Shown here: positions 1-64,000 of the stretch, in pieces
How positions within the stretch are numbered: the stretch's first letter is position 1
Layout: each line of letters begins with the position of its first letter
Origin: a virus
Lineage: Duplodnaviria; Caudoviricetes
DNA: 64,000 nt
Reading direction: 5' to 3' (one strand)
Virus record (IMG/VR): IMGVR_UViG_3300028840_000761
Coordinates: 772-64,771 of that record
The notes under the pieces: generated by a model
The model's input: the letters and a program-made list of their open reading frames with translations, nothing else
Database searches by the model: none
Told to the model about the DNA's origin: nothing
Made by a program: the position numbers and the translations under genes

Positions 1-520
1 TGTTTTTGGTGAAGAGACCGGTAAGCAATTAGCGGTCGACATGAGCGCCAAGGGCGCTATCGCGGTTATCGAAGAAGAAATCGAATCACCCGCTGCCCTC
101 GCTGAGTTCATGGAAGGCGAAGGACGCAAGACTGTTATGGCAGCGGCAGTTGCCAAGTTCGGCGACGCCAATGCTTTCGCCGACCCCTCTGCTGGCCTGA
201 TGGAAGTTGATCTTGAAGACCAGCCCGATCCGCAGGTTGATGAAGTAGTCGACGAGGAAACCTACATCGAAGATGAGAAGATGTATCTCATCGAGATCGA
301 TGAGGTGGAAGGTCGTCCGAACTTTGAGGTCGTTGGCGTGAACGGCAAGGTGTTCCGTATCCAGCGCGGTGTCCCGGCGAAGGTTCCGGGCAGCGTACTG
401 GAAGTGCTGAACAACGCTGTTGCCGAGCGCATTGTCCAGACACACAACCCACAGGGCGGTGTGACGACAAGACGGCAGAAATATTCAACCGTACCTTTCA
501 GGGTGCTGAAAGCGTTTTAA
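1..520 (+). CDS. Conserved head-region phage protein, 5'-truncated by the window edge
   Basis: The frame is open from position 2 (VFGEETGKQLAVDM...). The C-terminal VGVNGKVFRIQRGVPAKVP motif is typical of genes after N4-gp56-type capsids. The likely start is the AAGGAG-N-ATG at 63998. Confidence 0.6.
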   Translation, partial: VFGEETGKQLAVDMSAKGAIAVIEEEIESPAALAEFMEGEGRKTVMAAAVAKFGDANAFADPSAGLMEVDLEDQPDPQVDEVVDEETYIEDEKMYLIEIDEVEGRPNFEVVGVNGKVFRIQRGVPAKVPGSVLEVLNNAVAERIVQTHNPQGGVTTRRQKYSTVPFRVLKAF

Positions 521-523
521 GCC

Positions 524-1210
524 ATGACCAGACTCCAGATGCTCAACGAGCTGCGTGTCAAGATTGACGACACACAGGCTCGTAAGAAGTGGCAGGACAG
601 GGAACTCCTAGCGTTCCTTGCCGAGGGACAAGATAAATTCTGCGAAGATACAGGGTACTTCACAGACGTCTCTACGTTCACTGTCGATACGATCATTGAT
701 CAGGCTGTCTATGACATTCCTGAGCGGATCATTTCGATCAAGGACATCTGGTATGGCACGAAACGGTTAGGCAGGTATCAGGAGTACCTGAAAGCATGGG
801 GTATCCCCTCCATCGACTCCTTTACCTTCAACCCTGATGGACAGACGCCGTACCTCTGGCAGGCCGATGAAGAGACGGGCGTTCTGACCCTGTACCCAAC
901 ACCTCAAGAAGAGGTCACTCTCAACCTCCGGGTCTGGCGGTACTCGTTGTATTCCCTCGACGATGAAGACATCGATGGGAATGGGACACCGGCCAGCCCG
1001 GAGTTACCATTCAGGCTCCAGCGGGCTTGTATCGAATGGGCCGCGTTCAAGGCATACTCTGACCATGATGCAGAGAAGGGTGACACGACAGAAGCACAAG
1101 ACCACATGGCCGCGTACAGACTATACGTGACCGATGGCAAGAAGGCGATTCGTAGACGCCAGTCTGAAGAGACGACAGTAAACGGCAACCCGACATACCT
1201 GCTGAGGTGA
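524..1210 (+). CDS. Putative head-tail adaptor protein
   Basis: 228 aa. The pattern W-x-D-x-EL...EGQDKFC...LYPTP...PELP resembles podovirus adaptors, and the position after the head genes fits. Confidence 0.6.
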   Translation: MTRLQMLNELRVKIDDTQARKKWQDRELLAFLAEGQDKFCEDTGYFTDVSTFTVDTIIDQAVYDIPERIISIKDIWYGTKRLGRYQEYLKAWGIPSIDSFTFNPDGQTPYLWQADEETGVLTLYPTPQEEVTLNLRVWRYSLYSLDDEDIDGNGTPASPELPFRLQRACIEWAAFKAYSDHDAEKGDTTEAQDHMAAYRLYVTDGKKAIRRRQSEETTVNGNPTYLLR

Positions 1211-1211
1211 T

Positions 1212-2183
1212 ATGGGTAAGCTCAAGTTTAAGTTCGGGGGCGTGAACAATGTCCTTGACTCCGCAGAAGTCAACCAGCGTGATGACTACCGTGCGCCATA
1301 TACTGGTATGGTACAGGGCACCGATATAGATATCAGCGATCGTATGGCTGTGCGTCGTCGACCGGGGCGTGAGGTTGCCGCTCTGATCCCTAACGCTCAC
1401 AGTCTATGGTCGCCGGAAGGACACGAGTGGGCTTATTACGTCAGCAGCTTTGGCCTGTGGAAGCTCTCTCCCGTGTATCTTTCTTACCTCAAGGCCACGC
1501 TGACTTCAGACGCTCCGATGGCGTATGTCGATGTGAACAGCGCATTCGTCTACTCCAACGGAGTCGATATAGGGGTACTGGTGAATGACGATGCCTCCTC
1601 ACGACCCAGCACCCAGAAGGTAGGGCGCATCCCGCTTAAACCCGGGGTGTGCCTTGCTTTCTATAACGCTCGTGTTTACAGCGCAGCTCTTGATGGTGTG
1701 CTCTATTACACCGATCCACATGATCTCGACTACATGACTGAAGACCACTGCCGTATCCCGCTTGGTGGGGTAGGCACGATGGTGCAGGCAGTGGATAACG
1801 GGCTGTGGGTATCGACCGGTAAGAAGCTGGCATTCCTTGCCGGAGATGATGCGGATACTTTCCAATGGCAGGATCATGGTGAATACTTTGCCATCCCCGG
1901 CGCGAGTATGAGGGTGTCCACAAAGAAGATGCGCGGTATGAATTTGCCCGGTAAATGGTGCGCTGTCTGGGCGTCGGTCAAGGGTGTGTGTATCGGCACG
2001 GCAGATGGCAACCTGATCAACCTATCCGAAGAAACTTATTCCTATGCGCCCGGGAACAGGGGGGCTATAATGCTGCGTGAGACCGAAGGGCTTGTGCACA
2101 TTGTTGTGTCGCTCCAGTCCGCCGGAACGAACTATAACCAAGACTCAACAACGATAGCCCCGAGCAGGCTGGTGTTGAACTAA
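1212..2183 (+). CDS. Virion tail/nozzle-like structural protein
   Basis: 323 aa, beta-rich, starts FGGVNN...RRRPG and follows the adaptor gene. Confidence 0.5.
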   Translation: MGKLKFKFGGVNNVLDSAEVNQRDDYRAPYTGMVQGTDIDISDRMAVRRRPGREVAALIPNAHSLWSPEGHEWAYYVSSFGLWKLSPVYLSYLKATLTSDAPMAYVDVNSAFVYSNGVDIGVLVNDDASSRPSTQKVGRIPLKPGVCLAFYNARVYSAALDGVLYYTDPHDLDYMTEDHCRIPLGGVGTMVQAVDNGLWVSTGKKLAFLAGDDADTFQWQDHGEYFAIPGASMRVSTKKMRGMNLPGKWCAVWASVKGVCIGTADGNLINLSEETYSYAPGNRGAIMLRETEGLVHIVVSLQSAGTNYNQDSTTIAPSRLVLN

Positions 2184-2193
2184 GGAGGAAATC

Positions 2194-2988
2194 ATGTCGC
2201 TTCGCTATTCGACTGGACTGAGAAACGCACTCGCTGCGGGCAAAGACCTCGCTTCGGCTCTCGCCGAGGGACGTCTGTTTGTCTACAGTGGCGCACAACC
2301 CGCTGACCCGGACACTGGTGCGGATGCCTTCACCACTCTGGTGATCTTCACCAAGGACGGCAACGCCTACACAGCCCCGGCCTCAGCCACCGGCTCGATT
2401 ACCCTCTCGGGTAGCGGCGTCGGCGGTGGATCGGTCGACACTCTCAAGGTCGGCGGTATGGCCGAGAACCTTCTCGGCGGTTCTGTACCGTGGAACACTG
2501 ACCTCGCTACCACGACAGATGATGTGGCGGATGCAATCAACGCGACCAAGAACGCGCTTGAGATCATCGCTGTCTCTGATGGCGTGGACACTGTCACCCT
2601 GTACGCTCCGATTCGTCTCGGTGCACAGGCCGCTGGCCTGACGGTTGCGTCGACTGAGACTGCTGGCACTTCGCTGGCTGTCGCCGACACCGGTTTCACC
2701 GGCGGCACTGATGCAGTCAACGGTCTGAACCTGACCTTCCCGGCGGCTGCTGGTGTTATCACCAAGGACTCCGACACATGGTCTGGCACCGTGCTGGCCA
2801 GCGGTAACGCAGGCTGGTTCCGGTTCGTCGCAGGTGGCAGCTCACCGAATGGCAGCTCCACTACTGATGTCCGCATGGACGGCACCATCGCAGTCGGCGG
2901 CGGCGATATGACCGTGTCGACTCTGGCTCTGGCCATCAGCAACGTCGAGACATTCAGCACATTCCAGTTGACGATCCCGGCCAGTTAA
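2194..2988 (+). CDS. Virion structural (tail) protein
   Basis: Strong SD TAAGGAGG. G/T/A-rich, with the recurrent phage motifs MSLRYSTGLRN and AGWFRF...RMDG. Confidence 0.6.
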   Translation: MSLRYSTGLRNALAAGKDLASALAEGRLFVYSGAQPADPDTGADAFTTLVIFTKDGNAYTAPASATGSITLSGSGVGGGSVDTLKVGGMAENLLGGSVPWNTDLATTTDDVADAINATKNALEIIAVSDGVDTVTLYAPIRLGAQAAGLTVASTETAGTSLAVADTGFTGGTDAVNGLNLTFPAAAGVITKDSDTWSGTVLASGNAGWFRFVAGGSSPNGSSTTDVRMDGTIAVGGGDMTVSTLALAISNVETFSTFQLTIPAS

Positions 2989-3000
2989 AAGGAGCCAGCT

Positions 3001-3780
3001 ATGGCTACTTGGTCATTTGACGGATCGCTACCAGTAGCATCTTCCTCCAGTGAGTTCACCGGCGGGTGGGGGTTAGTAGCAACCCTGCCCGTCATGACTC
3101 TGGAGGCGGCGTATAAGACCGGCTGGAAGCTGGATGCGGAAGTCCGGCTCGTACCCAGACTCTCGTCTTCGTCGCGCCAGAAGTGGAGAATGGCTGGCGA
3201 GCTGCCAGTGGCTGTCATGTCGGCAGTATTCTCGCACGGCAATACATGGTCGCTCGATGCCACACTCCCAGTCGTTGAGATGGAAGGCTACTTCTATCTC
3301 ATCGATGCAGATTCCCAGACCGCCTTCTGCCTGAACCCAATGAACCGTGCCCATGCCGAGTACACGAACTTCGCGTTCAACAGTTTCTGTGAATTTAATG
3401 GCGCGTTTCTTGGACTCGACTCCATTGGTATCTATACCCTGACAGGTGAAGACGATGCCGGTACCCCGATCGACTCCTCCTTACGATTCGGCCCGGTAGA
3501 TGAGGACAGCAGCAAACAGAAGCGGGTGGACAGCGTTTACCTCAACTTACGCCATGACGGAGAAATCAATGTACTGATGAAGTATGACGAGATGGAAGAA
3601 GACGTCTCAGTAATCGATCATGATCCGACTATCGATCCGGTTGGCATTTACACACGACGAGCCAAGTTTAGCAGAGGGGCAAGAGGCAGGAACCTTCAGG
3701 TTGGGATCGAGAATGTATCCGGAGCTGACTTCGAGATAGTTGATCTTCTGGTGGTGACCGTACCTCTGTCGAGGTCATGA
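3001..3780 (+). CDS. Virion structural protein
   Basis: 259 aa with SD AAGGAG, inside the structural operon. Confidence 0.5.
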   Translation: MATWSFDGSLPVASSSSEFTGGWGLVATLPVMTLEAAYKTGWKLDAEVRLVPRLSSSSRQKWRMAGELPVAVMSAVFSHGNTWSLDATLPVVEMEGYFYLIDADSQTAFCLNPMNRAHAEYTNFAFNSFCEFNGAFLGLDSIGIYTLTGEDDAGTPIDSSLRFGPVDEDSSKQKRVDSVYLNLRHDGEINVLMKYDEMEEDVSVIDHDPTIDPVGIYTRRAKFSRGARGRNLQVGIENVSGADFEIVDLLVVTVPLSRS

Positions 3781-5150
3781 ACAAACTCCACATAAACACC
3801 AACGGTGCGGATGCTGATGCGTGGCGTGGCAAAGCCGTTCAGTTATTCCGTGCTTGTGAGCGCCAACGTGTCAAGCTGGGGAAACGTACTCTCCAGCTTG
3901 TTCGTCAATTTGGTGATGTGACCATCAAGGTTCGTTCCACTACCTATACCGCTGGCAACATCGCGTGGATTTCAGCTGGCGGCGTCTACACTACCTTGCT
4001 CATGATCACCGATGCTCGTATCACCATCGATGCGTTCTGGGATTACAGCGGTGGATACTCCTGCGACCAGTATCAAGTCGTCGACCCGTACGACAACATC
4101 AACGAAGACCTCGCTACTGGTTTAGCCTCGTTCTTCCCATACAACGTATACCCGGTACCAACATTCAATGATGGCGTAGCGACCAGCGATCCCGATCGCA
4201 GCTACGCATTGGACTCTATCCACATCGTGCAGTTCAACTACTCTGGTATACCAGCGTACGAGCTGCGCATGTACATCCAGAGGGATGGAGTCACAGTCGA
4301 CAGCGACACCTTACTGTGGTCTTCCGAGACTGTGTTTATCGGAACCCCCGGCTGGGCAGGTAGCTGGGTCATATCGTCCAGACCATACGCCACCTCTGCC
4401 ATAGACACATGGCTAGGGGCTGGCTCTGCTTTCGGCTACACGGTGATGGGCGTCGTCGGCAACTTCACGATGAACAACAAGCTCTACACGTTCTACCACG
4501 AACAAAGCGCCGGTGTGAGGTACTGGTACCTGCTGGGGTTCTCCATGACTGACGGTTCATTGGTCGAGGACTACCTACTGACGAACAGCATCTCTACGTC
4601 TATCCTGCCGATGCAGCGCCAACCGCTGGTGTTCTTCCACGACAACACCAATATCGCAGGCGACGAGGTGGTCTACACTGTGAGGCGGGATACCGACATC
4701 ATGGTACATGATCTGCGCACCGGGTCGGTTATCGAGTCCGTCCACTCCCTGACAGGGTTAGGCGGCGGCACCCTTGAGCTGCGTGACTTGGCTGTAACCG
4801 AGACCTACGTCTACGTGCTGACCCGCGAGTATAACGGATCGGACTTCGATCTGGTCGTTCATCGTGCTCCGCGTTTCACAACCGTGGCCCCAGTGTCGTG
4901 GACGACCATACTGTCTGTGAATACGGACGGTACGTGGCACTTCGGCAACAACTCGTTCTACACTATTGCTGTGTCAAGCGACGATAGCAAACTGTTCACT
5001 TGTTGGCGGGAAGGGGCGTCTGCGTTCATGACAACGCAGCTGTGCTACTTTAAGGTGTATGATATATCTGCTCTGCCTGCTACGTTGGAGCATTCGGAGA
5101 ACTCTTTGACCGATCCATCACCGAATATTATCGACTTGAAATACATATGA
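3777..5150 (+). CDS. Putative tail/receptor-binding protein (beta-propeller-like)
   Basis: 457 aa with ATGA overlap. A basic N-terminus is followed by aromatic-rich beta-strand segments. Confidence 0.4.
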   Translation: MNKLHINTNGADADAWRGKAVQLFRACERQRVKLGKRTLQLVRQFGDVTIKVRSTTYTAGNIAWISAGGVYTTLLMITDARITIDAFWDYSGGYSCDQYQVVDPYDNINEDLATGLASFFPYNVYPVPTFNDGVATSDPDRSYALDSIHIVQFNYSGIPAYELRMYIQRDGVTVDSDTLLWSSETVFIGTPGWAGSWVISSRPYATSAIDTWLGAGSAFGYTVMGVVGNFTMNNKLYTFYHEQSAGVRYWYLLGFSMTDGSLVEDYLLTNSISTSILPMQRQPLVFFHDNTNIAGDEVVYTVRRDTDIMVHDLRTGSVIESVHSLTGLGGGTLELRDLAVTETYVYVLTREYNGSDFDLVVHRAPRFTTVAPVSWTTILSVNTDGTWHFGNNSFYTIAVSSDDSKLFTCWREGASAFMTTQLCYFKVYDISALPATLEHSENSLTDPSPNIIDLKYI

Positions 5151-5164
5151 TAACACGTTAGACT
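5136..5164 (+). promoter_or_regulatory. Sigma70-like promoter for the internal virion genes
   Basis: TTGAAA(5136-41)-17 nt-TAGACT(5159-64), upstream of GAGGTG-ATG at 5190. Confidence 0.5.
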
Positions 5165-5189
5165 ACCGATATTGTAAGCGAGGTGCCCT

Positions 5190-6176
5190 ATGCCTTTTGA
5201 TGATTATGTCCAAGACCTACAGAGCATTCGTAACGACGCTAAAGCATCTCTTGATGATGCGCAGTCAGCTGTCGACAGGATTGTCGATGGTGCGTTGAAC
5301 GACTTTACTGGGGCATCTGATACCTATGCCGATTTCAGTATCGGCAACGCCCCAATCGAAACCCAGATGCCAACTCCGGAGCCGGAGCTGGTCATCCCCC
5401 CTTTCGACCAATCGTGGCTCAACGACTTCGATCCTTATGAGATCATCCAGACGGGCCGATATGACTCTGAGTTCCTTGAAGACCTTGAGCAGAACTGCCG
5501 CTCGGTCTTTGCCGGGACGATCCCCGGGTTCACCTACGGCTCTGTTGTGGCCCTGTTCCAGTGGCGTGAAGAACAGGATCAGCGTGACATGCAGCTGGAG
5601 ATGGATCAGGCATCCATTGAGTTCGGTGCTCGCCGTGGCTTCCCGATCCCGGCTGACGCCGAGACCTACAAGAAGAACGAAATCCTGCGCCGTTACTCCA
5701 ACCAGCAGAATGACCGCACCCGCGAGAGCACGACCCTGCTGGCCAACGCACTGATCGACGCCTACAAAGATGCTATGGACTCCGGTATCAAGATCGAAGA
5801 TATTCGGTCTCGCCAGTTCACTGCCATCCTCAACGCACTGATCGAGCGAATCCGCGCACAGGTAGATGTCTACCAAGCTACAATCCAAGGACTGGTTGCC
5901 GAGTTCCAAGGCGAGATCGACCTGATCAAGATCGAGGCAGAGGTCGCTCGAAGCAACGGGGCACTGAATGCCGCCTACGCTGACAACACCATCCGTAAGA
6001 CGCTCGGACTGCGCAACATCAAGCTGGGCATCATCAACCGTGAATATGACGAAGTCAATGTGACCAACGGGCTGAAGGTCAACTCGGCCAACGCATTGAT
6101 GAACGCATGGGCAGACATCTACGGCTCCGCGGCTCTCGGTGTCCAGACTTCTGCGAACGAACAGTATACAGGATAG
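5190..6176 (+). CDS. Virion protein (helical, putative internal/ejection protein)
   Basis: 328 aa, coiled-coil character, ARRGFPIP motif, directly upstream of two further large helical genes. Confidence 0.5.
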   Translation: MPFDDYVQDLQSIRNDAKASLDDAQSAVDRIVDGALNDFTGASDTYADFSIGNAPIETQMPTPEPELVIPPFDQSWLNDFDPYEIIQTGRYDSEFLEDLEQNCRSVFAGTIPGFTYGSVVALFQWREEQDQRDMQLEMDQASIEFGARRGFPIPADAETYKKNEILRRYSNQQNDRTRESTTLLANALIDAYKDAMDSGIKIEDIRSRQFTAILNALIERIRAQVDVYQATIQGLVAEFQGEIDLIKIEAEVARSNGALNAAYADNTIRKTLGLRNIKLGIINREYDEVNVTNGLKVNSANALMNAWADIYGSAALGVQTSANEQYTG

Positions 6177-6185
6177 GAGTAAATC

Positions 6186-7865
6186 ATGGCTGAACTAGCC
6201 CGGTACGATAAGAACAAGGGGCCGGTCACCGCGCCCCCGGCTCAGGCACCGTCTCAGACCGAGGCGATGGGTATGCGCCCCATGGTCAGGAACCCTGAGC
6301 CACAGACTCCTGTTCAGGCTCCTCAAGCCAGCACCGCTGGACTGCGCTGGGCCAAGGGGCTTCCTGCCCGTGTCAGTAAGGCGATGGGCATGAACCTGAC
6401 CCCGGCTGAGCGTACCGAGACGCTGGTTCGATCCCTGAACCCCGTTCGCACCGTACCGAACTTGATTAACCAAATGGTGGAAGGTGCACCGGCAGGGGTC
6501 AAGACCGCCATGAGCGAGGGGCAGGGAACTATGGGGTTTCCCGAGACCTCGATCCGTGAGATGGCCCGTACCCAGCAGCTGACCAACGCTGACTACGGTG
6601 GCGTGATACCGAACATGCTCCCGAACATCGAGAAGGCGATCGACTCAAATGCCGCGATTCGTGAGCAGGGGATCGAGGCAGCTGGAGCACAGGATACCGG
6701 TGGTGCCGGACTCAGGGGCACCAAGCCGTCTGACATGCCGCTGCTCGCCGAAGCTGAAGGCCGCCCCTCTGGTGGGCCAAGGATTTTCACCGACGCCGCC
6801 AACGCTCGATTCAATGGCATCACCGTTGACTACGACGAAGCGACCGGACAAAACACTTACACCGATGCCGGTGGTAACATCATTAATCCCGCCGACTTCG
6901 ACCCGCAGGGGCTTGGGAACGAAGGCCCACGACTTCCGGGTGCTGAGTACGATGCGTTTACACCTGCCGCACGCCCCGGCTTGACCACCATCCCAGACGA
7001 AAGCATGGGTGTCATCGCTGGCACTGGTCGTGATGCTCGTATCCTCGGCCCAACCACTGGTATGCGCGATGTCGCAGCTGGTGGCGGAGGTGGGGGCGGC
7101 GCAGTTGCACCCGGGGGCGGAGGTGCACCGGGAGGCGGAGCAGGATTCCTCAACGCAGAAGACGCCCGCAATCTGCGGGCTATGGAAGCAGGTCTCCCGC
7201 AGGTACAGGCTGAGTACGATGCAGCTGTCGCCTCCGGTAAGCAAGACCGTATCGACCGCGCCAAACTGGCTCTGCTGACGCAGAAGGCCGACATGGAACG
7301 CCTGCGCACCGGTGAAGGTCTGCGCCGTGGCGGTTACCCGGATCAGATCGATGTCCGCACCGAGATGCTCAAGAGCCTGCCTGCTCCGGACGGCAGTGTT
7401 GAGACCGAAGTCCAACGTCGCCGCATCCTCAGTCAAGTGGCCGCGATGGATCAGGCAGCGGAGAACGCCGACATTGAGGGTCTGAAAGCACAGGCCAGTT
7501 ACAGAACGTCGCTTGGCCCGACCGAGACTGAGGCGCAGCGTGCACAGCGCCTTGCCGCCGCAGAGAAGGACACCGCTGCCGCTGCTGAGACCAGACGCAA
7601 TCTGGCCAAAGACCTTGGCGTGGTATTCGAGAATGCGTTCGATGCAACAGGCAATCCGATCCCGGGCCAGTCTGTCACCATGCCGGAGTTCGGTCTGTCG
7701 ATCCCGGCGACACAGTGGAACGGCGTGCAGAATCGCGCATACCAGAGCTACATTCCGGCCATGCGGCAGTCGCCGGAGTTTGCTGAGTTCTCTGAGCAGG
7801 AGATGATCCGCGAAGCGATTCGCCGCTCTCTCCTCGATCTTGGTGCAACAACCACAGAGGGATAA
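6186..7865 (+). CDS. Putative internal virion (ejection) protein
   Basis: 559 aa, A/G/P/Q-rich, SD TAGGAG, precedes the giant virion protein. Confidence 0.5.
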   Translation: MAELARYDKNKGPVTAPPAQAPSQTEAMGMRPMVRNPEPQTPVQAPQASTAGLRWAKGLPARVSKAMGMNLTPAERTETLVRSLNPVRTVPNLINQMVEGAPAGVKTAMSEGQGTMGFPETSIREMARTQQLTNADYGGVIPNMLPNIEKAIDSNAAIREQGIEAAGAQDTGGAGLRGTKPSDMPLLAEAEGRPSGGPRIFTDAANARFNGITVDYDEATGQNTYTDAGGNIINPADFDPQGLGNEGPRLPGAEYDAFTPAARPGLTTIPDESMGVIAGTGRDARILGPTTGMRDVAAGGGGGGGAVAPGGGGAPGGGAGFLNAEDARNLRAMEAGLPQVQAEYDAAVASGKQDRIDRAKLALLTQKADMERLRTGEGLRRGGYPDQIDVRTEMLKSLPAPDGSVETEVQRRRILSQVAAMDQAAENADIEGLKAQASYRTSLGPTETEAQRAQRLAAAEKDTAAAAETRRNLAKDLGVVFENAFDATGNPIPGQSVTMPEFGLSIPATQWNGVQNRAYQSYIPAMRQSPEFAEFSEQEMIREAIRRSLLDLGATTTEG

Positions 7866-7868
7866 ACA

Positions 7869-10800
7869 ATGGCACGTCCAAGAAGCATTCAAGAAATCCC
7901 GTTGAATATAGAGCCTGTCGCACCTCCTGCTCCAGCGGCAGGTGAGGGCGGCCCCGGCGTCGGAGACTATCTAGGTCTCGGTCTGCGTGGCGCGTTTGTT
8001 GAAGCTCCCATGCAGGCCGCTTCCACTTTCATCGGCGCATTCCAAGGAGCAGAAGGGGCAGCATCTGCTGGCGGCGAACAGGACGTTTTCGACAAGTTCG
8101 TGAGGATGGCCGATAAGAGCCGGGAAGAGTACAACCAAGATGTTGTCAACCGACTTGGCCCCGGGTTCGGCTCCGAGATGATCCAGTCTCTGCCTGATCT
8201 GGGCTACTCCGCTGCGTCTATCCCGATCGCTGCCGCAGGCCGTTTGGGTGGTGGAGCTGCCGGTACGTTCGTAGGTGGCCCGGGTGTCGGAACTGCCGCT
8301 GGTTGGATTGGTGGTACGCTCGCCGCTGAGCAGGCACTGAGTCGGTCGCAAGAATACCGTGAAGCACAGCAGTATCTCGATGCGTACGAGCAGCAGAAGG
8401 GCGCACCCCTGACGCCAGAAGAAGCCGCCGACGTTAAGGAGCAGCTGAAAGCCAATATCACCGCGTCTGGTAAGTACGAGTCGATCCCCGAGGCAATCGG
8501 TGCTGTCGTCGAGACTGCGATCCTCGGCAGGCTGTTCCGTGGCCAAGGTGGTCTTGCCAAGAACTTCCTCCGTGGCGCAGCCAGCACCGCAGCCATCGAA
8601 CTCCCGGGTGAGACGATCACCGAGATCGGTCAGACCCAGACCCGTGAGGGCACTATCCTCGATACCGGCGAGCGTGTTTCGTTCACAGACCCGGGCGACA
8701 TCGCTCGGGCCGTACGTCGGGTTGCCCCCGGTGTCCTGACCGTTGGCGGTGGGGTTGCTACTGTCGGTACTGCTGGCCGTCTGGCACTGGATGCGCGTCG
8801 TGATGAGATTCGTCGTCAGGGTCTCGGCATGACCAAGGAGCAACTCAAGGGGATCAAGAAGCAGCAGTTCCGTGAGAACGCCCGCAAGGTTCTGGACGCC
8901 CGCAAGTCCGACCCGAGCCTCCGGCTGTCCAACGACGAAGTGCTCAGCGTCCTGCAAGGCGCAGAGATCGCTGATGTCGTAGCGGCCCGTGAAACCGGCG
9001 AGACCCCGACCACTGCCAAGACCCCGGATCAAGCCGTTCAGGAAGCCCAGATTCAGGCCGAGAATGAAGACTACCTGCGCCGTGCCCAAGCACTGGGTAT
9101 CGAGACCGAGACCGTTAAGAAGGGCCGTCGCGGTGAGCCTGATGTCCGGACACCTAAAGACCCGGCTACTCTGAAGGCTGAAGTCGAGACCGCAGAGCGT
9201 GATGCCCGGGCCTACGAGGAACTCAAGGCTTCGGCAGCTGCCCTGAACATCGATGCACGGCGACTGCCGAAAGGTAAGAAGGCGACCAAGGTCGAAGTGC
9301 TGACGGCTGAGCAGTTGCAGGACGAGATCGATGTCGCCGAGTTGCAGGCCGAACTGTGGCAACGTGACTCGATGGAGAAGACCACGGCGGACATCAAGAA
9401 GAAGCAGGATGCTGGCGAACGCCTTGCCCCTGCCGAGATGGCCTTCGTTCGTAACAACCCGGATGCGTTCCCTGAAGCCGCCCCGGCACAGGAAGAAGTT
9501 CTGCCCGAAACCGAAGAAGAGGCGATTGCCGGATTCCGGCAGCAGGCGGCACCGACCGGCCCGCTCGCCGCTCCCGGCCAACCGACCGGTGTCGAACCCG
9601 GTGGTGCATCGTTCCGTCAGCCGACCGAAGCATTGATCGCTGAAGAAGACATCACCTCCGACCGTGCCGCTCTCGGTTCACTGTTTGGTGGCCCACTGGA
9701 AGAGGATGGCCAAGGCACGCCGTTCGCACTGGAGCAGGAGACCGTGGAGGAGGCGTCCGTCAGCGGACAGCAGACCCGCGAGATTCCGCAGATCACCGAG
9801 AACCGGACGGAGAAGGGCAACCTCAAGCGCAAGGGCGGATACTCTGTCGGCGACAGATCGTTCAATACCAGAGCACAGGCAGAAGCCTACCGTCAAACTC
9901 TTCTGGCCCCGGAAGGCGAGCAGCTCTCGTTCAAGTTCAATCAGGACATGACCGACCTGTTCGGCCCGGTGATGGTGACCGAAGCGGAGATGGAAGCAGG
10001 GTTCACACAGGCTCCTGTTGACGCCGTCTACCAAGGTATCCGGCAAGGTCTGGCCGATGGCCGGATCAACGCCGAAAATGTCCAGCAGTTCTACGAGGCG
10101 CTGAAGGAGATTGATCCACGCTACGGCACCCTGCTGTTGCGGGAGATCGAGGCCAATGGATTCCAAGGTACAGCACCTCGCCAGCTGACCACGCCGCAGC
10201 CGCAGCTTGAAGGGCCGTCATACCGGACGCCTGAGAATACTTATCTGCGCTCCGATCTCGGGCAGCTCCAGACCGTTCCGGGCCAAGGGCCGCGCAACCT
10301 GCCGCCATTTCCTCCCGGTGGTCAGGCACCGACCAATGTGCTCGGGCGTGGTGAGCCGGTCTTCGGTCAAGGAACTGAGATAGCGACCCTTGCCGATCTG
10401 GCAAAGCAGGCCAGCCATCAGGCAAAGCGGATCGATGCCATTCGTGAGCTGGTACAGCAGCACGGCCAAGACCCGAATATAGTCTACAGGATGCCCCTGA
10501 GCCGTCTGGAGCAAGAACTCGTACAGGCCCGACGCACGGGCAAGGTCGCCAGCAATCGCATCGCACAGCGCGAATTTGAGACCCTGATCGCTGAAAGACC
10601 GGCTGTCCATAACGGTATCGCCGACGCTCTGGCCGAGTACGAGGGGGTCACTGACTTCTACAACAACCCACAGGCACTGATGCAGGTACCGCGTGACAAC
10701 ACCCTCATGCGTATCGTCAAGACAGACAAGGGCTACGCTCTGGTCACCCGCAGAGGATTCGATCGCGCTGTCACCAAGATGAGCCAGAGGCAACAGCAGG

Positions 10801-13800
10801 CTTACAAGAAACTTCAGGCCGACGCCCGTAAGCAGGAGCAGGCAACCGGTGAGGTTGTTCAGCTCCCGCGCTCGTTCGAGGTCGAAGAGAAGCTGACGGT
10901 CGATGACCTGATGACTCCCAAGCAGAAGAAGGAAGCTGCTGCCGTAGCGAAGCGAGAGGCTGCTGCCGCCAAGCGGGCCGCACGACAGGCCGAACAGGCC
11001 GAACAGGCACCAGCCCAAGAGACGACTCAGTCTCCGAAGGAGAAGCTGTTCGCCGCAGCTGCCGCTCTAGGTATCCCCACGACCCGCACTAACCGGAACG
11101 GAAACGAAGTCGATCTCCAGATGGGGCAGGTCAAGGATGAGATCGCCAAGCGGGCCAAGAAGGAAGGGCTTGACCTCAAAACTACCCGTGGCCGAGATAA
11201 GAAGCCTCTGGAGCTGGCCGAGGAACTGGCTGCTGCACCGGCCCAACCTGCTGTGGAGGAAGCACCGGCTGCTGAGCCTGTCGCTCCGACCGCCGAAGAG
11301 ACTGCACCGGCTGCTGAGGAAGCACCGGCTGCTGAGGAAGCACCGGCTGAGGAAGCACCGGCTGCGCCTGAGACCCCGGCCCCTGCGGCAACGACCCAGA
11401 CCACTGGCCGGAGACGGATCGTCGAGACAGGCGGCCCGACACAGGAACAGATCGCACAGATCGCCGCACTGAACGCTCAGTTGGCTGAGCCTCTGCCTGC
11501 GGATCAGGCACTGCGTGGTCTGAAGACCGAAGCAGATGCCACCAAGCAGATCGAGATGCTCACCAAGATGGTAGCAGATGAGCAGACCGAGCAGGCTGCG
11601 CCTGAGACTCCTGCACCTGAGACTCCTGCGCCTGAGACCCCGGCTGCTGGCACGACTGTCCCGACAGGGGCACGGCCAAGATCAGCCCAGCAACAGGCCG
11701 CTGACAACGTCAAGACCCTGCGAGATGCGACAACCCCGAATGACAAGGGTGTCGTGGACTTGGGTATCGAGACCGATGCTCCACTCCAGCCGGTTACTGG
11801 CGCGACTTGGTTTGGTGTGCGTATCGGCGATCCGATGACAGAGGATGCCAAGAACATCGGGATGAAGATCGTCCGTGACCCGAACACCAAGCAGCCCCTG
11901 AAGCTCGGTGATGTGACCACGGAACAGCTGACCAAGATCATCAAGGAACTCAACTCCACGGTTGGCGAGGGTGCTACGATCTACCTCGATACCAAGCAGA
12001 ACCATGTGCGAGTGATCTTCCCGAAAGGGGCGGCCCAAGCACTGGAAGCCAGCGATATTCAGTTCTCTGAAACGACCAACGCAACACCTGCCGATGTGGA
12101 GAGTGCTGTCAACGAAGCGGCCCCGGCTGAAGGCCAGCGTCTGACCGATCTGGAAACCCGGCTCGCTAACGACTGGACAAAGAGGGGTGAGGGCTACGCT
12201 GCTGACAACATCGAGGTGACCGAGGCGACCACCGAGGACTATGAGCTGAACAAGATCGCTCGTATGGTGGAAGAAGACACCGGTGTCCCGGTCAGGTTCG
12301 TCAACCTCAACGGCACCTTCACTACCCCGACCGGCGAGACAGCGACCAAGTATGGCTGGCTCGATCGGACAGAGAACATCATCTATGTCAACCTGAACAG
12401 CGGCGGGCCGCACATGTTCACCACTGCCCATGAAGTCGGGCACGTTCTGGACAACGCGGGTGCGCTGGAAGAGTGGCGCGGCATCCTGAGTGAGGTGACC
12501 GGCGAGAACGTCGATACCGAGACCGCCATGGATGTGTTCGCTGAGCAGGCCAACGGGCCGCAGTTCTGGGATCAGGTGGCTGCCGAGTCCAAACGCCGTG
12601 GCGTCCTTGAAAAAATCTTCGACGCGATCATCAACAAGCTGGACGACATCATCGCCCGAACTGATCCGGACGTGGCCCTCGCACGAGACTTCGCCCGAAT
12701 GAGGAAGTCTGCGATCAAGTCGTATATCCGATACAAACGTGGCCCCGGAGGGCCACAGGGAAATTTTCTTGAAGGGGGCATCGACTCCTCCGAGTCGATA
12801 GCCCCCCAAACCCCGGAGTTTGAAGCGTGGTTTGGGGATAGCAAGATAGTCAATCCGGATGGGTCGCCGAGGGTGGCATACCACATGACGGATGTGAGCT
12901 TCGACGAGTTCCGACCCGGCGTGGCCGACGCTATCTTTGTGTCCTTCGACCCCGAGTTTGCCAGCGACTGGATGCCGACCGGAGCAGCAGCTGCCGAGTT
13001 TGATTCTGTGCTTGGCGAGATGACGACTTTCAGCCCCGGAACCACGGTCGAGGGAGCGAACATCATTCCTCTCTACGTCAAGGCCGTGAACCCGTTCGAC
13101 TTCCAGAACCGTGCACACATCGACATGGTCATAGACCAACTGACCCAACAAGGTGCGGCCATCAGCCCAGCATTAATGAGCACGTTGCGGGGAGGCAGCT
13201 GGACAACCATCGAGCGTGCGCCTGTGCAGAAGGCGATCAAGGCCGCAGGGTTCGATGCCTTCTACGTGGAAGAGTACGGCACCAAGAACCTCGCCGTCTA
13301 CAGCCCTAACCAAGTCAAGTCCTCGCTCAGTAATGTCGGGACGTTCAGCCCGGAAGACAACCGGTTTCAGTTCTCTGAATCTCCGGGCCGTCAGGCGCTG
13401 ACTCCGAGCGTCTCTGTCACCAAGCGCACCTTGGCCGATGGCAGGAACGTGGCAACCTACGAGACCACGGATACCGAGGAAGCCTCGATCACGGCTATCC
13501 AGAGAGACCTGCTTCGTTCCGATGTGGAAGAGGTCGCCCTGATGTATACCACTGGTGTGGACAACTCGCTTGCCCCTGTCCGATACATGGCATCGAGGGA
13601 CGAGGTTCTGTATGGCGACATCCTTGACCGTCTGCGTCAGGCTGTAGCCAAGGGCAAGACCGATCGGAACTTCGACTATTCCCTGTCGACCATGTTCGAG
13701 AAGCAGCTTGCACGGCAGCAGGCCAAGCCCAAGCCGACTGCGCAGGAGATCGAGAAGGAGCGGGCCGCAGCTCTGCGTGTCGAAAACCAGCTGTTCGAGA

Positions 13801-16800
13801 CCAACACCGGTATCTATGGCCGGGATAACAGGTATACCGAGGATCAGAAGGCAGAGATTCACGCCAAGGCTCTGTATGACATCCATGCCAAGTTCGACCG
13901 GATGCGTAAGGAGGAGCAGGGGCAGCAGGAGTTTGACTTCTCAACGAACATCCTGAGTGACCTCGTCAACGCCTCGTGGGATCGTGGCAAGAAGATCATC
14001 CAAGATAACATGGCGGCTGTCAGAGCAAACCCCGGCGTCTACCGTGACCAGAACGCACCGGCTTGGCTGGAGTTTATGCCGATCCCTGAGATCGTGTCGT
14101 GGATGAAGACCAAGATTCCCAAGCTGGAGGCATGGTACGAGAACCAACAGAACTTCGCCGGTCTGCGCAACGGTGTCCTTGATACCTTTGCTCTGGCAAC
14201 CAAGGCTTTGCGGAACAACCCGACCAGAACCAAGGCGTTCAATGATGCCACTGGTATTGCGACGTGGTTGCAGAACGACCCGCGCCTGTCGCTTGAGCAG
14301 CAGGAATGGGTCACTGACTTCGGATCATTGGCCGAAGCCGAGCGGGTGTGGGAGAAGCAGAAGATGAAAGCCCGCACAGGCATGACGTTCGCGGAGGGCC
14401 ACAAGAAATCCAAGGCGACGTATGCCAAGCTGGATGCCGAGGGCCGCAAGGCATTTGATGACGTAGCTAACAGGCTGAAGGAGATACGTGAGAAGGAACG
14501 TGCCGCACTGATCGAGAAGATTTACGAGGTCACTGACGGAGACACACCGACCCGGCAGCGGATGCTGAAGGAAGCCCGCACCATGTTCAAGAACATCCGG
14601 GGCGTTTACTTCCCGCTCGCACGTTTCGGTGGTTACCGCCTCATCGCAACAGACACCTCGATCCCCGGCGACGAGGGAACCGGAGCCATGGTCATCGAGT
14701 CGTTCCGTAGTCTGGCCAAGCGTGATGCCCGTGAAGCAGAGATGAGGGCTGACCCACGGTACACGAATATCCAGCGCAGCTACGCCACCACAGACCCGAG
14801 CCTGAACACCATAGCCAACGACTTCATGAAGCGCCTGAAGCTGGACGGCAACCAGATGGAAGAGGCGTTCTACAAGAAGGAAATGCGTCGGCTGAACAAG
14901 CTCGGCAAGGGTAATACGCAGGACACCAGAGACGATGCCCGCAGGTACGCCAAGCGGCAGGTCGAGGAGGCGATCAACATCCTCGCCGGTATCTGGATGG
15001 ACTCCATGCCTGATGCGTCTGCGGCCAAGAACTCTGTCCGCCGTGAGAACTACCTTGGTTGGGATCAGGACATGGTGCAGTCAGTCAACGACTACGCTGT
15101 CCGCCATGCCGGTAACCTCGCCAGCCTGAAGTTCGGGCACAAGCTGGACTACGGTCTGATCGAGATGGACAAGGCGATCCGCGACAAGGCCAAGAAGGGG
15201 GAGAAGGTTGACTTGGAGATGAACGTCATCGCTCACCTCAAGAACCACCTTCAGGTCACCCGGAATACTCCGGTCGTTCCGTCTCTGGTTGCCGGGGCCA
15301 GCCGCCTTGCAACTCTGCGATACATGACCTCGCCGTCTCAGCTCCTCGTGCAGCTCAGCCAGCTGGGGATCATGGCAGTCCCGAAGATGGCCAGCTCCTT
15401 TGGTATGGGCAACACCCTGTCCGCCGTGAACAAGGCATTCCGGATGGGTGCCGACCCACGGCTGCGCCTGAACAATATCGTGGACGACAAGAAATCTATC
15501 GACCTTTACAACCGCATCTACGCCACGGCTACCGAGGCGGATGTCGAGGCAGGTCGTGCGAAGAATGTCGGCGACCCGGTCATGTCGCACTCCGAAGTCA
15601 ACAAGCTGGTGGCTGGCCTGAGCGAACCAGACCGTAATGCACTGCTGATCTACACCGCACTGCAACGAAACATGGTCGGTACTACCTATGCCAACGAGAC
15701 GCTGGAGCTGTCCAAGGGTAAGGGCCAGTCAGACATCCTGCCGATCGCCTTGTGGTTCATGCGCAAGGGTGAAGAGATGTCCCGTGTCACCGCAGCTCTC
15801 GCAGGTTTCGATCTGGCTTACGGAAAGACCAAGAGCTGGAATGATGCACTGACCTACACCCAGCATGAGATCAACACCGGCACGATGATTGACTTCAGCA
15901 AAGAGTCCAAGCCGACGTTCTTCCTGAAACACGCCAGTGCTCGTGCCGCCACCCAGTTCCGGTACTTCCCGATCAGCATGATTCTGCGCCTGATCCGTCT
16001 CGCCTCTGAGGGTCTTGCCGGTGCGACACCAGAGATTAAAGCTGGTGCACGGCGGGAGATCGTCTACATGATGGGCACCTCTGGGATACTGGCCGGTGCT
16101 CTGGGTATGCCTGCTGCCGGTCTGATCTTCAACGCAATCGACTTGGCCATGGGGCTGTTCGGTGATGATGAAGAGGATGAGTTCTTCGACAGCCGCAAAG
16201 AGTTCCGCAACATCCTTGAGGATATGGGGTCGCCTGACTTCGTGACCCAAGCGATGATGACCGGCGTTCTTGGGGCCGTCGGTGGTGACGTATCGAGACG
16301 TATCGGTATCTCCGACGCCCTCGGGACTGAGCCGGGATTCACTCCGGCCCATCTGGAAGGTGCAGCCAAGTTTGATTACATGGCAGCTCGGTCGCTCGGC
16401 CCCGCCTACTCCACGATCAAGGACGGCTATGTAGGAGCAGGAGAGCTGTGGGATGGCAACGTCATGGATGCTCTGAAAAAGCTCACACCGAAAGCTGTCG
16501 GTGATGCGATCAAAGCCTTCCAGTATTATGAGAAGGATGGGCTGGTTACATCCAGAGGCAAGCGTCTGACCGACGAAGTCGATCCCATAAACCTGCTGTG
16601 GATGTCGATGGGGATCATGCCGTACGAGCACAGCTTCGTTATGGGTAAAGAGCGTGCCAAGACCAACATCAGCGCGAAGGTGGCAAGGCAGAAGCAACGC
16701 CTGTACGACGCCATCGCCGAGGCTTACGCAACCAACGACACGGTAGGGTTCGAGGAAGCTGTCAAGGAATACGCTGCCTTCGTCAAGAAGTACCCGAGCT

Positions 16801-16907
16801 TCGGTACTCAGCCATCGGCTCTTGCCTCTGCGATCCGTAACCGGATCAAGCTGGAGCGCGGCATCCCGACCAGACAAGACATCCTGCTAGAAAAATTCGT
16901 TGAATAA
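7869..16907 (+). CDS. Giant polyvalent internal virion protein (HExxH metallopeptidase-like, ADP-ribosyltransferase-like and PLxRFG regions)
   Basis: 3012 aa. AHEVGH at ~12430. TPEFEAWFGDSKIVNPDGSPRVAYH...YVKAVNP...GFDA...VYSPNQVKS at ~12810-13380 matches the ART-PolyVal pattern. YFPLARFG at ~14610. Confidence 0.75.
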   Translation: MARPRSIQEIPLNIEPVAPPAPAAGEGGPGVGDYLGLGLRGAFVEAPMQAASTFIGAFQGAEGAASAGGEQDVFDKFVRMADKSREEYNQDVVNRLGPGFGSEMIQSLPDLGYSAASIPIAAAGRLGGGAAGTFVGGPGVGTAAGWIGGTLAAEQALSRSQEYREAQQYLDAYEQQKGAPLTPEEAADVKEQLKANITASGKYESIPEAIGAVVETAILGRLFRGQGGLAKNFLRGAASTAAIELPGETITEIGQTQTREGTILDTGERVSFTDPGDIARAVRRVAPGVLTVGGGVATVGTAGRLALDARRDEIRRQGLGMTKEQLKGIKKQQFRENARKVLDARKSDPSLRLSNDEVLSVLQGAEIADVVAARETGETPTTAKTPDQAVQEAQIQAENEDYLRRAQALGIETETVKKGRRGEPDVRTPKDPATLKAEVETAERDARAYEELKASAAALNIDARRLPKGKKATKVEVLTAEQLQDEIDVAELQAELWQRDSMEKTTADIKKKQDAGERLAPAEMAFVRNNPDAFPEAAPAQEEVLPETEEEAIAGFRQQAAPTGPLAAPGQPTGVEPGGASFRQPTEALIAEEDITSDRAALGSLFGGPLEEDGQGTPFALEQETVEEASVSGQQTREIPQITENRTEKGNLKRKGGYSVGDRSFNTRAQAEAYRQTLLAPEGEQLSFKFNQDMTDLFGPVMVTEAEMEAGFTQAPVDAVYQGIRQGLADGRINAENVQQFYEALKEIDPRYGTLLLREIEANGFQGTAPRQLTTPQPQLEGPSYRTPENTYLRSDLGQLQTVPGQGPRNLPPFPPGGQAPTNVLGRGEPVFGQGTEIATLADLAKQASHQAKRIDAIRELVQQHGQDPNIVYRMPLSRLEQELVQARRTGKVASNRIAQREFETLIAERPAVHNGIADALAEYEGVTDFYNNPQALMQVPRDNTLMRIVKTDKGYALVTRRGFDRAVTKMSQRQQQAYKKLQADARKQEQATGEVVQLPRSFEVEEKLTVDDLMTPKQKKEAAAVAKREAAAAKRAARQAEQAEQAPAQETTQSPKEKLFAAAAALGIPTTRTNRNGNEVDLQMGQVKDEIAKRAKKEGLDLKTTRGRDKKPLELAEELAAAPAQPAVEEAPAAEPVAPTAEETAPAAEEAPAAEEAPAEEAPAAPETPAPAATTQTTGRRRIVETGGPTQEQIAQIAALNAQLAEPLPADQALRGLKTEADATKQIEMLTKMVADEQTEQAAPETPAPETPAPETPAAGTTVPTGARPRSAQQQAADNVKTLRDATTPNDKGVVDLGIETDAPLQPVTGATWFGVRIGDPMTEDAKNIGMKIVRDPNTKQPLKLGDVTTEQLTKIIKELNSTVGEGATIYLDTKQNHVRVIFPKGAAQALEASDIQFSETTNATPADVESAVNEAAPAEGQRLTDLETRLANDWTKRGEGYAADNIEVTEATTEDYELNKIARMVEEDTGVPVRFVNLNGTFTTPTGETATKYGWLDRTENIIYVNLNSGGPHMFTTAHEVGHVLDNAGALEEWRGILSEVTGENVDTETAMDVFAEQANGPQFWDQVAAESKRRGVLEKIFDAIINKLDDIIARTDPDVALARDFARMRKSAIKSYIRYKRGPGGPQGNFLEGGIDSSESIAPQTPEFEAWFGDSKIVNPDGSPRVAYHMTDVSFDEFRPGVADAIFVSFDPEFASDWMPTGAAAAEFDSVLGEMTTFSPGTTVEGANIIPLYVKAVNPFDFQNRAHIDMVIDQLTQQGAAISPALMSTLRGGSWTTIERAPVQKAIKAAGFDAFYVEEYGTKNLAVYSPNQVKSSLSNVGTFSPEDNRFQFSESPGRQALTPSVSVTKRTLADGRNVATYETTDTEEASITAIQRDLLRSDVEEVALMYTTGVDNSLAPVRYMASRDEVLYGDILDRLRQAVAKGKTDRNFDYSLSTMFEKQLARQQAKPKPTAQEIEKERAAALRVENQLFETNTGIYGRDNRYTEDQKAEIHAKALYDIHAKFDRMRKEEQGQQEFDFSTNILSDLVNASWDRGKKIIQDNMAAVRANPGVYRDQNAPAWLEFMPIPEIVSWMKTKIPKLEAWYENQQNFAGLRNGVLDTFALATKALRNNPTRTKAFNDATGIATWLQNDPRLSLEQQEWVTDFGSLAEAERVWEKQKMKARTGMTFAEGHKKSKATYAKLDAEGRKAFDDVANRLKEIREKERAALIEKIYEVTDGDTPTRQRMLKEARTMFKNIRGVYFPLARFGGYRLIATDTSIPGDEGTGAMVIESFRSLAKRDAREAEMRADPRYTNIQRSYATTDPSLNTIANDFMKRLKLDGNQMEEAFYKKEMRRLNKLGKGNTQDTRDDARRYAKRQVEEAINILAGIWMDSMPDASAAKNSVRRENYLGWDQDMVQSVNDYAVRHAGNLASLKFGHKLDYGLIEMDKAIRDKAKKGEKVDLEMNVIAHLKNHLQVTRNTPVVPSLVAGASRLATLRYMTSPSQLLVQLSQLGIMAVPKMASSFGMGNTLSAVNKAFRMGADPRLRLNNIVDDKKSIDLYNRIYATATEADVEAGRAKNVGDPVMSHSEVNKLVAGLSEPDRNALLIYTALQRNMVGTTYANETLELSKGKGQSDILPIALWFMRKGEEMSRVTAALAGFDLAYGKTKSWNDALTYTQHEINTGTMIDFSKESKPTFFLKHASARAATQFRYFPISMILRLIRLASEGLAGATPEIKAGARREIVYMMGTSGILAGALGMPAAGLIFNAIDLAMGLFGDDEEDEFFDSRKEFRNILEDMGSPDFVTQAMMTGVLGAVGGDVSRRIGISDALGTEPGFTPAHLEGAAKFDYMAARSLGPAYSTIKDGYVGAGELWDGNVMDALKKLTPKAVGDAIKAFQYYEKDGLVTSRGKRLTDEVDPINLLWMSMGIMPYEHSFVMGKERAKTNISAKVARQKQRLYDAIAEAYATNDTVGFEEAVKEYAAFVKKYPSFGTQPSALASAIRNRIKLERGIPTRQDILLEKFVE
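11255..11385 (+). repeat. Tandem coding repeats (EEAPAA)n in the giant protein linker
   Basis: Repeated gaggaagcaccggct(gct) units. A second APETP x3 repeat lies at ~11597-11645. Confidence 0.85.
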
Positions 16908-16936
16908 AAAACGGGCAGCCCGGGGAGGGCTGCCCA
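16905..16936 (-). terminator. Intrinsic terminator between the convergent arms
   Basis: GGGCAGCCC-GGGGA-GGGCTGCCC hairpin (16913-16935). The A6 at 16906-11 gives a U-tract on the - strand. Confidence 0.8.
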
Positions 16937-16970
16937 ATACGAAGGGGATAGACGTGTGTGTCTGTGTGTA
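16905..16970 (-). ncRNA. Candidate ~65-nt small RNA
   Basis: Lies between the promoter at 16976-17004 and the terminator at 16905-16936 with no ORF on that strand. Carries an unstructured CA-rich leader and GUCUAUCCCCUUCG. Confidence 0.45.
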
Positions 16971-16975
16971 GTTGT

Positions 16976-17004
16976 ATACTACTGGACAATCTTTAGTGTG
17001 TCAA
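16976..17004 (-). promoter_or_regulatory. Sigma70-like promoter overlapping the primase 3' end
   Basis: TTGACA(17004-16999)-17 nt-TAGTAT(16981-16976). Confidence 0.6.
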
Positions 17005-19782
17005 CCCTGCATCTTTCACGTCGAGTTCTTCCACCAGTGCCAGCTTGGCCACTCTCTTCGCGTCATCTTCCACGATACGGGCGGCAACATTACCGAGAGC
17101 AGGGCAGTCCATATCCAATACCCAGCAGTTGACCTGTGCGCTGGCAAGAGACGTCCCGGCCCCGAGCGTTCTGCGCTTCTCTGTTGAGACCAGCGCCTTG
17201 ATCTTGAATAGGTCGTTCTTGATGGTGGAGTAGGAGCCGTACTTCTTCTCTGCCCACTCCTTAACTCGATTGCGGTTGATCCAGACCAGTGGGCTTTCGA
17301 CGTCACGGCGTACGAACAGCGGGCCTTTAGGTTCACTGATCACAGTGCCGCGCCTGACGACCAAGGTGTTGTTAATGTGCTCGTCAAGGAACTGGCCAAT
17401 AATCGAGACGCAGTCCATCCGGTTGACGACCTTCTCGCCGCGCATCTCCTTGATCTGGTCAACGGCCCAGCCCATCAGTGGCTTGACTTTGAAATCGATC
17501 AGGCCAAGACGTTGAGCGATCAGACCACCATAGATCGTACAGCCAGCAACAGCTGACCAGAACCGTTCCTCGGATGCGGCCCCTGTCTCCTTGTCAATCA
17601 TCTTGACGATCTTGTCGATTTGTTCTGTGTGGTTGGCGACATTGGCCACGAGATACCGGATGTATTCCTGACCGGCCATGCCGTAATTGCGACTGATTGT
17701 GCGGTAGATTCTGGTAGCTGTTTCTCGGTCAAGGGCAGGGTTCGAGTCGACACGGAACTCAAAGACTCGGTTCATCTCTGCGCCCGCATCCATCTTGTGG
17801 CCGGACAAGCGATCAATCAGGGAACTGTTTGAGCTGACGAGAGCCAGCGTATTCCATTGGTTGATGCCTGACTTCTCGACCGCATTGGAGTTCTGGCGCA
17901 CACGGTCACGGCCTTGTGTAATCCGATAGGCCAGCTCAGATAGGGCGTCGCCATCGATGTTGGTCACCTCGTCGATATACAGAGGCAAGGTATTATAGAC
18001 GCCCAGCCTGCCGATCAGTGCGTTCTTCGTATCATCCTTGTGCATAATGAGAGTGTCGGGTTCTCCGTACAGGCTCAGTGCCCAGCGTCCGACCAATGTC
18101 TTGCCGACACCAGAGGGGCCAAGCATCGACACGATAGCCCCGGCATACCCAGTGAACCGCATCAACGGCGCACCAAAGGCAGCGGCCAGAAAGGCAAAGG
18201 CCAGTGGCTCCATGCCCTCTTTGCCCAGCACCGTGGTCGTGTCCAGCCACTGGGGTAGCTCCCCCTTGGCATGGAACGCCTTGGCTGACTCCGGTATGTT
18301 CTGAGCCAGAGCGACCGGCTCTGCTGTGCCGTCAGGCAGGAACGCCTTCGTTCCCAGCACGAACTGCAACTCGCCTCGATCATTCTCACTCCACCCCATC
18401 TGGCATAGGAGCTGTTTGATCTTACGTTCCCGCTTCAGTTTATCGGCATAGCTCTCAACATAAGCCGTCATAAGTTTCTTCTCCTTGGCACCGACGACTG
18501 TGATGTGCTTGTCAAACAAGGCTTTCATCGCTGACCTGACATCAGTCAGGTCTGAGGTACGGATCGTACAGTCCATCCACCCTTCCTGTGGGAGGTGGTG
18601 TCGTATGGCTACGACCTCATATCCGAGGCTCTGGTCAAAGGCGACTGAGTCCACGTATAAATCATTTCGATAGAAGCATGTGTTGACATCGTCGATCGGG
18701 GCATACAGCCCGTCCTCCGCACGGATAAACGGTTTCGGCGGCTCGATACCAGCCGCATGTTCGATTGCCTGCACGATCCTGCCGAGCAGGATAGGCGACT
18801 TCACCTTGTTCTTGTAGGAGCAACCGAGGCACCCCTTCGGGTTCAGTTGGCCGAAGTGTTCGCAGGTTGTCGGCGGCATCTGGTGCTGCTCGATCTTGGC
18901 TGTCGTCTCTTCGATGCTGTAGTTGGGATGACCGCATGACCACTCGTGGATGATGTCCGGTGCCTGCACGGTATGCCGCAGGACGCCGATACAGGCGTAC
19001 CACAGTGGCTCCTCGATGTCGCCCTGCGTCTTGCGCATGATGTCGATCTGCTGGCATTTGTCAGCGATCAGGGTGGCATCGGAGTTGGGGGTGTCGTCGT
19101 AGATTTGAAACTCGGCGTTGATGTCGCCACCCTTGCGCTTCGGCGGGGCGGTGAGATCGGCCTTCAGGTTCTTGGCCTTCGCTGCCTTCTCGATGATCGT
19201 GCAGAAATCCTCGAACGAGATCGGCTCCATCGGTTTTGTCAGGAGCCTGACCAGCTTGGGGTTCGCCGGGTCTTTGCGGTTGTGAGTGCCAATGGGGCGG
19301 AGCACAGATGACAGGTCAGAGGTACGGGATTGGTCGACCTCGAACTCACAGGCGACAATCAGTTCCTTGAACAGTCGGGCGGCCCCCTTCCATTGGCTGG
19401 CTGTTACATCCTCGGTCAGGCACCAGTGGGCATACAGGCCGTTGCCTGAGTTGACCACCTCTGGTATCGGCAAGCCCACCTCTTCACAAAACTTCTTCAG
19501 CGCAGCTGCACCATCAGCCTGAGTCGCAAAGGGCTTGGTCGGGCCACAGTCTATGTCCAGCCAGAACGACCGCATCGCCTGCACGTTCTCATGCTTGCGA
19601 TTGTCTGGTGTAGTATAGGTGGCCTGTGCGATGTAAACCGTGTCGCCCTTCGCGTCCTTCTTTGCGATGAACTCCTCGGCATCTTCCAAGTCCAAGTAGA
19701 ATTTTTGTTTCGGGGCTTTGTCCGGGTGCCAGAAAATACACACACATTTGTACCCCTTGGCGGGGAGTATTCTCTCTAACAC
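16993..19782 (-). CDS. Primase-helicase (AEP/RepB-like primase plus DUF927-like P-loop domain)
   Basis: Primase motifs WLDIDCG, VNSGNGLYAHW and VLRPIGTHNRK; a Cys cluster (CEHF..CLGC); Walker A GPSGVGKT and Walker B LYIDE. Start moved to GTG 19782 after AAGGAG. Confidence 0.85.
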   Translation of the reverse strand: MLERILPAKGYKCVCIFWHPDKAPKQKFYLDLEDAEEFIAKKDAKGDTVYIAQATYTTPDNRKHENVQAMRSFWLDIDCGPTKPFATQADGAAALKKFCEEVGLPIPEVVNSGNGLYAHWCLTEDVTASQWKGAARLFKELIVACEFEVDQSRTSDLSSVLRPIGTHNRKDPANPKLVRLLTKPMEPISFEDFCTIIEKAAKAKNLKADLTAPPKRKGGDINAEFQIYDDTPNSDATLIADKCQQIDIMRKTQGDIEEPLWYACIGVLRHTVQAPDIIHEWSCGHPNYSIEETTAKIEQHQMPPTTCEHFGQLNPKGCLGCSYKNKVKSPILLGRIVQAIEHAAGIEPPKPFIRAEDGLYAPIDDVNTCFYRNDLYVDSVAFDQSLGYEVVAIRHHLPQEGWMDCTIRTSDLTDVRSAMKALFDKHITVVGAKEKKLMTAYVESYADKLKRERKIKQLLCQMGWSENDRGELQFVLGTKAFLPDGTAEPVALAQNIPESAKAFHAKGELPQWLDTTTVLGKEGMEPLAFAFLAAAFGAPLMRFTGYAGAIVSMLGPSGVGKTLVGRWALSLYGEPDTLIMHKDDTKNALIGRLGVYNTLPLYIDEVTNIDGDALSELAYRITQGRDRVRQNSNAVEKSGINQWNTLALVSSNSSLIDRLSGHKMDAGAEMNRVFEFRVDSNPALDRETATRIYRTISRNYGMAGQEYIRYLVANVANHTEQIDKIVKMIDKETGAASEERFWSAVAGCTIYGGLIAQRLGLIDFKVKPLMGWAVDQIKEMRGEKVVNRMDCVSIIGQFLDEHINNTLVVRRGTVISEPKGPLFVRRDVESPLVWINRNRVKEWAEKKYGSYSTIKNDLFKIKALVSTEKRRTLGAGTSLASAQVNCWVLDMDCPALGNVAARIVEDDAKRVAKLALVEELDVKDAGLTH

Positions 19783-19843
19783 AGACGTCTCCTTATATAA
19801 AAACAGGGGGAAGGTTTCATTATGCAACGAAACACGGGGCGCG

Positions 19844-20128
19844 TCAACGCCCCGCTTTGACTTCCGATAGGATTTTCTGGATCGAGGTGAGGCGCATTCG
19901 CCTCGGAACATCCTCGGTCAGTGGTAACCGCCCTTTCTCCACGGCCATCTCAATGACCTTGCATCGGGCGATCGATAGCCGGTACCGCAACATGTCGCTG
20001 ATGGTCTCGCCACGTTTCCAACAGTAGAAGGTAGCCCTTCCAATGGGGAGTAGCATGATCATCTCGGACGCGGTCAGTCCGGCCTTCTCCATAACTTCTA
20101 GTATATAATCAAATGACGGTAGGTTCAT
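19844..20128 (-). CDS. HTH DNA-binding protein (Cro/XRE-like)
   Basis: AGLTASEMIMLLPIGRATFYCWKRG helix-turn-helix pattern. Confidence 0.6.
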   Translation of the reverse strand: MNLPSFDYILEVMEKAGLTASEMIMLLPIGRATFYCWKRGETISDMLRYRLSIARCKVIEMAVEKGRLPLTEDVPRRMRLTSIQKILSEVKAGR

Positions 20129-20173
20129 GGCTCTACTCGTTTGAAGTGAGGGGGGCCGAAGCCCCCCTGCTGG

Positions 20174-21265
20174 TTAGAGGCCGAGGCTGTTGACGATGTC
20201 GTCGTCAGACGGAACGGCGTTGGTGGCAGCCTGTTGGGCAGGCTCAGGCTTGGCTTCCTGTGCAGGCTCAGGCTCAGGCTCAGGCTTGGCCATCGCGGCT
20301 TCGGCATCAGAGATGGCATCGGCCAACTCGTCAGCGTCCATCTTCGAGCGGCCCTTGATCTTCAGCTCACTGGCCCGTGCCCTCAGCTCAGTGAGAGTCG
20401 CATCGGCTGTCACAGTCTGAGTAGGAGTCGGTTCAGACTGCGGCTTGTCCTCACCAAACACATCAGCGACATCGACCGGCGGAGGAGTCGGCTCAGGTTT
20501 ATGCTCGACCTCACGTCCGGGCTGATTGGCTGGAGGGTTGGCCGGTACGGTGGGCTGGACGATCTCAGCCACTTCTGGAGAGCTGACATACTCCATCAGT
20601 TTGGGGATAGCCGCCTCGGGAATGAAGCCACCGACGCGGAACTTCAGCACGCTGAAGTCAGAGTCATCGTCGAACGACACATAGATCACCACCCCACCGA
20701 GCGGCACATCACGAGCGGACAGGTTCTTCACGAACACGGCCCAGTTCTTCAGGGATGCCGGTGGAATCTTGAACTGGTAGACCCCGCCCTTATACAGCAC
20801 AGCGAGAATCTTGTTGTCATTACAGGCTTTACCCTTGGTCGCCTCACCGGCTTGGTTGCGACCGGAACCCCATGCGTTCTGCGGACAGGACGCACAGTTG
20901 GCGCACTGCGGTGCCTGCACGCTGGGGTCGGGCTTGATGCCGTCGAGAGAGAAGCAGTCCGGTGCGGATGCTTCGGCACTGGGATCGTAAGGCTTGGCGT
21001 ACCAGACCTTGTTCAACCCCGGCTTGGCCCGGAGAACCACCATGTCGAGGAACTGGCCTTCGACCAGCTGAGACGGCTTGACGATCTCCTCTTCCCCTGC
21101 ACCATCGACCAGACGGAACTTGCCGTTCTTGATCCGGATCGAAGGCGGGAACCCCGTGCTGATACCGGCGGCTGCATCGGCGTTCATTTCTCGGGCAAGG
21201 CCCGCAGTGGCGAGATACGCAGGGATGTTCTCGGGCACGATTGCTACATCTTTTCCAGTACTCAT
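20174..21265 (-). CDS. Putative ssDNA-binding/recombination protein with C-terminal Rho-N/HeH-like domain
   Basis: PDCFSLDG..P..CANCASCPQNAWGS..GKAC motif of phage replication-module proteins, and TLTELRARASELKIKGRSKMDADELADAI near the C-terminus. Confidence 0.55.
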   Translation of the reverse strand: MSTGKDVAIVPENIPAYLATAGLAREMNADAAAGISTGFPPSIRIKNGKFRLVDGAGEEEIVKPSQLVEGQFLDMVVLRAKPGLNKVWYAKPYDPSAEASAPDCFSLDGIKPDPSVQAPQCANCASCPQNAWGSGRNQAGEATKGKACNDNKILAVLYKGGVYQFKIPPASLKNWAVFVKNLSARDVPLGGVVIYVSFDDDSDFSVLKFRVGGFIPEAAIPKLMEYVSSPEVAEIVQPTVPANPPANQPGREVEHKPEPTPPPVDVADVFGEDKPQSEPTPTQTVTADATLTELRARASELKIKGRSKMDADELADAISDAEAAMAKPEPEPEPAQEAKPEPAQQAATNAVPSDDDIVNSLGL

Positions 21266-21268
21266 AGT

Positions 21269-21667
21269 CTAGCTCCTTCGCACTTGTACGGTTTCGACCC
21301 GTACGAAATTGACCCCCGGTGGGGGCGGGTTACGGTAGCCTTCATCCTTCGTCGGCTCCATCCGTTCACGAACAGCGGTCTTGCTGACACGCCGTTCAAA
21401 CATGTCCCACGCCTCATGCTCGATGATGAACTGAAGCATGGCATCGAAGTCCGCCACGTTGGCGTACTCCTTATAGGTTTTGAACACGGTGCCGTGCTCG
21501 GTCTTGGCCTGCTTGGCACCAATCGCGTCGAGGTCAGCCTGTAGTTTTTTCTCGATGGCTTCCATCATAACCTTCAGCTTGCCATCCTCTGTATCATACT
21601 GCTTCTTCAGAGCACTACGTCTGTCCCTCAGCTCGATATACTTTCCGGTGAGCTGATCCATATTCAT
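21269..21667 (-). CDS. Conserved replication-module coiled-coil protein
   Basis: KYIELRD...KTEHGTVF...PPPGVN. Start set at the ATG after AAGGAGG. Confidence 0.6.
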   Translation of the reverse strand: MNMDQLTGKYIELRDRRSALKKQYDTEDGKLKVMMEAIEKKLQADLDAIGAKQAKTEHGTVFKTYKEYANVADFDAMLQFIIEHEAWDMFERRVSKTAVRERMEPTKDEGYRNPPPPGVNFVRVETVQVRRS

Positions 21668-21694
21668 AAGATGCCTCCTTGTTTGGTGTATGTT

Positions 21695-21723
21695 ACCATA
21701 CACAGATAGCTACTACTTGTCAA
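21695..21723 (-). promoter_or_regulatory. Sigma70-like promoter for the replication genes
   Basis: TTGACA(21723-18)-17 nt-TATGGT(21700-21695) in an intergenic gap. Confidence 0.6.
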
Positions 21724-21731
21724 GCACAATA

Positions 21732-23294
21732 CTATTTACCTCCTTCCTTCGCCAGCTCCAACACGACATCCTGCAATTTGCCCCTGTCACGCAGGGTTGC
21801 GTAGATTTTACGCTCAGCACTCGTCGCTTGGATATGGACGATGTTGGTAGTCTTCGTCTGCCCCGGTCTCACGATCCGGGCATTCGCTTGGGTGTAGGTC
21901 TCGTTGCTGTGGACTGGTGCATACCACACTATTGCCGACGCGGCTGTGAGAGTGAGACCATGAGCCATGGTTGCCGCGTTTGCGATCAGGACTCTCGGAT
22001 TCTGCTCCATCTGGAACTGTCTGAATATCTGGTTCCTCTGGTTGCTTGATACCGAGCCGTCCACAACGGCAGTCGTGAAGTCCTTGCTCAGCTCTCGGTC
22101 GATGGCACGCAAGGCACCAGTCAGGGGTACGAACACGATCACTTTCTCGTCGCATTCTTCGATCACCTCCTTCAACACTGCGAGTCTGGGGCCGAAGTCC
22201 AGCTCAAGCACCTCGCCAGATGACCCGTACATGACACCACAGGCCGCCTGTACCAGCTTGTTGAGCAGGACACCGGCGTTGACAGCGGACACTTGAGACT
22301 CACCGACCAAGGTCACAGCTTCCCTGAGTAGTTCGTCGTGTGCCTTCTTCTGGTTCATGGTGAGCGGGGCTTCCCGCTCAGAATAGATGGTTTCTGGCAG
22401 ATCAATACAGTCGGACAGGGCGTACCGGATCGACGGTTGCATGTGTTCGTGTACGAACTGGCTTGCCCGTGCCCGTGGCACCCAGCGGAACTGGGTCACC
22501 TGATTCATGGTCTCGTCCCTGAACTTGCGGAAGCCACCACGGAACCGTTCGGGTGTGAGCAGTTTGATCTGCCCGTACGCATCGGTCGGAGCGTTCGGTG
22601 TTGGGGTACCTGTCATCCCCCATGCCGATCGGGCGATACCCTGCCGGTTGATGATCTCGAACATCAGCTTCCATCGCTTGGTTTGGCTGTTGCGATAGAC
22701 GGCCATCTCATCGAGGATGAAGTGGTTGATGTCATCACGGTGGGCTAGTAGGTCAGCGATGATGCTGACACCATCGTGGTTGATGATGAAGTAGTCGACA
22801 TCATCTTCCAGCAGGTCTCGCCGTTTTGCCCTCGATCCATGCAGGATGCGGTAGGTACGGTGAGGCAGGGTCTGAAAAATTTCATGCGCCCACACCCGAT
22901 CGAGTGTGGACAGCGGAGCACAGATCAAGGTCTTGCCGATCTCGTTCCGCTGTTTCAGGAAATCATCAGCCCAGAGTGCGGCGTTGGTCTTGCCGGTGCC
23001 CATACCTGAGAGGCAGTACGCCCTCATGTTGAGAGCGAGAAAGTCAGACGTCGTGAGCTGGTGCTGGTAAGGAGTGAACCGCCCCGGCCAGTTGTACTGC
23101 GTGGTCAACGGCGTAGGCACATCCTTGCCAGCGTTCCTGAACAGACGCACGGCATTGATGGTATGGGGCACTGCACACAGACTCTGCCCGTTTACAACCC
23201 CAGTCCTGACATCAGGAAAGTACCGCTTGACTTTCTCGATGTCAGTGGCCGGGAATACAATGTGGTCTTTGACGACCCTAATCATTTGCGTCAT
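21732..23294 (-). CDS. SNF2-like superfamily 2 helicase
   Basis: Motifs GMGTGKT, ILDEM, MTGTP, AHGLTLT and QANARIVRPGQ. Confidence 0.9.
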   Translation of the reverse strand: MTQMIRVVKDHIVFPATDIEKVKRYFPDVRTGVVNGQSLCAVPHTINAVRLFRNAGKDVPTPLTTQYNWPGRFTPYQHQLTTSDFLALNMRAYCLSGMGTGKTNAALWADDFLKQRNEIGKTLICAPLSTLDRVWAHEIFQTLPHRTYRILHGSRAKRRDLLEDDVDYFIINHDGVSIIADLLAHRDDINHFILDEMAVYRNSQTKRWKLMFEIINRQGIARSAWGMTGTPTPNAPTDAYGQIKLLTPERFRGGFRKFRDETMNQVTQFRWVPRARASQFVHEHMQPSIRYALSDCIDLPETIYSEREAPLTMNQKKAHDELLREAVTLVGESQVSAVNAGVLLNKLVQAACGVMYGSSGEVLELDFGPRLAVLKEVIEECDEKVIVFVPLTGALRAIDRELSKDFTTAVVDGSVSSNQRNQIFRQFQMEQNPRVLIANAATMAHGLTLTAASAIVWYAPVHSNETYTQANARIVRPGQTKTTNIVHIQATSAERKIYATLRDRGKLQDVVLELAKEGGK

Positions 23295-23596
23295 ATCTTT
23301 TCTCTGTTCAGCCAGATTTCAAGAATCTCAAAATCGACTGGGTCGGCTACCACCATGGTCTTGCCGTCAGCATTCCGTATACCTTGGAGCTGCATTTTCT
23401 GGAGTGCTGTTACGTTCTTTCGCTTACCGGGTGCCTTGCACTCGATCCCGATAAACTTACCTTTGTGGCAGGCGATCACGTCGGGGATTCCATGAGCACC
23501 CATGCCGCCCGACACCGGCATGAAGCTCCATGCTCCGTACTGCTTCAGCAGAGCCTTGACCTTGGCCTTGACCTTACCTTCAGGAGTTGTTGCCAC
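23291..23596 (-). CDS. VRR-NUC domain nuclease
   Basis: TPEGKVK...GIPDVIAC..GKFIGIECKAPG...TALQ. Confidence 0.85.
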   Translation of the reverse strand: MATTPEGKVKAKVKALLKQYGAWSFMPVSGGMGAHGIPDVIACHKGKFIGIECKAPGKRKNVTALQKMQLQGIRNADGKTMVVADPVDFEILEIWLNREKI

Positions 23597-24011
23597 GGCT
23601 GCCCCCTGCCTTTGCGTATTGCCAATACTTCTCGACCTTGGCCTGCTTCTCCTTCACCGCCACGGTGTCAGGCTTCCAGCCCAGCTCCAGCGCCACGGCG
23701 AACAGGTCGTTCAGCTCACTGTGAAGCAGCTGAATGTTCGGGATGTTCTCAGTCTTGGGGTGGCTGTCTTTTTCCCCGAAGCGCAGGATTTTGCCGATCA
23801 CCTGCACCACCTCGCCCGCCTCTTCAGACAGGGTGCCGAACAGATAGAACCGACGACGGATGAGTTCGTTGCGAAGTTCGCACTGTGCCTCGAACTCTTC
23901 TGCGGTCAGCTCAGGAACTTTCTCCTCAGTGGATTGAGCTTCCGCTTCCGCTTCCGGATTCTTCTGCTTCAGTGTCGCCGGTGTCGCCTGTAGTTTCATT
24001 TTCTTCTGCAT
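23580..24011 (-). CDS. MazG-like nucleotide pyrophosphohydrolase
   Basis: LSEEAGEVVQVIGKILRFG...ELNDL acidic helical motif. Start set after AAGGAGG. Confidence 0.65.
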   Translation of the reverse strand: MQKKMKLQATPATLKQKNPEAEAEAQSTEEKVPELTAEEFEAQCELRNELIRRRFYLFGTLSEEAGEVVQVIGKILRFGEKDSHPKTENIPNIQLLHSELNDLFAVALELGWKPDTVAVKEKQAKVEKYWQYAKAGGSRGNNS

Positions 24012-24264
24012 CGTTGCCTCCTTGAAAGTCAAACTCTAGTTGGTTGGGGTCATCCCCGGGTGCTTCGCCAAGTTCCGCCATCAGTGCTTCAGTCGAGTCA
24101 AGACCGAGGAACCACCGGCAGAACTGCACCTTGTCTTCCCTTGGCCAAGTCTGTTGCATGGAGAGTATAACCTCGTTCGTGTTCTGGGCTAACCGAGGTA
24201 TGAGTTCCTCGCTCATCTCCTTCGCTACCTTCCGCATGGCTTTGTCCTTGCGTTGGCTCATCAT
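23926..24264 (-). CDS. Hypothetical protein
   Basis: Good SD (AAGGAG) before ATG 24264; overlaps both neighbours. Confidence 0.5.
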   Translation of the reverse strand: MMSQRKDKAMRKVAKEMSEELIPRLAQNTNEVILSMQQTWPREDKVQFCRWFLGLDSTEALMAELGEAPGDDPNQLEFDFQGGNDAEENETTGDTGDTEAEESGSGSGSSIH

Positions 24265-24706
24265 TGTCTCCTTGTGGGTAGTTAAGTTCAATCAACATAT
24301 CGATCTCGTGCTTGGCTTTCTCCAAGTCCTCGCGTCCGTTCTTCCCCCGATGCCGACAGATGCGCTTGACCACGCAGCCTTCGAGGAACGACAGACCATT
24401 CCGCTCGATGAACTCTGTCGGTTGAATCTTCAGATGCTTATAGTGCTCGCCACCTACCTGCCTATCAAATGCACGCCCCGTCACCATAGCCTCCACACCT
24501 AGTACTTTCATCAATTCATTACGGGCTTTAATACCGAAGTTGTGGATACGTACTTCGTTGAATGTGAATGGCTTGTTTCTTATAGCTAATACACCATCAG
24601 CTATATCCTGTTTTACCTTGTCCGCACTGGGGAGAGCTGGGCCGTATAGATTAGCCAGTAGATTCCGCGTGCGTACGCTCACGTTGTCATACCATTCATC
24701 TTTCAT
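24098..24706 (-). CDS. DUF3310-like protein with an N-terminal RNAP alpha-CTD-like segment
   Basis: RQVGGEHYK...IQPTEFI...FLEGCVVKRICR...EDLEKAKH is DUF3310-like. The N-terminus reads VSVRTRNLL...IHNFGIKARNEL. Confidence 0.65.
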   Translation of the reverse strand: MKDEWYDNVSVRTRNLLANLYGPALPSADKVKQDIADGVLAIRNKPFTFNEVRIHNFGIKARNELMKVLGVEAMVTGRAFDRQVGGEHYKHLKIQPTEFIERNGLSFLEGCVVKRICRHRGKNGREDLEKAKHEIDMLIELNYPQGDNDEPTQGQSHAEGSEGDERGTHTSVSPEHERGYTLHATDLAKGRQGAVLPVVPRS

Positions 24707-25410
24707 CGTTTCTCCTTCCAGAAGCGGCACTCCTCAACGGGGCACCAACCACGGCAAAGACCGGACTCCTTGGGCTGGAATACTTTGGTACGCCATGCTG
24801 TCGTCATGCGCTTCAGCTTCTCGTGGAGCATGTCCTCGATGCCCTGCATGTGCTCGGCCCGGGTGAAGTCCTGCCCGGTCACGGTCAGGCTATTGAGCCA
24901 GATGAATTTGGATACGAAGTTCTGGATGTGTGGATACTTCTGGCCGATGAACCACACACTGAGTTGAAGCTGGAGCAGGCTCTCACGAACCTTGCCAGTC
25001 TTCCAGTCGTAGATGTATGCGGTGTCATCCCGCAGGAGAAGGACGTCAACCTTGTTGCGTGCCCACGCCTGCTTGGAGAACCAGCTGGTTAGGTTGCCGT
25101 CCATGTCGAAGGCGATCTCGTCCTCGACCACCAGCTTCATGCCCTGCGTGGCTCTCTTCTCGAACACCTCGCAGTACCTCTCCCACTCTTTCGGGAAGTC
25201 AGCGGGCAAGGGTGTGCCATGCTTGAGACGATTCTCTTTGGCTTTGTGGACACGGTCACCCCACAGGGTGGCCTCGGTGTGCTCGAACTTGACCGATTCA
25301 TAGAACCGCTTGGCGGCGTACTGATACGGGCAGGTATCGAAGTCATTGATCGCAGAGTACGACCAGCTGAACGGTTTGCCGTTGGCATTCTTCGGCCTCG
25401 GGTCTGTCAT
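24703..25410 (-). CDS. PD-(D/E)xK exonuclease (RecB/Cas4-like)
   Basis: WSYS..FDTCP, G..VH, KVDVL...IYDWKTG, QL, and C-terminal LCRGWCPVEEC. Confidence 0.85.
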   Translation of the reverse strand: MTDPRPKNANGKPFSWSYSAINDFDTCPYQYAAKRFYESVKFEHTEATLWGDRVHKAKENRLKHGTPLPADFPKEWERYCEVFEKRATQGMKLVVEDEIAFDMDGNLTSWFSKQAWARNKVDVLLLRDDTAYIYDWKTGKVRESLLQLQLSVWFIGQKYPHIQNFVSKFIWLNSLTVTGQDFTRAEHMQGIEDMLHEKLKRMTTAWRTKVFQPKESGLCRGWCPVEECRFWKEKR

Positions 25411-25655
25411 TTGAGCCTCCATTTCTTCTTGGCGATGCTGAAGCTGCTACCCTTTACATACTCAGGCTCCAACATATCTTTTTCCATCAGGGCATCGAAT
25501 GTTTTCTTGGGTAGCAAATCTGACTTGAATACCCTATGCCCGTGCTGGTTCTCACCAACGACACGGGCAATATAATAAGTGTTGGCGGCTTTCCAGATAT
25601 GCCCGCCGTTCTGAAGGGCGTCAATTATCTCAACCTGCTTCTTAGTTAATGCCAT
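25407..25655 (-). CDS. Hypothetical protein
   Basis: SD GGGGGAG before MALTKKQ; tightly packed in the operon. Confidence 0.6.
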   Translation of the reverse strand: MALTKKQVEIIDALQNGGHIWKAANTYYIARVVGENQHGHRVFKSDLLPKKTFDALMEKDMLEPEYVKGSSFSIAKKKWRLK

Positions 25656-26175
25656 AAGACTCCCCCTTCCCAAACCATATCAATGTAGCTGACGGGTTGA
25701 TACCGTGCAGGTTTGCCGCCTTGGTATCTGCCATCCACACATCCACCTGCTTCCGCTTACGTGGGTGCATGGTGTCCTCGACATACAGCAGGCCGTACCC
25801 ACTGAGGAAGATCACGTCACCATACTCGATGCCCAAAGCAAACAGATCGGGGCTGAGAGCGACGACTCCCCTGCGTACATACACCTGATTGGCTGTGAGG
25901 TGTGGACTATCGTCCGTCTCCTCGACCCGGGAGGAGTATGCCGACACCTTGACTTGCGTCCGGTACATCGGTTTGCTTCTGTTCCAGTCGTCTCCAAAGA
26001 TGCTCATAAATATGGCATCGTCCCGCTGGAGTTCACTGTCGCAAAAAGCTAGGTCAGACTGTAACTCGGTAACTTCGTTTTGTAGTTCGTTGATTGTATC
26101 CTTGTGGTTCATGATCCCCGGCACAGCGGCCAAGAATCCCAAGAACACACACGCAACATATCCCATAAACTTCAT
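25642..26175 (-). CDS. Membrane-anchored 3D-domain (peptidoglycan-acting) protein
   Basis: Hydrophobic N-terminus and coiled coil, then SAYSS..ETD....TA...VVALSPD...VEDTM...QVDVWM. Confidence 0.75.
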   Translation of the reverse strand: MKFMGYVACVFLGFLAAVPGIMNHKDTINELQNEVTELQSDLAFCDSELQRDDAIFMSIFGDDWNRSKPMYRTQVKVSAYSSRVEETDDSPHLTANQVYVRRGVVALSPDLFALGIEYGDVIFLSGYGLLYVEDTMHPRKRKQVDVWMADTKAANLHGINPSATLIWFGKGESYGIN

Positions 26176-26187
26176 AAGGTCAACCTC

Positions 26188-27204
26188 CTATATTAGCTTG
26201 TAACGCTTGTCGATCTTGCCATTGGTATCACTGCCCACGACACAGGAGTTCACCCATATTTGCAGGCCGCTCTGATACCGACGAATGTGACCACGCCGCA
26301 GGTGCTGGCGTGGGCTGGCGTGGGTTCCACCTTGGTATTCTCCCTTCCCTGACATCTTCCCTTCCATGTCGACTGTCAGTATCTTGGTCTCGAAGAGGGG
26401 CATCTTACCCTTCTTCTCTCTCTTCCGCTGAACCTTGGGGCTGATCTTCTCCCGCACCTCAGCCTTGATGTTCGAGCAGGTCAAGGCTTCGCACAGCTCG
26501 AACACCGAGTAACAGTATGTCTGCATACTCTGGAGTATCTCGATCATATCGGATTCCATTTCGTTGGTCGGCTGGCTGTGGGGTGTCAAGGCCATGAGAT
26601 CGAGCATCTCCTGCTCCGACAGACCATATCTCCGGCATATCGTATCCGGTAACAGCGGGATAGGACGGCACCGAATCCCCACGGAATCCTCTCGCCTCTC
26701 ACCCCACAGGTTTTTGGATGGCATAACCCAAGCGAACGGAGACGGGTACCACTTGCCATGGTAGAACCTTCTCCCCCGCTCACTCATCTCCTCGTGCCTG
26801 CTGTCATAGGCATTGACTCTCGACATAAAGGAAACAAGAATGAATATGTCTCCCGACTCCATATCAGGGAAGACTTTGCGGACAGATTCATACTCCTCCA
26901 GCGGGAACTCGGCGGCCAAGATCAGGTTGTTGGGGAACTCACCATCAGGTTCTTCTTGGTAGTATTCGATAGTCGTGTACTGGTAGGGCAATCTCAGGTC
27001 TCGTCCATATAGACCCTTCATCTTGGCGTCGAGTATCCTGCCGCCATCCGGCAAAGAAAAATGCTGTGCGTTTTCAATGATGCCGCCAAGCATCCGAATG
27101 TTTGTAATGTCCCGGCGGAAGCTGTCGTCCGAGATCAGTGCTCTGGTAATAGCACGCATGTCATGGAGTGCACTCGCAGCATAGTTCTTCGCCGTAATAG
27201 TCAT
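26188..27204 (-). CDS. Hypothetical phage protein
   Basis: 338 aa, ending in the recurrent phage motif HASPRQHLRRGHIRR...IWVNSCVVG. Confidence 0.65.
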   Translation of the reverse strand: MTITAKNYAASALHDMRAITRALISDDSFRRDITNIRMLGGIIENAQHFSLPDGGRILDAKMKGLYGRDLRLPYQYTTIEYYQEEPDGEFPNNLILAAEFPLEEYESVRKVFPDMESGDIFILVSFMSRVNAYDSRHEEMSERGRRFYHGKWYPSPFAWVMPSKNLWGERREDSVGIRCRPIPLLPDTICRRYGLSEQEMLDLMALTPHSQPTNEMESDMIEILQSMQTYCYSVFELCEALTCSNIKAEVREKISPKVQRKREKKGKMPLFETKILTVDMEGKMSGKGEYQGGTHASPRQHLRRGHIRRYQSGLQIWVNSCVVGSDTNGKIDKRYKLI

Positions 27205-27206
27205 GG

Positions 27207-27353
27207 TCAGTCTCCTTTCTTCTTTGTCTTACGGCTCTTGCCAGCCCGCTCGTAGGCGATGGCAACAGCCTGCTTGGGTGGGTAGCCCTCGTCGATCAGC
27301 TTCTTGACGTTGGCCTCGATAGTCTTCTTACTCTTCCCTTTCTTGAGTGGCAT
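27207..27353 (-). CDS. Small basic protein (48 aa, absent from the ORF track)
   Basis: MPLKKGKSKKTIEANVKKLIDEGYPPKQAVAIAYERAGKSRKTKKKGD. The KQAVAIA motif is common in phages; SD GAGGT. Confidence 0.7.
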   Translation of the reverse strand: MPLKKGKSKKTIEANVKKLIDEGYPPKQAVAIAYERAGKSRKTKKKGD

Positions 27354-27519
27354 CTACTTTACCTCTCCTTCCCCCGCAACGCCGGTAGTAGTCGCCGGTG
27401 TCACGGCTGGCTGTGGTTTTGCACACATAGAATCTGGTGTGCAGTTTGTCCATGTCCTGCCTTGCTCCGCAGAACGGACACGTCGTCATGACCTTGGGTC
27501 TGTTGTCCTCATATGGCAT
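27328..27519 (-). CDS. Small Cys-containing protein
   Basis: CPFCG motif; SD GAGGAG. Confidence 0.5.
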   Translation of the reverse strand: MPYEDNRPKVMTTCPFCGARQDMDKLHTRFYVCKTTASRDTGDYYRRCGGRRGKVDATQEREE

Positions 27520-27524
27520 CTGTC

Positions 27525-27698
27525 TCACTCCTCGTCAAACATGACGTGCTCCCCGCACCAATCCCATACCCTGACCTGCGGGTGAGGGGGTGGGTAGCGT
27601 TGGCAAAGACGGTAGTCTACTTTCTTGAAGCTCCCTGACTTCACATCTTCACCGTTGTTGAACTTACAGTTCAGGCACACAGCCTTCCGTTTAGCCAT
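27525..27698 (-). CDS. Small Cys-rich protein (57 aa, absent from the ORF track)
   Basis: MAKRKAVCLNCKF...LCQRYPP...DWCGEH, a common phage Zn-binding motif; SD GAGGAG. Confidence 0.65.
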   Translation of the reverse strand: MAKRKAVCLNCKFNNGEDVKSGSFKKVDYRLCQRYPPPHPQVRVWDWCGEHVMFDEE

Positions 27699-27897
27699 CC
27701 ATCATCTCCTCTCTGAACCATGACATCCCGGTAGGGCATAGGTGACATCCATTCTCGAAGTGATCGTGCGTCAGGGACGCAAAGCGTAGCCTGTATAGGC
27801 AACGGTCGAGTGGTATCAGCACCGCTGGTTCACGCGGTTTGCCCTTCACTTCCCACTGCTGGTGGGGGCAGGCAACTAGCCTACCTGAACTGGGCAT
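27691..27897 (-). CDS. Hypothetical protein
   Basis: Fills the operon gap and overlaps both neighbours. Confidence 0.45.
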   Translation of the reverse strand: MPSSGRLVACPHQQWEVKGKPREPAVLIPLDRCLYRLRFASLTHDHFENGCHLCPTGMSWFREEMMDG

Positions 27898-28267
27898 ATC
27901 GTTTCCTTTCGTTGTTCATAACCTCGACCACCTTCTGGCACATCTCGACACTGAACATGCCGATGTGGCAGTCCATTGAGTGGATGTCCAGACTGTAGGC
28001 CAGCCAGTTGTACGCTTGGGTTCTGGTCATCAGGCCGGACTTCCATAGGGGATCGAAGTTCTCATGTGCGATCTGCTTCCATCGGCGCAGGGTCTTGTTC
28101 GCCAACCTGCCGAACGGTTCGCCTGTCTTCTCATGACACCCGACGTATGCCTCGCACGGTTCGCAGTGATAGAACTTCTTGTGCCACAGGTCACTCCGGT
28201 GCGGATAAATCTCCCGACCTGTGACATGGTCTGCTACGTTCCCGCAGTAGTCACATTTGATTATCAT
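27881..28267 (-). CDS. DUF3268-like zinc-finger protein
   Basis: CDYCG...IYPHR...CEPCEAYVGCH...GRLA...AH..FDPLW...AYNWLA...CHIGMF. Confidence 0.8.
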   Translation of the reverse strand: MIIKCDYCGNVADHVTGREIYPHRSDLWHKKFYHCEPCEAYVGCHEKTGEPFGRLANKTLRRWKQIAHENFDPLWKSGLMTRTQAYNWLAYSLDIHSMDCHIGMFSVEMCQKVVEVMNNERKRYAQFR

Positions 28268-30261
28268 TTCGCCTCCGCATAGTTCATAGCCACATCACCG
28301 GATGCGGCTAGTGGTAGGTCTTTGCACCAAGGCAGAGGTACGGACATGATCTGGCAACAATCAACCAGTGCCGCATCGGCCTGTTCCTCTCGCACGACGC
28401 ACACAACCTCGTCATGCACAGTCAGCACGACACGGTAACGCTTGCTGATCTCAAGCATACCGTAAGCTAGGATGATCCGGCTTAGAGCCTGCACGATATT
28501 CTCCACCAGCTTGGCCCCGTAGATATACTGAGTGTCCCTGCCCCTGCCCTTGAGTCCGTCGTACACCCACTGGGTGCCACCGTCCTCGTCATCGGTCTCG
28601 ATCATGCGCAGGTTCTTGTAGTGCAGAGCTGTGCCATTCGGTAGGTGGAGCCTGTCCTGACTGGTCGTCAGCACACCGAACTCCTTCTTCTCGCCAGCGT
28701 GCATGGCCCGGAGAATCTTCTCCCCGGTGCGCCAGTACGCCTTGATCTGCTTGTTCAAACCACGATACATATCGATCAGGAACTTGGAGCAGACAGCGTG
28801 AGCGAGCAGATCATCGCCGTGTAGTTTGGTGGTTGTCTTGGCGCATAACTCCATGTCGATCTTTGGTGTAGCTACGATCCTGCCTGAGTCATTCAGCACA
28901 TGGTCATACAGAGCGACGCCAAGGGTTTCGGAAAAGGGAACATCAAACAGGATGGGGTCAGCACCGAGTGGGCCAGACGCTAGGAACCCACCGAACCGTA
29001 GCCATCCCATACCATAGCCACATCCAAGGACGAGTGCCTTGCCGAGCTGACGTTCGAGCTTGTCAGCCTTGGTGATGTCTCGTTGAAAGACACGGGTTGC
29101 CATGCCACAGTAGACGTCCTTACCTGCGGCGAAGTCCTCAAGCAGATCATCCTGTCCGGCGATCCACGCCAACACACGGGCTTCGATCTGTTCAAGGTCA
29201 GCGACAACCAGACGGTAACCCGGAGGAGCACAGATAGAACGACGCAGTTCACCACCACGGGGGAGGTTCTGCAAGTTCTGCTTCTCCAGTGCTGACCATC
29301 GGAGGGTGTTGGCCGCCCCATAGATTTGCAGGGCGACAGGGAGAGGGCCACGCTCGGCGATCCCGAGGAACCGCTGGGTTCGGGACTCCTCGATAGATGA
29401 CTTCACACCCATCCTAGCCATGGCCAGAGCCTGCACCTCTGGTTTCGGATGGTCAAGCAGGGCAGTCATCCCCTCATCTGTTTTGGCGAAGGCATAAGTC
29501 TCCTTGCCTGTGGTCTTGCTGATCTTGGTCGGTGGCTCTACCCCGTGGGCACGGAGGAGATCAGCAAACTGTGGGTTACTACGCAGTGCCTTGATGTCCT
29601 GCCCGACACTGGCTAGGAGTTGTTCTTTATTGTTGGTGACATCGTAGAGGTGGTCTTCGAGTACGCCCTTGTCCAGTTCGAGAACCGGATCACAGTACAT
29701 GCGGATGGTCAGGTCAATCAGTTTCAGTTCCTCAACCGGAACATACTTTTTCATGATCTGGAATGCACGGTAGGTGAGGTTGCAGTCCGAGTCCTGATTG
29801 GTAGCGCAGTAGCCACCAAGCGCACGTTGCTCCTCGTCAGTCAGCTCCCACTTGTGCATGGTGTTGACCAGCTCATCGCCCTTCTCCCCAATCTTCAGGC
29901 GTTGGGCGATGTACTTCAGGCTCGCCCGCTCTTGTGGAAAGAGCAGGCGAGTCATCGACTTGGTATCAAGATACATGGCGGGGTGGATACCGAAGTGCTC
30001 ATGCAGGATGAACCCATCGAACAGGGTGTTCTGCCCGAGCAGGGCGATCTCATGCCACGGTAGCTGGGGGAGGCTGTCATAGATAAGGTCTCCGTACCAG
30101 TACACAGGCGGTCGATCTTCCCACTTCACACCGACGCCATGTATCTTGAAGTGCTTGTGACGGACGTACTCCTCGGTGGTCATCTTCGACAGCGTGATAT
30201 TCTCCCCGGTCTCGGGGTGCTTACCGTATGCTGTCTCGAAGTCGAGGGTAACTAGAATCAT
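28264..30261 (-). CDS. Family A DNA polymerase with 3'-5' exonuclease domain
   Basis: Exonuclease LDFET; motif A ADLEQIEARV; motif B RQLGKALVLGCGYG; motif C LTVHDEV. Confidence 0.95.
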   Translation of the reverse strand: MILVTLDFETAYGKHPETGENITLSKMTTEEYVRHKHFKIHGVGVKWEDRPPVYWYGDLIYDSLPQLPWHEIALLGQNTLFDGFILHEHFGIHPAMYLDTKSMTRLLFPQERASLKYIAQRLKIGEKGDELVNTMHKWELTDEEQRALGGYCATNQDSDCNLTYRAFQIMKKYVPVEELKLIDLTIRMYCDPVLELDKGVLEDHLYDVTNNKEQLLASVGQDIKALRSNPQFADLLRAHGVEPPTKISKTTGKETYAFAKTDEGMTALLDHPKPEVQALAMARMGVKSSIEESRTQRFLGIAERGPLPVALQIYGAANTLRWSALEKQNLQNLPRGGELRRSICAPPGYRLVVADLEQIEARVLAWIAGQDDLLEDFAAGKDVYCGMATRVFQRDITKADKLERQLGKALVLGCGYGMGWLRFGGFLASGPLGADPILFDVPFSETLGVALYDHVLNDSGRIVATPKIDMELCAKTTTKLHGDDLLAHAVCSKFLIDMYRGLNKQIKAYWRTGEKILRAMHAGEKKEFGVLTTSQDRLHLPNGTALHYKNLRMIETDDEDGGTQWVYDGLKGRGRDTQYIYGAKLVENIVQALSRIILAYGMLEISKRYRVVLTVHDEVVCVVREEQADAALVDCCQIMSVPLPWCKDLPLAASGDVAMNYAEAK

Positions 30262-30270
30262 AGTGGTCTC

Positions 30271-30759
30271 CTAGTAGCAGAAGTCGTCGCCGGGTTGCGG
30301 GTAGACCCGCTCACCAGTTACCGGATCATCGTAGCACCCGTCAGATACGAGGCTACCTACTGGGGCACCACCAGATTCAGCACCAGCGCCCCCGCCACTA
30401 TCACTATCGCCGCCACCAGAGCCACCACTACCAGAGCCTCCACCGGCTCCACCGTTCCCTTCCGAACCTGAGCCACCTCCGTTACCAGAGCCACCAGAAC
30501 CACCGCCACCATTATTACCACCGTTACCACCTGAACCATTGGAGCCTCCGTTACCGCCCCCTGCGTTGCCGTTGCCGGAGTCGTTGCCTTGGTTACCACC
30601 ATCGACACCACCGACTCCACCACCGGAGTTACCCCCACCATGGCCACCATGGCCACCACCTTGTCCTGAGTTACCGGCATCACTGCCGTTGCCACGCCCC
30701 GCATAACAAGGGGCAGTGGCGATGATCAGAACGACCAGATATACAATAAGTTTTTTCAT
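30271..30759 (-). CDS. Secreted glycine-rich protein
   Basis: Signal peptide MKKLIVYLVVLIIATAPCYA, a long G/N/S low-complexity body and a two-Cys C-terminus. Confidence 0.7.
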   Translation of the reverse strand: MKKLIVYLVVLIIATAPCYAGRGNGSDAGNSGQGGGHGGHGGGNSGGGVGGVDGGNQGNDSGNGNAGGGNGGSNGSGGNGGNNGGGGSGGSGNGGGSGSEGNGGAGGGSGSGGSGGGDSDSGGGAGAESGGAPVGSLVSDGCYDDPVTGERVYPQPGDDFCY

Positions 30760-30761
30760 GG

Positions 30762-30965
30762 TTATTTCCTCCTGCATCCGTCAGAGTTTATGACGGGGTC
30801 AAAGATAGAATGAGTTCTGTCGATGTTGCTGTGGCACAACGGACAGAACTTCCGGATCGTACCTTTGAAGTTATAAGGCACGTCGACTTTGGTAGGTACC
30901 CCGCACTTCATGCAGGGTACCTTGATCGTCTTGGGTTTATATGGGTCGTACTGGATGGTGCTCAT
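30762..30965 (-). CDS. Small zinc-ribbon protein
   Basis: CMKCG...FCPLC. Confidence 0.6.
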   Translation of the reverse strand: MSTIQYDPYKPKTIKVPCMKCGVPTKVDVPYNFKGTIRKFCPLCHSNIDRTHSIFDPVINSDGCRRK

Positions 30966-31315
30966 CTGACACGCCCCTCAAGGTGAGACCACAACATCGC
31001 CTTGAGTTTGTTGTCCGTCAAGGACAGGGTCGAGTAGTACAGGGGAATCCTGATGTGGATATCCCCTTCCTTCGGGACGAGGTGGCACAGCGTACCGGCA
31101 CGGTTGACGAACGCTGTCCACTTGGCGAAGGTGCTACAATCCAGTGCCTTCTCTTCGAGAGAGGCCCGGAGATCACAACCACGTTTGAGGTGGATGCCAT
31201 TGATTGTCGGGGTGCTGGTCAGACCAATGGCCTTTTCGAGGCGAGCGCGTGCTTCTCTTCGCATCGCTTCGCGGCGGGTGTAACATGTACTTTCGTCATA
31301 CCATCTTGCTCTCAT
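30962..31315 (-). CDS. Hypothetical protein
   Basis: SD TAAGGAG; ATGA overlap with the next gene. Confidence 0.6.
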   Translation of the reverse strand: MRARWYDESTCYTRREAMRREARARLEKAIGLTSTPTINGIHLKRGCDLRASLEEKALDCSTFAKWTAFVNRAGTLCHLVPKEGDIHIRIPLYYSTLSLTDNKLKAMLWSHLEGRVR

Positions 31316-31318
31316 AGT

Positions 31319-31516
31319 CTATCTCCTTACGTTAATGTAACCGGGAATCCGGTAAGTAAAGTACCGGCATCGCTTGCCACTACTGGCAGTGCGACACTGG
31401 CTGTCAAATTTGTCGGTGTGCACCAGCTTCTCGTGGTGTGCACACCAACCCAAAACCTTCGCTCCTTTCTCTCGTTTGGGTCGGCGTTTACTCAGCCGAG
31501 TCCTCTTTCTTGACAT
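31319..31516 (-). CDS. Small basic Cys/His protein
   Basis: MSRKRTRLSKRRPK...WCAHH...C...C. Start set after GAGG. Confidence 0.5.
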   Translation of the reverse strand: MSRKRTRLSKRRPKREKGAKVLGWCAHHEKLVHTDKFDSQCRTASSGKRCRYFTYRIPGYINVRR

Positions 31517-31721
31517 ACGTCGCCTCAAGTTTTTCAAGCATGACACGACTGCGGCTGTCGGGCACAGTCTTACCGTTGCACCACCGGTTGACCGTGGCAA
31601 ACGACACACCCAGTACGTCAGCGAGCTGTGCCTGAGTACGGTGCAGTGCCGCAAGGATTGCCTTGACCCGTGCCGGTGCATTGTCGGTCGTCCACGGAGT
31701 CAATACGAGGTTGCCTTTCAT
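31488..31721 (-). CDS. XRE-family HTH transcriptional regulator
   Basis: RTQAQLADVLGVSFATVNRWCNGKTVP. Confidence 0.85.
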   Translation of the reverse strand: MKGNLVLTPWTTDNAPARVKAILAALHRTQAQLADVLGVSFATVNRWCNGKTVPDSRSRVMLEKLEATYVKKEDSAE

Positions 31722-31735
31722 AGGCATCTCCTTTC

Positions 31736-31767
31736 AAAAGGTGCGGGGTCTGACGAGCAGACCCCGC
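31736..31767 (-). terminator. Hairpin, probable terminator or attenuator
   Basis: GCGGGGTCTG-ACGAG-CAGACCCCGC (10-bp stem), followed on the - strand by ACCTTTT. Confidence 0.55.
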
Positions 31768-31775
31768 TGTTCGAG

Positions 31776-31982
31776 TTACCACCCGTGTCTGCAATAAGAC
31801 AGCTCAAAGGTGGCGCTGATGCTGTAGACCGGATACGTGTCATGTAGCGATCTCAACTTCAGCTTCCATCCATCTTCTTCTCGCTCGATCCTGTGGTCTT
31901 TGATAGCACCACGCTGACCAAGCGAGGGATCGAAGAAGCCGGGGTTGGCTAACTTCAATCGGTTAATCGTGGGTTTAATCAT
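31776..31982 (-). CDS. Hypothetical protein
   Basis: SD AAGGGAG; first gene after the promoter at 32058-86. Confidence 0.55.
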   Translation of the reverse strand: MIKPTINRLKLANPGFFDPSLGQRGAIKDHRIEREEDGWKLKLRSLHDTYPVYSISATFELSYCRHGW

Positions 31983-32057
31983 AGGCAATCTCCCTTCGTT
32001 CTAGGAGCTAGGCTGAGCCAGCCTAGCTAGTATGGTGCCACACACAGATAGATATAC

Positions 32058-32086
32058 CTTATACCACATGATATAATCAGGGTCAA
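32058..32086 (-). promoter_or_regulatory. Sigma70-like promoter with extended -10
   Basis: TTGACC(32086-81)-17 nt-TATAAG(32063-58) with a TGn extension, in an AT-rich gap. Confidence 0.6.
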
Positions 32087-32119
32087 TAAGATTATCAAAA
32101 AATGTGTGGCACAGGACAA

Positions 32120-32404
32120 TTAAAGTCCGAGCTTCCTGATCAACTCCTCATCGGACGGACAAGGATCATCAGCTGTCACCTTGTCATACCGACTCCCGCC
32201 ATTGTAGCGACGGGTGATCTCCGTTCTAATCTCCCTGCTCTTTAGGTCACGGGCAGACGAGCGGTCGAAGTTCTCCAACTCTTCCAGTGCCTTCTTCAGG
32301 GTGGAGTCAGCGAGGTTTCGGATCACGTACGGGGCGGACGGGGTATCCAGCTCCTCACCTTTACAGCCGGTTTGAAACCGATACTCGCCTCGCTTGCCGA
32401 GCAT
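32120..32404 (-). CDS. Hypothetical protein
   Basis: 94-aa ORF in the early arm; the start is uncertain. Confidence 0.45.
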   Translation of the reverse strand: MLGKRGEYRFQTGCKGEELDTPSAPYVIRNLADSTLKKALEELENFDRSSARDLKSREIRTEITRRYNGGSRYDKVTADDPCPSDEELIRKLGL

Positions 32405-32517
32405 CTCCTCGGACGCGACAGGCGTAGGGGATACAGGTGGTCGCCTACCCTTGTAGTAAGATGTGATTGGGTCAGCATCTACCTCAAAGATTGGCCCCGC
32501 CTGTACCTGTACCCCGT

Positions 32518-32841
32518 CTACTTTCCCAACAGAGAGGCGAACTCTTTGTTGACAAGTTTGAGCACAGCCTGACGCTCGGCCCGGTCAAACAACATCTTGG
32601 CCTGTGCGATCAAGACCAGCTCATCATCGTTGAATCCACGGGTCATGACTGCACTCGTGGTGCCGAGGCCGACAGTGACCAGCTCGGACAGGTTCTTCTT
32701 GGTGAGGTACGCCCCGATCTGCGAGCGGGTCAGCTCAGTGGTCAGGTCACCGGTCACCGGCATAGCCAGCGACAGTTGGTTCCCATCGAGTTTACCAACA
32801 AACACTTCACCATCTACCTTCACGACTTTACAATTTTCCAT
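32518..32841 (-). CDS. Hypothetical protein
   Basis: SD AAAGGAG; phage-typical codon use. Confidence 0.7.
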   Translation of the reverse strand: MENCKVVKVDGEVFVGKLDGNQLSLAMPVTGDLTTELTRSQIGAYLTKKNLSELVTVGLGTTSAVMTRGFNDDELVLIAQAKMLFDRAERQAVLKLVNKEFASLLGK

Positions 32842-32882
32842 GACATTTCTCCTTTGGTTGGTGACAGGTTGATACCTGCCGG

Positions 32883-34004
32883 TTAGTTTGCAATCTGCTT
32901 GAGTTCTTTACCGATGCCCTCGAAGTCAAGCAGTTGCTGGTACACTGGGTCTGTATCAAAGAGGATCATGGACTTGATAACTTCCAGCTCATCCTCCGTG
33001 AACTGATGGACGAGGCCGTGCAGGATATGACCACAGGTACAGTCACACCATGTCTCCCCACACATCAGGCACTGTCTGCTATGGCCGTCCGTCATCTCTT
33101 CGTCGATGAAGTCCCAGAACAGTATTTCAAGCAGGTCGAGGTCGTCCTCCTGCCAGTCACGTTCCGGCTGCCTTGTGCCGTCGCCGTCGTCCTCATCTTC
33201 TTCCATGTAATCAGCAGTGGTGACGTTGTTGAACTTCGAGTATCCGTAGTAATCGTAGTCGTCATAACCCCCGTACTTGTACCCGTTTCCGTAACTGCGA
33301 AATCGGGGCACCACCGGATACAGTTCGGTAAGCGGATCGACGATCATATCGATGACACGATCCACGGTCAGGAGGAGTTCGTCGAAATGCTGGTACTCAC
33401 GGCTGGAGTGTTGTTCATAGTAGCCGATGGACAGGTTGACGCTCGGAATGAAGTACGCATCAGTCAGGTCAGCGATGTCGGAGTAGCTACCCCATCCGGA
33501 CTTGAAGCCGAACGACTCGACGTACTGCTCGACTTTCTTGTCGATGTCGGCGTAGGTCACATACTCGGTGGCACCCTTGCGATCGAGTTCCACCATGAGA
33601 TTGATGTGCTCGATCTGCAACTCATCCGAGGTGATGAACGCCTTGACGCCACGGCCACCGCTCTCCTCGTAGTTGGTGATAAGGATGCTAGGCTTGGCCA
33701 GCTTAGCTTCCTCGCACTCCCTGAGTACCTCGATGATACCGAAGATACCGGCCCGGTCATCCCCGCCGAGCGGATCAGGGTGCTTGTTGGTCAGGACGTT
33801 ACGGTTCACCACGACCTTGCACTTCTTGCGGGTCACGGTATCCATGTGAGCCACGAGCAGGATCGGACTGGCGTTGTCCTGATAGAAATAGTTATCTCCA
33901 TCTGTGATGTAGTCTCCTTTCTTGAAGTAGTTCTTTTGCAGGTACTTGAATATCTGTTCGTTAGGAACCTCCAGCAGTTTGACGAACTCTTTGAGCTTGG
34001 TCAT
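32883..34004 (-). CDS. M20/M28-family zinc metallopeptidase
   Basis: LLVAHMDTV, LGGDDRAG, EESGGRG, ELDRKG, SYSDI and SVNLSIGYYEQH. Confidence 0.8.
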   Translation of the reverse strand: MTKLKEFVKLLEVPNEQIFKYLQKNYFKKGDYITDGDNYFYQDNASPILLVAHMDTVTRKKCKVVVNRNVLTNKHPDPLGGDDRAGIFGIIEVLRECEEAKLAKPSILITNYEESGGRGVKAFITSDELQIEHINLMVELDRKGATEYVTYADIDKKVEQYVESFGFKSGWGSYSDIADLTDAYFIPSVNLSIGYYEQHSSREYQHFDELLLTVDRVIDMIVDPLTELYPVVPRFRSYGNGYKYGGYDDYDYYGYSKFNNVTTADYMEEDEDDGDGTRQPERDWQEDDLDLLEILFWDFIDEEMTDGHSRQCLMCGETWCDCTCGHILHGLVHQFTEDELEVIKSMILFDTDPVYQQLLDFEGIGKELKQIAN

Positions 34005-36061
34005 TATATTGCCTCCTCTTCTGGTTCGGCGCAGTCTTCACAGACTCCGTCCTCGTTAAGATCATCGGTGTCACACAGGACGGCGCACTCATTACACCCA
34101 GAGAAGTTGTCCTCTAGGCACGCTTGGCACACCTCGCGTCCGTCCTCAGCGATGGTCGTTATGGTGTCGTTCTCCTTGTACTCGTGGCAGATGTCACATT
34201 CTGTGACGTGATCACCCTGACAGTCTGAGCAGTAGGTGTGCCCGCTCTCGGTGTAGATGTAGTCATCGGTGTAGTCATAGCATTCTTCGCATCCGACCAA
34301 CCCTTGGTTTTCTATGCAGTGTGGACACCAGCTATCACCGGAGACCGACCGTGCATCGTCGTTCGAGGTGGTCTCGCCACAATGGGCACAGTGGAAGTAG
34401 GACTCATAGAAGCACGCCTCACAGTACGAATCCCAGTCGGTGTAGTACGCGTTATCGGTGCTGACTTCATCTCCGCAACAACCACAGCTGGTGTATGACT
34501 CATAGTAACAGGACTCACAGTGGGTGCGCCCATGCTGGTCACGGTATATATCGTTCTGACCGACATGCCCATCACAACCACAGCAGATGCCGTCGCTATT
34601 GGTGTGATATGAGCAGTCAGGGCAAAGGATAGCGGAGGTGGAGATGCCGGTCTCATCACAGAAGATACAGGCGACCCGCTTGAACGGTGGCGTGGCGGCC
34701 TGTGGGTGCGAGTGCCGTTCGGAATCATGACGTAGATAGTCAGACTCCCCGCCATCGAAGTACACGCCATACGCATACGACTGGCTACACAGCCCAGCCG
34801 ACCGCTTGATCCAGTGGTTGTGGAGTCCCATGGTACGGGCGATCGAACGCTCAATGACCTGACGTCCGAGCTTACGGTGGTGGTCGGTGAATGATCCGTA
34901 GCTCCGGCTGAAGATGAAGTCTAGGCCGGACTGGCCTAGGTAGACAAAGGCACGACCAGTTTTCTTGGTCGGCGTTCCGACATAACAGAGGAACGTGAAG
35001 TCATCCCTGAGATAAGACGCCACCGATGCGAAGTACTCACCACCCGGGCGCAGACAGGAGCTGAAGCCACCATCATGCGAGCAGGTCAGGATGTCACTCG
35101 GGTTGGCTGACAGGTACATGTCAATGAACGGTGACCCGAGGATTTCTCCCAGCTTCGACCAGAAGATACTTGCCCGGTACACACCCTCTTTACTGCGTGA
35201 GCCTGTCTCTTGCAGTACCCACTGGGATATTGCGCTGTCGCCATCACCGACCAAGTTCTTCAGGAAACGAGTCGCTTTGTGCTCGACTCCCTGAGAGTCG
35301 GTGATCAACGCCCGAGGCGTGGTCGTGAGCGTGAAGCCATTCTCATTCTCCAGCTGTTCGATCCAGTGCCTGAGCTGAGGGCCGAGATGATCCCGGCTGT
35401 TCTCGGGCAGGTCGACCTTGACCTTGAGTCGGAGCGTGTCCGGATTCAGACCAAGCAGGTTGGTCACACGGTGTTTGTTGTCAACGAACTCTTCAACGTG
35501 TTCCTCACACAGTTCGCCGACAGGCAGGCCACATTCCATCATTCTCTGACGGAACTCCTCGTAAATAGTCATACGATAGTCCTCCTCTATGGCTGTGAAG
35601 TTAATGTCTGGCTCCTCATCCTCGTCCACAATGGGCGGGGCCGGAGGTTCGGGTGTCTCATAAATCGTGAAGTTGTTCCATGTACCGATCTCACCATTGA
35701 CAAGCTCGCCGAGTGACTGACCGGTAAGGCGGTTGGTCGACTGAACAGCTGTGTTGTAGGTCACGCTCTCAACATTGGCACGTAGCTCTGCCATGTGCTG
35801 ACCGTACAGCTTGCGCCATTCGCCAAGTATGTTGAAGTTGGCTGAGTCAGCCGCCTCATCCGTGATAACAGCGGTCGCTGTATACCCACTGATCGTGTCA
35901 CTGATCTCCAACTGGGTTGTGCACGCCACATCAAACGGCTCGTACCTGCGGAAGCGTACGGTATCGCTACCCCGTGGCCGGAACCCAAACCTCTCGGAGA
36001 AAGGGACATAGTCAGCGGTACTGGCTAGACCGGTACGCCACAAGCGGGATAGAAATGACAT
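34004..36061 (-). CDS. Capsid-paralogue fragment in frame with a multi-zinc-finger protein (internal start likely at 35572)
   Basis: Residues ~25-136 align with the MCP at 62416. GAGGAGG precedes Met at 35572. The C-terminal third carries 14 CxxC motifs. Confidence 0.7.
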   Translation of the reverse strand: MSFLSRLWRTGLASTADYVPFSERFGFRPRGSDTVRFRRYEPFDVACTTQLEISDTISGYTATAVITDEAADSANFNILGEWRKLYGQHMAELRANVESVTYNTAVQSTNRLTGQSLGELVNGEIGTWNNFTIYETPEPPAPPIVDEDEEPDINFTAIEEDYRMTIYEEFRQRMMECGLPVGELCEEHVEEFVDNKHRVTNLLGLNPDTLRLKVKVDLPENSRDHLGPQLRHWIEQLENENGFTLTTTPRALITDSQGVEHKATRFLKNLVGDGDSAISQWVLQETGSRSKEGVYRASIFWSKLGEILGSPFIDMYLSANPSDILTCSHDGGFSSCLRPGGEYFASVASYLRDDFTFLCYVGTPTKKTGRAFVYLGQSGLDFIFSRSYGSFTDHHRKLGRQVIERSIARTMGLHNHWIKRSAGLCSQSYAYGVYFDGGESDYLRHDSERHSHPQAATPPFKRVACIFCDETGISTSAILCPDCSYHTNSDGICCGCDGHVGQNDIYRDQHGRTHCESCYYESYTSCGCCGDEVSTDNAYYTDWDSYCEACFYESYFHCAHCGETTSNDDARSVSGDSWCPHCIENQGLVGCEECYDYTDDYIYTESGHTYCSDCQGDHVTECDICHEYKENDTITTIAEDGREVCQACLEDNFSGCNECAVLCDTDDLNEDGVCEDCAEPEEEAI

Positions 36062-36064
36062 TGA

Positions 36065-36268
36065 TCACCCCGCTTTCTCCCTGTCATGCTTCTCGCACAG
36101 GGCATCACTGACTTCTTTGAGGTGTGCCACACACTCTTCCAACCGGCCACTCATCATACTGATGGTGAAGTACGGGACGTTCAACCCTTCCGGTTCCACG
36201 CAGAATAGTATGCGTGCGGCGTAGGTGGCGAAGTCATGCAACAATTCGTTCTCTTTCTTTTTGTTCAT
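36065..36268 (-). CDS. Hypothetical early protein
   Basis: SD AAAGGAGG immediately after the palindrome at 36289. Confidence 0.7.
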   Translation of the reverse strand: MNKKKENELLHDFATYAARILFCVEPEGLNVPYFTISMMSGRLEECVAHLKEVSDALCEKHDREKAG

Positions 36269-36303
36269 CGTTCCTCCTTTCTGAGGAGCTAGGCTGGGTC
36301 AGC

Positions 36304-36795
36304 CTAGCTCTCGTATTCGGCGTCCGACAGGCAGGAGTCGGCGTCGGAGATGTAGGTACGTGCCCGGTCGATGTACTCCATGATTCTCTGGTGCGTATCG
36401 GAATCGACAGAGTTATCCAGACGCTCAACCAACTGGTTCATCTGCCACTCGGAGATTTCCTGTGCCATATACATCAGGGCACTCAGGTTGGACAGACGGA
36501 AGGTGATCTGCTCGTGCTTGGTCACGATGTTCTCCTCTTCCTCGGTCTCGGTCGAGATCACCGGGACTTTCGGTTCCTGACAACATGTGGTACGGGGCAG
36601 TGCTTCGAGGTCGATGTCCTCGGACACACCACCGGCGATGACGTGGCCACAGTCCGGGCACACTACGCTGTGGATGGTGTTGATCACAGGTTCGTTGACC
36701 TGCGTCTGCTTGGTCAGCGCGATAGTCGGCTGGCCGGACGCATCATCAAGGGACAGGGAAAAAGTGGTGTTGCCGTTAGTGAGTGTACGTTCCAT
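36304..36795 (-). CDS. Hypothetical early protein (CPDC motif)
   Basis: SD TAAGGAGG; the TAG stop is supplied by the palindrome. Confidence 0.7.
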   Translation of the reverse strand: MERTLTNGNTTFSLSLDDASGQPTIALTKQTQVNEPVINTIHSVVCPDCGHVIAGGVSEDIDLEALPRTTCCQEPKVPVISTETEEEENIVTKHEQITFRLSNLSALMYMAQEISEWQMNQLVERLDNSVDSDTHQRIMEYIDRARTYISDADSCLSDAEYES

Positions 36796-36807
36796 TGGTA
36801 GACCTCC

Positions 36808-37245
36808 TTAGTCTAGGGTGATGCCGAGATCGGCACAGAGACGGTCGAGCTTCTTCTCGATCGCCAACAGTTTGGCAGAGATGATCCCTTCCATGTGGTG
36901 CATGAACGACAGCAGTTCATCACTGGACAGGGGCGGTTCGGGTACGGGTTGCGACTCCACACCGATCGGCGCAGGGTCAGGGCCAAGGATGAACAGCTTC
37001 GCTCCGTACTTACCCTTCTGTATGGAGACATGCACTTCATCCCTCTCGATCAGGACATTCAAGCGGTTCTGCACAGTGTGCGCGGCCAGCTTGTAGCCCT
37101 GCCTGTCGTGGAACTTCTTGGCCAAGTCCTTGACGGCCAGCCCTTTTGGATGAGCCTTGCCGAGCAAGTCTTTGATGGCCTCAAGCTCCATCTCGATTGC
37201 CTTTTGGACAGTCGGACTGTTGTACTGGTTGTCTCCCCTTGGCAT
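36808..37245 (-). CDS. Putative winged-helix DNA-binding protein
   Basis: GLAVKDLAKK...AHTVQNRLNVLIERDEV...GAKLF pattern; SD AAAGGAGG. Confidence 0.5.
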   Translation of the reverse strand: MPRGDNQYNSPTVQKAIEMELEAIKDLLGKAHPKGLAVKDLAKKFHDRQGYKLAAHTVQNRLNVLIERDEVHVSIQKGKYGAKLFILGPDPAPIGVESQPVPEPPLSSDELLSFMHHMEGIISAKLLAIEKKLDRLCADLGITLD

Positions 37246-37259
37246 GGGAGTCCTCCTTT

Positions 37260-37478
37260 CTACGGGCAACACCCGCAACAGGGTGCATCTTCGCACCGGT
37301 CAACGACACCGATCTGGTTGCCTTCGCCATCGAAGACACCGTTCGGATTCAGCAGGCTGTTGAGCTGAGCATGGCACATGTGATAGCCACACACATCACA
37401 GCCCGCACCATACTCATCGTACTCCAGAAATTCTGGAGTGATACGGTTCCCACAGCTGGGACATTCCATTGTTCTCAT
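37260..37478 (-). CDS. Small Cys-rich protein
   Basis: CPSCG, CDVCG and a C-terminal CEDAPCCGCC. Confidence 0.65.
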   Translation of the reverse strand: MRTMECPSCGNRITPEFLEYDEYGAGCDVCGYHMCHAQLNSLLNPNGVFDGEGNQIGVVDRCEDAPCCGCCP

Positions 37479-37480
37479 AG

Positions 37481-37783
37481 TTACTCTCCTTCCAGTCGAG
37501 CGATTACTTGGTTGAGGGAATTGAACACCATGTAGCTGACCTCACCTCCTCCAGCGAGGTAGGCTTCCAGTCTCTCATTGAACTGTTGTCCAGTCGTGGG
37601 CAACGCATACCGGATACTGTCATGCAAGTCACGCAGAGTTGCCTCTCCCATGTTGGCGATCGACCCAAGGATCAACAGGTCATTGACGTCACGCAGACGT
37701 ATCGTCATTTCCATCGGGAACTGATCGTCTACCGACTTCTCTTCCTCTTCTTCTTCTTCGATCCAGTCGTCTAGATCGGGCAT
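37481..37783 (-). CDS. Hypothetical early protein with acidic N-terminus
   Basis: SD AAAGGAGGTGA right after the palindrome at 37803; starts MPDLDDWIEEEEEEE. Confidence 0.7.
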   Translation of the reverse strand: MPDLDDWIEEEEEEEKSVDDQFPMEMTIRLRDVNDLLILGSIANMGEATLRDLHDSIRYALPTTGQQFNERLEAYLAGGGEVSYMVFNSLNQVIARLEGE

Positions 37784-37817
37784 GATTTCACCTCCTTTCG
37801 AGCTAGGCTGAGCCAGC

Positions 37818-38330
37818 CTAGATATTCCGGTACGAGTCAGTCTGGAGACGCCAGTAGTCCCAGCCCCCACGCGCACCAATGTGGTCAATCGAGCCGACCG
37901 AGGTCAGCCAGTTGCCACAGCAGTCACCGTCCGCCTCGCAGATAGCACACGAGCAGGACGTTCTGTTGAAGTAGTCATACAGGGCGTTCTGGATGTCGGT
38001 CGCCCGTATGTCAGGTGGTGTGTGTTCGGTCGAGCACACCCGCACGATGATCTCACGGGTCACTCGGTCATCACCGGCCTCGTCTGCGTAGTAGTTGATG
38101 GTCTTGTTCATGATCTCCTGCATATCCACGAGGTAGCGGTCATCATCGAGGTGCTTGTAGGCAGACTTGTACTTATGCGTCAGCCTCTGGTACAGGTGTG
38201 TCGAGCGATGGCCGACCGGCTCCATCTCGACACCATCACACCCTTCACACGGGTTGTACGCCCACTTGTCCTCAACGATCTCAAGACGCCCGCAACACGG
38301 GCACTCAACAGCACTGGTCGGGTCAGCCAT
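37818..38330 (-). CDS. Hypothetical Cys-rich early protein
   Basis: SD GGAGGTGA; the TAG stop is supplied by the palindrome. Confidence 0.7.
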   Translation of the reverse strand: MADPTSAVECPCCGRLEIVEDKWAYNPCEGCDGVEMEPVGHRSTHLYQRLTHKYKSAYKHLDDDRYLVDMQEIMNKTINYYADEAGDDRVTREIIVRVCSTEHTPPDIRATDIQNALYDYFNRTSCSCAICEADGDCCGNWLTSVGSIDHIGARGGWDYWRLQTDSYRNI

Positions 38331-38700
38331 AAATCACCTCCGAGAAACATGCGAGTTGTAAGAAAATGTCAGCGTCCTCTGCGTCATAAGACTCATCAAA
38401 CAATGAGTGCAGTCGCAGTGGGAACTGGATGGACATGGCATCGAGCGCATACTGCAAGCATTGTGCATCGATAATCACTTCACCATCCCCCTCGATCATG
38501 GTGATCTTCATGCGACCGAACATCGGGATCGTGCAGTAGCGAGGCCACTCGTGCGCCCACTTGGGTGCGCTTTCAGGCAACGGATCGATGTAGCTAATGT
38601 CCTCGATCCACGAGGACGAATAACCCTCGAACGCGCCGCACAGGATGTACGCCATCTGCTTCTCGGTCAGTTTGACCGGCACATCAACAGAAAATTCCAT
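38323..38700 (-). CDS. Hypothetical early protein
   Basis: AFEGYSSSWI...DAEDADIFLQLACFSEVIYG, a recurrent phage C-terminal motif. Confidence 0.7.
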   Translation of the reverse strand: MEFSVDVPVKLTEKQMAYILCGAFEGYSSSWIEDISYIDPLPESAPKWAHEWPRYCTIPMFGRMKITMIEGDGEVIIDAQCLQYALDAMSIQFPLRLHSLFDESYDAEDADIFLQLACFSEVIYG

Positions 38701-39125
38701 TAGGTGTCACCTCCTTCAAAGTAGTGGTCGAGAGACTTCAGAGCCTCTTTCGCCTGCTCGACAGTGACCGCTCCGGTTTCCAGTTCGTACGACATTTCCT
38801 CGAAGCGATCGGCTTCCATTCGGAGATCGTGCGCCGCTTCCTCCAGCTCCTCGGCCAACACGTTGAGCCTGTCGTACCGCTCCTCGAAGTCAGGCATGTG
38901 ATCGATGTAGATCATCTTGTCGAGGTCGGATTTCTCATACCCAACCTCCGAGTCATACTCGATCTCCCGGCGTTCGAGGTCGAACCGCTTGGCTGTCCAG
39001 AGTGGCGGATCATCCGACTCTGTCCAATACGTGTGTGGCCCCACACTTGTGACGACCATCGTGCCGAGGCGCGGGCTGAGAAAGATCGTCCCGACCCGAA
39101 CCTGTTCTGCTGTGAGTAGTGCCAT
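38700..39125 (-). CDS. Hypothetical early protein
   Basis: SD GGAGGTGA after the palindrome at 39147; acidic coiled-coil C-terminus. Confidence 0.7.
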   Translation of the reverse strand: MALLTAEQVRVGTIFLSPRLGTMVVTSVGPHTYWTESDDPPLWTAKRFDLERREIEYDSEVGYEKSDLDKMIYIDHMPDFEERYDRLNVLAEELEEAAHDLRMEADRFEEMSYELETGAVTVEQAKEALKSLDHYFEGGDT

Positions 39126-39130
39126 TGGTT

Positions 39131-39547
39131 TCACCTCCCTTTCTTTCTAGGCTGAGCCAGCCTAGATACATAATCGGCGATCTCTTTCGCCGTCTCCGGT
39201 GTATTGCCGACCAACAGGCCGTTCTTCGGCGTGACGAGCGCGAGTGCGACCGCATTCATGTACGTGGTCATGTCCTCACTCAAGGAGAAGCACTCCTTAC
39301 CGAAGTAATAGGCGGCAGCGTCCTGATCGACCTCATTCCAGTCATCGATGGTGTCCCAGCGGTGACCACAGCACGGACAGCACCCGCACGAGTCATACGC
39401 GGCGTACATCCCGCTGTCCTCGCAGAAGTCAATGAACGGGGCCGCGGCGATCATGGCCTGCTCGGGTGAATCGGCCTCGATGAACACAAAGACCGCGGGC
39501 GGGCGGAAGTGCCCGCCACTGTTGTTTTGCCTTACCAGAAAGATCAT
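39131..39547 (-). CDS. Conserved phage protein (QNNSGG motif)
   Basis: RQNNSGGHF...FIEADS...CPCCGHRW; SD GGAGGTGA. Confidence 0.7.
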   Translation of the reverse strand: MIFLVRQNNSGGHFRPPAVFVFIEADSPEQAMIAAAPFIDFCEDSGMYAAYDSCGCCPCCGHRWDTIDDWNEVDQDAAAYYFGKECFSLSEDMTTYMNAVALALVTPKNGLLVGNTPETAKEIADYVSRLAQPRKKGR

Positions 39548-39921
39548 GATTTCACCTCCATCAGTTTGAGTTGTTCGGCCATCTTCATGCACTGCTGGAC
39601 ACAGTACTCGGTCGAGCGCACGACACCTCGTATGTGCGAGGCAAACTGCGGGTTGTACCCTTTCAGGCGCGGATCGGGCGCGTCGTTGTAGTGAGCGCAG
39701 TCGAAGCCGATGGTGAGCGTGCCGTCGTCATTCAGCTGGGTGTAGGTCACACCCCCATGACAGTCGATCGTGTTCTCGATCTCATAGTCACCCTCATGGT
39801 AAAGGTCGATGGCCGGATGGCCGACAGGCACAGTGACATAGCCACAACGGAAGCCCATCCCGTTGTTGACCACCTCGCATTCAAAGCCGAGGTACGGAAA
39901 CTTCTTGAGTGAGTCTCGCAT
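39544..39921 (-). CDS. Conserved phage protein
   Basis: FRCGYV...HP...CHGGVTY...IGFDCAH recurrent motif. Confidence 0.75.
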   Translation of the reverse strand: MRDSLKKFPYLGFECEVVNNGMGFRCGYVTVPVGHPAIDLYHEGDYEIENTIDCHGGVTYTQLNDDGTLTIGFDCAHYNDAPDPRLKGYNPQFASHIRGVVRSTEYCVQQCMKMAEQLKLMEVKS

Positions 39922-40115
39922 CAGTTATCCTCCTTCCACTCGCTGATGTCCCTGATCGATGCGCGGAGCTTGTCGAACTTGACCTGCTTCTGTACCCGAA
40001 CAGAGCAGTTCTCCCCACAGCTCGGGCAATACCCGAGGTTAGCGTTGAAATACGATGCTTCGTCCTCGCACCCACACACGGTGCACTTCATGTTGTCAGC
40101 CTGCGGTTGTGCCAT
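39921..40115 (-). CDS. Small zinc-ribbon protein
   Basis: CTVCG...YCPSCG; SD AAGGAGG. Confidence 0.6.
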   Translation of the reverse strand: MAQPQADNMKCTVCGCEDEASYFNANLGYCPSCGENCSVRVQKQVKFDKLRASIRDISEWKEDN

Positions 40116-40359
40116 TGGTTTGATCCTCCTTCTCTCTAAGTTCAAGTTCTGCCTCAATGAAGTACACCGCCTGTCGGTAGAACTCCAGCACATGAGGCTC
40201 CTCGTTGCCACAGGCACACAGGTAATCCCGAGACAGAATCTTCACGAGATTACGCAGTGTCGTGGTCTTGTACGTCGTGACACCAAACATGAAGCCAATG
40301 ATGTCACGCTTGAGGACAATGGTGTCCTCGTGGCGCAGTATGTCGTCATACTCAGCCAT
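40096..40359 (-). CDS. Hypothetical early protein
   Basis: SD AAAGGGG after the palindrome at 40376. Confidence 0.6.
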   Translation of the reverse strand: MAEYDDILRHEDTIVLKRDIIGFMFGVTTYKTTTLRNLVKILSRDYLCACGNEEPHVLEFYRQAVYFIEAELELREKEDQTNGTTAG

Positions 40360-40385
40360 ACACATCCCCTTTCTGCTAGGCTGGC

Positions 40386-40628
40386 TCAGCCTAGCGGTTT
40401 ATTGAACCGGAACAGCGCATCATAGAGAGCTTTGAAGTCAGGAGAATCCACCCTCTTGAAAAGCTCGCGCTCCGCGCCTCCGGCTACGCCGTACATCTCG
40501 AAGAGGAACTCGTACAGCTCCTCGCTCCGCTGGACAATCTCATTCATCACGGCCTGCGGGTACTCACCCTCACCAACCGCGAGCCTGAGCTGATCCAGCT
40601 CCATCTTGGCTCTGAAATAACCGCTCAT
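40386..40628 (-). CDS. Hypothetical early protein
   Basis: SD GAGGAG; the TGA stop lies inside the palindrome. Confidence 0.6.
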   Translation of the reverse strand: MSGYFRAKMELDQLRLAVGEGEYPQAVMNEIVQRSEELYEFLFEMYGVAGGAERELFKRVDSPDFKALYDALFRFNKPLG

Positions 40629-40876
40629 GAATCTAGGTACTCCTCTCTGGTCAGGAATATGAACCCTTCTTCGATGTCCCAAAAGGTCAGCTCAGGGTTA
40701 TGCTCGCGGATGAACTGCACCGCGTCCGTCTTGGTCGGAAACCACTCGACAAACCCATCAGGCGCGAGGTGATACTCCAGCCCGTTGAGCGAGATGCCAT
40801 TGATCGAGCGAGCGATGCACACATGGTCGAGCGGTGTGCCCTCGTCCTCGACCTCCTCAATCCAGTCATCGACCAT
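40625..40876 (-). CDS. Hypothetical early protein
   Basis: MVDDWIEE...INGISLNGLEY motif. Confidence 0.65.
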   Translation of the reverse strand: MVDDWIEEVEDEGTPLDHVCIARSINGISLNGLEYHLAPDGFVEWFPTKTDAVQFIREHNPELTFWDIEEGFIFLTREEYLDS

Positions 40877-40878
40877 AT

Positions 40879-41076
40879 TTACTTCTCCCCTCTCAGCTTG
40901 GCGAGAGCCTCGCGGTTCTCACGGGTGACAGCGTTGAGCACGCCCTCAGTGACCTGCGGACGCACGATCTCCAGTCTAGGCCGAACCAGCCTAGTCTCGA
41001 TCCCCAGACGTTCGAGACGGAGATTGATGTGCTCCATCTCTTCGGTCGACATACCGACCACAACAACCTCTACCAT
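40879..41076 (-). CDS. Hypothetical early protein
   Basis: SD AGGAGGT; contains an internal palindrome copy at 40976. Confidence 0.6.
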   Translation of the reverse strand: MVEVVVVGMSTEEMEHINLRLERLGIETRLVRPRLEIVRPQVTEGVLNAVTRENREALAKLRGEK

Positions 41077-41079
41077 TTG

Positions 41080-41310
41080 TTATACCTCCTGTTCGGATTG
41101 ATTGAGGAACGAGCAAATGCAGTTGAAGCAGAAGCATTCAATACACACCTTGCCCTTGCCCTCGTTGCGTGAACGGCCTTTGTAAATCGCGTATGCGATC
41201 TTGCGAGCAGTCCACGGTTTCGTGCTGTCGCTTGCAAATGCTATGAGTGCCGGTGTATCAAGCACACGCAATTTGTCCACGACCATCTGCGTTTCGCGTG
41301 TGTGGCGCAC
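41080..41310 (-). CDS. Hypothetical early protein
   Basis: SD AAGGAGGTGA before GTG 41310; C-terminal CIECFCFNCIC. Confidence 0.6.
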   Translation of the reverse strand: MRHTRETQMVVDKLRVLDTPALIAFASDSTKPWTARKIAYAIYKGRSRNEGKGKVCIECFCFNCICSFLNQSEQEV

Positions 41311-41354
41311 GTTTTCACCTCCTTCCCGTGTCGGGCTACCGCCCGACAGCATTC

Positions 41355-41820
41355 TGCTAGTACGTTTAGTACGTTGGCTAGTACGTTTGACCTTAAAAAA
41401 TGCACCTCCCAAATATAACATGTGTTATTAACATGTCGGACTTAAGTGCCTGAAATAGCTAAGCTGGCCCAGCCTAGCATTAGTACGTTTAGTACGTTTA
41501 GTACGTGATTTCAAGAGAACGAGCCTATCTTTTTACTCTTTACCCTTATATGTTATATGACATGTGTATTATCATATAAAAACCATAGGGCGAGACGGCA
41601 ACGGTTTATTGCTCAGTTTGAAAAACGTACTATTCATACTATTTATACTAAAAGTATTATTATTATTATTATAGACCCCTAGTGGTTTCGCATAGTTAGC
41701 CCATTGGTGTGTATAACACATGTTATAGTTTCGGATTATTTTAATACATACTAAACGTACTAAAAGCACAGGATGTCGTACTAAACGCTCTATGGTATGT
41801 TATAAAAATATAACATATCG
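41355..41820. repeat. AT-rich iteron array, putative replication origin
   Basis: TAGTACGTT at 41358, 41367, 41379, 41481, 41490 and 41499 (8/9). Inverted AACGTACTA at 41624 and 41754. A 15-bp inverted repeat at 41414-28/41713-27 and a (TTA)n tract at ~41657-70. Confidence 0.75.
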
Positions 41821-41896
41821 AACGTAAGTTCCTGATATTCCTACTATAACATCTGCTATACAGCTAGGCTGGCTCAGCCTAGCAAATTTTAAGCAC

Positions 41897-41929
41897 GACA
41901 AAAGCCCCTAGCTCGAAAGCTAGGGGCTT
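41897..41929 (-). terminator. Intrinsic terminator after the first early gene
   Basis: The - strand reads AAGCCCCTAGCT-TTCG-AGCTAGGGGCTT-TTGT (UUCG loop, short U run). Confidence 0.8.
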
Positions 41930-41933
41930 AGTC

Positions 41934-42791
41934 CTGAATAGCAGGGGCGCATGTTTAATTAACCGTTGGATGCCATTTTCATGAACTGCTGAAACATCTT
42001 AACCATGGCCGGATCGATTTCCGGCTCCTCGGTGGTGTGTTCGACAACCCGCGATACCCGCGTGGTCACCGGAACGTCATCGCCGTGGACTTCGACATGC
42101 AGGTTGGTGGTCGAGAACAGGTCACGGATGATGTCGAGGACATCATCGACCTCAAAAGCCTTGCCTTCGTGACGCGCCTTAACCAAAGACGGGCGGATAC
42201 GCTCGAAATTGATCTGCAAAGCCTTCTGATTGTCCAGACGCTCAAGGATAACGGACAGGTCAGTGTTATTCTTGATCGTGTCATCCTTCTTGAGCTGTGC
42301 CAGAGTCAAGCCATGCGATTTTTTCGCACGCTCAAGCAAAGCATCAGAGAAGTTGTGGCCTTTATCCTTCTTGGCCATCGGGTTGCCATCGCGATCCACT
42401 GCGATAGCGCGGATCGGACGGCCTTCGTTGGTCTTGCCAACGATCTCGATCTCGAAGCGAGCGGAAATCTTGCTTGCCCACAGCTTGTATGCGGAAGCAT
42501 CCTTGCTGTTGTGATCGGAAATCGCCTTGGACTGACCAACGTCCTTCGGCCAATCAGAGTCCTTGCCACGGAACGACTTGGCTTGCAGATCGAGGAACGT
42601 ATAGTTCTTGCCTACCATCCAGTTCGCGCACTCTTTGCACGCATCATCGATGGTTACGTCCAGATCGGTGGACTTCTTGTCTAGTGCCAACCATGTGGAA
42701 CGAACAGAATTAAAAGTAATAGCCATTAGTCTATCTCCTTATGAGCTAAGCTGACTCAGCCTAGCTAGTCTGTTGCGCCCCTGCTATTCAG
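41934..42791. repeat. Perfect 18-bp inverted repeat pair enclosing the 255-aa gene
   Basis: CTGAATAGCAGGGGCGCA (41934-41951) and TGCGCCCCTGCTATTCAG (42774-42791). Confidence 0.95.
41959..42726 (-). CDS. First early protein, unknown function (255 aa)
   Basis: Monocistronic: two promoters, SD TAAGGAG and its own terminator. Confidence 0.8.
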   Translation of the reverse strand: MAITFNSVRSTWLALDKKSTDLDVTIDDACKECANWMVGKNYTFLDLQAKSFRGKDSDWPKDVGQSKAISDHNSKDASAYKLWASKISARFEIEIVGKTNEGRPIRAIAVDRDGNPMAKKDKGHNFSDALLERAKKSHGLTLAQLKKDDTIKNNTDLSVILERLDNQKALQINFERIRPSLVKARHEGKAFEVDDVLDIIRDLFSTTNLHVEVHGDDVPVTTRVSRVVEHTTEEPEIDPAMVKMFQQFMKMASNG

Positions 42792-42811
42792 TTATCAATG
42801 ATCGTATGAAA

Positions 42812-42895
42812 AGACTAACACATATTGCATCAGATGTCAAGCGTTATGTCTCATCATTTGATAACCATTATAGCATAACGTATGTAATAAGTCAA
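42812..42895 (-). promoter_or_regulatory. Tandem strong early sigma70 promoters
   Basis: TTGACT(42895-90)-17-TATAAT(42872-67) and TTGACA(42840-35)-17-TAGTCT(42817-12), both with a TGn extended -10. Confidence 0.85.
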
Positions 42896-43052
42896 ACTGA
42901 CGCTAGGCTGAGCCAGCCTAGATAACCCCCCAATGGGGGGTATTTTGCGCACCGTGGGGGTTTGTGGGGGAGGTACGCCCATACGTCACACGAAAATCCT
43001 TGAAAAGGTGTATGGCACCGCACGGCCCAACGTTCCTGACTGATTTTCCAGC

Positions 43053-43081
43053 TTGACATCAGCTGTTACAGCATCTAAGAT
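43053..43081 (+). promoter_or_regulatory. Sigma70-like promoter of the late arm
   Basis: TTGACA(43053-58)-17 nt-TAAGAT(43076-81). The predicted TSS coincides with ATG 43088. Confidence 0.65.
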
Positions 43082-43087
43082 TCGCGT

Positions 43088-43606
43088 ATGGAACTGTTCG
43101 CCGACGATATAGCCTTCGAGGCTTCCGACGCCCTAGCGGGGCTTGATGATTACCTGAACGAGGATTTCGATGAGGTTGCGGAGGTTGCGCATTCTGCGCT
43201 CGGCGTCTCGCCTGTTCGCGCTCCCGGGTGTCCGATGTGGCCGCAGGCGCTGGTTGTCGACATCGCCCTTGGGATCGACCCGCGCTCCGATATAGAGGAA
43301 CGATATAACCTGAAGCCGGAGCAGTTGGACTTCCTGTTGGAGAACCGGGCATTCCGGATTGATCTGGCCCGTATTCGCAAGGAGATTGCGGAGAACGGGC
43401 TTTCGTTTAAGCGCAAGGCGGCGACGCAGGCGGAGATGTACCTGCTTGATATGGACAGGATCATGGCCGATCCGGATACGCCGCCGGGAATAAAGAAGGA
43501 CATCTTCGTACAGATGGCGCGGCTCGGCGAGCTGGAGCCAAAAACTGCGAAGGATGGCGAGATCACCGCTGGTGGTCTGGCGTTTAATATCCAGATCAAC
43601 ATGTAA
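43088..43606 (+). CDS. Putative terminase small subunit
   Basis: 172 aa, helical, first gene of the late arm beside the probable genome end, with a C-terminal beta-strand FNIQINM typical of TerS. Confidence 0.5.
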   Translation: MELFADDIAFEASDALAGLDDYLNEDFDEVAEVAHSALGVSPVRAPGCPMWPQALVVDIALGIDPRSDIEERYNLKPEQLDFLLENRAFRIDLARIRKEIAENGLSFKRKAATQAEMYLLDMDRIMADPDTPPGIKKDIFVQMARLGELEPKTAKDGEITAGGLAFNIQINM

Positions 43607-43666
43607 CCGGGCACCGCCCGTTAAAACGAGTGGCCAATCACGGCCTACCCTGAAAAGGAGAGCATC

Positions 43667-44089
43667 ATGAGAGAAAACCTGAGAACCATGCTGGAGAAAC
43701 TTCCACCCGTCCTGCGCAAGCTGCGCACCTCCCTCGCTTCCCTGTATTGGACTGTGACCACGTCCGCCACGCCTGCCTCCGGCAGCTGCGCTGTGCAGTT
43801 CGTGTTCAAGGACGAGAACGGGATGCCCATGACAGCCCCTGTCTCCGGGCTGCTCTACCTCAGCGAATCTGCTGACGGCACAACTCAAGACCTTGCCGAT
43901 ACCAGCCTTGCCGTCCTGACCAACGGCGCACTGACCAACGTCGGTGGAGCTGGGCCGAGCCTGTTCACCACCACGGCGACAGGCTTGCTGGGATTGACAA
44001 TCACCGCAGCTGCGGACGACTACTATGTTGTCTTCGTGCAGCCCAACGGTGAGCTGTTGATCTCCGACGTCTGCACTGTCAACGCGTAA
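43667..44089 (+). CDS. Hypothetical structural protein (beta-sandwich-like)
   Basis: SD AAGGAG; T/A/G-rich; followed by a UUCG hairpin at 44098-44119. Confidence 0.55.
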   Translation: MRENLRTMLEKLPPVLRKLRTSLASLYWTVTTSATPASGSCAVQFVFKDENGMPMTAPVSGLLYLSESADGTTQDLADTSLAVLTNGALTNVGGAGPSLFTTTATGLLGLTITAAADDYYVVFVQPNGELLISDVCTVNA

Positions 44090-44146
44090 ATAGGCTAGGG
44101 GGTGGGTTCGCCCACCCCCGCAGCTCAGAGATGTAAGGAACCACAG

Positions 44147-44698
44147 ATGTCCCAGCCATGCGAGCAAGCCGAGATTATTGTAGCCCTTGAAAAAAGTCAG
44201 CATGAACAGAGCAAGAAGATCGATGCGATCCTCGAAACCCTGAGAACGCAGACCGAGACCTTCAATAGCTCGATCAAGGAGCTGACGCAGGTGCTGTTAC
44301 AGAATGCACGGCATGGCGAGGTCTTGCTCCAGTTAAAAAAGGAGAACGACCTGATCTTCAATTCCTTGCGGGATGTGAAGACGGACGTGCAGGCAATCAA
44401 GGAACGGAACGCGAAGTGCGATGGCGCGGGGATATTTGAGAACTTCCCGAAAATCTGGGACTGGTATACCGCGCACAGGAAGTCTGACGTCGACATCGAC
44501 AAGATGTGGAAGTGGTACCTTGGCGAGCTGGGCTGGAGACGGTTCCTGCCTGCGGTACTGGCCGTCATCTCCACGGTGATGGCGATCTATATCTCATTAC
44601 ACCAGATCAACACTCATGATCACGGTATTGCGTTGAGTAAAGACCCACGCGGTGCCATCAAACAGGACGTCGGGGTCGACGTCCGGAATACTCACTGA
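44147..44698 (+). CDS. Coiled-coil protein with a C-terminal transmembrane helix
   Basis: SD TAAGGA; FLPAVLAVISTVMAIYISL hydrophobic segment. Confidence 0.6.
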   Translation: MSQPCEQAEIIVALEKSQHEQSKKIDAILETLRTQTETFNSSIKELTQVLLQNARHGEVLLQLKKENDLIFNSLRDVKTDVQAIKERNAKCDGAGIFENFPKIWDWYTAHRKSDVDIDKMWKWYLGELGWRRFLPAVLAVISTVMAIYISLHQINTHDHGIALSKDPRGAIKQDVGVDVRNTH

Positions 44699-44709
44699 AG
44701 GAGAGAACC

Positions 44710-45036
44710 ATGGCCAGAGTATACGGTAGAGCTTCTGCCAGCCTGACAGCGCAGAACACCTTCACGGATCACATCCACCCGGCGGACAAGCCGAACAAAG
44801 GTGGCCTGCTCAACCTGTCCATCACCGGACTGGCTGACTCGACGGTCACCTTGCAGCGCACGTTTGATGGCGGAGCCAACTGGGCGGACGTGGTGCAGTA
44901 TACGGTCTCCGACGCTGTCAACAACAGCGTACAGAAAGTGATCGAGGCCGGGAACGAAGGCGCAGAAGGTTACCGGGTCGGTATCAAAACCGGTGACTAC
45001 GGCACTGATACGGTTGTCTGCCGCCTGAGCCACTAG
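44710..45036 (+). CDS. Small virion structural protein
   Basis: TVTLQRTFDGGANWADV...YRVGIKTGDY recurrent motif; SD AAGGAG. Confidence 0.65.
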   Translation: MARVYGRASASLTAQNTFTDHIHPADKPNKGGLLNLSITGLADSTVTLQRTFDGGANWADVVQYTVSDAVNNSVQKVIEAGNEGAEGYRVGIKTGDYGTDTVVCRLSH

Positions 45037-45045
45037 GAGGTCGTT

Positions 45046-45753
45046 ATGATACGATCTCCGATAAGAGACGGCCTGCCACGCGACATAGTCCGGGGTTTGT
45101 TCGGGGCTGGCGGAGCTGCGCCTGCGCCGCCGCCTGATCCATCACTATACTTCTCCGATGCCTTCAACAATACAACCGGTGCGCATATAACTGTCGCAGA
45201 GGGAACATGGTCTCCTACTGTCGGCCCAGCGACTGGCGGGTATACCGACAAGGTAGATTTAGGTGCTGGTACCGATGCCATCTTCCGGGTGAATTATGTC
45301 CTCGATCGGTTAGAGCTGAACTCCCCCAGCGGTACAGACTCCGCGTACATACAATACCTATTCGGTGAAACGCTGAACCTATTAGGATTGGATTGGAAGT
45401 GGCAGGCCAGTTATTACCCCACATCTGGATATGGTAATGGCGGCAATAGGTGCCACATGAACTGGACTATCGGGATTAATGGGACTTTATCTACAACTCA
45501 AGTAGAGTGCGTACATCCCGGCGGCAACACGGTTGTAACTTGCCCAGCAACAACATCCGGAGTATTATCCAACAGACAGGTAACTTGGGATGGCGCTAAT
45601 ATTCGGTACTACGTCAGCGATACCTTGGTCTTTACGTTCCCACATACTACGGCCATTAATCTTAGCTATATTTATTTCAGTGGGACAACATTCGGTACGG
45701 TAAGACCGGCGTGGGACGAGATGACCTTGTGGATAAATGGGTTGAGACCATAG
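45046..45753 (+). CDS. Putative receptor-binding protein (lectin/LamG-like head)
   Basis: Short anchor N-terminus, Pro linker, then an AT-richer beta-rich domain. Confidence 0.5.
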   Translation: MIRSPIRDGLPRDIVRGLFGAGGAAPAPPPDPSLYFSDAFNNTTGAHITVAEGTWSPTVGPATGGYTDKVDLGAGTDAIFRVNYVLDRLELNSPSGTDSAYIQYLFGETLNLLGLDWKWQASYYPTSGYGNGGNRCHMNWTIGINGTLSTTQVECVHPGGNTVVTCPATTSGVLSNRQVTWDGANIRYYVSDTLVFTFPHTTAINLSYIYFSGTTFGTVRPAWDEMTLWINGLRP

Positions 45754-45762
45754 GAGTAAGCC

Positions 45763-46137
45763 ATGTCACAAGCAGGCAGATGGCCAATTACGATACGCAA
45801 AGGCGAGGACTTCAGTCTGGAGTTCTGGGTCGAGATCGACGATGTCGTCCTCGATCTGACCGGGGCGTCTGTCTACGGGCAGATCAGAAAGCTGCGCAAC
45901 CGGGAGACCGACTTGATATTGGACTTCACGGTGACGGTTGATGGTGTGGCTGTGACCAATCCGGCCCCGACCGATAACGTCATCAAACTCACTTTGACCG
46001 ATGTCCAGACCGCGGCGATCGATGATGATGAGACCAGCGGGTACTACGACGTTCTAGTCGTCGGCTCCGGCGGTGAGGACATCTACTACCTAGAAGGGCC
46101 GGTTACGATCCTTGACTCGGTAACGGTGAAGCCATGA
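45763..46137 (+). CDS. Tail fibre adaptor protein (BppU-N-like)
   Basis: ITIRKGEDF...LDLTGAS..GQIR...IKLTLT..QT...YYDV...YYLEGPV. Confidence 0.7.
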   Translation: MSQAGRWPITIRKGEDFSLEFWVEIDDVVLDLTGASVYGQIRKLRNRETDLILDFTVTVDGVAVTNPAPTDNVIKLTLTDVQTAAIDDDETSGYYDVLVVGSGGEDIYYLEGPVTILDSVTVKP

Positions 46138-49100
46138 CCCAGAAGATAGTCGTCAAGATTAAAGAACGCGGGCCGCAGGGGATCGAGGGGCCACCGGGTG
46201 CAGCGGGCGGGAGCTTTCTCGACCTGTCTGATACTCCTGTATCGTATGCCGGTGCGGCTGGCTACGGCGTTCAGGTCACCGCAGGTGAGGACGGGCTGGA
46301 GTTTACTGCCCACGCCCCCGGCTCGGGGGATATGACGGCGGCAGTCTACGATCCAACTACTATCGCAGCTGATGTCTTCGACATGGACAACATGGTGCAG
46401 GGGTTGACGAACTTCTTCCTCAATGCAACCGAGTATGGCAACCTACACGCCCCCAATAGTGACGACCAAGACCTGAGTGGTCTGGTGCCGTACACCGGCG
46501 CGACCGGAGACGTTAGTCTAGGCGTACACAGCATCGCAGCGGCCAACCTGTCCGGCAACAACACCGGTGATCAGGTTGCTAGTGATTTCAACCACGACGA
46601 TCTGGCAAGCATCAGCGGTGGGGGGCCAGCCGACTACCAACACCTGACGACCGTGCAGCTGGGCAACATCCACGCCCCGGGTAGCGACGATCAGGTGGCC
46701 AGCGACTTTAACCACGACGACCTGTCGGCTCTCACTGGCTCAGGGCCGGAGTACGGCCATGTTAATGCTGTCGAGCTGGCAGCGATCACTCATGCTAACC
46801 GGTCGAACCTCGACTCGATTGATCAGGATTTGGCAAAGGCCGATAACGTCGTATTCAATAGCGTCAATATTGGCAGCGAATTGACCGGGGTTATTATTAC
46901 TGGTATCGATGGTGAGCTTAGCTTTACCCCAACCGACCCGACAGGCGTTACTACCATATATTTCTTTGATAATTCTGACGTAGGCCGGGAAGCTGTAGGG
47001 GAGTTCAGTTGGAGTGGGGATGACCTTTACTTCCTTGCTTATGCGAGCGGCGGTAGGACGCCAGACCTCATCCTCTGGCCGCAAGGTGACAACGTACAGA
47101 TCAACGCCAATCTCATTCCTGTCGGTCTTGCAAAGGATATCGGTGTGTCGGGCGGGACGACGTGGGATAACCTGTACCTCGACGAATCAGTCAATGCGGC
47201 CCAGATGAATTTTGACCTGACCGCAGGCATCACCGTGACCCAAGGCCAACTGGCATGGAACGCGGACGAGGAGACCCTCGACCTTGGCCAGAACGGTGCC
47301 GTCCTCCAGATCGGACAGGAAATTCACTACCATGTCCGTAATAACAGCGGGGCACAGATCGACGATGGCACACCGGTCATGGCGACCGGGACGATCGGAG
47401 CCTCCGGGCGGATCACGATCGCACCGATGGACGCGACCGACCATGCCAACGAGCGGTACTTCCTCGGCATCACTACCGAGGATATTGCCAACGATACGGA
47501 CGGCAAGGTCTCCGAGTTTGGTAAGGTACGCGGCCTCGATACGACCGGTGCGTTGTCATTCGGCGGGCTGGAAACGTGGAATGATGGAGATATCCTGTAC
47601 CTTGATCCGGCGAATGTTGGCTACCTGACCAACGTCGAGCCGACCGGCCTCGATATAAATATGCCGGTGGCTTTTGTTATCCTTGCCCATACTAACGGAA
47701 CTATATTTGTCCGGGCGACCCACACAGACCTGAACCACTATGTCACCCGGGATCAGCAGCAGCTGACACTCGACCCGACCGGCTGGGTGGACAACACGGC
47801 GATTCAAGTTGACTACGACGAGATCACCCGGACGATCACACTGACCGGTGATCTGCGCTACTACTGGCGCGGGGTGCTCAAGGAGCTGACTTCCCCGTGG
47901 ACATCCAGTGCGCACAGCGCCACGACCGACCAGACATACTTCCTCTACACTACGGATGGCGAGACCTTCAGCTGGAGCACCACAGTCTGGGACTTCGATA
48001 TGATGATGGTCGCCTTCGCCTATTACGGTGCGACCCATCAGTACGGCGTCCGTGAAGTTCATGGCCTGATGCCGTGGCAGACCCACCGCGAGTTCCATGC
48101 CCGTCAAGGAACATACAAGGTGTCTGGTGGTACGCTGTCCGGCTACACGCTGTCCTCGACGACTGCCGCCGACCGGCGACCGACTGTCTCGGCGACGGTG
48201 TTGAATGACGAAGACATCTACACGACACTGCCCGAGTGGGATGTGGACATTCTCGGCGCGACTCAGTTTTACCTGAGCGGGGCCGGGGGTGCCTCAAACT
48301 TTGCCACTGGGGCTACAGACATTGTGCCGCTCTCCGGCAACCAGCCATACTGGAATGAGTTTACTGGCGGGACGTGGCAACAGACCCTGCTCTCAAACAA
48401 CCAATACATGGCCGTCTGGCTGGTGGGTGTGCCAGTTACTGAGGACTCCATCTCGCAGGGCTACCGGTACTGGTGGGTGCAGGGGCAGTCAGCTGATAGC
48501 ACCTTGTCCGCTATCCAAGCCCGTTCGCCACTTGACTTGAATCTCGGGGCCGTGCCGACAATCACGCCTGAGTTCACTTTCCTTTCCAAAGTCATCCTGC
48601 GCTATACCGCAGGTAACTGGCAGCTGATTCAAGTCGATGTACTCAGTGGCTCGCGGGCACAGGTAACCTCCGGGGCATCTGGTAACTACCTGTCGATTGT
48701 GTCTACCGATACGACCTTGACAGGTACAGGCACCGGTGGTGACCCACTAAGTGTGGCGAATGATGGCCATACCCATGATACCCAGTATATCCCGGGGCCG
48801 GGTACGGTCACGGATAACGCCGTTGTCAGGTTTGATGGCGTGACTGGACTGATAATCCAAGAGTCGTTGGTGACGATCACCGATGCGGGTGCGATCTCTG
48901 CCACCAATCTTGTCCTTTCCGGCAACTGGACGCACAGCAACGGCTATATCCATGCCAACGGTGATGTGGCCGGGAGTAGTTTTTACGCAACTAACAAGGC
49001 GCATTTCCGAGGTGGCATCGATAACGATACTGGGGCGTTTATCCAGTGCTATCGTGCCTTTCAGTGCGAGAGCGTCTCAGACTATGTGACCCTCAAGGTG

Positions 49101-49826
49101 ATCGGTGATAGTGGTCAGTCGGCAGACTTGGTGCAGGTGCTGAACAGCGGCCTGTCCGAGATGTTCGTCGTTGACAATGTGGGTAATGTAGAAGTAGCTG
49201 GTGGGGTTACGACAGGTGATGATATTACCCTTCCGGCCTCTGGGGAGGTTAAGACATTATCTGGCAGTCTTACTATCCGATCCGCTGATGATTTATTGCT
49301 TGGTGGAGATGGAAGCCTTCGGTGGTTCATAAACAATACCGGGCTGTTCCCACTTAACAGTAGTTACAATCTAGGCAGTCAAACTTATCCTCTTAACAGC
49401 ATCACCGCAGATGGTGATATAGCTGCTAACAACATGCTGTTAGCGGGCTACCTTAACTGTAAAGGTCTCACGGATGAGCTGACAGCGACAGCCGGGAATA
49501 CCTTCGCAGCTGGGGATGTTGGCATCATGGTGGCCGCAGGCACGATCACATTGGCCGACGCCGACGCAGAGGCGACGACCAAGGGGATGCTAGTCATGGC
49601 AACCGAGGCGATCTCTGGCGGCGCGGCAGGCACCTTCCTGCTGATGGGTAAAGTGACCGGCTTGACCGGCCTGACCCAAGGCTCCACATACTATGTCAGC
49701 CCAACAACGGGCGAGATCACTGCGACACCGCCTAGCGGTGGCCAGTTCCTGCGCGTGGTCGGCCATGCGACATCGACCACCGAGTTCATGTTCAACCCGT
49801 CGCAGACATGGATCGAAACAACATGA
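46134..49826 (+). CDS. Long modular tail fibre protein
   Basis: 1230 aa. Collagen-like GPQGIEGPPG, FLDLSDTP.SYAG, duplicated DQVASDFNHDDL, and TDNAVVRFDGVTG modules. Confidence 0.8.
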   Translation: MTQKIVVKIKERGPQGIEGPPGAAGGSFLDLSDTPVSYAGAAGYGVQVTAGEDGLEFTAHAPGSGDMTAAVYDPTTIAADVFDMDNMVQGLTNFFLNATEYGNLHAPNSDDQDLSGLVPYTGATGDVSLGVHSIAAANLSGNNTGDQVASDFNHDDLASISGGGPADYQHLTTVQLGNIHAPGSDDQVASDFNHDDLSALTGSGPEYGHVNAVELAAITHANRSNLDSIDQDLAKADNVVFNSVNIGSELTGVIITGIDGELSFTPTDPTGVTTIYFFDNSDVGREAVGEFSWSGDDLYFLAYASGGRTPDLILWPQGDNVQINANLIPVGLAKDIGVSGGTTWDNLYLDESVNAAQMNFDLTAGITVTQGQLAWNADEETLDLGQNGAVLQIGQEIHYHVRNNSGAQIDDGTPVMATGTIGASGRITIAPMDATDHANERYFLGITTEDIANDTDGKVSEFGKVRGLDTTGALSFGGLETWNDGDILYLDPANVGYLTNVEPTGLDINMPVAFVILAHTNGTIFVRATHTDLNHYVTRDQQQLTLDPTGWVDNTAIQVDYDEITRTITLTGDLRYYWRGVLKELTSPWTSSAHSATTDQTYFLYTTDGETFSWSTTVWDFDMMMVAFAYYGATHQYGVREVHGLMPWQTHREFHARQGTYKVSGGTLSGYTLSSTTAADRRPTVSATVLNDEDIYTTLPEWDVDILGATQFYLSGAGGASNFATGATDIVPLSGNQPYWNEFTGGTWQQTLLSNNQYMAVWLVGVPVTEDSISQGYRYWWVQGQSADSTLSAIQARSPLDLNLGAVPTITPEFTFLSKVILRYTAGNWQLIQVDVLSGSRAQVTSGASGNYLSIVSTDTTLTGTGTGGDPLSVANDGHTHDTQYIPGPGTVTDNAVVRFDGVTGLIIQESLVTITDAGAISATNLVLSGNWTHSNGYIHANGDVAGSSFYATNKAHFRGGIDNDTGAFIQCYRAFQCESVSDYVTLKVIGDSGQSADLVQVLNSGLSEMFVVDNVGNVEVAGGVTTGDDITLPASGEVKTLSGSLTIRSADDLLLGGDGSLRWFINNTGLFPLNSSYNLGSQTYPLNSITADGDIAANNMLLAGYLNCKGLTDELTATAGNTFAAGDVGIMVAAGTITLADADAEATTKGMLVMATEAISGGAAGTFLLMGKVTGLTGLTQGSTYYVSPTTGEITATPPSGGQFLRVVGHATSTTEFMFNPSQTWIETT

Positions 49827-50347
49827 CCACACTGACAAAAACGAGACCACTGGCTAAGGGCGTAGGGCTGAGTATTTGCTTGGGCTTACTCTACTACATC
49901 CTACTCCATACAAATCCAGCTAACGCTTTGACCGGCGTTATACCGGATATTGCTCTACTTAAATTACGGATGGCTGACCTACTCAAGCCATTCGTCATGG
50001 TTTGTCCGGGGCTGGCATTTACGATTCCGATCGCATCGTATATGCACAATGTCGATACAGGGCGTATAGCCTTTGGCGCATATAGCATCATGCCGTTCGC
50101 GTCCGCTGGTTTGTTGTATGCGACCTACAAGGCATCTCAGCTACTCGGGCGTGGCCTTCTGAAAGACGTCGTTATCAATGGGGTCGCTGGTATCCTTATG
50201 GGCATCATCGTCTCTGTCAACATCACAATGATTAGTAATGCTCACGAGCTATTGAAGATCGCCGTCAGTCTCAAGTGCATGAAGATCGCACTGGTCTTTA
50301 TCGCAGGGACATTAATACTGAACGCTATTGAAGGGATGAAAAAATGA
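49823..50347 (+). CDS. Integral membrane protein (~5 TM segments)
   Basis: Several hydrophobic segments; AT-richer than its neighbours; ATGA-coupled on both sides. Confidence 0.65.
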   Translation: MTTLTKTRPLAKGVGLSICLGLLYYILLHTNPANALTGVIPDIALLKLRMADLLKPFVMVCPGLAFTIPIASYMHNVDTGRIAFGAYSIMPFASAGLLYATYKASQLLGRGLLKDVVINGVAGILMGIIVSVNITMISNAHELLKIAVSLKCMKIALVFIAGTLILNAIEGMKK

Positions 50348-50715
50348 GAAAATTGAATTGGTTTTTGCTTGGGCTACTGGTATCTTTTGCGCTCTGCGCA
50401 CCTTCGTACGGGTTTGAGATCGGTGATTTCAAATTCAAGAACAGGCTGGAGCTGTACCATGTCGACACTGACAGCGGCAATTACGACAAGCAGCTGATCC
50501 ACGACATCAAGGTGTCAAAGAAGGACTTCCCGATCTACCTCCAGAACCGGTATCAGGTCGACTACGATTCTGATCTGGACGAGAAGTATTACTTCAAGAC
50601 CACCGTGGGGTTCGAGATATTCAAGTGGATGGATGTCCGGCTCCAGCGGCAGGATTACAGCTACAAGAAATCGGACGAGACAGTATACAGGGCAGGTATC
50701 GGACTGGAGTTCTGA
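50344..50715 (+). CDS. Secreted small beta-barrel/outer-membrane-like protein
   Basis: Signal peptide, amphipathic beta-strands, and C-terminal YRAGIGLEF (beta-signal ending in Phe). Confidence 0.6.
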   Translation: MRKLNWFLLGLLVSFALCAPSYGFEIGDFKFKNRLELYHVDTDSGNYDKQLIHDIKVSKKDFPIYLQNRYQVDYDSDLDEKYYFKTTVGFEIFKWMDVRLQRQDYSYKKSDETVYRAGIGLEF

Positions 50716-51260
50716 TGGAAGCAGTGCTTCTCAATAGCGGGGGGATCGATACATTGGCTTCGATCGTGGCTATGAAAGAGGCCGATTCCGAGCTTGTCCT
50801 CCACAGCTTGACTGTCTGGATTGGGCAGAAGAACTTCGGCCCTGCCCACCGGGCAGCGCAGGAGATCGCTGGGAAGCACTGCGTGACGACTGACCTGATG
50901 CTGCTCGGAGATTTTGCCTTCAAGGAAAACGGTGCCTTCAAGATACCCTACCGCATGGTGCTGTTCCACATGGCAGCAGCCATAAAGGCACGGCACTATG
51001 GGGTGGAGTACATCATTTCCGGCATCGACGATGGCTTCTCTGAGAACTTCGGTCGCAAGGTAACTGACATGCTGACCGAAGAAAGTCGCGCTCCCTACGC
51101 GCCCGTAGTTATCTGCCCAGTCCGTAAGCTCAGCCGTGGCGAGCGAATCTTCCTTGCCAAGAAAGACCCATTGTTTCCGATCACCGTCTCCTGCGAGGAG
51201 GCGGAACCGTGTTGTGTCTGCCAGAAGTGCCTTGACCGTAGAGCAGCGGGGATTGCCTGA
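50715..51260 (+). CDS. QueC-like PP-loop ATPase
   Basis: AVLLNSGGIDT PP-loop, GQ, IPYR, and TVSC-x5-C-x2-C-x2-C..R zinc site. Start moved to ATG 50715. Confidence 0.75.
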   Translation: MEAVLLNSGGIDTLASIVAMKEADSELVLHSLTVWIGQKNFGPAHRAAQEIAGKHCVTTDLMLLGDFAFKENGAFKIPYRMVLFHMAAAIKARHYGVEYIISGIDDGFSENFGRKVTDMLTEESRAPYAPVVICPVRKLSRGERIFLAKKDPLFPITVSCEEAEPCCVCQKCLDRRAAGIA

Positions 51261-53287
51261 TGCCTGAACTCGTCAATCTAAGAACGCGATTCACCAAAAC
51301 CCATGACAATGGGGATGGTACGCGTACGATCGAGGCTTCCGCAGCCCCCATCCATTACGATGATGGACAGGGTGGAATGGCGGAAATCACCCGGGAGTTT
51401 GTGCCATCTGATCGTCCGGGCTACGACTGGATGAGCGGTGACAACGACTTCAGGATGCACTTCAAGGAGAACCTGAACCAAGCGGACTCCATGCTGTTCA
51501 TTCGTGGCGGGATCGAGGTTGCGTCGCGCCCGAAGGGAGTGGTGCTGCATCGATCTGACACTGGAGCACACACCGTACTCGGTACTCCCAGTAACACCAC
51601 ATGTGTTGTTGACGGCAAAAACATCACGTTCTTTGGTTTGTATCCGCACTGTCAGGTACGCTACCAGAACCTCGGCGATGGGGTAAAAGAGTTCATCAGG
51701 ATGACCAGCTTCGCTGGTATCCCTGATCCTATGGACTACGGCATTGACCCGGAGGTTGTACGGGTTGGGTTTGTGACTGAACTGAACCCATCTGGTCACG
51801 ATAGTATGGATGACGGAGCTGACGGCTCGATCGTCGAGAACACTGACTACGATCAGATTAGCTTCAAGAAGGGTGACGTCAGGCCGATATTTATACCAGT
51901 CCTCGCGGCATGGTCTGAGGCATGGGACAAGGCAAGACCGAGAACAGTAACCAAGCGAATGAAGATGATTGGCGGTAAGCCGCATCTGATCCACGGCCTA
52001 AAGTACGCTGACCTTGTCGCTCGATCCCTGCCGTATATTATCGACGCATCATTTGTCGGGTACCCGGCAGTTGCTGCGGATGATGGGAGTAGCACCACCA
52101 TAAACGAATTTTTTAGTGCTAGCGCAATCCACTATATGGGGCGTGACACTCCATCGAAGACAGCAGACTATTCAGAAGAATGCTTCTTTCGTTTCCCTAA
52201 CGTCACTGTCCCGCAGGGGTCAACAGTATCGGCTGCTTCATTTAATGTTTCGCTAAGCGGTCGGGTCGGGACTGCACAGAACTGCCGTCTGTACTTGAAT
52301 GATGCGGACGACGCAACAGCACCAACATCACGTGCGACCCATGTAGCGAAAACCAGAACTACTGCGTACACAGCATTTACAGTAGGCGGGGTATCTGCAA
52401 CCGGTTATCGAAGCATATCCGCGCTTTCTCCAGTACAAGAAGTAGTTAATAGAGCCGGGTGGAGCAGCGGCAACGCGATGATGGTGCTGTCTGACTACTA
52501 TGGTACGACTACTATTGGGTATGATGTTTGGCGGTCAGTAGAGTACACCGGTACGGATAATGACCCGTACCTGTCGATTACCTACACCGAACCGGCCAGC
52601 AATCTATCAGTCAACGACGTCAGCCTTGACCCGAACGCCACCTCGGCGACGATCTACGGCCCGCTGACCGCCAATGACCCGACTGTCGCCGTCTCGGTGA
52701 CGAGCGCGACACTTCAGCCAGTTGGTGGAGACCTGACAGCGAACGATGTCACGGTATCTCCCAGCTCTACGGCAGCTATTATTTACGGCCCGTTGGCAGC
52801 TAACGATGTAACGGTCGGTATTACAACCACCCCGGCGACTATCGCGTTCTTCGAGTTTTTCGTACAGGACGTGACAGTAGACGTTACTGTCACCCCGGCG
52901 ACCATCACTCTGACCGCCGGGAACCTGACGGCCAACGACGTTACAGTTGCTACCGATGTCACCTCTGCAACTATCGCGCTGACTGCTGGAAACCTGACGG
53001 CCAACGACGTTACTGTCGATACGATCGTAACCCCGGCGACCATCGCGCTGACCGCCGGGAACCTGACCGCAAACGACGTAACGGTGGCTATTGACGTGAC
53101 CTCGGCGACCATCGCGTTGACCGCTGGGAACCTGTCGGTGGCTGATATAACACTTGACATAAATACCACTCCTGCCACATTATCACTATTGTCAGTGAGC
53201 TGGACTGGAACGATAAATGGGACGACCAATCCGACTTCGGTCGATGGGGTATCCGTCACAGAGATCGTGAGAATAAACGGAGTCTGA
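51260..53287 (+). CDS. Virion fibre/adhesin-like protein with 23-aa repeats
   Basis: The N-terminus TKTHDNGDGT...APIHY resembles cell-wall/RHS-associated proteins. FRFPNVTVPQGSTVSAA...PYLSITY suggests a carbohydrate-binding-like domain. C-terminal 69-bp repeats. Confidence 0.6.
   Translation: MPELVNLRTRFTKTHDNGDGTRTIEASAAPIHYDDGQGGMAEITREFVPSDRPGYDWMSGDNDFRMHFKENLNQADSMLFIRGGIEVASRPKGVVLHRSDTGAHTVLGTPSNTTCVVDGKNITFFGLYPHCQVRYQNLGDGVKEFIRMTSFAGIPDPMDYGIDPEVVRVGFVTELNPSGHDSMDDGADGSIVENTDYDQISFKKGDVRPIFIPVLAAWSEAWDKARPRTVTKRMKMIGGKPHLIHGLKYADLVARSLPYIIDASFVGYPAVAADDGSSTTINEFFSASAIHYMGRDTPSKTADYSEECFFRFPNVTVPQGSTVSAASFNVSLSGRVGTAQNCRLYLNDADDATAPTSRATHVAKTRTTAYTAFTVGGVSATGYRSISALSPVQEVVNRAGWSSGNAMMVLSDYYGTTTIGYDVWRSVEYTGTDNDPYLSITYTEPASNLSVNDVSLDPNATSATIYGPLTANDPTVAVSVTSATLQPVGGDLTANDVTVSPSSTAAIIYGPLAANDVTVGITTTPATIAFFEFFVQDVTVDVTVTPATITLTAGNLTANDVTVATDVTSATIALTAGNLTANDVTVDTIVTPATIALTAGNLTANDVTVAIDVTSATIALTAGNLSVADITLDINTTPATLSLLSVSWTGTINGTTNPTSVDGVSVTEIVRINGV
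52600..53190 (+). repeat. 69-bp (23-aa) tandem coding repeats
   Basis: aacctgacggccaacgacgttac at 52922 and 52991; unit LTAGNLTANDVTVxxxVTxATIA. Confidence 0.85.
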
Positions 53288-53288
53288 T

Positions 53289-53678
53289 ATGCCGACAGTT
53301 GAACAAGTAGCTGGATCGCTAGTCGTCAAAGTTAAAGCAGTCGGCCCGCAAGGTGCTGCTGACCAGCTCCAGAAGACCGAGATCGTCAATATCATAGACG
53401 ATCATACCCTTGAGCTGACGGATGCCGGTAAGATGATCCGGCTCTCCGCAGCGGTCACACGCACAGTGACCATCCCGCCGAACTCAGATGTCCCTTTCGA
53501 GGTCGGTACAGTCATAACATTTGAACAGGCTCTAACGGGCCGACTTGCTATAGCGGCAGGCGCAGGCGTTACGCTGAACAGCTTCAGCGGGGCGACCAAC
53601 CTGCTAGGACAGTATGCTGTGGCCGGAATCACGCAAGTTGCTGCGGATGTCTGGTCTCTCTACGGAAACATCACATAA
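53289..53678 (+). CDS. Tail fibre-associated protein
   Basis: TLELTDAGK...VTIPPNSDVPFEVGT...AGAGVTLN...W.LYG, a common fibre C-terminal domain. Confidence 0.7.
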   Translation: MPTVEQVAGSLVVKVKAVGPQGAADQLQKTEIVNIIDDHTLELTDAGKMIRLSAAVTRTVTIPPNSDVPFEVGTVITFEQALTGRLAIAAGAGVTLNSFSGATNLLGQYAVAGITQVAADVWSLYGNIT

Positions 53679-53690
53679 AGGAGTAACACC

Positions 53691-54089
53691 ATGGCCGTAA
53701 ACGACGCGTATTTCAACGACAATGTGCTGGATGCCCTTCTCAACTACATCAACGGCACCTCCCCAGCTGCCACGATGAAGTTGTACCTGTGCAACACGGT
53801 TGTTGCAAACAACGCAACCGACGCCACAGTCGATGCCGCTGCACTGGCACCGTCCGTCACCCCGACCTTCCAAGCAATCGCCGCTGGCACCCCCTCGGGC
53901 CGCGAGCTGGAGATCGATACGAAGGACTTCGCGGTCGACACCAACGGTACCGCCAACTGCTTCGTCATCACCGACAGCACCAATGTTGTCTACGTTCAGG
54001 AGCTGGCTGCAACACAGGCCGTGACTTCTGGCCAGACATGGACTCTCCCGGCAGTTACGATCACCATACCTGAGTACGACGCAGCGTAA
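53691..54089 (+). CDS. Virion tail structural protein
   Basis: NVLDALLNYI...SGREL...QAVTSGQTWTLP; SD AAGGAG. Confidence 0.65.
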   Translation: MAVNDAYFNDNVLDALLNYINGTSPAATMKLYLCNTVVANNATDATVDAAALAPSVTPTFQAIAAGTPSGRELEIDTKDFAVDTNGTANCFVITDSTNVVYVQELAATQAVTSGQTWTLPAVTITIPEYDAA

Positions 54090-54092
54090 GGT

Positions 54093-56570
54093 GTGTTCAA
54101 TAACCCGGGTGTCGTAGCGGCAAGGCAGACACTCTATCTGGATGTGTCTGACCTGATACTGGGTACGGTTGTAACTGGCGTTGGCCTCGAAGGGACGTTT
54201 GAAATCAATGACGTACTCATCGCTACGGCTGCGTCTATAGCAGACCTCGTGTGGACAGGCGGTAACCTGTACGCCAACGACGTTGGTATGCAGGTAGCTG
54301 TGTCTCCTGCCGATGCAGTCCTAACAGGCGGTCTCCTCCAAGTTAGTGACGTCGATGTCGCCACAGCGGTGACGTCTGCGGATGCGACATGGACAGGCGG
54401 CGACCTGTATGCGGTGAGCTTCGCGCTCGACATGACTATCGACCCGGCCACTATCGTGTGGACAGGTGGCGATCTGTACGCCAATGATGTGGCTGTGCAG
54501 TTGATGTCTACGGCGGTGGGCATAGCGGGCGTTCTAGAAACTAATAACGTTGCGCTGGCCTTAGCCGTTACCTCTGCGGCTCTTTCGTACCCGCTTCTGA
54601 CAGTCAGTGATGTTGCTGTGGCGGTTGCCGCCACTTCTGCGGATGCAATACTGACCGCTGGTGATCTTACAGTGCAGGATGTTGCTGTGGCAGTCGCTGC
54701 CACTTCTGCGGATGCGGTACTGACCGCCGGTGATCTGACAGTACAGGATGTCGTGGTAGCAGGAGTAGCGACTTCAGCTACCCTTGAAACACTTGTAGGT
54801 GATTTGACCGTCAATGACGTAACAGTGGCTACCAGCGCGTCCTCGGCGGCGTTGTTCGTCTTTGCCCTCCAAGTCAATGATGTTACTGTCGGCCCAGAGC
54901 CGACGTCTGTAGGCGCTTATAATGCGGACGTACCTTCACTACATCACCTGAATAACACGCTAGGCTTGTCGGCTATCGATCCAGCCAATGACTGGGTGTT
55001 CTCTGGCACTAATCTGACAGAGGTTACGACCGGACAGCATGGACTCGCTGCTAGTGTGATAGGTAATCCTGTCCCATACGCCAATTTACTGGGTGGCGGC
55101 GTATCGCCTTCGACAGAAGATGTGACTATAGAAGGATTCCTTAAGCTCACGGACTACACGTCTACCTCTACGGAGTTCGTGCTGGAGGCGTATGACAGTG
55201 CAGATTTTGGCGGTACATTAGGATGGAGATTTTACATATACCGATTTTCTGGTCGGATATACTTCTATCAGGCAGTTTACCATCCCGGCGGTACTCACCT
55301 TAGCTATAGATTTATAACTGACCCGGGTGCGACCTATGGGCCGATCCATTTTGCCACAGTCTTCAATGTGACAGCAGGCAAGATAGAGATGTTTATAGAC
55401 GGCGTACGCTCAACGAACGGAGAGGTACTCTCTCCCGGCACAGCCCGTGATATGCTACGTCTTACTACCACGCTCACTACTGTCGACACGACTTGTAGAC
55501 GGTTCTTGGATGAGGTTAGGGTATCCCGTGCCGCACTATACACTGGCTCTACTTACACGGTACCGACAGCTGAGTTCGAGCCTATTGATGATACCTTGCC
55601 GGTATTTGCAGATGTGACGCTTTCACCTACAGTGACTTCCTCAGACCTCTTCCTGACATACGGCTTGCAGGTAAATGACGTCACTGTCGGCCCACAACCA
55701 ACACCGGTAACCCCATACCCGCATGTGTTCCCAGTTAATGATGTGACCTTGCAAGTTAATTCATCTAACGTATGGATCAACGATGATGGTGATGTAGCTT
55801 ACGGGTCTCTCCCGACCGGTGCTACACCAGATACTATCTCGTCGTTATATGCTTGGTGGGATTTTTCTGATATGTCTACTGTGTATCAGGACACCGCTGG
55901 GACAACCCCAGTAGTCGGGTCGGGTCAGATAGCTCGTCGCGTCAACGACAAATCTGGGAACAATAGATATGTGACACAGTCAGGCTCCACCCTTCGGTGG
56001 TACTCGAATTTACAAAACTCACTCGGTGGTGTTTTTGGTAATGGCACTACTTTTGGCATGAACTTAAATAACCTAAATGCTGGTTTGCCAAACTCTGAGT
56101 ACCGGTGGGTGTGTATCTTCGTCGGCGACCTTAATGACACATACCTCCCAACTATGAATACGATGTTCTCTGTTCGCAGGATAATAGCAAGCACAGGATA
56201 TAATACAAGATGGCCCACCTACGGAGTCATCCCTGCATTCCGTGTGGGTGATTTTTACTACCCTGCGCCGAACTCAGGAGGCTCATCTGACATTGACGTG
56301 GCTGACGACACCTACTTTATCATGGCTTCCCAAGGGGTCATGAGTTCGAATGATGGCGTGCGGCGGCTTCCGAAATGGTGGCTGGCAGACGGTTCTCAGG
56401 TATTGCGTAGGTCTGCTGCATTCGCAACAACAGGCAGTGACCTTGGTGCTGGTGAGATAGTCGCCTATGTAGGCGGTGTAACGAAACTGGAGATCGCGGT
56501 CTTCACTAACCCGACTGATGCAGAGGTGCTGTCCGTCATCAACTACCTACAAGCGAAATGGAATCTATAA
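54093..56570 (+). CDS. Fibre-like protein with 23-aa repeats and LamG-like domains
   Basis: 69-bp repeats (54609/54678); VTIEGFLK...HFATV...MFIDG...FLDEVRVSR LamG-like motif; AWWDFSD...DKSGNN...YLQAKW terminal domain. Confidence 0.7.
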   Translation: MFNNPGVVAARQTLYLDVSDLILGTVVTGVGLEGTFEINDVLIATAASIADLVWTGGNLYANDVGMQVAVSPADAVLTGGLLQVSDVDVATAVTSADATWTGGDLYAVSFALDMTIDPATIVWTGGDLYANDVAVQLMSTAVGIAGVLETNNVALALAVTSAALSYPLLTVSDVAVAVAATSADAILTAGDLTVQDVAVAVAATSADAVLTAGDLTVQDVVVAGVATSATLETLVGDLTVNDVTVATSASSAALFVFALQVNDVTVGPEPTSVGAYNADVPSLHHLNNTLGLSAIDPANDWVFSGTNLTEVTTGQHGLAASVIGNPVPYANLLGGGVSPSTEDVTIEGFLKLTDYTSTSTEFVLEAYDSADFGGTLGWRFYIYRFSGRIYFYQAVYHPGGTHLSYRFITDPGATYGPIHFATVFNVTAGKIEMFIDGVRSTNGEVLSPGTARDMLRLTTTLTTVDTTCRRFLDEVRVSRAALYTGSTYTVPTAEFEPIDDTLPVFADVTLSPTVTSSDLFLTYGLQVNDVTVGPQPTPVTPYPHVFPVNDVTLQVNSSNVWINDDGDVAYGSLPTGATPDTISSLYAWWDFSDMSTVYQDTAGTTPVVGSGQIARRVNDKSGNNRYVTQSGSTLRWYSNLQNSLGGVFGNGTTFGMNLNNLNAGLPNSEYRWVCIFVGDLNDTYLPTMNTMFSVRRIIASTGYNTRWPTYGVIPAFRVGDFYYPAPNSGGSSDIDVADDTYFIMASQGVMSSNDGVRRLPKWWLADGSQVLRRSAAFATTGSDLGAGEIVAYVGGVTKLEIAVFTNPTDAEVLSVINYLQAKWNL

Positions 56571-56962
56571 TGGGCGATCTGACAAAAAATATCAGCAGAC
56601 ATGAACTGGCCTGCAACTGCGGATGCGGGCTTGACTCGATGGACTTCGAGACCATCCGTCTCGTACAGGACACCTGTGATTACTTTGCAATCAAGACCGG
56701 TAAGGTCAAGGTGACCTTGATAATCAACAGCGCGGCGCGGTGCTTCGAGTACAATCGCAAGCCGGTGTCCGAAGGTGGGCCGGGATCGAACGATGCCAGC
56801 CAGCACCCAAGGTGTAGGGCGCTGGACTTCAAGATACTTGATGTATCACCTGATGAGGTGTATGATTACCTCACCAAGAGATACCCGGGTAAATACGGGT
56901 TCGGCAAGTACGATACCTTCACTCATGCTGATACCCGCACCAACGGCCCAGCGAGGTGGTAA
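56570..56962 (+). CDS. Endolysin, peptidase M15A family
   Basis: ELACNCGCG...INSAARC...SQHPRCRALD...FTHAD zinc-peptidase motifs. Confidence 0.85.
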   Translation: MGDLTKNISRHELACNCGCGLDSMDFETIRLVQDTCDYFAIKTGKVKVTLIINSAARCFEYNRKPVSEGGPGSNDASQHPRCRALDFKILDVSPDEVYDYLTKRYPGKYGFGKYDTFTHADTRTNGPARW

Positions 56963-56963
56963 C

Positions 56964-57413
56964 ATGCTAGGATGGCTAGGCGGATTGTTTGGGATAGTGG
57001 ACGCATCTAAGTCGGCATCGACTCTGGCGAAAGATGTATCCAAGGGCGTCGACATGCTCATCTATACGGATGAGGAGAAGGCGATCGCCAAAGAGAAAGC
57101 GTTCAACGCATGGTTGAAGATGGTCGAAATACAGAAGGACTCCGAGACGTACCGGTCAATCACCCGGCGAATCTTGGCGGTTGGTATCATCTTCAACTTA
57201 CTGGCCTTGATCTGGCTATGCGTAGGTGCCGAGCTTGCCGCCGTGTTTGGGTGGTTCGAGTCGGTGACGCAACCTGTCGGCCAGCCGTTTACCCCTATCA
57301 CCACCGTAATCATCCAGATTGCGAATGTGTATCAGCTGGGCTGGGTGTTCTGCACGATCATAGTTTTCTATTTCGGGCCACATCTGATCCAGTTCTTCTC
57401 GAAAGGAAAGTGA
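56964..57413 (+). CDS. Putative holin
   Basis: YTDEEKA...RSITRRILA, two or three TM helices and IVFYFG; follows the endolysin. Confidence 0.65.
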   Translation: MLGWLGGLFGIVDASKSASTLAKDVSKGVDMLIYTDEEKAIAKEKAFNAWLKMVEIQKDSETYRSITRRILAVGIIFNLLALIWLCVGAELAAVFGWFESVTQPVGQPFTPITTVIIQIANVYQLGWVFCTIIVFYFGPHLIQFFSKGK

Positions 57414-57415
57414 CC

Positions 57416-57535
57416 ATGAAATATCTTGAATCGATCAAAGCATGGTATGTAGGTCTCACCACATTCAAAAAGGTCGCACTGTGGATAGCTGTCGGCCTGT
57501 TGCTGTTTGGCATTCTCGTCGGGCTGACTAACTGA
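57416..57535 (+). CDS. Small single-TM protein (39 aa)
   Basis: MKYLESIKAWY...VALWIAVGLLLFGILVG; SD AAAGGA. Confidence 0.5.
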   Translation: MKYLESIKAWYVGLTTFKKVALWIAVGLLLFGILVGLTN

Positions 57536-57684
57536 TGAAACCCCAAGTGCAGCGCACCATAGAGCACACACCCAAAGATACCGGCGGTGATATTTACCAG
57601 TTCGCCGCCGACTATCCGGGTGTTATGGTATCTCTGTGCGGAGCCATGCTCATCGTAATCTGGTTCTTTATTAGGAAGAAGTGA
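57535..57684 (+). CDS. Small single-TM protein (49 aa, absent from the ORF track)
   Basis: MKPQVQ...VMVSLCGAMLIVIWFFIRKK; TGATG-coupled at both ends. Confidence 0.5.
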   Translation: MKPQVQRTIEHTPKDTGGDIYQFAADYPGVMVSLCGAMLIVIWFFIRKK

Positions 57685-59144
57685 TGGCTGAAGGCGGACG
57701 AGTATATAACGCATCAGCGACCGTTAAGAAGTTCATGCGGTCAGACGCGTTTTTCCGTGCGATCATGGGGCCGATCGGTTCTGGTAAATCCGTTGCATGT
57801 GTGATCGAGATCATACGTCGTTGCAAAGAGATGCTACCCGGCCCGGACGGCTTGCGCCGCAGCCGGTGGGTTATCGTCCGTAATACCGCTGCCCAGCTTA
57901 AAGACACAACATTCAAGACGTGGTCTGAATGGGTGCCTGCTGGCCCCGCTGGTAAGTGGAAAGAATCAGAGAAAACCTTTTATCTTGAGTTTGGTGATGT
58001 GCGTGCCGAAATCCTGTTCCGCCCCCTCGACTCCGCGGAAGACGTGCAGCGTGTTCTCTCGCTGGAGTTGACCGGCGCGTGGGTCAACGAGGCGCGAGAG
58101 ATTCCAAAAGAGATTGTCTCCGCGCTTCAGGGCCGTCTGCGCCGCTACCCATCATACGATAAGGACAAGTACTGGTCTGGCCTGATCGCCGATACCAACC
58201 CGCCAGAGATCGACAGCTACTGGTTCAAGGTCTTTGAGGGTGCCCCAATCGATGAAGATGATCCAGATAGCGTTGTAGTCTGTGATGCGTTCCAGCAGCC
58301 ATCCGGACTTTCGCCTGACGCGGAAAACATCGAGAACCTGCACCCCAGCTACTACCAAGACCTCGCCAAGGGCGAAACCAAGGAGTGGGTCGATACCTAC
58401 GTCCACGGCATGTATAGCCCGTCGCTGTCCGGAACTCCTGTCTATCGCAAGACTTTCAAGATGGACAAGCATATCAGCTCTGTTACACTCGAAGTGAACG
58501 GGATGCTGCCGGTCATCATTGGTATGGACTTTGGGCGTACGCCTGCTGCCGTGTTGAAACAGATGACCCCTGATGGACGCATCCGCACGTTTGCGGAGGT
58601 CGTGACATTCGGGATGGGTCTGGAAAATTTCATCATACGGCACCTGCGTCCGGTGTTACGGAACCGGTGTCCCGGCCTGCCATATATTATTATCGGTGAC
58701 CCATCTGGTGTCTCCAAGGACGACACGGGCGAACTGAACTGCTTCAAGGTACTCAAGCGGTTCTTCCCGCGAGATGAGGGGCATATCGTCAAGCCTGCCC
58801 ATACGAACGATCCAGATGCACGTATCCGTGCGACCGAAAAAACATTCATTCATTATCCTGACGGTGAGCCGATGCACCTGATTGATCCCAGCTGCAAGTG
58901 GCTGATCGAGGCATACCGTAGCAAGTATAGGTACCAGAACCAGAAGCACAAAGAGATGGGGCATCGAGACAAGCCAGACAAAAACAACTGGTCGCATGTG
59001 GCCGAAGCCGGTCAGTATGGCGATCTATTTCTTATGGGTGGCAAGTACGATGCTTCAGAGTATATGATTGTTGACCAAGTTGGGTTCAACCCACTTTCAA
59101 GTGCAGTCTTTCAACGACGCGAAGTTCCTGTAGCGGGGTATTAA
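57684..59144 (+). CDS. terL: Terminase large subunit
   Basis: Walker A GPIGSGKS, Walker B AWVNEARE, DTNPP, and nuclease IIGMDFG. Confidence 0.92.
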   Translation: MAEGGRVYNASATVKKFMRSDAFFRAIMGPIGSGKSVACVIEIIRRCKEMLPGPDGLRRSRWVIVRNTAAQLKDTTFKTWSEWVPAGPAGKWKESEKTFYLEFGDVRAEILFRPLDSAEDVQRVLSLELTGAWVNEAREIPKEIVSALQGRLRRYPSYDKDKYWSGLIADTNPPEIDSYWFKVFEGAPIDEDDPDSVVVCDAFQQPSGLSPDAENIENLHPSYYQDLAKGETKEWVDTYVHGMYSPSLSGTPVYRKTFKMDKHISSVTLEVNGMLPVIIGMDFGRTPAAVLKQMTPDGRIRTFAEVVTFGMGLENFIIRHLRPVLRNRCPGLPYIIIGDPSGVSKDDTGELNCFKVLKRFFPRDEGHIVKPAHTNDPDARIRATEKTFIHYPDGEPMHLIDPSCKWLIEAYRSKYRYQNQKHKEMGHRDKPDKNNWSHVAEAGQYGDLFLMGGKYDASEYMIVDQVGFNPLSSAVFQRREVPVAGY

Positions 59145-59145
59145 A

Positions 59146-61302
59146 ATGGCAGACCTAAAACTCGAATTGAACATGGAATACGCCGAGATGATGGGCGTGA
59201 CTATGAGGGGGAAATTAGATCAGTTCATCGCTGATCGAGCTGGGCTGGAGCAGCAGTGGTTGAAGAACCTGCGCCAGTATCGCGGCCTGTATGACCCCGA
59301 ATATCTGAAGCTGTTGGCGAATGACAAGTCGCGTCGCTACCCCCGGGATACCCGCACCAAGGTCAAAGCGTTCGTCGCCAAGATGATGGAGATGATGTTC
59401 CCAGCCAGCGAGGATAACTGGGACTTGACCATCTCGCCGATCCCGTCGATCCAGAAGAAAGACCTTGAAGCCGTCATCGCTGCCCTGACTGCGCAGGAGA
59501 TGCTGGCTGCCCAGCAAGAGCAGCGTCCGCCTCAACCGATCAGTAGCGACATCATCGAGAAGGGCGTCCGAGAGTTTGCCACGATTCGTATGGAGAACAT
59601 GCAGACCAAGATTCGAGATCAGTTCGCCGACAAGGAGATGGACTACCCGAACCTGTGCAAGCGTGTCCTGCGAAGTGGTGCGATCTACGGTGCCGGTGTC
59701 GCCATGTCTCCACTGGTGAAGACCAAGACCGAGCGTATCTGGGAACAGCAGAAGAACGGCAGCTGGGACGCCAAGAAGGTTCAGCAGAAGCGTCCGTACT
59801 CCGAGTTCGTAAAGATATGGGACATCTACCCTGATCTGTCTGCATGGACATGGGAGGAGCAGGAGGGTTTGTTCCATCGCATGGTCTTCACTCGCCATGA
59901 TTTCCGTATGCTGTCCAAGCGGCCCGGATTCATCAAGGATAATATCAAGCAGTATCTGATTGACAACCAGACCGGTAACTACATCAAGCGGTCGTTCGAG
60001 GCCGGTCTCGACCAGATGAACTATGCCCGTGAAACCTCGACAGCGATCGACGGCGACAAGCGCAAGTACGAAGTCTTCCGCTGGTTTGGCTACCGGTCGG
60101 CGCACGACATGGAGCAACTGGGGTACGAGATTCCAGAAGAGGACATGGACAAAGACCTGCTTGTCGACATCTGGATGATCGACAACACTCTTATCAAAGC
60201 CGATCTGGCCCCGTTTGGTGAGAAGCCGTCTGATGTCTATCACGCATTCATCTATTCCGAGGATGAAGATGCTGGCCTGACCGGTATCGGTATGCCAGAG
60301 GAGCTGCGTGACTCGCAGATGGCTCTGTGCTCCTCGACCCGCGCACTGGACGACAACATGGCAGCGACCGCAGGGCCGATGCTTGAGGTTGCTGTCGACT
60401 TGATGAAACGGAATACCGACTACAACTCGATCCATTCATTCAAGGTGTTCGAGCGCGAAGGCGATGGCCCGGAGCTTCAGTACCCTGCCGTCCGTGCGAT
60501 CAACACCCCGTCTCATATCGGCGACATCTCCAAGATCATCGCCGAGACTCGTCAGCAGTTCGATGCCGAGTCAAATATGCCCAGCTGGATGACCGGTAAT
60601 CCGGAGCAGCTTGGCGAGGCTTTCCGCACAAGCCGCAACATGTCTGTCTTATCAGGTGGAGCCAACCTGCTGCCGAAGGACAACGTCCGCTCGTTCGACA
60701 GATTTACCGCCAGCGTGGTCAATTCTTATCTGATGTGGAATCAGGAGTTCGATCCTGACGAAGAGACCATGGGCGACTTTGAAGTCCGTCCAAAGGGCAA
60801 CATCAGCCTGATGGCCAAGGAAGTCCGCGGTGCCGCCCTGTCGCAGGAGATGGCTACCATGACTGAGGATGAGCGTGCGATCGTCAAGGTGCGCGAAGCC
60901 CTGATCGAACGCTGGAAGGCTCGTGACCTTGACCTGACCTTGATCATGGAGCCGGACGAGGCTGAGCAGGCACTCGGTGAGCTGCGTCAGGCCCGGGCCA
61001 TGGCCCAGCAGATCATGAACCAGAAGGAACAGGTAACGGCTGAGAAGACTCAGGCCGAGACCGGAAAGCTGACGGCTGAGACCGAGCAGGTTCAAGTCGA
61101 AACCCAAGAGAAGATGGCTATGATCGAACCGAAGGTTATCGAGATCATGGCCAAGGTGGATGAGTTGCAGAAGAAAGCAACTGCTACCGAAGACCAAGCA
61201 CAACTCGCGTCCCTGAGAGAAATGGTTGAATTGCTAATCGCCGAAGAAGAGGCAACTGGAGGTATTGATGTCGCGCAACGAGGAGAAGGAGCTGCTGGCT
61301 AA
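59146..61302 (+). CDS. Portal protein
   Basis: 718 aa directly after TerL; GIGMPEELRDSQ motif and a long C-terminal coiled coil, as in podovirus portals. Confidence 0.85.
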   Translation: MADLKLELNMEYAEMMGVTMRGKLDQFIADRAGLEQQWLKNLRQYRGLYDPEYLKLLANDKSRRYPRDTRTKVKAFVAKMMEMMFPASEDNWDLTISPIPSIQKKDLEAVIAALTAQEMLAAQQEQRPPQPISSDIIEKGVREFATIRMENMQTKIRDQFADKEMDYPNLCKRVLRSGAIYGAGVAMSPLVKTKTERIWEQQKNGSWDAKKVQQKRPYSEFVKIWDIYPDLSAWTWEEQEGLFHRMVFTRHDFRMLSKRPGFIKDNIKQYLIDNQTGNYIKRSFEAGLDQMNYARETSTAIDGDKRKYEVFRWFGYRSAHDMEQLGYEIPEEDMDKDLLVDIWMIDNTLIKADLAPFGEKPSDVYHAFIYSEDEDAGLTGIGMPEELRDSQMALCSSTRALDDNMAATAGPMLEVAVDLMKRNTDYNSIHSFKVFEREGDGPELQYPAVRAINTPSHIGDISKIIAETRQQFDAESNMPSWMTGNPEQLGEAFRTSRNMSVLSGGANLLPKDNVRSFDRFTASVVNSYLMWNQEFDPDEETMGDFEVRPKGNISLMAKEVRGAALSQEMATMTEDERAIVKVREALIERWKARDLDLTLIMEPDEAEQALGELRQARAMAQQIMNQKEQVTAEKTQAETGKLTAETEQVQVETQEKMAMIEPKVIEIMAKVDELQKKATATEDQAQLASLREMVELLIAEEEATGGIDVAQRGEGAAG

Positions 61303-61468
61303 GCTAACAGAACGGAAGACCCACGAGACAGTGAAAATACTCGATAGACTTCTGTATCTGCGGTTGGAACGGTACAAGGATGGTCTTATCAATGACGGGA
61401 GCGATCTCAAGCGAGGCCGCGCTTCTGAGTTGAGAGACTTGCGTAAGTCTCTTGACATGGAGATATAA
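61268..61468 (+). CDS. Small conserved protein between portal and scaffold
   Basis: SD GGAGGT; helical, ...LKRGRASELRDL. Confidence 0.65.
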   Translation: MSRNEEKELLAKLTERKTHETVKILDRLLYLRLERYKDGLINDGSDLKRGRASELRDLRKSLDMEI

Positions 61469-61481
61469 CATCTTATAAACT
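61452..61481 (+). promoter_or_regulatory. Sigma70-like promoter for scaffold/capsid
   Basis: TTGACA(61452-57) with TATAAA (16-nt spacer) or TAAACT (18-nt spacer). Confidence 0.55.
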
Positions 61482-61503
61482 ACCCGCAACCAAGGAGTAT
61501 CAA

Positions 61504-62406
61504 ATGTCGAAAAAGAAAAATGATAATGAAAATGTGGCTGCTGATGAGCAGCATGATGGTCTCCTCAATGAGGAAGATTATGACGCCGCGTTTGAACAAG
61601 CGTCTGGCGACACACCAGTAGCTAGTGCTGAGGTTTCTGAGGAAGAGGAGGAACTAGAAGCTCAGACAGGGTCTGCCGAAGATGAAGGAAGCGAGACTAC
61701 TCCGCCGTCCGGTGAAGGGGAAGAAGAAACTCCCCCGGCTACCGAGACGCCTGCCCCTGCTGCCGCCGATACTGAGGCGTTAAGAAGCAGGATCACAGAG
61801 CTTGAGACTCAACTCGCTGAACAGACGACGCCCACCGAAACACCGGCTGCAACTCCTGAACAACCTGCCGCATTGTCGGAAGAAGATCAGGAGACGTTGG
61901 ACGAGGTAGCAGAAGACTGGCCGCTAATCAATCGGACGCTTGAGATTCGGATCAAGCAGCTCGAAGATCGAATTGCTCAGCTGATCGACCAGAAGGTCGG
62001 TGTGGTTCAGGAAACGATCAAACCGATTGCCAAAACTGCGAAGGAAACGGCGCAGGAGAAGTTCAGAAACGCGGTCACCGAAGTGCACACTGATGCGTTT
62101 GAGCTGCTGCCAGAAGTGGAAAAGTGGGTTGAGGCCCAGCCCGACTACCTGCAACCCGGGTACAATAACGTACTCGACCGGGGGTCTGTAAAACAGGTTT
62201 GCGACTTGCTGAATACATTCAAGCAGGCAACAGGCAGACCGCTCCCGTCGGACAAAACTGATGATCCGCCACCTGAACAACAGGGGCGTAACAGGGATGA
62301 CCGGCTTGCAAGAATGGAAGGTGTCCGTACTCAACGGACAGGGGTCTCGACAGAGGATGATCCTTCAGACTTCGACGGAGCCTTTGAGAAGGCTGCGTCC
62401 CAATAG
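61504..62406 (+). CDS. Scaffolding protein
   Basis: Very acidic, Pro-rich coiled-coil protein just upstream of the MCP; ends DFDGAFEKAA. Confidence 0.75.
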   Translation: MSKKKNDNENVAADEQHDGLLNEEDYDAAFEQASGDTPVASAEVSEEEEELEAQTGSAEDEGSETTPPSGEGEEETPPATETPAPAAADTEALRSRITELETQLAEQTTPTETPAATPEQPAALSEEDQETLDEVAEDWPLINRTLEIRIKQLEDRIAQLIDQKVGVVQETIKPIAKTAKETAQEKFRNAVTEVHTDAFELLPEVEKWVEAQPDYLQPGYNNVLDRGSVKQVCDLLNTFKQATGRPLPSDKTDDPPPEQQGRNRDDRLARMEGVRTQRTGVSTEDDPSDFDGAFEKAASQ

Positions 62407-62415
62407 GAGTAAATC

Positions 62416-63414
62416 ATGAACGACGTTTTGACCTATGGCGATATTTCGCCCCGTACCGCAGCCTTTGCCGCAGCTGAGATGCTGCGCCGTGGCCGTCCTT
62501 ACCTGATCCTCCAGCCTTTTGGCCAGAGCCGTCCGATCCCTCAAAATCGTTCGGACACGATCAAGTTCCGCCGCTACGAAGCTCTCGACCCGGCCACCAC
62601 GCCGCTGACCGAAGGTGTCACCCCGCAAGGTAACACCATGACGGCCACTGACGTGCAGGCCACTCTGCAACAGTACGGCGATTACGTCCCGATCAGCGAC
62701 AAGATCATGGACACCCACGAAGACCCGGTCTTCAAGGAAGCACAGGCCGTCACCGGTGAGCAGGCAGCTGACACCGTTGAAATCCTGCTGTTCAACGTCC
62801 TCAAGGCCGGTACCAACGTGTACTACTCGACCGGCGCATCCCGTGCCGCCGTCACCCTGCCGATCAGCCTCGGTCTCCAGCGCAAAGTCATCCGTGGCTT
62901 CAAGCGCCAGAAGGCCCGCATGATCACCAAGAAGCAGGACTCCTCGGTGAAGTTCAATACCGAGAACGTCGCCAAGGGCTTCATCGCCTTTGTGCATCCT
63001 GACATGGAGAATGACATCCGCGCCATGGCCGGGTTCATCGATGTCAAGGATTACGGCTCCATGACTCCGCACGATTCGGAGATCGGTGCCGTCGAGTCCG
63101 TCCGTTATCTGTACTCCACGATCTTTGAGTCGTGGGCAGATGCCGGTGGTGCCAACGCAGCCATGATCGGAACCACTGACCCGGCAGCCAATGTCGACGT
63201 CTACCCGGTCATCTACGTCGCAGCCGACTCCTTCGCAGTCACCCCGCTCAAGGGTAAGAACGCCATCATGCCGATGGTTCTGAACCCGGGCGTGCCTCGT
63301 GAAGGCGACCCTCTGGGTCAGCGCGGCTACGTCGGCTGGAAGACATGGTTCGCAGCCTGCATCCTGAACCAAGTCTGGATGGCCCGTGCCGAAGTGGCAG
63401 TCAGCGATCTCTAA
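62416..63414 (+). CDS. Major capsid protein, N4-gp56 family
   Basis: TYGDISPRT, IKFRRY, PLTEGVTP, QYGD, EIG and DPLGQRGYVGWK motifs. Confidence 0.92.
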   Translation: MNDVLTYGDISPRTAAFAAAEMLRRGRPYLILQPFGQSRPIPQNRSDTIKFRRYEALDPATTPLTEGVTPQGNTMTATDVQATLQQYGDYVPISDKIMDTHEDPVFKEAQAVTGEQAADTVEILLFNVLKAGTNVYYSTGASRAAVTLPISLGLQRKVIRGFKRQKARMITKKQDSSVKFNTENVAKGFIAFVHPDMENDIRAMAGFIDVKDYGSMTPHDSEIGAVESVRYLYSTIFESWADAGGANAAMIGTTDPAANVDVYPVIYVAADSFAVTPLKGKNAIMPMVLNPGVPREGDPLGQRGYVGWKTWFAACILNQVWMARAEVAVSDL

Positions 63415-63702
63415 TATCAACCCCGGTTAGGGGGAGGGACTGTCGCTGCTGAGAACGTGGACGTTGTGGTTGGGTTCATCCCCTCCGCCGTCGTGCTTCT
63501 CAACCCGGCCACGGCTGACCACGGGCACTATGTCATTGGTGGTGCCCAGCTTGAGACCATCAGCGATACCTGCGCTGATTGCGCTGGTGATGTTATCGCC
63601 TACGGCGATGCTGATGGCGATACAGGCAACGGTTTCACTCTCATCGCAGGCGCAGCCCTGAACGATGACACTGAGACCATCACCTACATCGCGTACCGCT
63701 AA
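63415..63702 (+). CDS. Decoration-like domain in frame with the MCP (readthrough candidate; track start GTG 63457)
   Basis: Same frame as the MCP with no stop after TAA 63412-14; VGFIPSAVVLLN...GFTL...TITYIAYR. Confidence 0.55.
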   Translation, partial: YQPRLGGGTVAAENVDVVVGFIPSAVVLLNPATADHGHYVIGGAQLETISDTCADCAGDVIAYGDADGDTGNGFTLIAGAALNDDTETITYIAYR

Positions 63703-63755
63703 CCTGAGTTGGGGGCAGGCTGTTTACCTGCCCCCTCCTCCATAAGGAGGCAGCC

Positions 63756-64000
63756 ATGCCGTACGTTGAAGAACTCGTTAGCGTTGGCCGCGCAGCCAAC
63801 GGCTACATCATGACTCTCCGCGTGCCTTACGAGGACGAGGGGGAGACTGCCCCAGTTATCCGTGAGGACACCCAGAAGGTCATCGTCTGCAAAGACCTTG
63901 AAGAACTGAAGGAGAAACTCACGGCCATCCTTCCCGCGCTGACCGACAAGCGATCAGCAGAGGAGCAATTCAACGCCGCTTTCAAGGAGATTGAATCATG
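63756..64000 (+). CDS. Hypothetical protein (81 aa; the stop is cut by the window edge)
   Basis: SD TAAGGAGG; MPYVEELVSVGRAANGYI...FKEIES, ending in TG(A) that overlaps a new ATG. Confidence 0.7.
   Translation, partial: MPYVEELVSVGRAANGYIMTLRVPYEDEGETAPVIREDTQKVIVCKDLEELKEKLTAILPALTDKRSAEEQFNAAFKEIES

Follow-up and report, generated by a model that had tools for sequence, protein, structure and literature searches.

Capsid-derived sequences in phage genomes

Phage genes are known mosaics, and capsid paralogues that run the whole length of the parent protein are also known. The vertex protein gp24 of T4, for example, is a full-length intragenomic paralogue of the major capsid protein (MCP). 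In capsids with the HK97 fold, the E-loop and the spine helix touch neighbouring subunits. Phages also nest a long and a short product in one reading frame, as in lambda C/Nu3 and T7 gp4A/4B. In the T4 capsid protein gp23, a stretch of about 100 residues in the first quarter binds EF-Tu on its own and forms the most conserved part of gp23 (PMC3014915). The Gol region of gp23 binds EF-Tu and activates the Lit protease.

The open reading frame (ORF) described here, P0001, has an N-terminus that is most directly compared with the MCPs of the N4-gp56 family (TIGR04387; PF25209, Phage_capsid_4). Common to both are the spine helix and, ahead of it, the two strands of the E-loop, the first with its F-R-R and then the return strand. 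It differs in having about a quarter of the fold, with neither the P and A domains nor the E-loop tip, and in being fused to an unrelated protein whose gene is in the replication block, on the strand opposite to the MCP gene. Paralogues of the gp24 type resemble P0001 in being a second MCP-derived sequence in one phage genome, but they are complete HK97 folds, structural in function and encoded in the head module, whereas P0001 carries a fragment on a non-structural protein. The Gol region offers a functional parallel, in showing what a captured piece of an MCP N-terminus might still be able to do, although Gol belongs to the capsid protein proper and the P0001 segment is a separate, fused copy. 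The lambda and T7 pairs are like the pair of products predicted for P0001, in that there is an in-frame internal start with a strong ribosome-binding site of its own. Literature searches found no partial HK97-fold capsid fragment in frame before a non-structural protein.

Genomic context

All positions refer to the window, which is the whole stretch of 64,000 nucleotides that was analysed. P0001 is an ORF of 685 aa on the minus strand (34004..36061), consisting of an N-terminal module, an acidic linker, a conserved core and a series of zinc-ribbon repeats. The MCP of the same phage, P0002, is a 332-aa protein of the N4-gp56 family with the HK97 fold, encoded on the plus strand (62416..63414). 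The sequence-only reading that drew attention to this locus had placed both genes correctly, on opposite strands and about 26 kb apart.

The P0001 gene has small ORFs on one side and genes for a peptidase, a DNA polymerase, a helicase and a primase on the other. This places it in the replication block, on the minus strand, and outside the head module. Immediately downstream is the gene for the peptidase, which is of the M28 family (32883..34004, minus strand). Upstream, in the same frame as P0001, is an ORF of 67 aa (36065..36268, minus strand). The MCP gene is preceded by ORFs of 718 and 300 aa, taken from their position as the putative portal and scaffold; with the MCP gene they occupy 59146-63414. 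A promoter and terminator scan of 33800-38600 gave matches at shuffle level only. Contigs from two DNA sequencing runs are identical to the window over 30000-40000; being possibly the DNA's own source, they offer no polymorphism for a selection test.

The N-terminus is homologous to N4-gp56 capsid proteins

Residues ~27-110 of P0001 (35732..35983, minus strand) are homologous to residues 41-134 of the N4-gp56-family MCPs, and we regard this as close to certain. The segment comprises the end of the N-arm, the E-loop with a shortened tip, and the spine helix, and the part of the phage's own MCP that pairs with it is encoded at 62536..62817 on the plus strand. A BLASTP comparison of the P0001 N-terminus with the MCP gives an E value of 4e-7, with 27 of 104 positions identical. 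The Smith-Waterman score of the whole N-terminus against the phage's own MCP is 85 (Gumbel p ~8e-7), whereas shuffles average 32 (sd 5) and none of 2000 reaches it in either direction. The profile alignment against N4-gp56 MCPs that had been proposed as a check is significant: against a profile of 43 MCPs, hhalign reports a probability of 93.7% and an E value of 1.9e-7, pairing query residues 27-110 with MCP residues 41-134. A hidden Markov model (HMM) built from the same alignment of 43 MCPs scores the N-terminus at 15.9 bits, and the reversed sequence at -2.0; the highest of 5000 shuffles reached 8.3. When this HMM was run on 34 ORFs of the window, the MCP scored 598.6 bits and P0001 11.1 bits (E 2.6e-4), the next ORF scoring 1.8 bits. 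Among 18950 NCBIfam models the sole match is TIGR04387 (capsid_maj_N4; E 0.0022), in which aa 33-106 align to profile positions 43-129, with a score of 17.4 bits that misses the curated family threshold of 60. A search within the genome pairs the fragment and the MCP in both directions, with E values of 8.7e-4 and 0.0027.

Other searches did not report the relationship. PF25209 is not reported for P0001 even at E <= 10, the MCP-like segment is missing from the results of the phrog_1357 and Pfam searches, and a phmmer search of P0001 against 1.84 billion proteins returned no MCPs at E <= 0.001. In the ESM Atlas, the clusters nearest to aa 1-145 reach at most 0.88, and the three named sets among them are capsid families, which we treat as a lead only.

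The similarity can be divided into blocks. The first two proposed by the sequence-only reading hold up individually: aa 1-46 against MCP residues 1-62 score 59 (0/2000 shuffles, maximum 41), and aa 47-110 against MCP residues 63-134 score 45 (0/2000 shuffles, maximum 42). The two are collinear and are separated by a 13-residue deletion. The third block (GEIGTWNNFTIYET against SEIGAVESVRYLYST; GEIGTW...) does not survive, in that aa 111-163 against MCP residues 135-332 score 22, a value equalled or exceeded by 1496 of 2000 shuffles. This block lies in the tail of the module (aa 111-137; 35651..35731, minus strand), where the MCP HMM has no match and where there is a weak match to phrog_267 (E 0.019). 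It was thus right that a gene of the early region opens with MCP-derived sequence, but because the third block is at chance level, the part that is demonstrably MCP-like is ~84 aa and not the ~136 aa claimed.

A 15-residue stretch, aa 32-46 (SDTVRFRRYEPFDVA; 35924..35968, minus strand), is the E-loop strand motif, and 10 of its residues are identical to the phage's own MCP. Of the first E-loop strand, the F-R-R that is invariant in the family is still present, as is the nearly invariant Y. Several other residues that are invariant among the MCPs have gone, through the deletion of the E-loop tip motif and the replacement of H101 and D103. The idea that the fragment is a paralogue of the phage's own MCP needs to be widened to kinship with the N4-gp56 family, without specificity for the MCP of this phage. 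When 120 family members are ranked by similarity to the fragment, the own MCP comes 23rd (a score of 85, compared with 104 for the best), the identity of the fragment to all sampled MCPs is 26-33%, and no similarity to the own MCP gene is present at the DNA level.

Chance or compositional similarity, for which it can be said that this one motif supplies 55 of the raw score of 85 (by hand count) and that the Pfam, phrog_1357 and phmmer searches were silent, has a negligible probability, given that the second block is significant by itself and collinear with the first, that four methods give the same coordinates, that neither shuffled nor reversed sequence reaches the HMM score, and that the same HMM gives the control N-terminal extensions of two relatives -2.7 bits (P0004) and -2.4 bits (P0006).

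A further match to the MCP profile, at the start of the record, was rejected as a second fragment, being terminal redundancy of the assembly.

Structural elements retained

On the basis of the models, the fragment would correspond to the E-loop hairpin, shortened by a tip deletion of 13 residues, and the spine helix that comes after it. The predicted structure of the MCP (pLDDT 84.8) matches the solved N4 capsid structure 9e99, and over the aligned positions it has strands at 48-54 and 77-93 and a helix at 104-131. The full-length model of P0001, generated from an alignment free of MCPs, has strands at 36-39, 49-54 and 61-66 and a helix at 74-105. The agreement in secondary structure rests on a poor model, because the pLDDT of the N-terminal part is ~30. 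For the full-length AlphaFold model the pLDDT is 48, which is too poor for a fold search.

The P and A domains (profile positions 134-330) are missing from the fragment, since the tail scores at chance and the HMM is silent there. The description of the fragment as a miniaturised MCP is therefore not borne out: from the two structure models, what appears to be retained is the E-loop and the spine helix and not the whole fold. A complex prediction for aa 1-145 together with the MCP gave a score of 0.00, which weighs neither for nor against binding.

A protein family with exchangeable N-termini

The remainder of P0001 belongs to a rare family of phage proteins. Its relatives are P0003, P0004, P0005, P0006 and P0128, which are 23-48% identical to it over more than 400 aa, with E values from 2e-147 to 1e-74. 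All of them share with P0001 the core and the zinc-ribbon array. In an alignment of five sequences, over 100 columns are invariant, among them K262-L270, I299-P311 and G331-P339. The conserved core (aa 255-440; 34742..35299, minus strand) contains the motifs KATRFLKNL, IFWSKLGEILGSP and GGFSSCLRPGGEYF. It matches only phrog_18912, which is of unknown function, and in the ESM Atlas only unnamed viral clusters.

The zinc-ribbon array (aa 465-677; 34031..34669, minus strand) has 14 CxxC motifs, corresponding to about seven putative zinc-binding repeats with a period of ~32 aa. LIM proteins in the PDB match P0001 weakly (E 0.016-0.17), and the Pfam family DZR matches P0003 below the cut-off (E 8e-4). 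A Pfam search of P0001 gave no matches.

The N-termini are a different matter. The alignment of the core begins at residue 1 of P0003, residue 122 of P0004, residue ~107 of P0006 and residue ~157 of P0128. P0004 and P0006 have mutually related N-terminal extensions (E 3e-6), while the extensions of P0001 and P0128 are unrelated to all others. The match to the MCP profile is confined to P0001; the five relatives lack the MCP-like module and have N-termini of two other kinds, or none. The family thus bears at least three unrelated types of N-terminal module, or none, ahead of the same linker, core and repeats. In P0001 the linker is rich in proline and acidic residues (aa 136-163, TPEPPAPPIVDEDEEPD...; 35573..35656, minus strand). 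The N-terminal modules of the relatives also end in acid-rich stretches, that of P0128 being proline-rich as well.

Probable translation and a candidate internal start

The MCP-like segment is probably translated, judging by its uninterrupted frame and by a codon usage that resembles that of genes. A frame of 163 codons stayed open in just 17 of 20000 shuffles. The codon log-likelihood per codon is 0.351 in frame and -0.35 and -0.54 in the other frames, and 15 real genes range from 0.20 to 0.51. The ATG at 36061 sits 3 nt past the TGA stop of the upstream 67-aa ORF, and neighbouring ORFs of the block that do not overlap are 2-35 nt apart.

There is a second candidate start within the gene (35570..35587, minus strand), formed by GAGGAGG at 35581-35587 and the ATG of Met164 at 35570-35572. 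The GAGGAGG is 8 nt before the ATG, and its duplex energy of -11.7 is level with the best values among the window's gene starts. The Shine-Dalgarno sequence before the ATG at 36061 is weak and badly spaced (-8.2 at -22). In P0003, the closest homologue, the product starts at the residue that corresponds to Met164, although this start is a gene call only. Because of the very strong ribosome-binding site and the start of P0003 at this point, a short form is likely, and Met164 probably gives rise to a core of 522 aa without the module, in addition to the long product.

Some of these observations would also fit the best surviving alternative, a relic that is untranslated or has no function. In this case recombination would have brought part of an MCP gene to a place upstream, the frame would merely still be open, and the real product would start at Met164 (35572). 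This agrees with the strong site before 35572 and the weak, distant one before 36061, with the alignment of residue 1 of P0003 (515 aa, 48% identical) to residue 164, with the lack of the module in every relative, and with the loss of many MCP-invariant residues. We nevertheless consider a relic unlikely. With identity to every sampled MCP down to 26-33%, a neutrally decaying frame would be expected to have acquired stops, as the shuffles indicate, yet it is open, and the in-frame codon usage equals that of real genes. A non-coding gap of 489 nt would be an outlier against the 2-35 nt gaps of the block. Three of the four complete relatives also bear N-terminal modules, of 106-156 aa, and the deletion falls exactly at the E-loop tip, where it would spare the hairpin.

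Possible functions of the module

The explanation that we favour, and to which we give somewhat better than even odds, is that a captured fragment from the first third of an MCP, greatly diverged yet translated, serves as an interaction module of a protein made in two isoforms. The fragment looks like a captured domain and not like a small capsid protein that assembles, because it is sited where the family swaps its modules. Recombination would have captured the E-loop and spine helix of an N4-gp56 MCP at the N-terminus of P0001. The module could then be a protein-binding adaptor that shows the capsid surface around the invariant FRRY strand, and its partner might be viral, either the MCP or a capsomer, or else a host factor whose usual contact is the N-terminal region of the MCP. 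The second start at Met164, with its strong ribosome-binding site, would provide the module-less core of 522 aa as well. The swapping of N-terminal modules in this zinc-finger family hints that the module sets the target. That the fragment itself acts as an interaction module is put forward tentatively, and is if anything on the doubtful side.

A bolder proposal is that the excised E-loop and spine helix form a capsid mimic at the head of the zinc-finger protein, which would soak up or divert a host factor or immune sensor that recognises the conserved motif in the MCP N-terminus, or tether the protein to capsomers, the internal start giving both forms. We find it rather unlikely. Two further ideas had already been raised by the sequence-only reading.

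The first is that the fragment is a capsid-binding tag or a poison, which would dock on MCP capsomers or procapsids and either carry the zinc-finger protein into heads or disturb the assembly of rival phages or satellites. The E-loop, the spine helix and the invariant FRRY strand are all retained in the fragment. It is also plausible that this phage has proteins inside its virion, because it packages a polyvalent protein of very large size. However, the gene is in the replication block, away from the head genes; the P and A domains, and with them most of the capsomer contacts, are missing; and the conserved E-loop tip is deleted. Binding to its own MCP would also risk poisoning the phage's own assembly. 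We judge this role improbable.

The second, an immune decoy, appears very improbable. Here an early capsid mimic would occupy sensors of the MCP, of the Lit, CapRel or Avs type. MCP-sensing defences are known, and some of them read short MCP motifs (bioRxiv 10.64898/2026.01.04.697583). The fragment retains the most conserved short motif in the N-terminal third of the family, and the gene is among those of the early region. Against this, PADLOC gave no match and literature searches found no capsid decoys. The known MCP sensors are ligand-triggered, and an early mimic would therefore fire them sooner, unless it bound without activating them.

Returning to the captured interaction module, if the fragment is made and binds a partner, it would be a natural case in which a capsid sub-domain has found a second use, as an adaptor or mimic, and it would bear on defences and host factors that read capsid proteins through short N-terminal motifs. 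If it is not made, it would merely be a well-preserved recombination scar.

Distribution of the module and of the family

The sequence-only reading had suggested looking for the same truncated paralogue in related phages. Among 1.84 billion protein representatives no second sequence with the module was found; the only other cluster member that carries it, P0127, differs from P0001 by one residue, T156I. No relatives turned up in 50,697 phage records, whether these were searched by blastn with the whole gene or by tblastn with the N-terminal 163 aa. Searches of viral contigs and metagenome contigs for the 685-aa protein likewise found no relatives, nor did a search by way of the peptidase. A profile search from the five-member alignment added no members. 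One extra phmmer match, P0007 (E 4e-4), was rejected, being a repeat protein that matches over a stretch of 19 residues.

A scan based on the DNA polymerase identified 35 loci, of which one, L004, has homologues of both P0001 and the peptidase. L004 is the sole relative for which the DNA was read, and it shares with the present locus the adjacent M28 peptidase: the P0001 homologue is at 748..2808 and is followed by the peptidase at 2920..4083, with 36% identity.

The MCP-like segment of P0001

P0001 (685 aa) is encoded at 34004–36061 on the minus strand, and the major capsid protein (MCP, 332 aa) at 62416–63414 on the plus strand. As the sequence-only reading stated, these genes lie about 26 kb from each other, on opposite strands. 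The MCP matches PF25209 Phage_capsid_4 (E 1.4e-11) and phrog_1357 'major head protein' (E 6.7e-57), and has more than 7000 relatives, named in several sources as N4-gp56 family major capsid protein. Its AlphaFold model, with a pLDDT of 84.8, matches the N4 capsid structure 9e99, which has been solved (E 1.7e-17).

The N-terminus of P0001 had been aligned with the MCP by eye in three blocks. The similarity is real for two of these. BLASTP aligns residues 1–163 with the phage's own MCP at E 4e-7 over 104 columns, with a single 13-residue gap, and own-genome searches with either protein recover the other. By Smith-Waterman the pair scores 85 (shuffle mean 32, sd 5), which none of 2000 shuffles reached, whichever partner was shuffled. 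Block 1 (P0001 1–46, MCP 1–62) scores 59, with 0/2000 shuffles as high (maximum 41). Block 2 (P0001 47–110, MCP 63–134) is collinear with it and independently significant, since on its own it scores 45 with 0/2000 shuffles as high (maximum 42). The third block (GEIGTWNNFTIYET) fails: residues 111–163 score 22 against MCP 135–332, a value equalled by 1496/2000 shuffles, and this tail has no match with the MCP family HMM.

Profile methods agree on the first two blocks. Alignment with hhalign, using 43 family members, pairs P0001 27–110 with MCP 41–134 (probability 93.7%, E 1.9e-7). An HMM built from the 43-member MCP alignment gives the segment 15.9 bits, a score reached by 0/5000 shuffles (maximum 8.3), and the reversed segment −2.0 bits. 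Among 34 ORFs in the window only the MCP (598.6 bits) and P0001 (11.1 bits, E 2.6e-4) stand out, the next best scoring 1.8 bits. In an unbiased search with 18,950 NCBIfam models the sole match was TIGR04387 capsid_maj_N4 (E 0.0022), pairing residues 33–106 with profile positions 43–129; its 17.4 bits are far below the family cut-off of 60 bits, which a fragment would not be expected to reach.

Directly after the confirmed segment, residues 100–140 (window 35642–35764, minus) weakly match positions 217–260 of the 410 in phrog_267, another head-protein family (E 0.019). This match is backed neither by the own-MCP comparison nor by the family HMM.

The MCP model has an N-arm helix (12–29), strands 48–54 and 77–93 on either side of a tip, and a long helix (104–131). 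From the general HK97-fold layout we take the strands to be the E-loop and the long helix to be the spine helix. The 13 residues deleted in P0001 belong to the E-loop tip and include the family-invariant E66-G67-x-T69-P70. The segment retains the invariant F-R-R and nearly invariant Y of the family; H101 and D103 are not retained. The full-length model of P0001, whose underlying alignment contained no MCP, places these elements at the positions that align with the MCP (strands 36–39, 49–54 and 61–66; helix 74–105), with a pLDDT there of only about 30.

Source of the fragment

The description of the segment as a paralogue of the phage's own MCP is too specific. The own MCP ranks only 23rd of 120 family members (85 versus 104 for the best), there is no DNA similarity between the segment and the MCP gene, and phmmer found no closer source among 1.84 billion representatives. 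The fragment is thus an MCP-family derivative that is either old or fast-evolved, not a recent duplicate. Apart from P0001 itself, the only phmmer match was a spurious one to a repeat protein. At E ≤ 0.1, none of 11 near-complete related phage records has a second piece resembling an MCP; six contain one N4-gp56 family MCP and five contain none.

Translation

The segment could be a functionless or untranslated leftover upstream of a real start at Met164 (ATG at 35572). A GAGGAGG motif lies ahead of Met164, and its duplex energy (−11.7) equals that of the best starts in the window; the ribosome-binding site for 36061 is weak and distant. The closest homologue, P0003 (515 aa, 48% identical), begins at the equivalent of Met164, its start being a gene call. 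These features would equally suit a second product. Against a relic, the N-terminal frame is open for 163 codons, as in only 17/20,000 shuffles, the other five frames having 3–11 stops. The codon-usage score of this frame, 0.351 per codon, falls inside the 0.20–0.51 range of 15 real genes, whereas the other two frames give −0.35 and −0.54. The ATG at 36061 lies 3 nt past the upstream stop, which fits the 2–35 nt between non-overlapping neighbours in the block, and among the four complete relatives three likewise carry N-terminal extensions, of 106–156 aa. A relic is therefore unlikely. The open frame, codon usage and spacing, taken with the strong Met164 site and the start of P0003, make it likely that long and short forms are both made.

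The upstream 67-aa ORF (window 36065–36268, minus) is in the same frame as P0001, separated by TGA and one codon; read-through of this stop would fuse the two.

Protein family and gene neighbourhood

The P0001 core (residues about 255–440) and its cysteine repeats are common to five protein clusters. A sixth, distant family member is P0128 (686 aa), in the related phage locus L004. The sole match of the core is phrog_18912, of unknown function; the C-terminus has 14 CxxC motifs, with weak matches to LIM or zinc-ribbon domains. The N-terminal extensions are of three unrelated kinds, or absent: those of P0004 and P0006 resemble each other (E 3e-6), and those of P0001 and P0128 are each without kin. 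Every extension closes with an acid-rich stretch, which is also proline-rich in P0001 and P0128. Only that of P0001 matches the MCP profile.

Small unknown ORFs lie upstream of P0001, and peptidase, DNA polymerase, helicase and primase genes downstream. An M28-type peptidase gene directly follows both P0001 and P0128. The two peptidases (window 32883–34004, minus; L004 2920–4083) are 36% identical and have a cysteine-rich C-terminal tail, so that the zinc-finger and peptidase genes form a pair conserved in both phages. Two small ORFs (37260–37478 and 37818–38330, both minus) also carry CxxC pairs; cysteine-rich proteins are thus frequent in this gene block.

Possible function

The best-supported account of the MCP-like segment is domain capture, in which a 5' portion of an MCP gene would have joined a modular protein encoded in the replication gene block and been kept there in frame as one of several interchangeable N-terminal modules. 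A limited literature search turned up no account of a non-structural phage protein that carries a piece of an MCP.

The T4 Gol region shows that a stretch of about 100 residues within the first quarter of an HK97-fold MCP can by itself bind a host protein (PMC3014915), and several defences read the MCP, some via short motifs (bioRxiv 10.64898/2026.01.04.697583). In the light of both, it is plausible that the captured module acts as an adaptor, whose partner might be a sensor, a host factor, or else the MCP or a capsomer. The idea that it is an immune decoy, an early capsid mimic for MCP-reading sensors, carries a logical cost, since the known sensors are activated by their ligand.

Other features of the record

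The IMG/VR virus record (L040) is 64,771 bases long, of which the window spans 772–64771. Its bases 1–771 repeat window 63296–64000: a stretch of 144 nt at 100% is followed by one of 561 nt at 94.8%, and about 61 extra bases separate them. Although listed as a linear record, the assembly is therefore inexactly terminally redundant, through either circular permutation or a mixture of strains. This redundancy explains a spurious second match to the MCP C-terminus at the record start. A 3012-aa ORF (window 7869–16907, plus) has ART-PolyVal (E 2.1e-9) and LPD39 (E 1.8e-7) domains; its product is a large polyvalent protein and is presumably carried in the virion.

Follow-up and report, generated by a model that had tools for sequence, protein, structure and literature searches.

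A perfect 18-nt inverted repeat encloses a phage early gene and may pair the 5′ and 3′ untranslated regions of its mRNA

Long-range RNase III stems flank 16S and 23S rRNA in their precursors. In phage T7, the RNase III sites R0.3 and R1.1 lie between early genes, as local hairpins in polycistronic RNA. The type I toxin mRNAs hok and aapA1 encode small toxic peptides, fold back into a translationally inert form and come with an antisense RNA. At the DNA level, invertible segments (Hin/Gin, Fim, the 'invertons') are flanked by an inverted repeat, with the promoter outside.

Bacteria offer established cases of pairing between the 5′UTR and 3′UTR of one mRNA that affects RNase III or RNase Y; the excerpted text of PMC7821165 gives icaR, hbs and RNAIII. 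For icaR of S. aureus (PMC3868564), the same excerpt describes a UTR duplex that is cleaved by RNase III, and a contact between UCCCC in the 3′UTR, acting as an anti-Shine-Dalgarno sequence, and the ribosome-binding site, which is thereby masked (PMC7821165). For hbs of B. subtilis (PMC5737220), it describes a 14-nt 5′/3′ contact that shields the leader from RNase Y, and it reports that the 3′UTR elements of hbs and icaR are not conserved in close relatives (PMC7821165). As to the nuclease itself, substrates of E. coli RNase III typically span about two helical turns, shorter ones also work and helices can stack, according to excerpts of PMC1540722, in which R1.1 serves as a model substrate.

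We examined a locus of this general kind in a phage. The window, a stretch of 64,000 nt, comprises bases 772-64771 of a viral record of 64,771 bases, for which CheckV estimates a completeness of 100%. Kinship to named phages is only distant, the nearest being Pseudomonas phage KPP25 and its relatives, with 34% identity in the DNA polymerase. The replication block (DNA polymerase, helicase and primase) lies on the - strand from about 17 to 42.7 kb, and the + strand carries the terminase and large virion genes. The locus treated here sits in the divergent control region at ~42.7-43.1 kb, and the 255-aa gene that it contains is therefore the first of the leftward block. No repeat enclosing a gene was seen on inspection of the early region of KPP25, and KPP25 gp29 (263 aa) was considered as a counterpart of the 255-aa protein and rejected as not homologous. 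An Rfam scan and a tRNA scan each gave 0 matches, as did a comparison of the 3012-aa window protein with PDB sequences; a search with PF00940 (T7-type RNA polymerase) gave no match, its control likewise matching nowhere.

A sequence-only reading of this DNA had reported that the gene is enclosed by a perfect 18-nt inverted repeat, and this we confirm: the two arms (Table 1) are 100% complementary, are separated by 822 nt and bound a unit of 858 bp. The 5′ arm starts ~15 nt past the predicted start of P2 and ~70 nt past that of P1. The repeat exceeds chance. No complementary run beyond 10 nt arose when the two UTRs were shuffled 2000 times, as compared with the 18 nt observed, and the 18-mer has these two copies only in the whole 64,771-base genome even with up to two mismatches allowed. 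Once the CTAGGCTG palindrome family is set aside, no other perfect pair among the 19 inverted pairs of at least 14 nt within 4 kb found over the whole window is as long as the arms; two shorter perfect ones (15 and 14 nt) are inside genes.

Some variation and recurrence of arm sequence was seen elsewhere. Contig X5, which does not span the 3′ arm, has a 5′ arm with 42774 deleted and a G>A change at 42775, besides 45 further differences. A 19-mer, GATCATTGATAACTGAATA, with 7 nt from the 5′ arm, also occurs in an unrelated viral contig (L049), where the 25 longest of that contig's 54 inverted pairs include no 3′ partner for it; part of the arm could have another role, or the recurrence could be due to chance. 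The 19-mer GATCATTGATAAYTGAATA matched L049 and a second contig, L050, neither of which shares a protein with the window (tblastx, E<=1e-3).

The order of elements read earlier along the - strand, namely promoters, arm, palindrome copy, Shine-Dalgarno sequence (SD), gene, arm and UUCG terminator, holds on the sequence and is set out in Table 1. The accompanying description of two strong promoters is slightly generous. The spacer of P1 contains the motif TATWACATNNGTTAT. In P2 the -35 is perfect and the -10 is extended by TG, but the -10 hexamer itself is poor (3/6), and our promoter scan did not list P2. The helix that the arms could form would lie upstream of the SD, its end at 42774 being 33 nt away. 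The only RNA-library contig (X4), of 242 nt, covers 42724-42965; because it extends upstream of both P1 and P2 it is no evidence for the mRNA, and it may represent DNA or some other transcript.

Table 1. Elements of the locus in the order of leftward transcription, in window coordinates
Feature	Position	Strand	Basis and remarks
Palindrome copy upstream of P1	42903-42921	- order	Palindrome search
P1, sigma70-like, TTGACT-17-TATAAT, 11/12, with TG	42867..42895	-	Promoter scan
P2, sigma70-like, TTGACA (42840-42835), 17-nt spacer, TGT-TAGTCT (42820-42812)	42812..42840	-	Read off sequence
GATCATTGATAA block, abutting the 5′ arm upstream	42792..42803	-	Alignments; identical in L048
5′ arm, mRNA sense CTGAATAGCAGGGGCGCA	42774..42791	-	Inverted-repeat scan; L048 counterpart 304-320
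Spacer of 9 nt, 5′ arm to palindrome copy	42773-42765	-	Sequence
Palindrome copy between 5′ arm and SD	42746..42764	-	8-bp stem, 3-nt loop, one G.U on - strand
Shine-Dalgarno AAGGAG, 8 nt ahead of ATG	42735..42740	-	Read off sequence; outside long-range stem
255-aa ORF, ATG at 42726	41959..42726	-	ORF list
Spacer of 7 nt, stop to 3′ arm	41958-41952	-	Sequence
3′ arm, mRNA sense TGCGCCCCTGCTATTCAG	41934..41951	-	Inverted-repeat scan; L048 counterpart 1150-1166
Spacer of 4 nt, 3′ arm to terminator	41933-41930	-	Sequence
Intrinsic terminator, 12-bp stem with UUCG loop (41902-41929), then U-rich tail UUUUGU	41895..41929	-	Repeat scan
Further palindrome copy beyond terminator	41882-41864	- order	Palindrome search

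The enclosed gene encodes a protein that matched no Pfam family at E<=1 and no PHROG family. Its relatives among 1.84 billion representative proteins are two, P0001 (74% identity, from a 1049-nt contig) and P0002 (43%, from a 1207-nt contig), and in a survey of ~15 billion proteins the family consists of four single-member clusters found on 1, 1, 1 and 3 contigs. A structure prediction had been suggested earlier, and AlphaFold2 run on a four-sequence alignment gave an N-terminal domain (mean pLDDT 86.3 for residues 1-125, 70.6 for the whole), consisting of five helices and one short beta hairpin, with no recognisable family or fold. Foldseek against PDB found no significant fold for the 255-aa model (best E 0.43), the BFVD search reached a best E of 0.14, and in a wide fold search with VIA the best Z scores, 6.2 (full model) and 6.9 (N-domain), were all to generic helical structures. 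ESM Atlas returned unnamed viral clusters only, with structural TM <=0.30 (query-normalised). Nothing suggests that the protein is a toxin.

Covariation of the two arms in related phages had been proposed as a check. A megablast of 41300-43200 and a tblastn of the 255-aa protein, each against 50,697 phage records, gave no match. Three protein queries (255, 172 and 685 aa) and alignment A1, run on viral contigs, gave no relatives, a search of genome contigs with alignment A2 gave none, and DNA patterns of P1 and of the iteron block had 0 matches in viral contigs. The 45 viral loci retrieved with the 1230-aa protein were tried and rejected, none being syntenic; in the best of them, L003, the overlap with the window is limited to fragments of four proteins, and blastn with window positions 38000-46200 found nothing. 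A metagenome scan gave one locus, L048, a contig of 1513 bases, which is the sole relative compared as DNA, so that the covariation described below is between two sequences.

L048 encodes a protein with 57-58% identity to the 255-aa protein, and its noncoding flanks align with those of the window. P1 is identical at 28/29 bases, the -35 and TG of P2 are conserved, and the rightward promoter is also kept. A terminator with a 13-bp stem stands in the same place, with different stem letters. The palindrome at the equivalent place (329-347) has its own version, CTAAACGC-N3-GCGTTTAG, against CTAGGCTG-N3-CAGCCTAG in the window. L048 also has a perfect inverted repeat, of 17 nt, at sites homologous to the two arms, its 3′ arm lying 8 nt past the stop codon and 3 nt ahead of the terminator.

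Comparing the 18 arm pairs of the window with L048 (transcript alignment A5), we find 13 invariant and four changed on both sides and still pairing; single-sided changes are absent, and the innermost, terminal pair of the helix is lost. The four double changes are C-G to U-A, G-C to A-U, A-U to G-C and G-C to A-U, in each case a transition plus a transition, a path that can run through G.U intermediates. Transitions make up ~43-46% of the background differences between the two sequences (12/27, 7/16, 132/307 and 69/150), and simple arithmetic puts the chance of four out of four at ~0.04. With the true partners 97% of cells pair, a share that falls to 36-42% once the partner is shifted by 1-3 columns; a shuffle control of the covariation gave 24/500, a measure that cannot discriminate with two rows only. 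The arms differ from L048 at 4/18 positions (5′ arm) and 5/18 positions (3′ arm), with 27/64 and 16/46 in the remainder of the UTRs and 150/254 at third codon positions. What is conserved, on this two-genome alignment, is complementarity and not a frozen arm sequence. Compensatory change, the sign of pairing maintained by selection that one would look for in an icaR or hbs type of interaction, is seen here between two sequences.

Minimum-energy and centroid folds of the predicted transcripts, for the window and for L048, contain the stem together with the palindrome hairpin and the terminator. The duplex energies are -36.2 kcal/mol (window) and -30.0 kcal/mol (L048), and shuffled L048 UTRs gave complementary runs of at most 12 nt. 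The earlier suggestion that the UTRs pair into a stem looping out the coding sequence is thus, as a predicted pairing, the reading best supported by the compensatory changes and the folds. In our judgement an RNA-level helix between 5′UTR and 3′UTR is probably the feature for which the arms have been selected. Transcript ends are those predicted, and we infer both the pairing in vivo and any involvement of a nuclease.

Because there is no G.U pair in either helix (window or L048), the arm sequences by themselves cannot separate RNA pairing from a pair of identical DNA sites. It is possible, if unlikely, that the arms are inverted DNA sites for a sequence-specific protein. In one version a host recombinase would invert the 858-bp segment and uncouple the gene from P1/P2; in the other a regulator would loop or roadblock the gene. 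Promoter and terminator do lie outside the repeat, which is the layout of an invertible switch, and one protein reading two sites would also account for the two copies being perfectly identical within each genome. Concerted change of two DNA sites is also conceivable, because the multi-copy palindrome family has changed in concert in this lineage, presumably with a trans-acting factor.

For inversion the sequence-only reading had found no recombinase evident in the window, and this extends to the whole genome for two families: PF00239 (serine) and PF00589 (tyrosine recombinase) had 0 matches at E<=1, with controls positive in 13/14 and 14/14 genomes. The genome is 100% complete by the CheckV estimate; a host enzyme is conceivable. 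Only the window's orientation was seen, in the 51.9-kb X2 contig, in 100% of the words sampled from the independent runs X1 and X2, and in L048; these are contigs and not raw reads, and contigs drop rare variants, so that rare inversions would be invisible in them. Contigs X2, X3, X4 and X5, from four of the seven runs listed, have no strand-change joints, X3, X4 and X5 missing the 3′ arm. The palindrome inside the segment has changed along with the copies outside it. Taken with the single orientation and the two recombinase families, this leaves the earlier invertase alternative without support.

For DNA sites in general, an RNA-level constraint is favoured on several further grounds. In both genomes the two arms fall just within the predicted transcription unit, flanked by predicted promoters and a predicted terminator. 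The 3′ arm has little room there, with 7 or 8 nt separating it from the stop codon and 4 or 3 nt from the terminator, a tight fit for which there is no DNA-level rationale. Matching at every arm position, as found in both genomes, is needed for pairing but usually not for a protein site. No internal dyad is present in the 18-mer as read off the sequence, and four changes spread over the site would require the protein to co-evolve. That all four compensated changes are transitions likewise favours RNA. Reciprocal exchange at a crossover swaps arm differences and does not copy them, and for gene conversion a tract of 18 bp is short.

We think it very improbable that the 858-bp unit is, or was, a mobile cassette like an insertion sequence, in which the 18-bp arms would be the terminal inverted repeats around one ORF. 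Its size, its terminal repeats and an ORF that fills the element do resemble a small insertion sequence. However, with no Pfam family at E<=1 the protein belongs to no transposase family, and its model is of helices and a short hairpin. There is no target-site duplication, the flanks being GATAA/GACTA in the window and GATAA/GGCAA in L048, nor are there copies of the arms beyond the two, and the protein family is confined to the four small clusters noted above. The unit also occupies the same position, with homologous flanks, in two phages whose proteins have diverged to 57-58% identity. Its inner palindrome matches each phage's own palindrome family, and the interior therefore belongs to the phage's own regulatory system.

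That the helix forms in a + strand (antisense) RNA and not in the mRNA we hold to be highly unlikely. In its favour, an inverted repeat pairs alike on either strand, arms free of G.U do not tell the strand, the + strand has a hairpin resembling a terminator, with a T run, at 42926-42949, and the RNA-library contig ends at 42965. Against it, there is no good + strand promoter left of 41934 (two 9/12 matches only, near 41633-41669), and L048 does not preserve the T run. All the conserved signals of the gene in L048, from promoters and SD to ORF and terminator, read on the - strand, and in the three palindrome copies with a single mismatch that mismatch can be a G.U pair on the - strand alone.

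Returning to the mRNA helix, we picture its working as follows. Host RNA polymerase would start at P1 or P2 and produce a leftward transcript of the 255-aa gene, with the 5′ arm in the leader and the 3′ arm transcribed after the stop codon, just before the terminator hairpin. The arms would then form a helix of 18 bp (17 bp in L048) that joins the 5′UTR to the 3′UTR, with the palindrome hairpin, the ribosome-binding site and the entire ORF in the loop between them. Such an end-clamp could control the processing and lifetime of the mRNA. It may act as a barrier to 5′-end-dependent attack; alternatively it may be a substrate of nearly minimal size for RNase III, and the two ends would then stay paired after cleavage, much as in an rRNA precursor. 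We favour a protective or maturation clamp, which we put forward tentatively, over a trigger of decay or shut-off, which seems rather unlikely, and other roles for the helix seem less likely again.

The helix starts ~14 nt downstream of the last sense codon, and that distance corresponds roughly to the mRNA entry edge of a terminating ribosome. Since the SD is uncovered and the helix begins at this leading edge, helix and translation can coexist. It is conceivable, though improbable, that ribosomes are recycled on a pseudo-circular 'closed-loop' mRNA, boosting the first phage protein. The helix would hold the stop codon and the leader no more than about one helix length apart, and a ribosome that finishes the ORF would be passed on to the ribosome-binding site, 48 nt past the other arm; circularisation would then be by RNA-RNA contact, as against the protein bridges of eukaryotes.

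Pairing of 5′UTR with 3′UTR and gene-flanking RNase III stems are already known kinds of structure. The perfect helix predicted here, which is backed by covariation and encloses an entire early mRNA of a phage, adds a variant to them. In the literature that we searched, with incomplete coverage of older phage work and of subscription journals, no example of such a helix in phage mRNA was found. In bacterial mRNAs few cases of UTR-UTR pairing are known, and as described in the excerpts of PMC7821165 they are mostly unconserved among close relatives; the present locus has a clean, long and perfect candidate helix round an early gene, with compensatory mutation across a deep divergence. Because its architecture (promoter, arm, RBS, ORF, arm, terminator) is simple and the helix is conserved, it offers a compact natural module for questions of end-to-end pairing, suited to work on mRNA stability, RNase III maturation and ribosome recycling in bacteria, and possibly of use as a part for controlling mRNA lifetime.

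Compared with the described systems, the locus resembles the segments of Hin/Gin, Fim and the 'invertons' in being flanked by a repeat with the promoter outside, and differs from them in that no phage recombinase was found, one orientation was seen and the arms are without a dyad. With hok and aapA1 it would share the pairing of 5′ and 3′ mRNA ends. The earlier analogy to those mRNAs is a weak one: the product has 255 aa, the SD stands clear of the helix, no antisense RNA was seen and no antisense promoter of note appeared in the scan, and we do not class the locus as a type I toxin mRNA.

There are also possible likenesses to RNase III systems. As in the lytic phage T7, a first early gene would be transcribed by host polymerase from strong promoters, with putative RNA duplexes at gene boundaries, but here one helix would arise from the two ends of a monocistronic RNA, unlike the local intercistronic hairpins of T7. 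As in the rRNA precursors, flanking sequences would pair into one helix enclosing an RNA, and cleavage would release it with paired ends. The RNA enclosed here is an mRNA, and the helix, of 17-18 bp and without bulges, is slightly under the two turns typical for the E. coli enzyme. Because shorter and stacked helices also work (excerpts of PMC1540722), it is plausible that such a helix beside the terminator hairpin is an RNase III substrate.

In icaR and hbs complementary UTR segments of one monocistronic mRNA pair across the whole coding region, which is the layout predicted here. In contrast to icaR, the phage helix would leave the SD free (it ends at 42774, with the SD at 42740-42735) and lacks an anti-SD contact; with the ribosome-binding site left free it is unlike both hok and icaR. 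The gene is a phage early gene, and the support is from covariation where icaR and hbs have experiment. The candidate phage helix is longer than the 14-nt contact of hbs and the short contact of icaR, is perfect over 17-18 bp, and is kept across 57-58% protein identity, in contrast to the hbs and icaR elements as the excerpts of PMC7821165 describe them.

A palindrome family particular to this phage, CTAGGCTG-N3-CAGCCTAG, with an 8-bp stem and a 3-nt loop, spans 28467-42921. At up to three mismatches there are 13 matches where 0.28 were expected, all of them in 28-43 kb. Six copies end 16-26 nt upstream of a start codon, immediately before the Shine-Dalgarno sequence (SD). In the three copies with a single mismatch (40976, 41459 and 42746) the mismatch is always G.T when read on the - strand, and A.C when read on the + strand. 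This pattern hints that a hairpin forms in RNA of the - strand or in single-stranded DNA.

In L048, a 1513-base metagenome contig from a relative, another palindrome, CTAAACGC-N3-GCGTTTAG, is found at all three homologous positions. Judged from these two sequences, the family changes in concert between the window and L048, and such concerted change implies a sequence-specific factor acting in trans. The palindromes could be processing sites, stabilisers or operators. A search for a T7-type RNA polymerase gave no match in the phage, and the control of the same search was uninformative. An N4-type virion RNA polymerase is not recognisable in the 3012-aa ORF at 7869-16907, which has only two PHROG matches, both of unknown function, and no match among PDB sequences. 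Elsewhere in the window, the DNA polymerase gene contains a perfect 15-nt inverted repeat (29966-29980 and 30135-30149, with 154 nt between the arms).

Features of the control region, palindrome copies and TATWACATNNGTTAT sites, with coordinates
Feature	Sequence	Coordinates	Remark
Rightward promoter	TTGACA-17-TAAGAT	43053-43081	Promoter scan
C-rich block and hairpin	CCCCCACAAACCCCCACGG; CCCCCC-N3-GGGGGG	window 42940-42990; L048 ~121-165	Upstream of P1
Perfect palindrome copies	CTAGGCTG-N3-CAGCCTAG	at 32008, 36289, 37803, 39147, 40376, 41864, 42903	Window
L048 palindromes	CTAAACGC-N3-GCGTTTAG	171-189, 329-347, 1232-1250	Homologous to window palindrome positions
TATWACATNNGTTAT sites	TATWACATNNGTTAT	42875-42889, 41414-41428, 41712-41727, 41845-41859	Window

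The divergent control region holds further elements. P2, the nearer of the two predicted - strand promoters of the 255-aa gene, shares GCTTGACATC with the rightward promoter in inverted orientation (42828-42842 and 43051-43065), and both promoters are kept in L048. Also kept there are the C-rich block and the CCCCCC-N3-GGGGGG hairpin. On the + strand of the window this hairpin resembles a terminator, but the T run is not preserved in L048. The motif TATWACATNNGTTAT stands at four sites (5 matches against 0.05 expected); one occupies the spacer of P1, the farther promoter, and the other three fall within the non-coding stretch that follows the 255-aa gene. The P1 spacer is nearly invariant in L048. 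This arrangement suggests that TATWACATNNGTTAT serves as an operator at which a factor from the phage or the host would switch P1 off.

A 242-nt contig from X4, a salt marsh metatranscriptome, represents a 97%-identical relative and covers window positions 42724-42965, extending from the start codon of the 255-aa gene to a point 70 nt beyond the P1 -35 element on its upstream side. DNA carry-over, transcription from upstream or on the antisense strand, or an accident of assembly may account for it.

Part of the leader recurs in L049, a viral contig of 4023 bases with no protein in common with the window (tblastx, E<=1e-3). Positions 3190-3208 are an exact copy of GATCATTGATAACTGAATA, which comprises the conserved leader block and 7 nt of the 5' arm of the inverted repeat, and this copy lies ~50 nt downstream of a sigma70-like promoter, within a divergent control region. 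L049 has its own palindrome, TGTCTAGAATCTAGACA, upstream of early-gene SDs; no 3' partner of the arm was found among the 25 longest of its 54 inverted pairs. By a rough estimate of collection size, one exact 19-mer match by chance is possible, and the match in a second viral contig, L050, looks like a chance one.

Directly after the terminator of the 255-aa gene comes a non-coding region of ~500 nt (41350-41860), much of it kept in L048. It contains eight perfect repeats of TAGTACGTT, in both orientations and all inside 41358-41762, and also TATAACATGTGTTATA palindromes. Possible roles for the region are those of an origin or of a regulatory array. Phage KPP25 has an analogous gap full of repeats downstream of its early genes, in that case 24-nt repeats (6394-6832 of locus L051).
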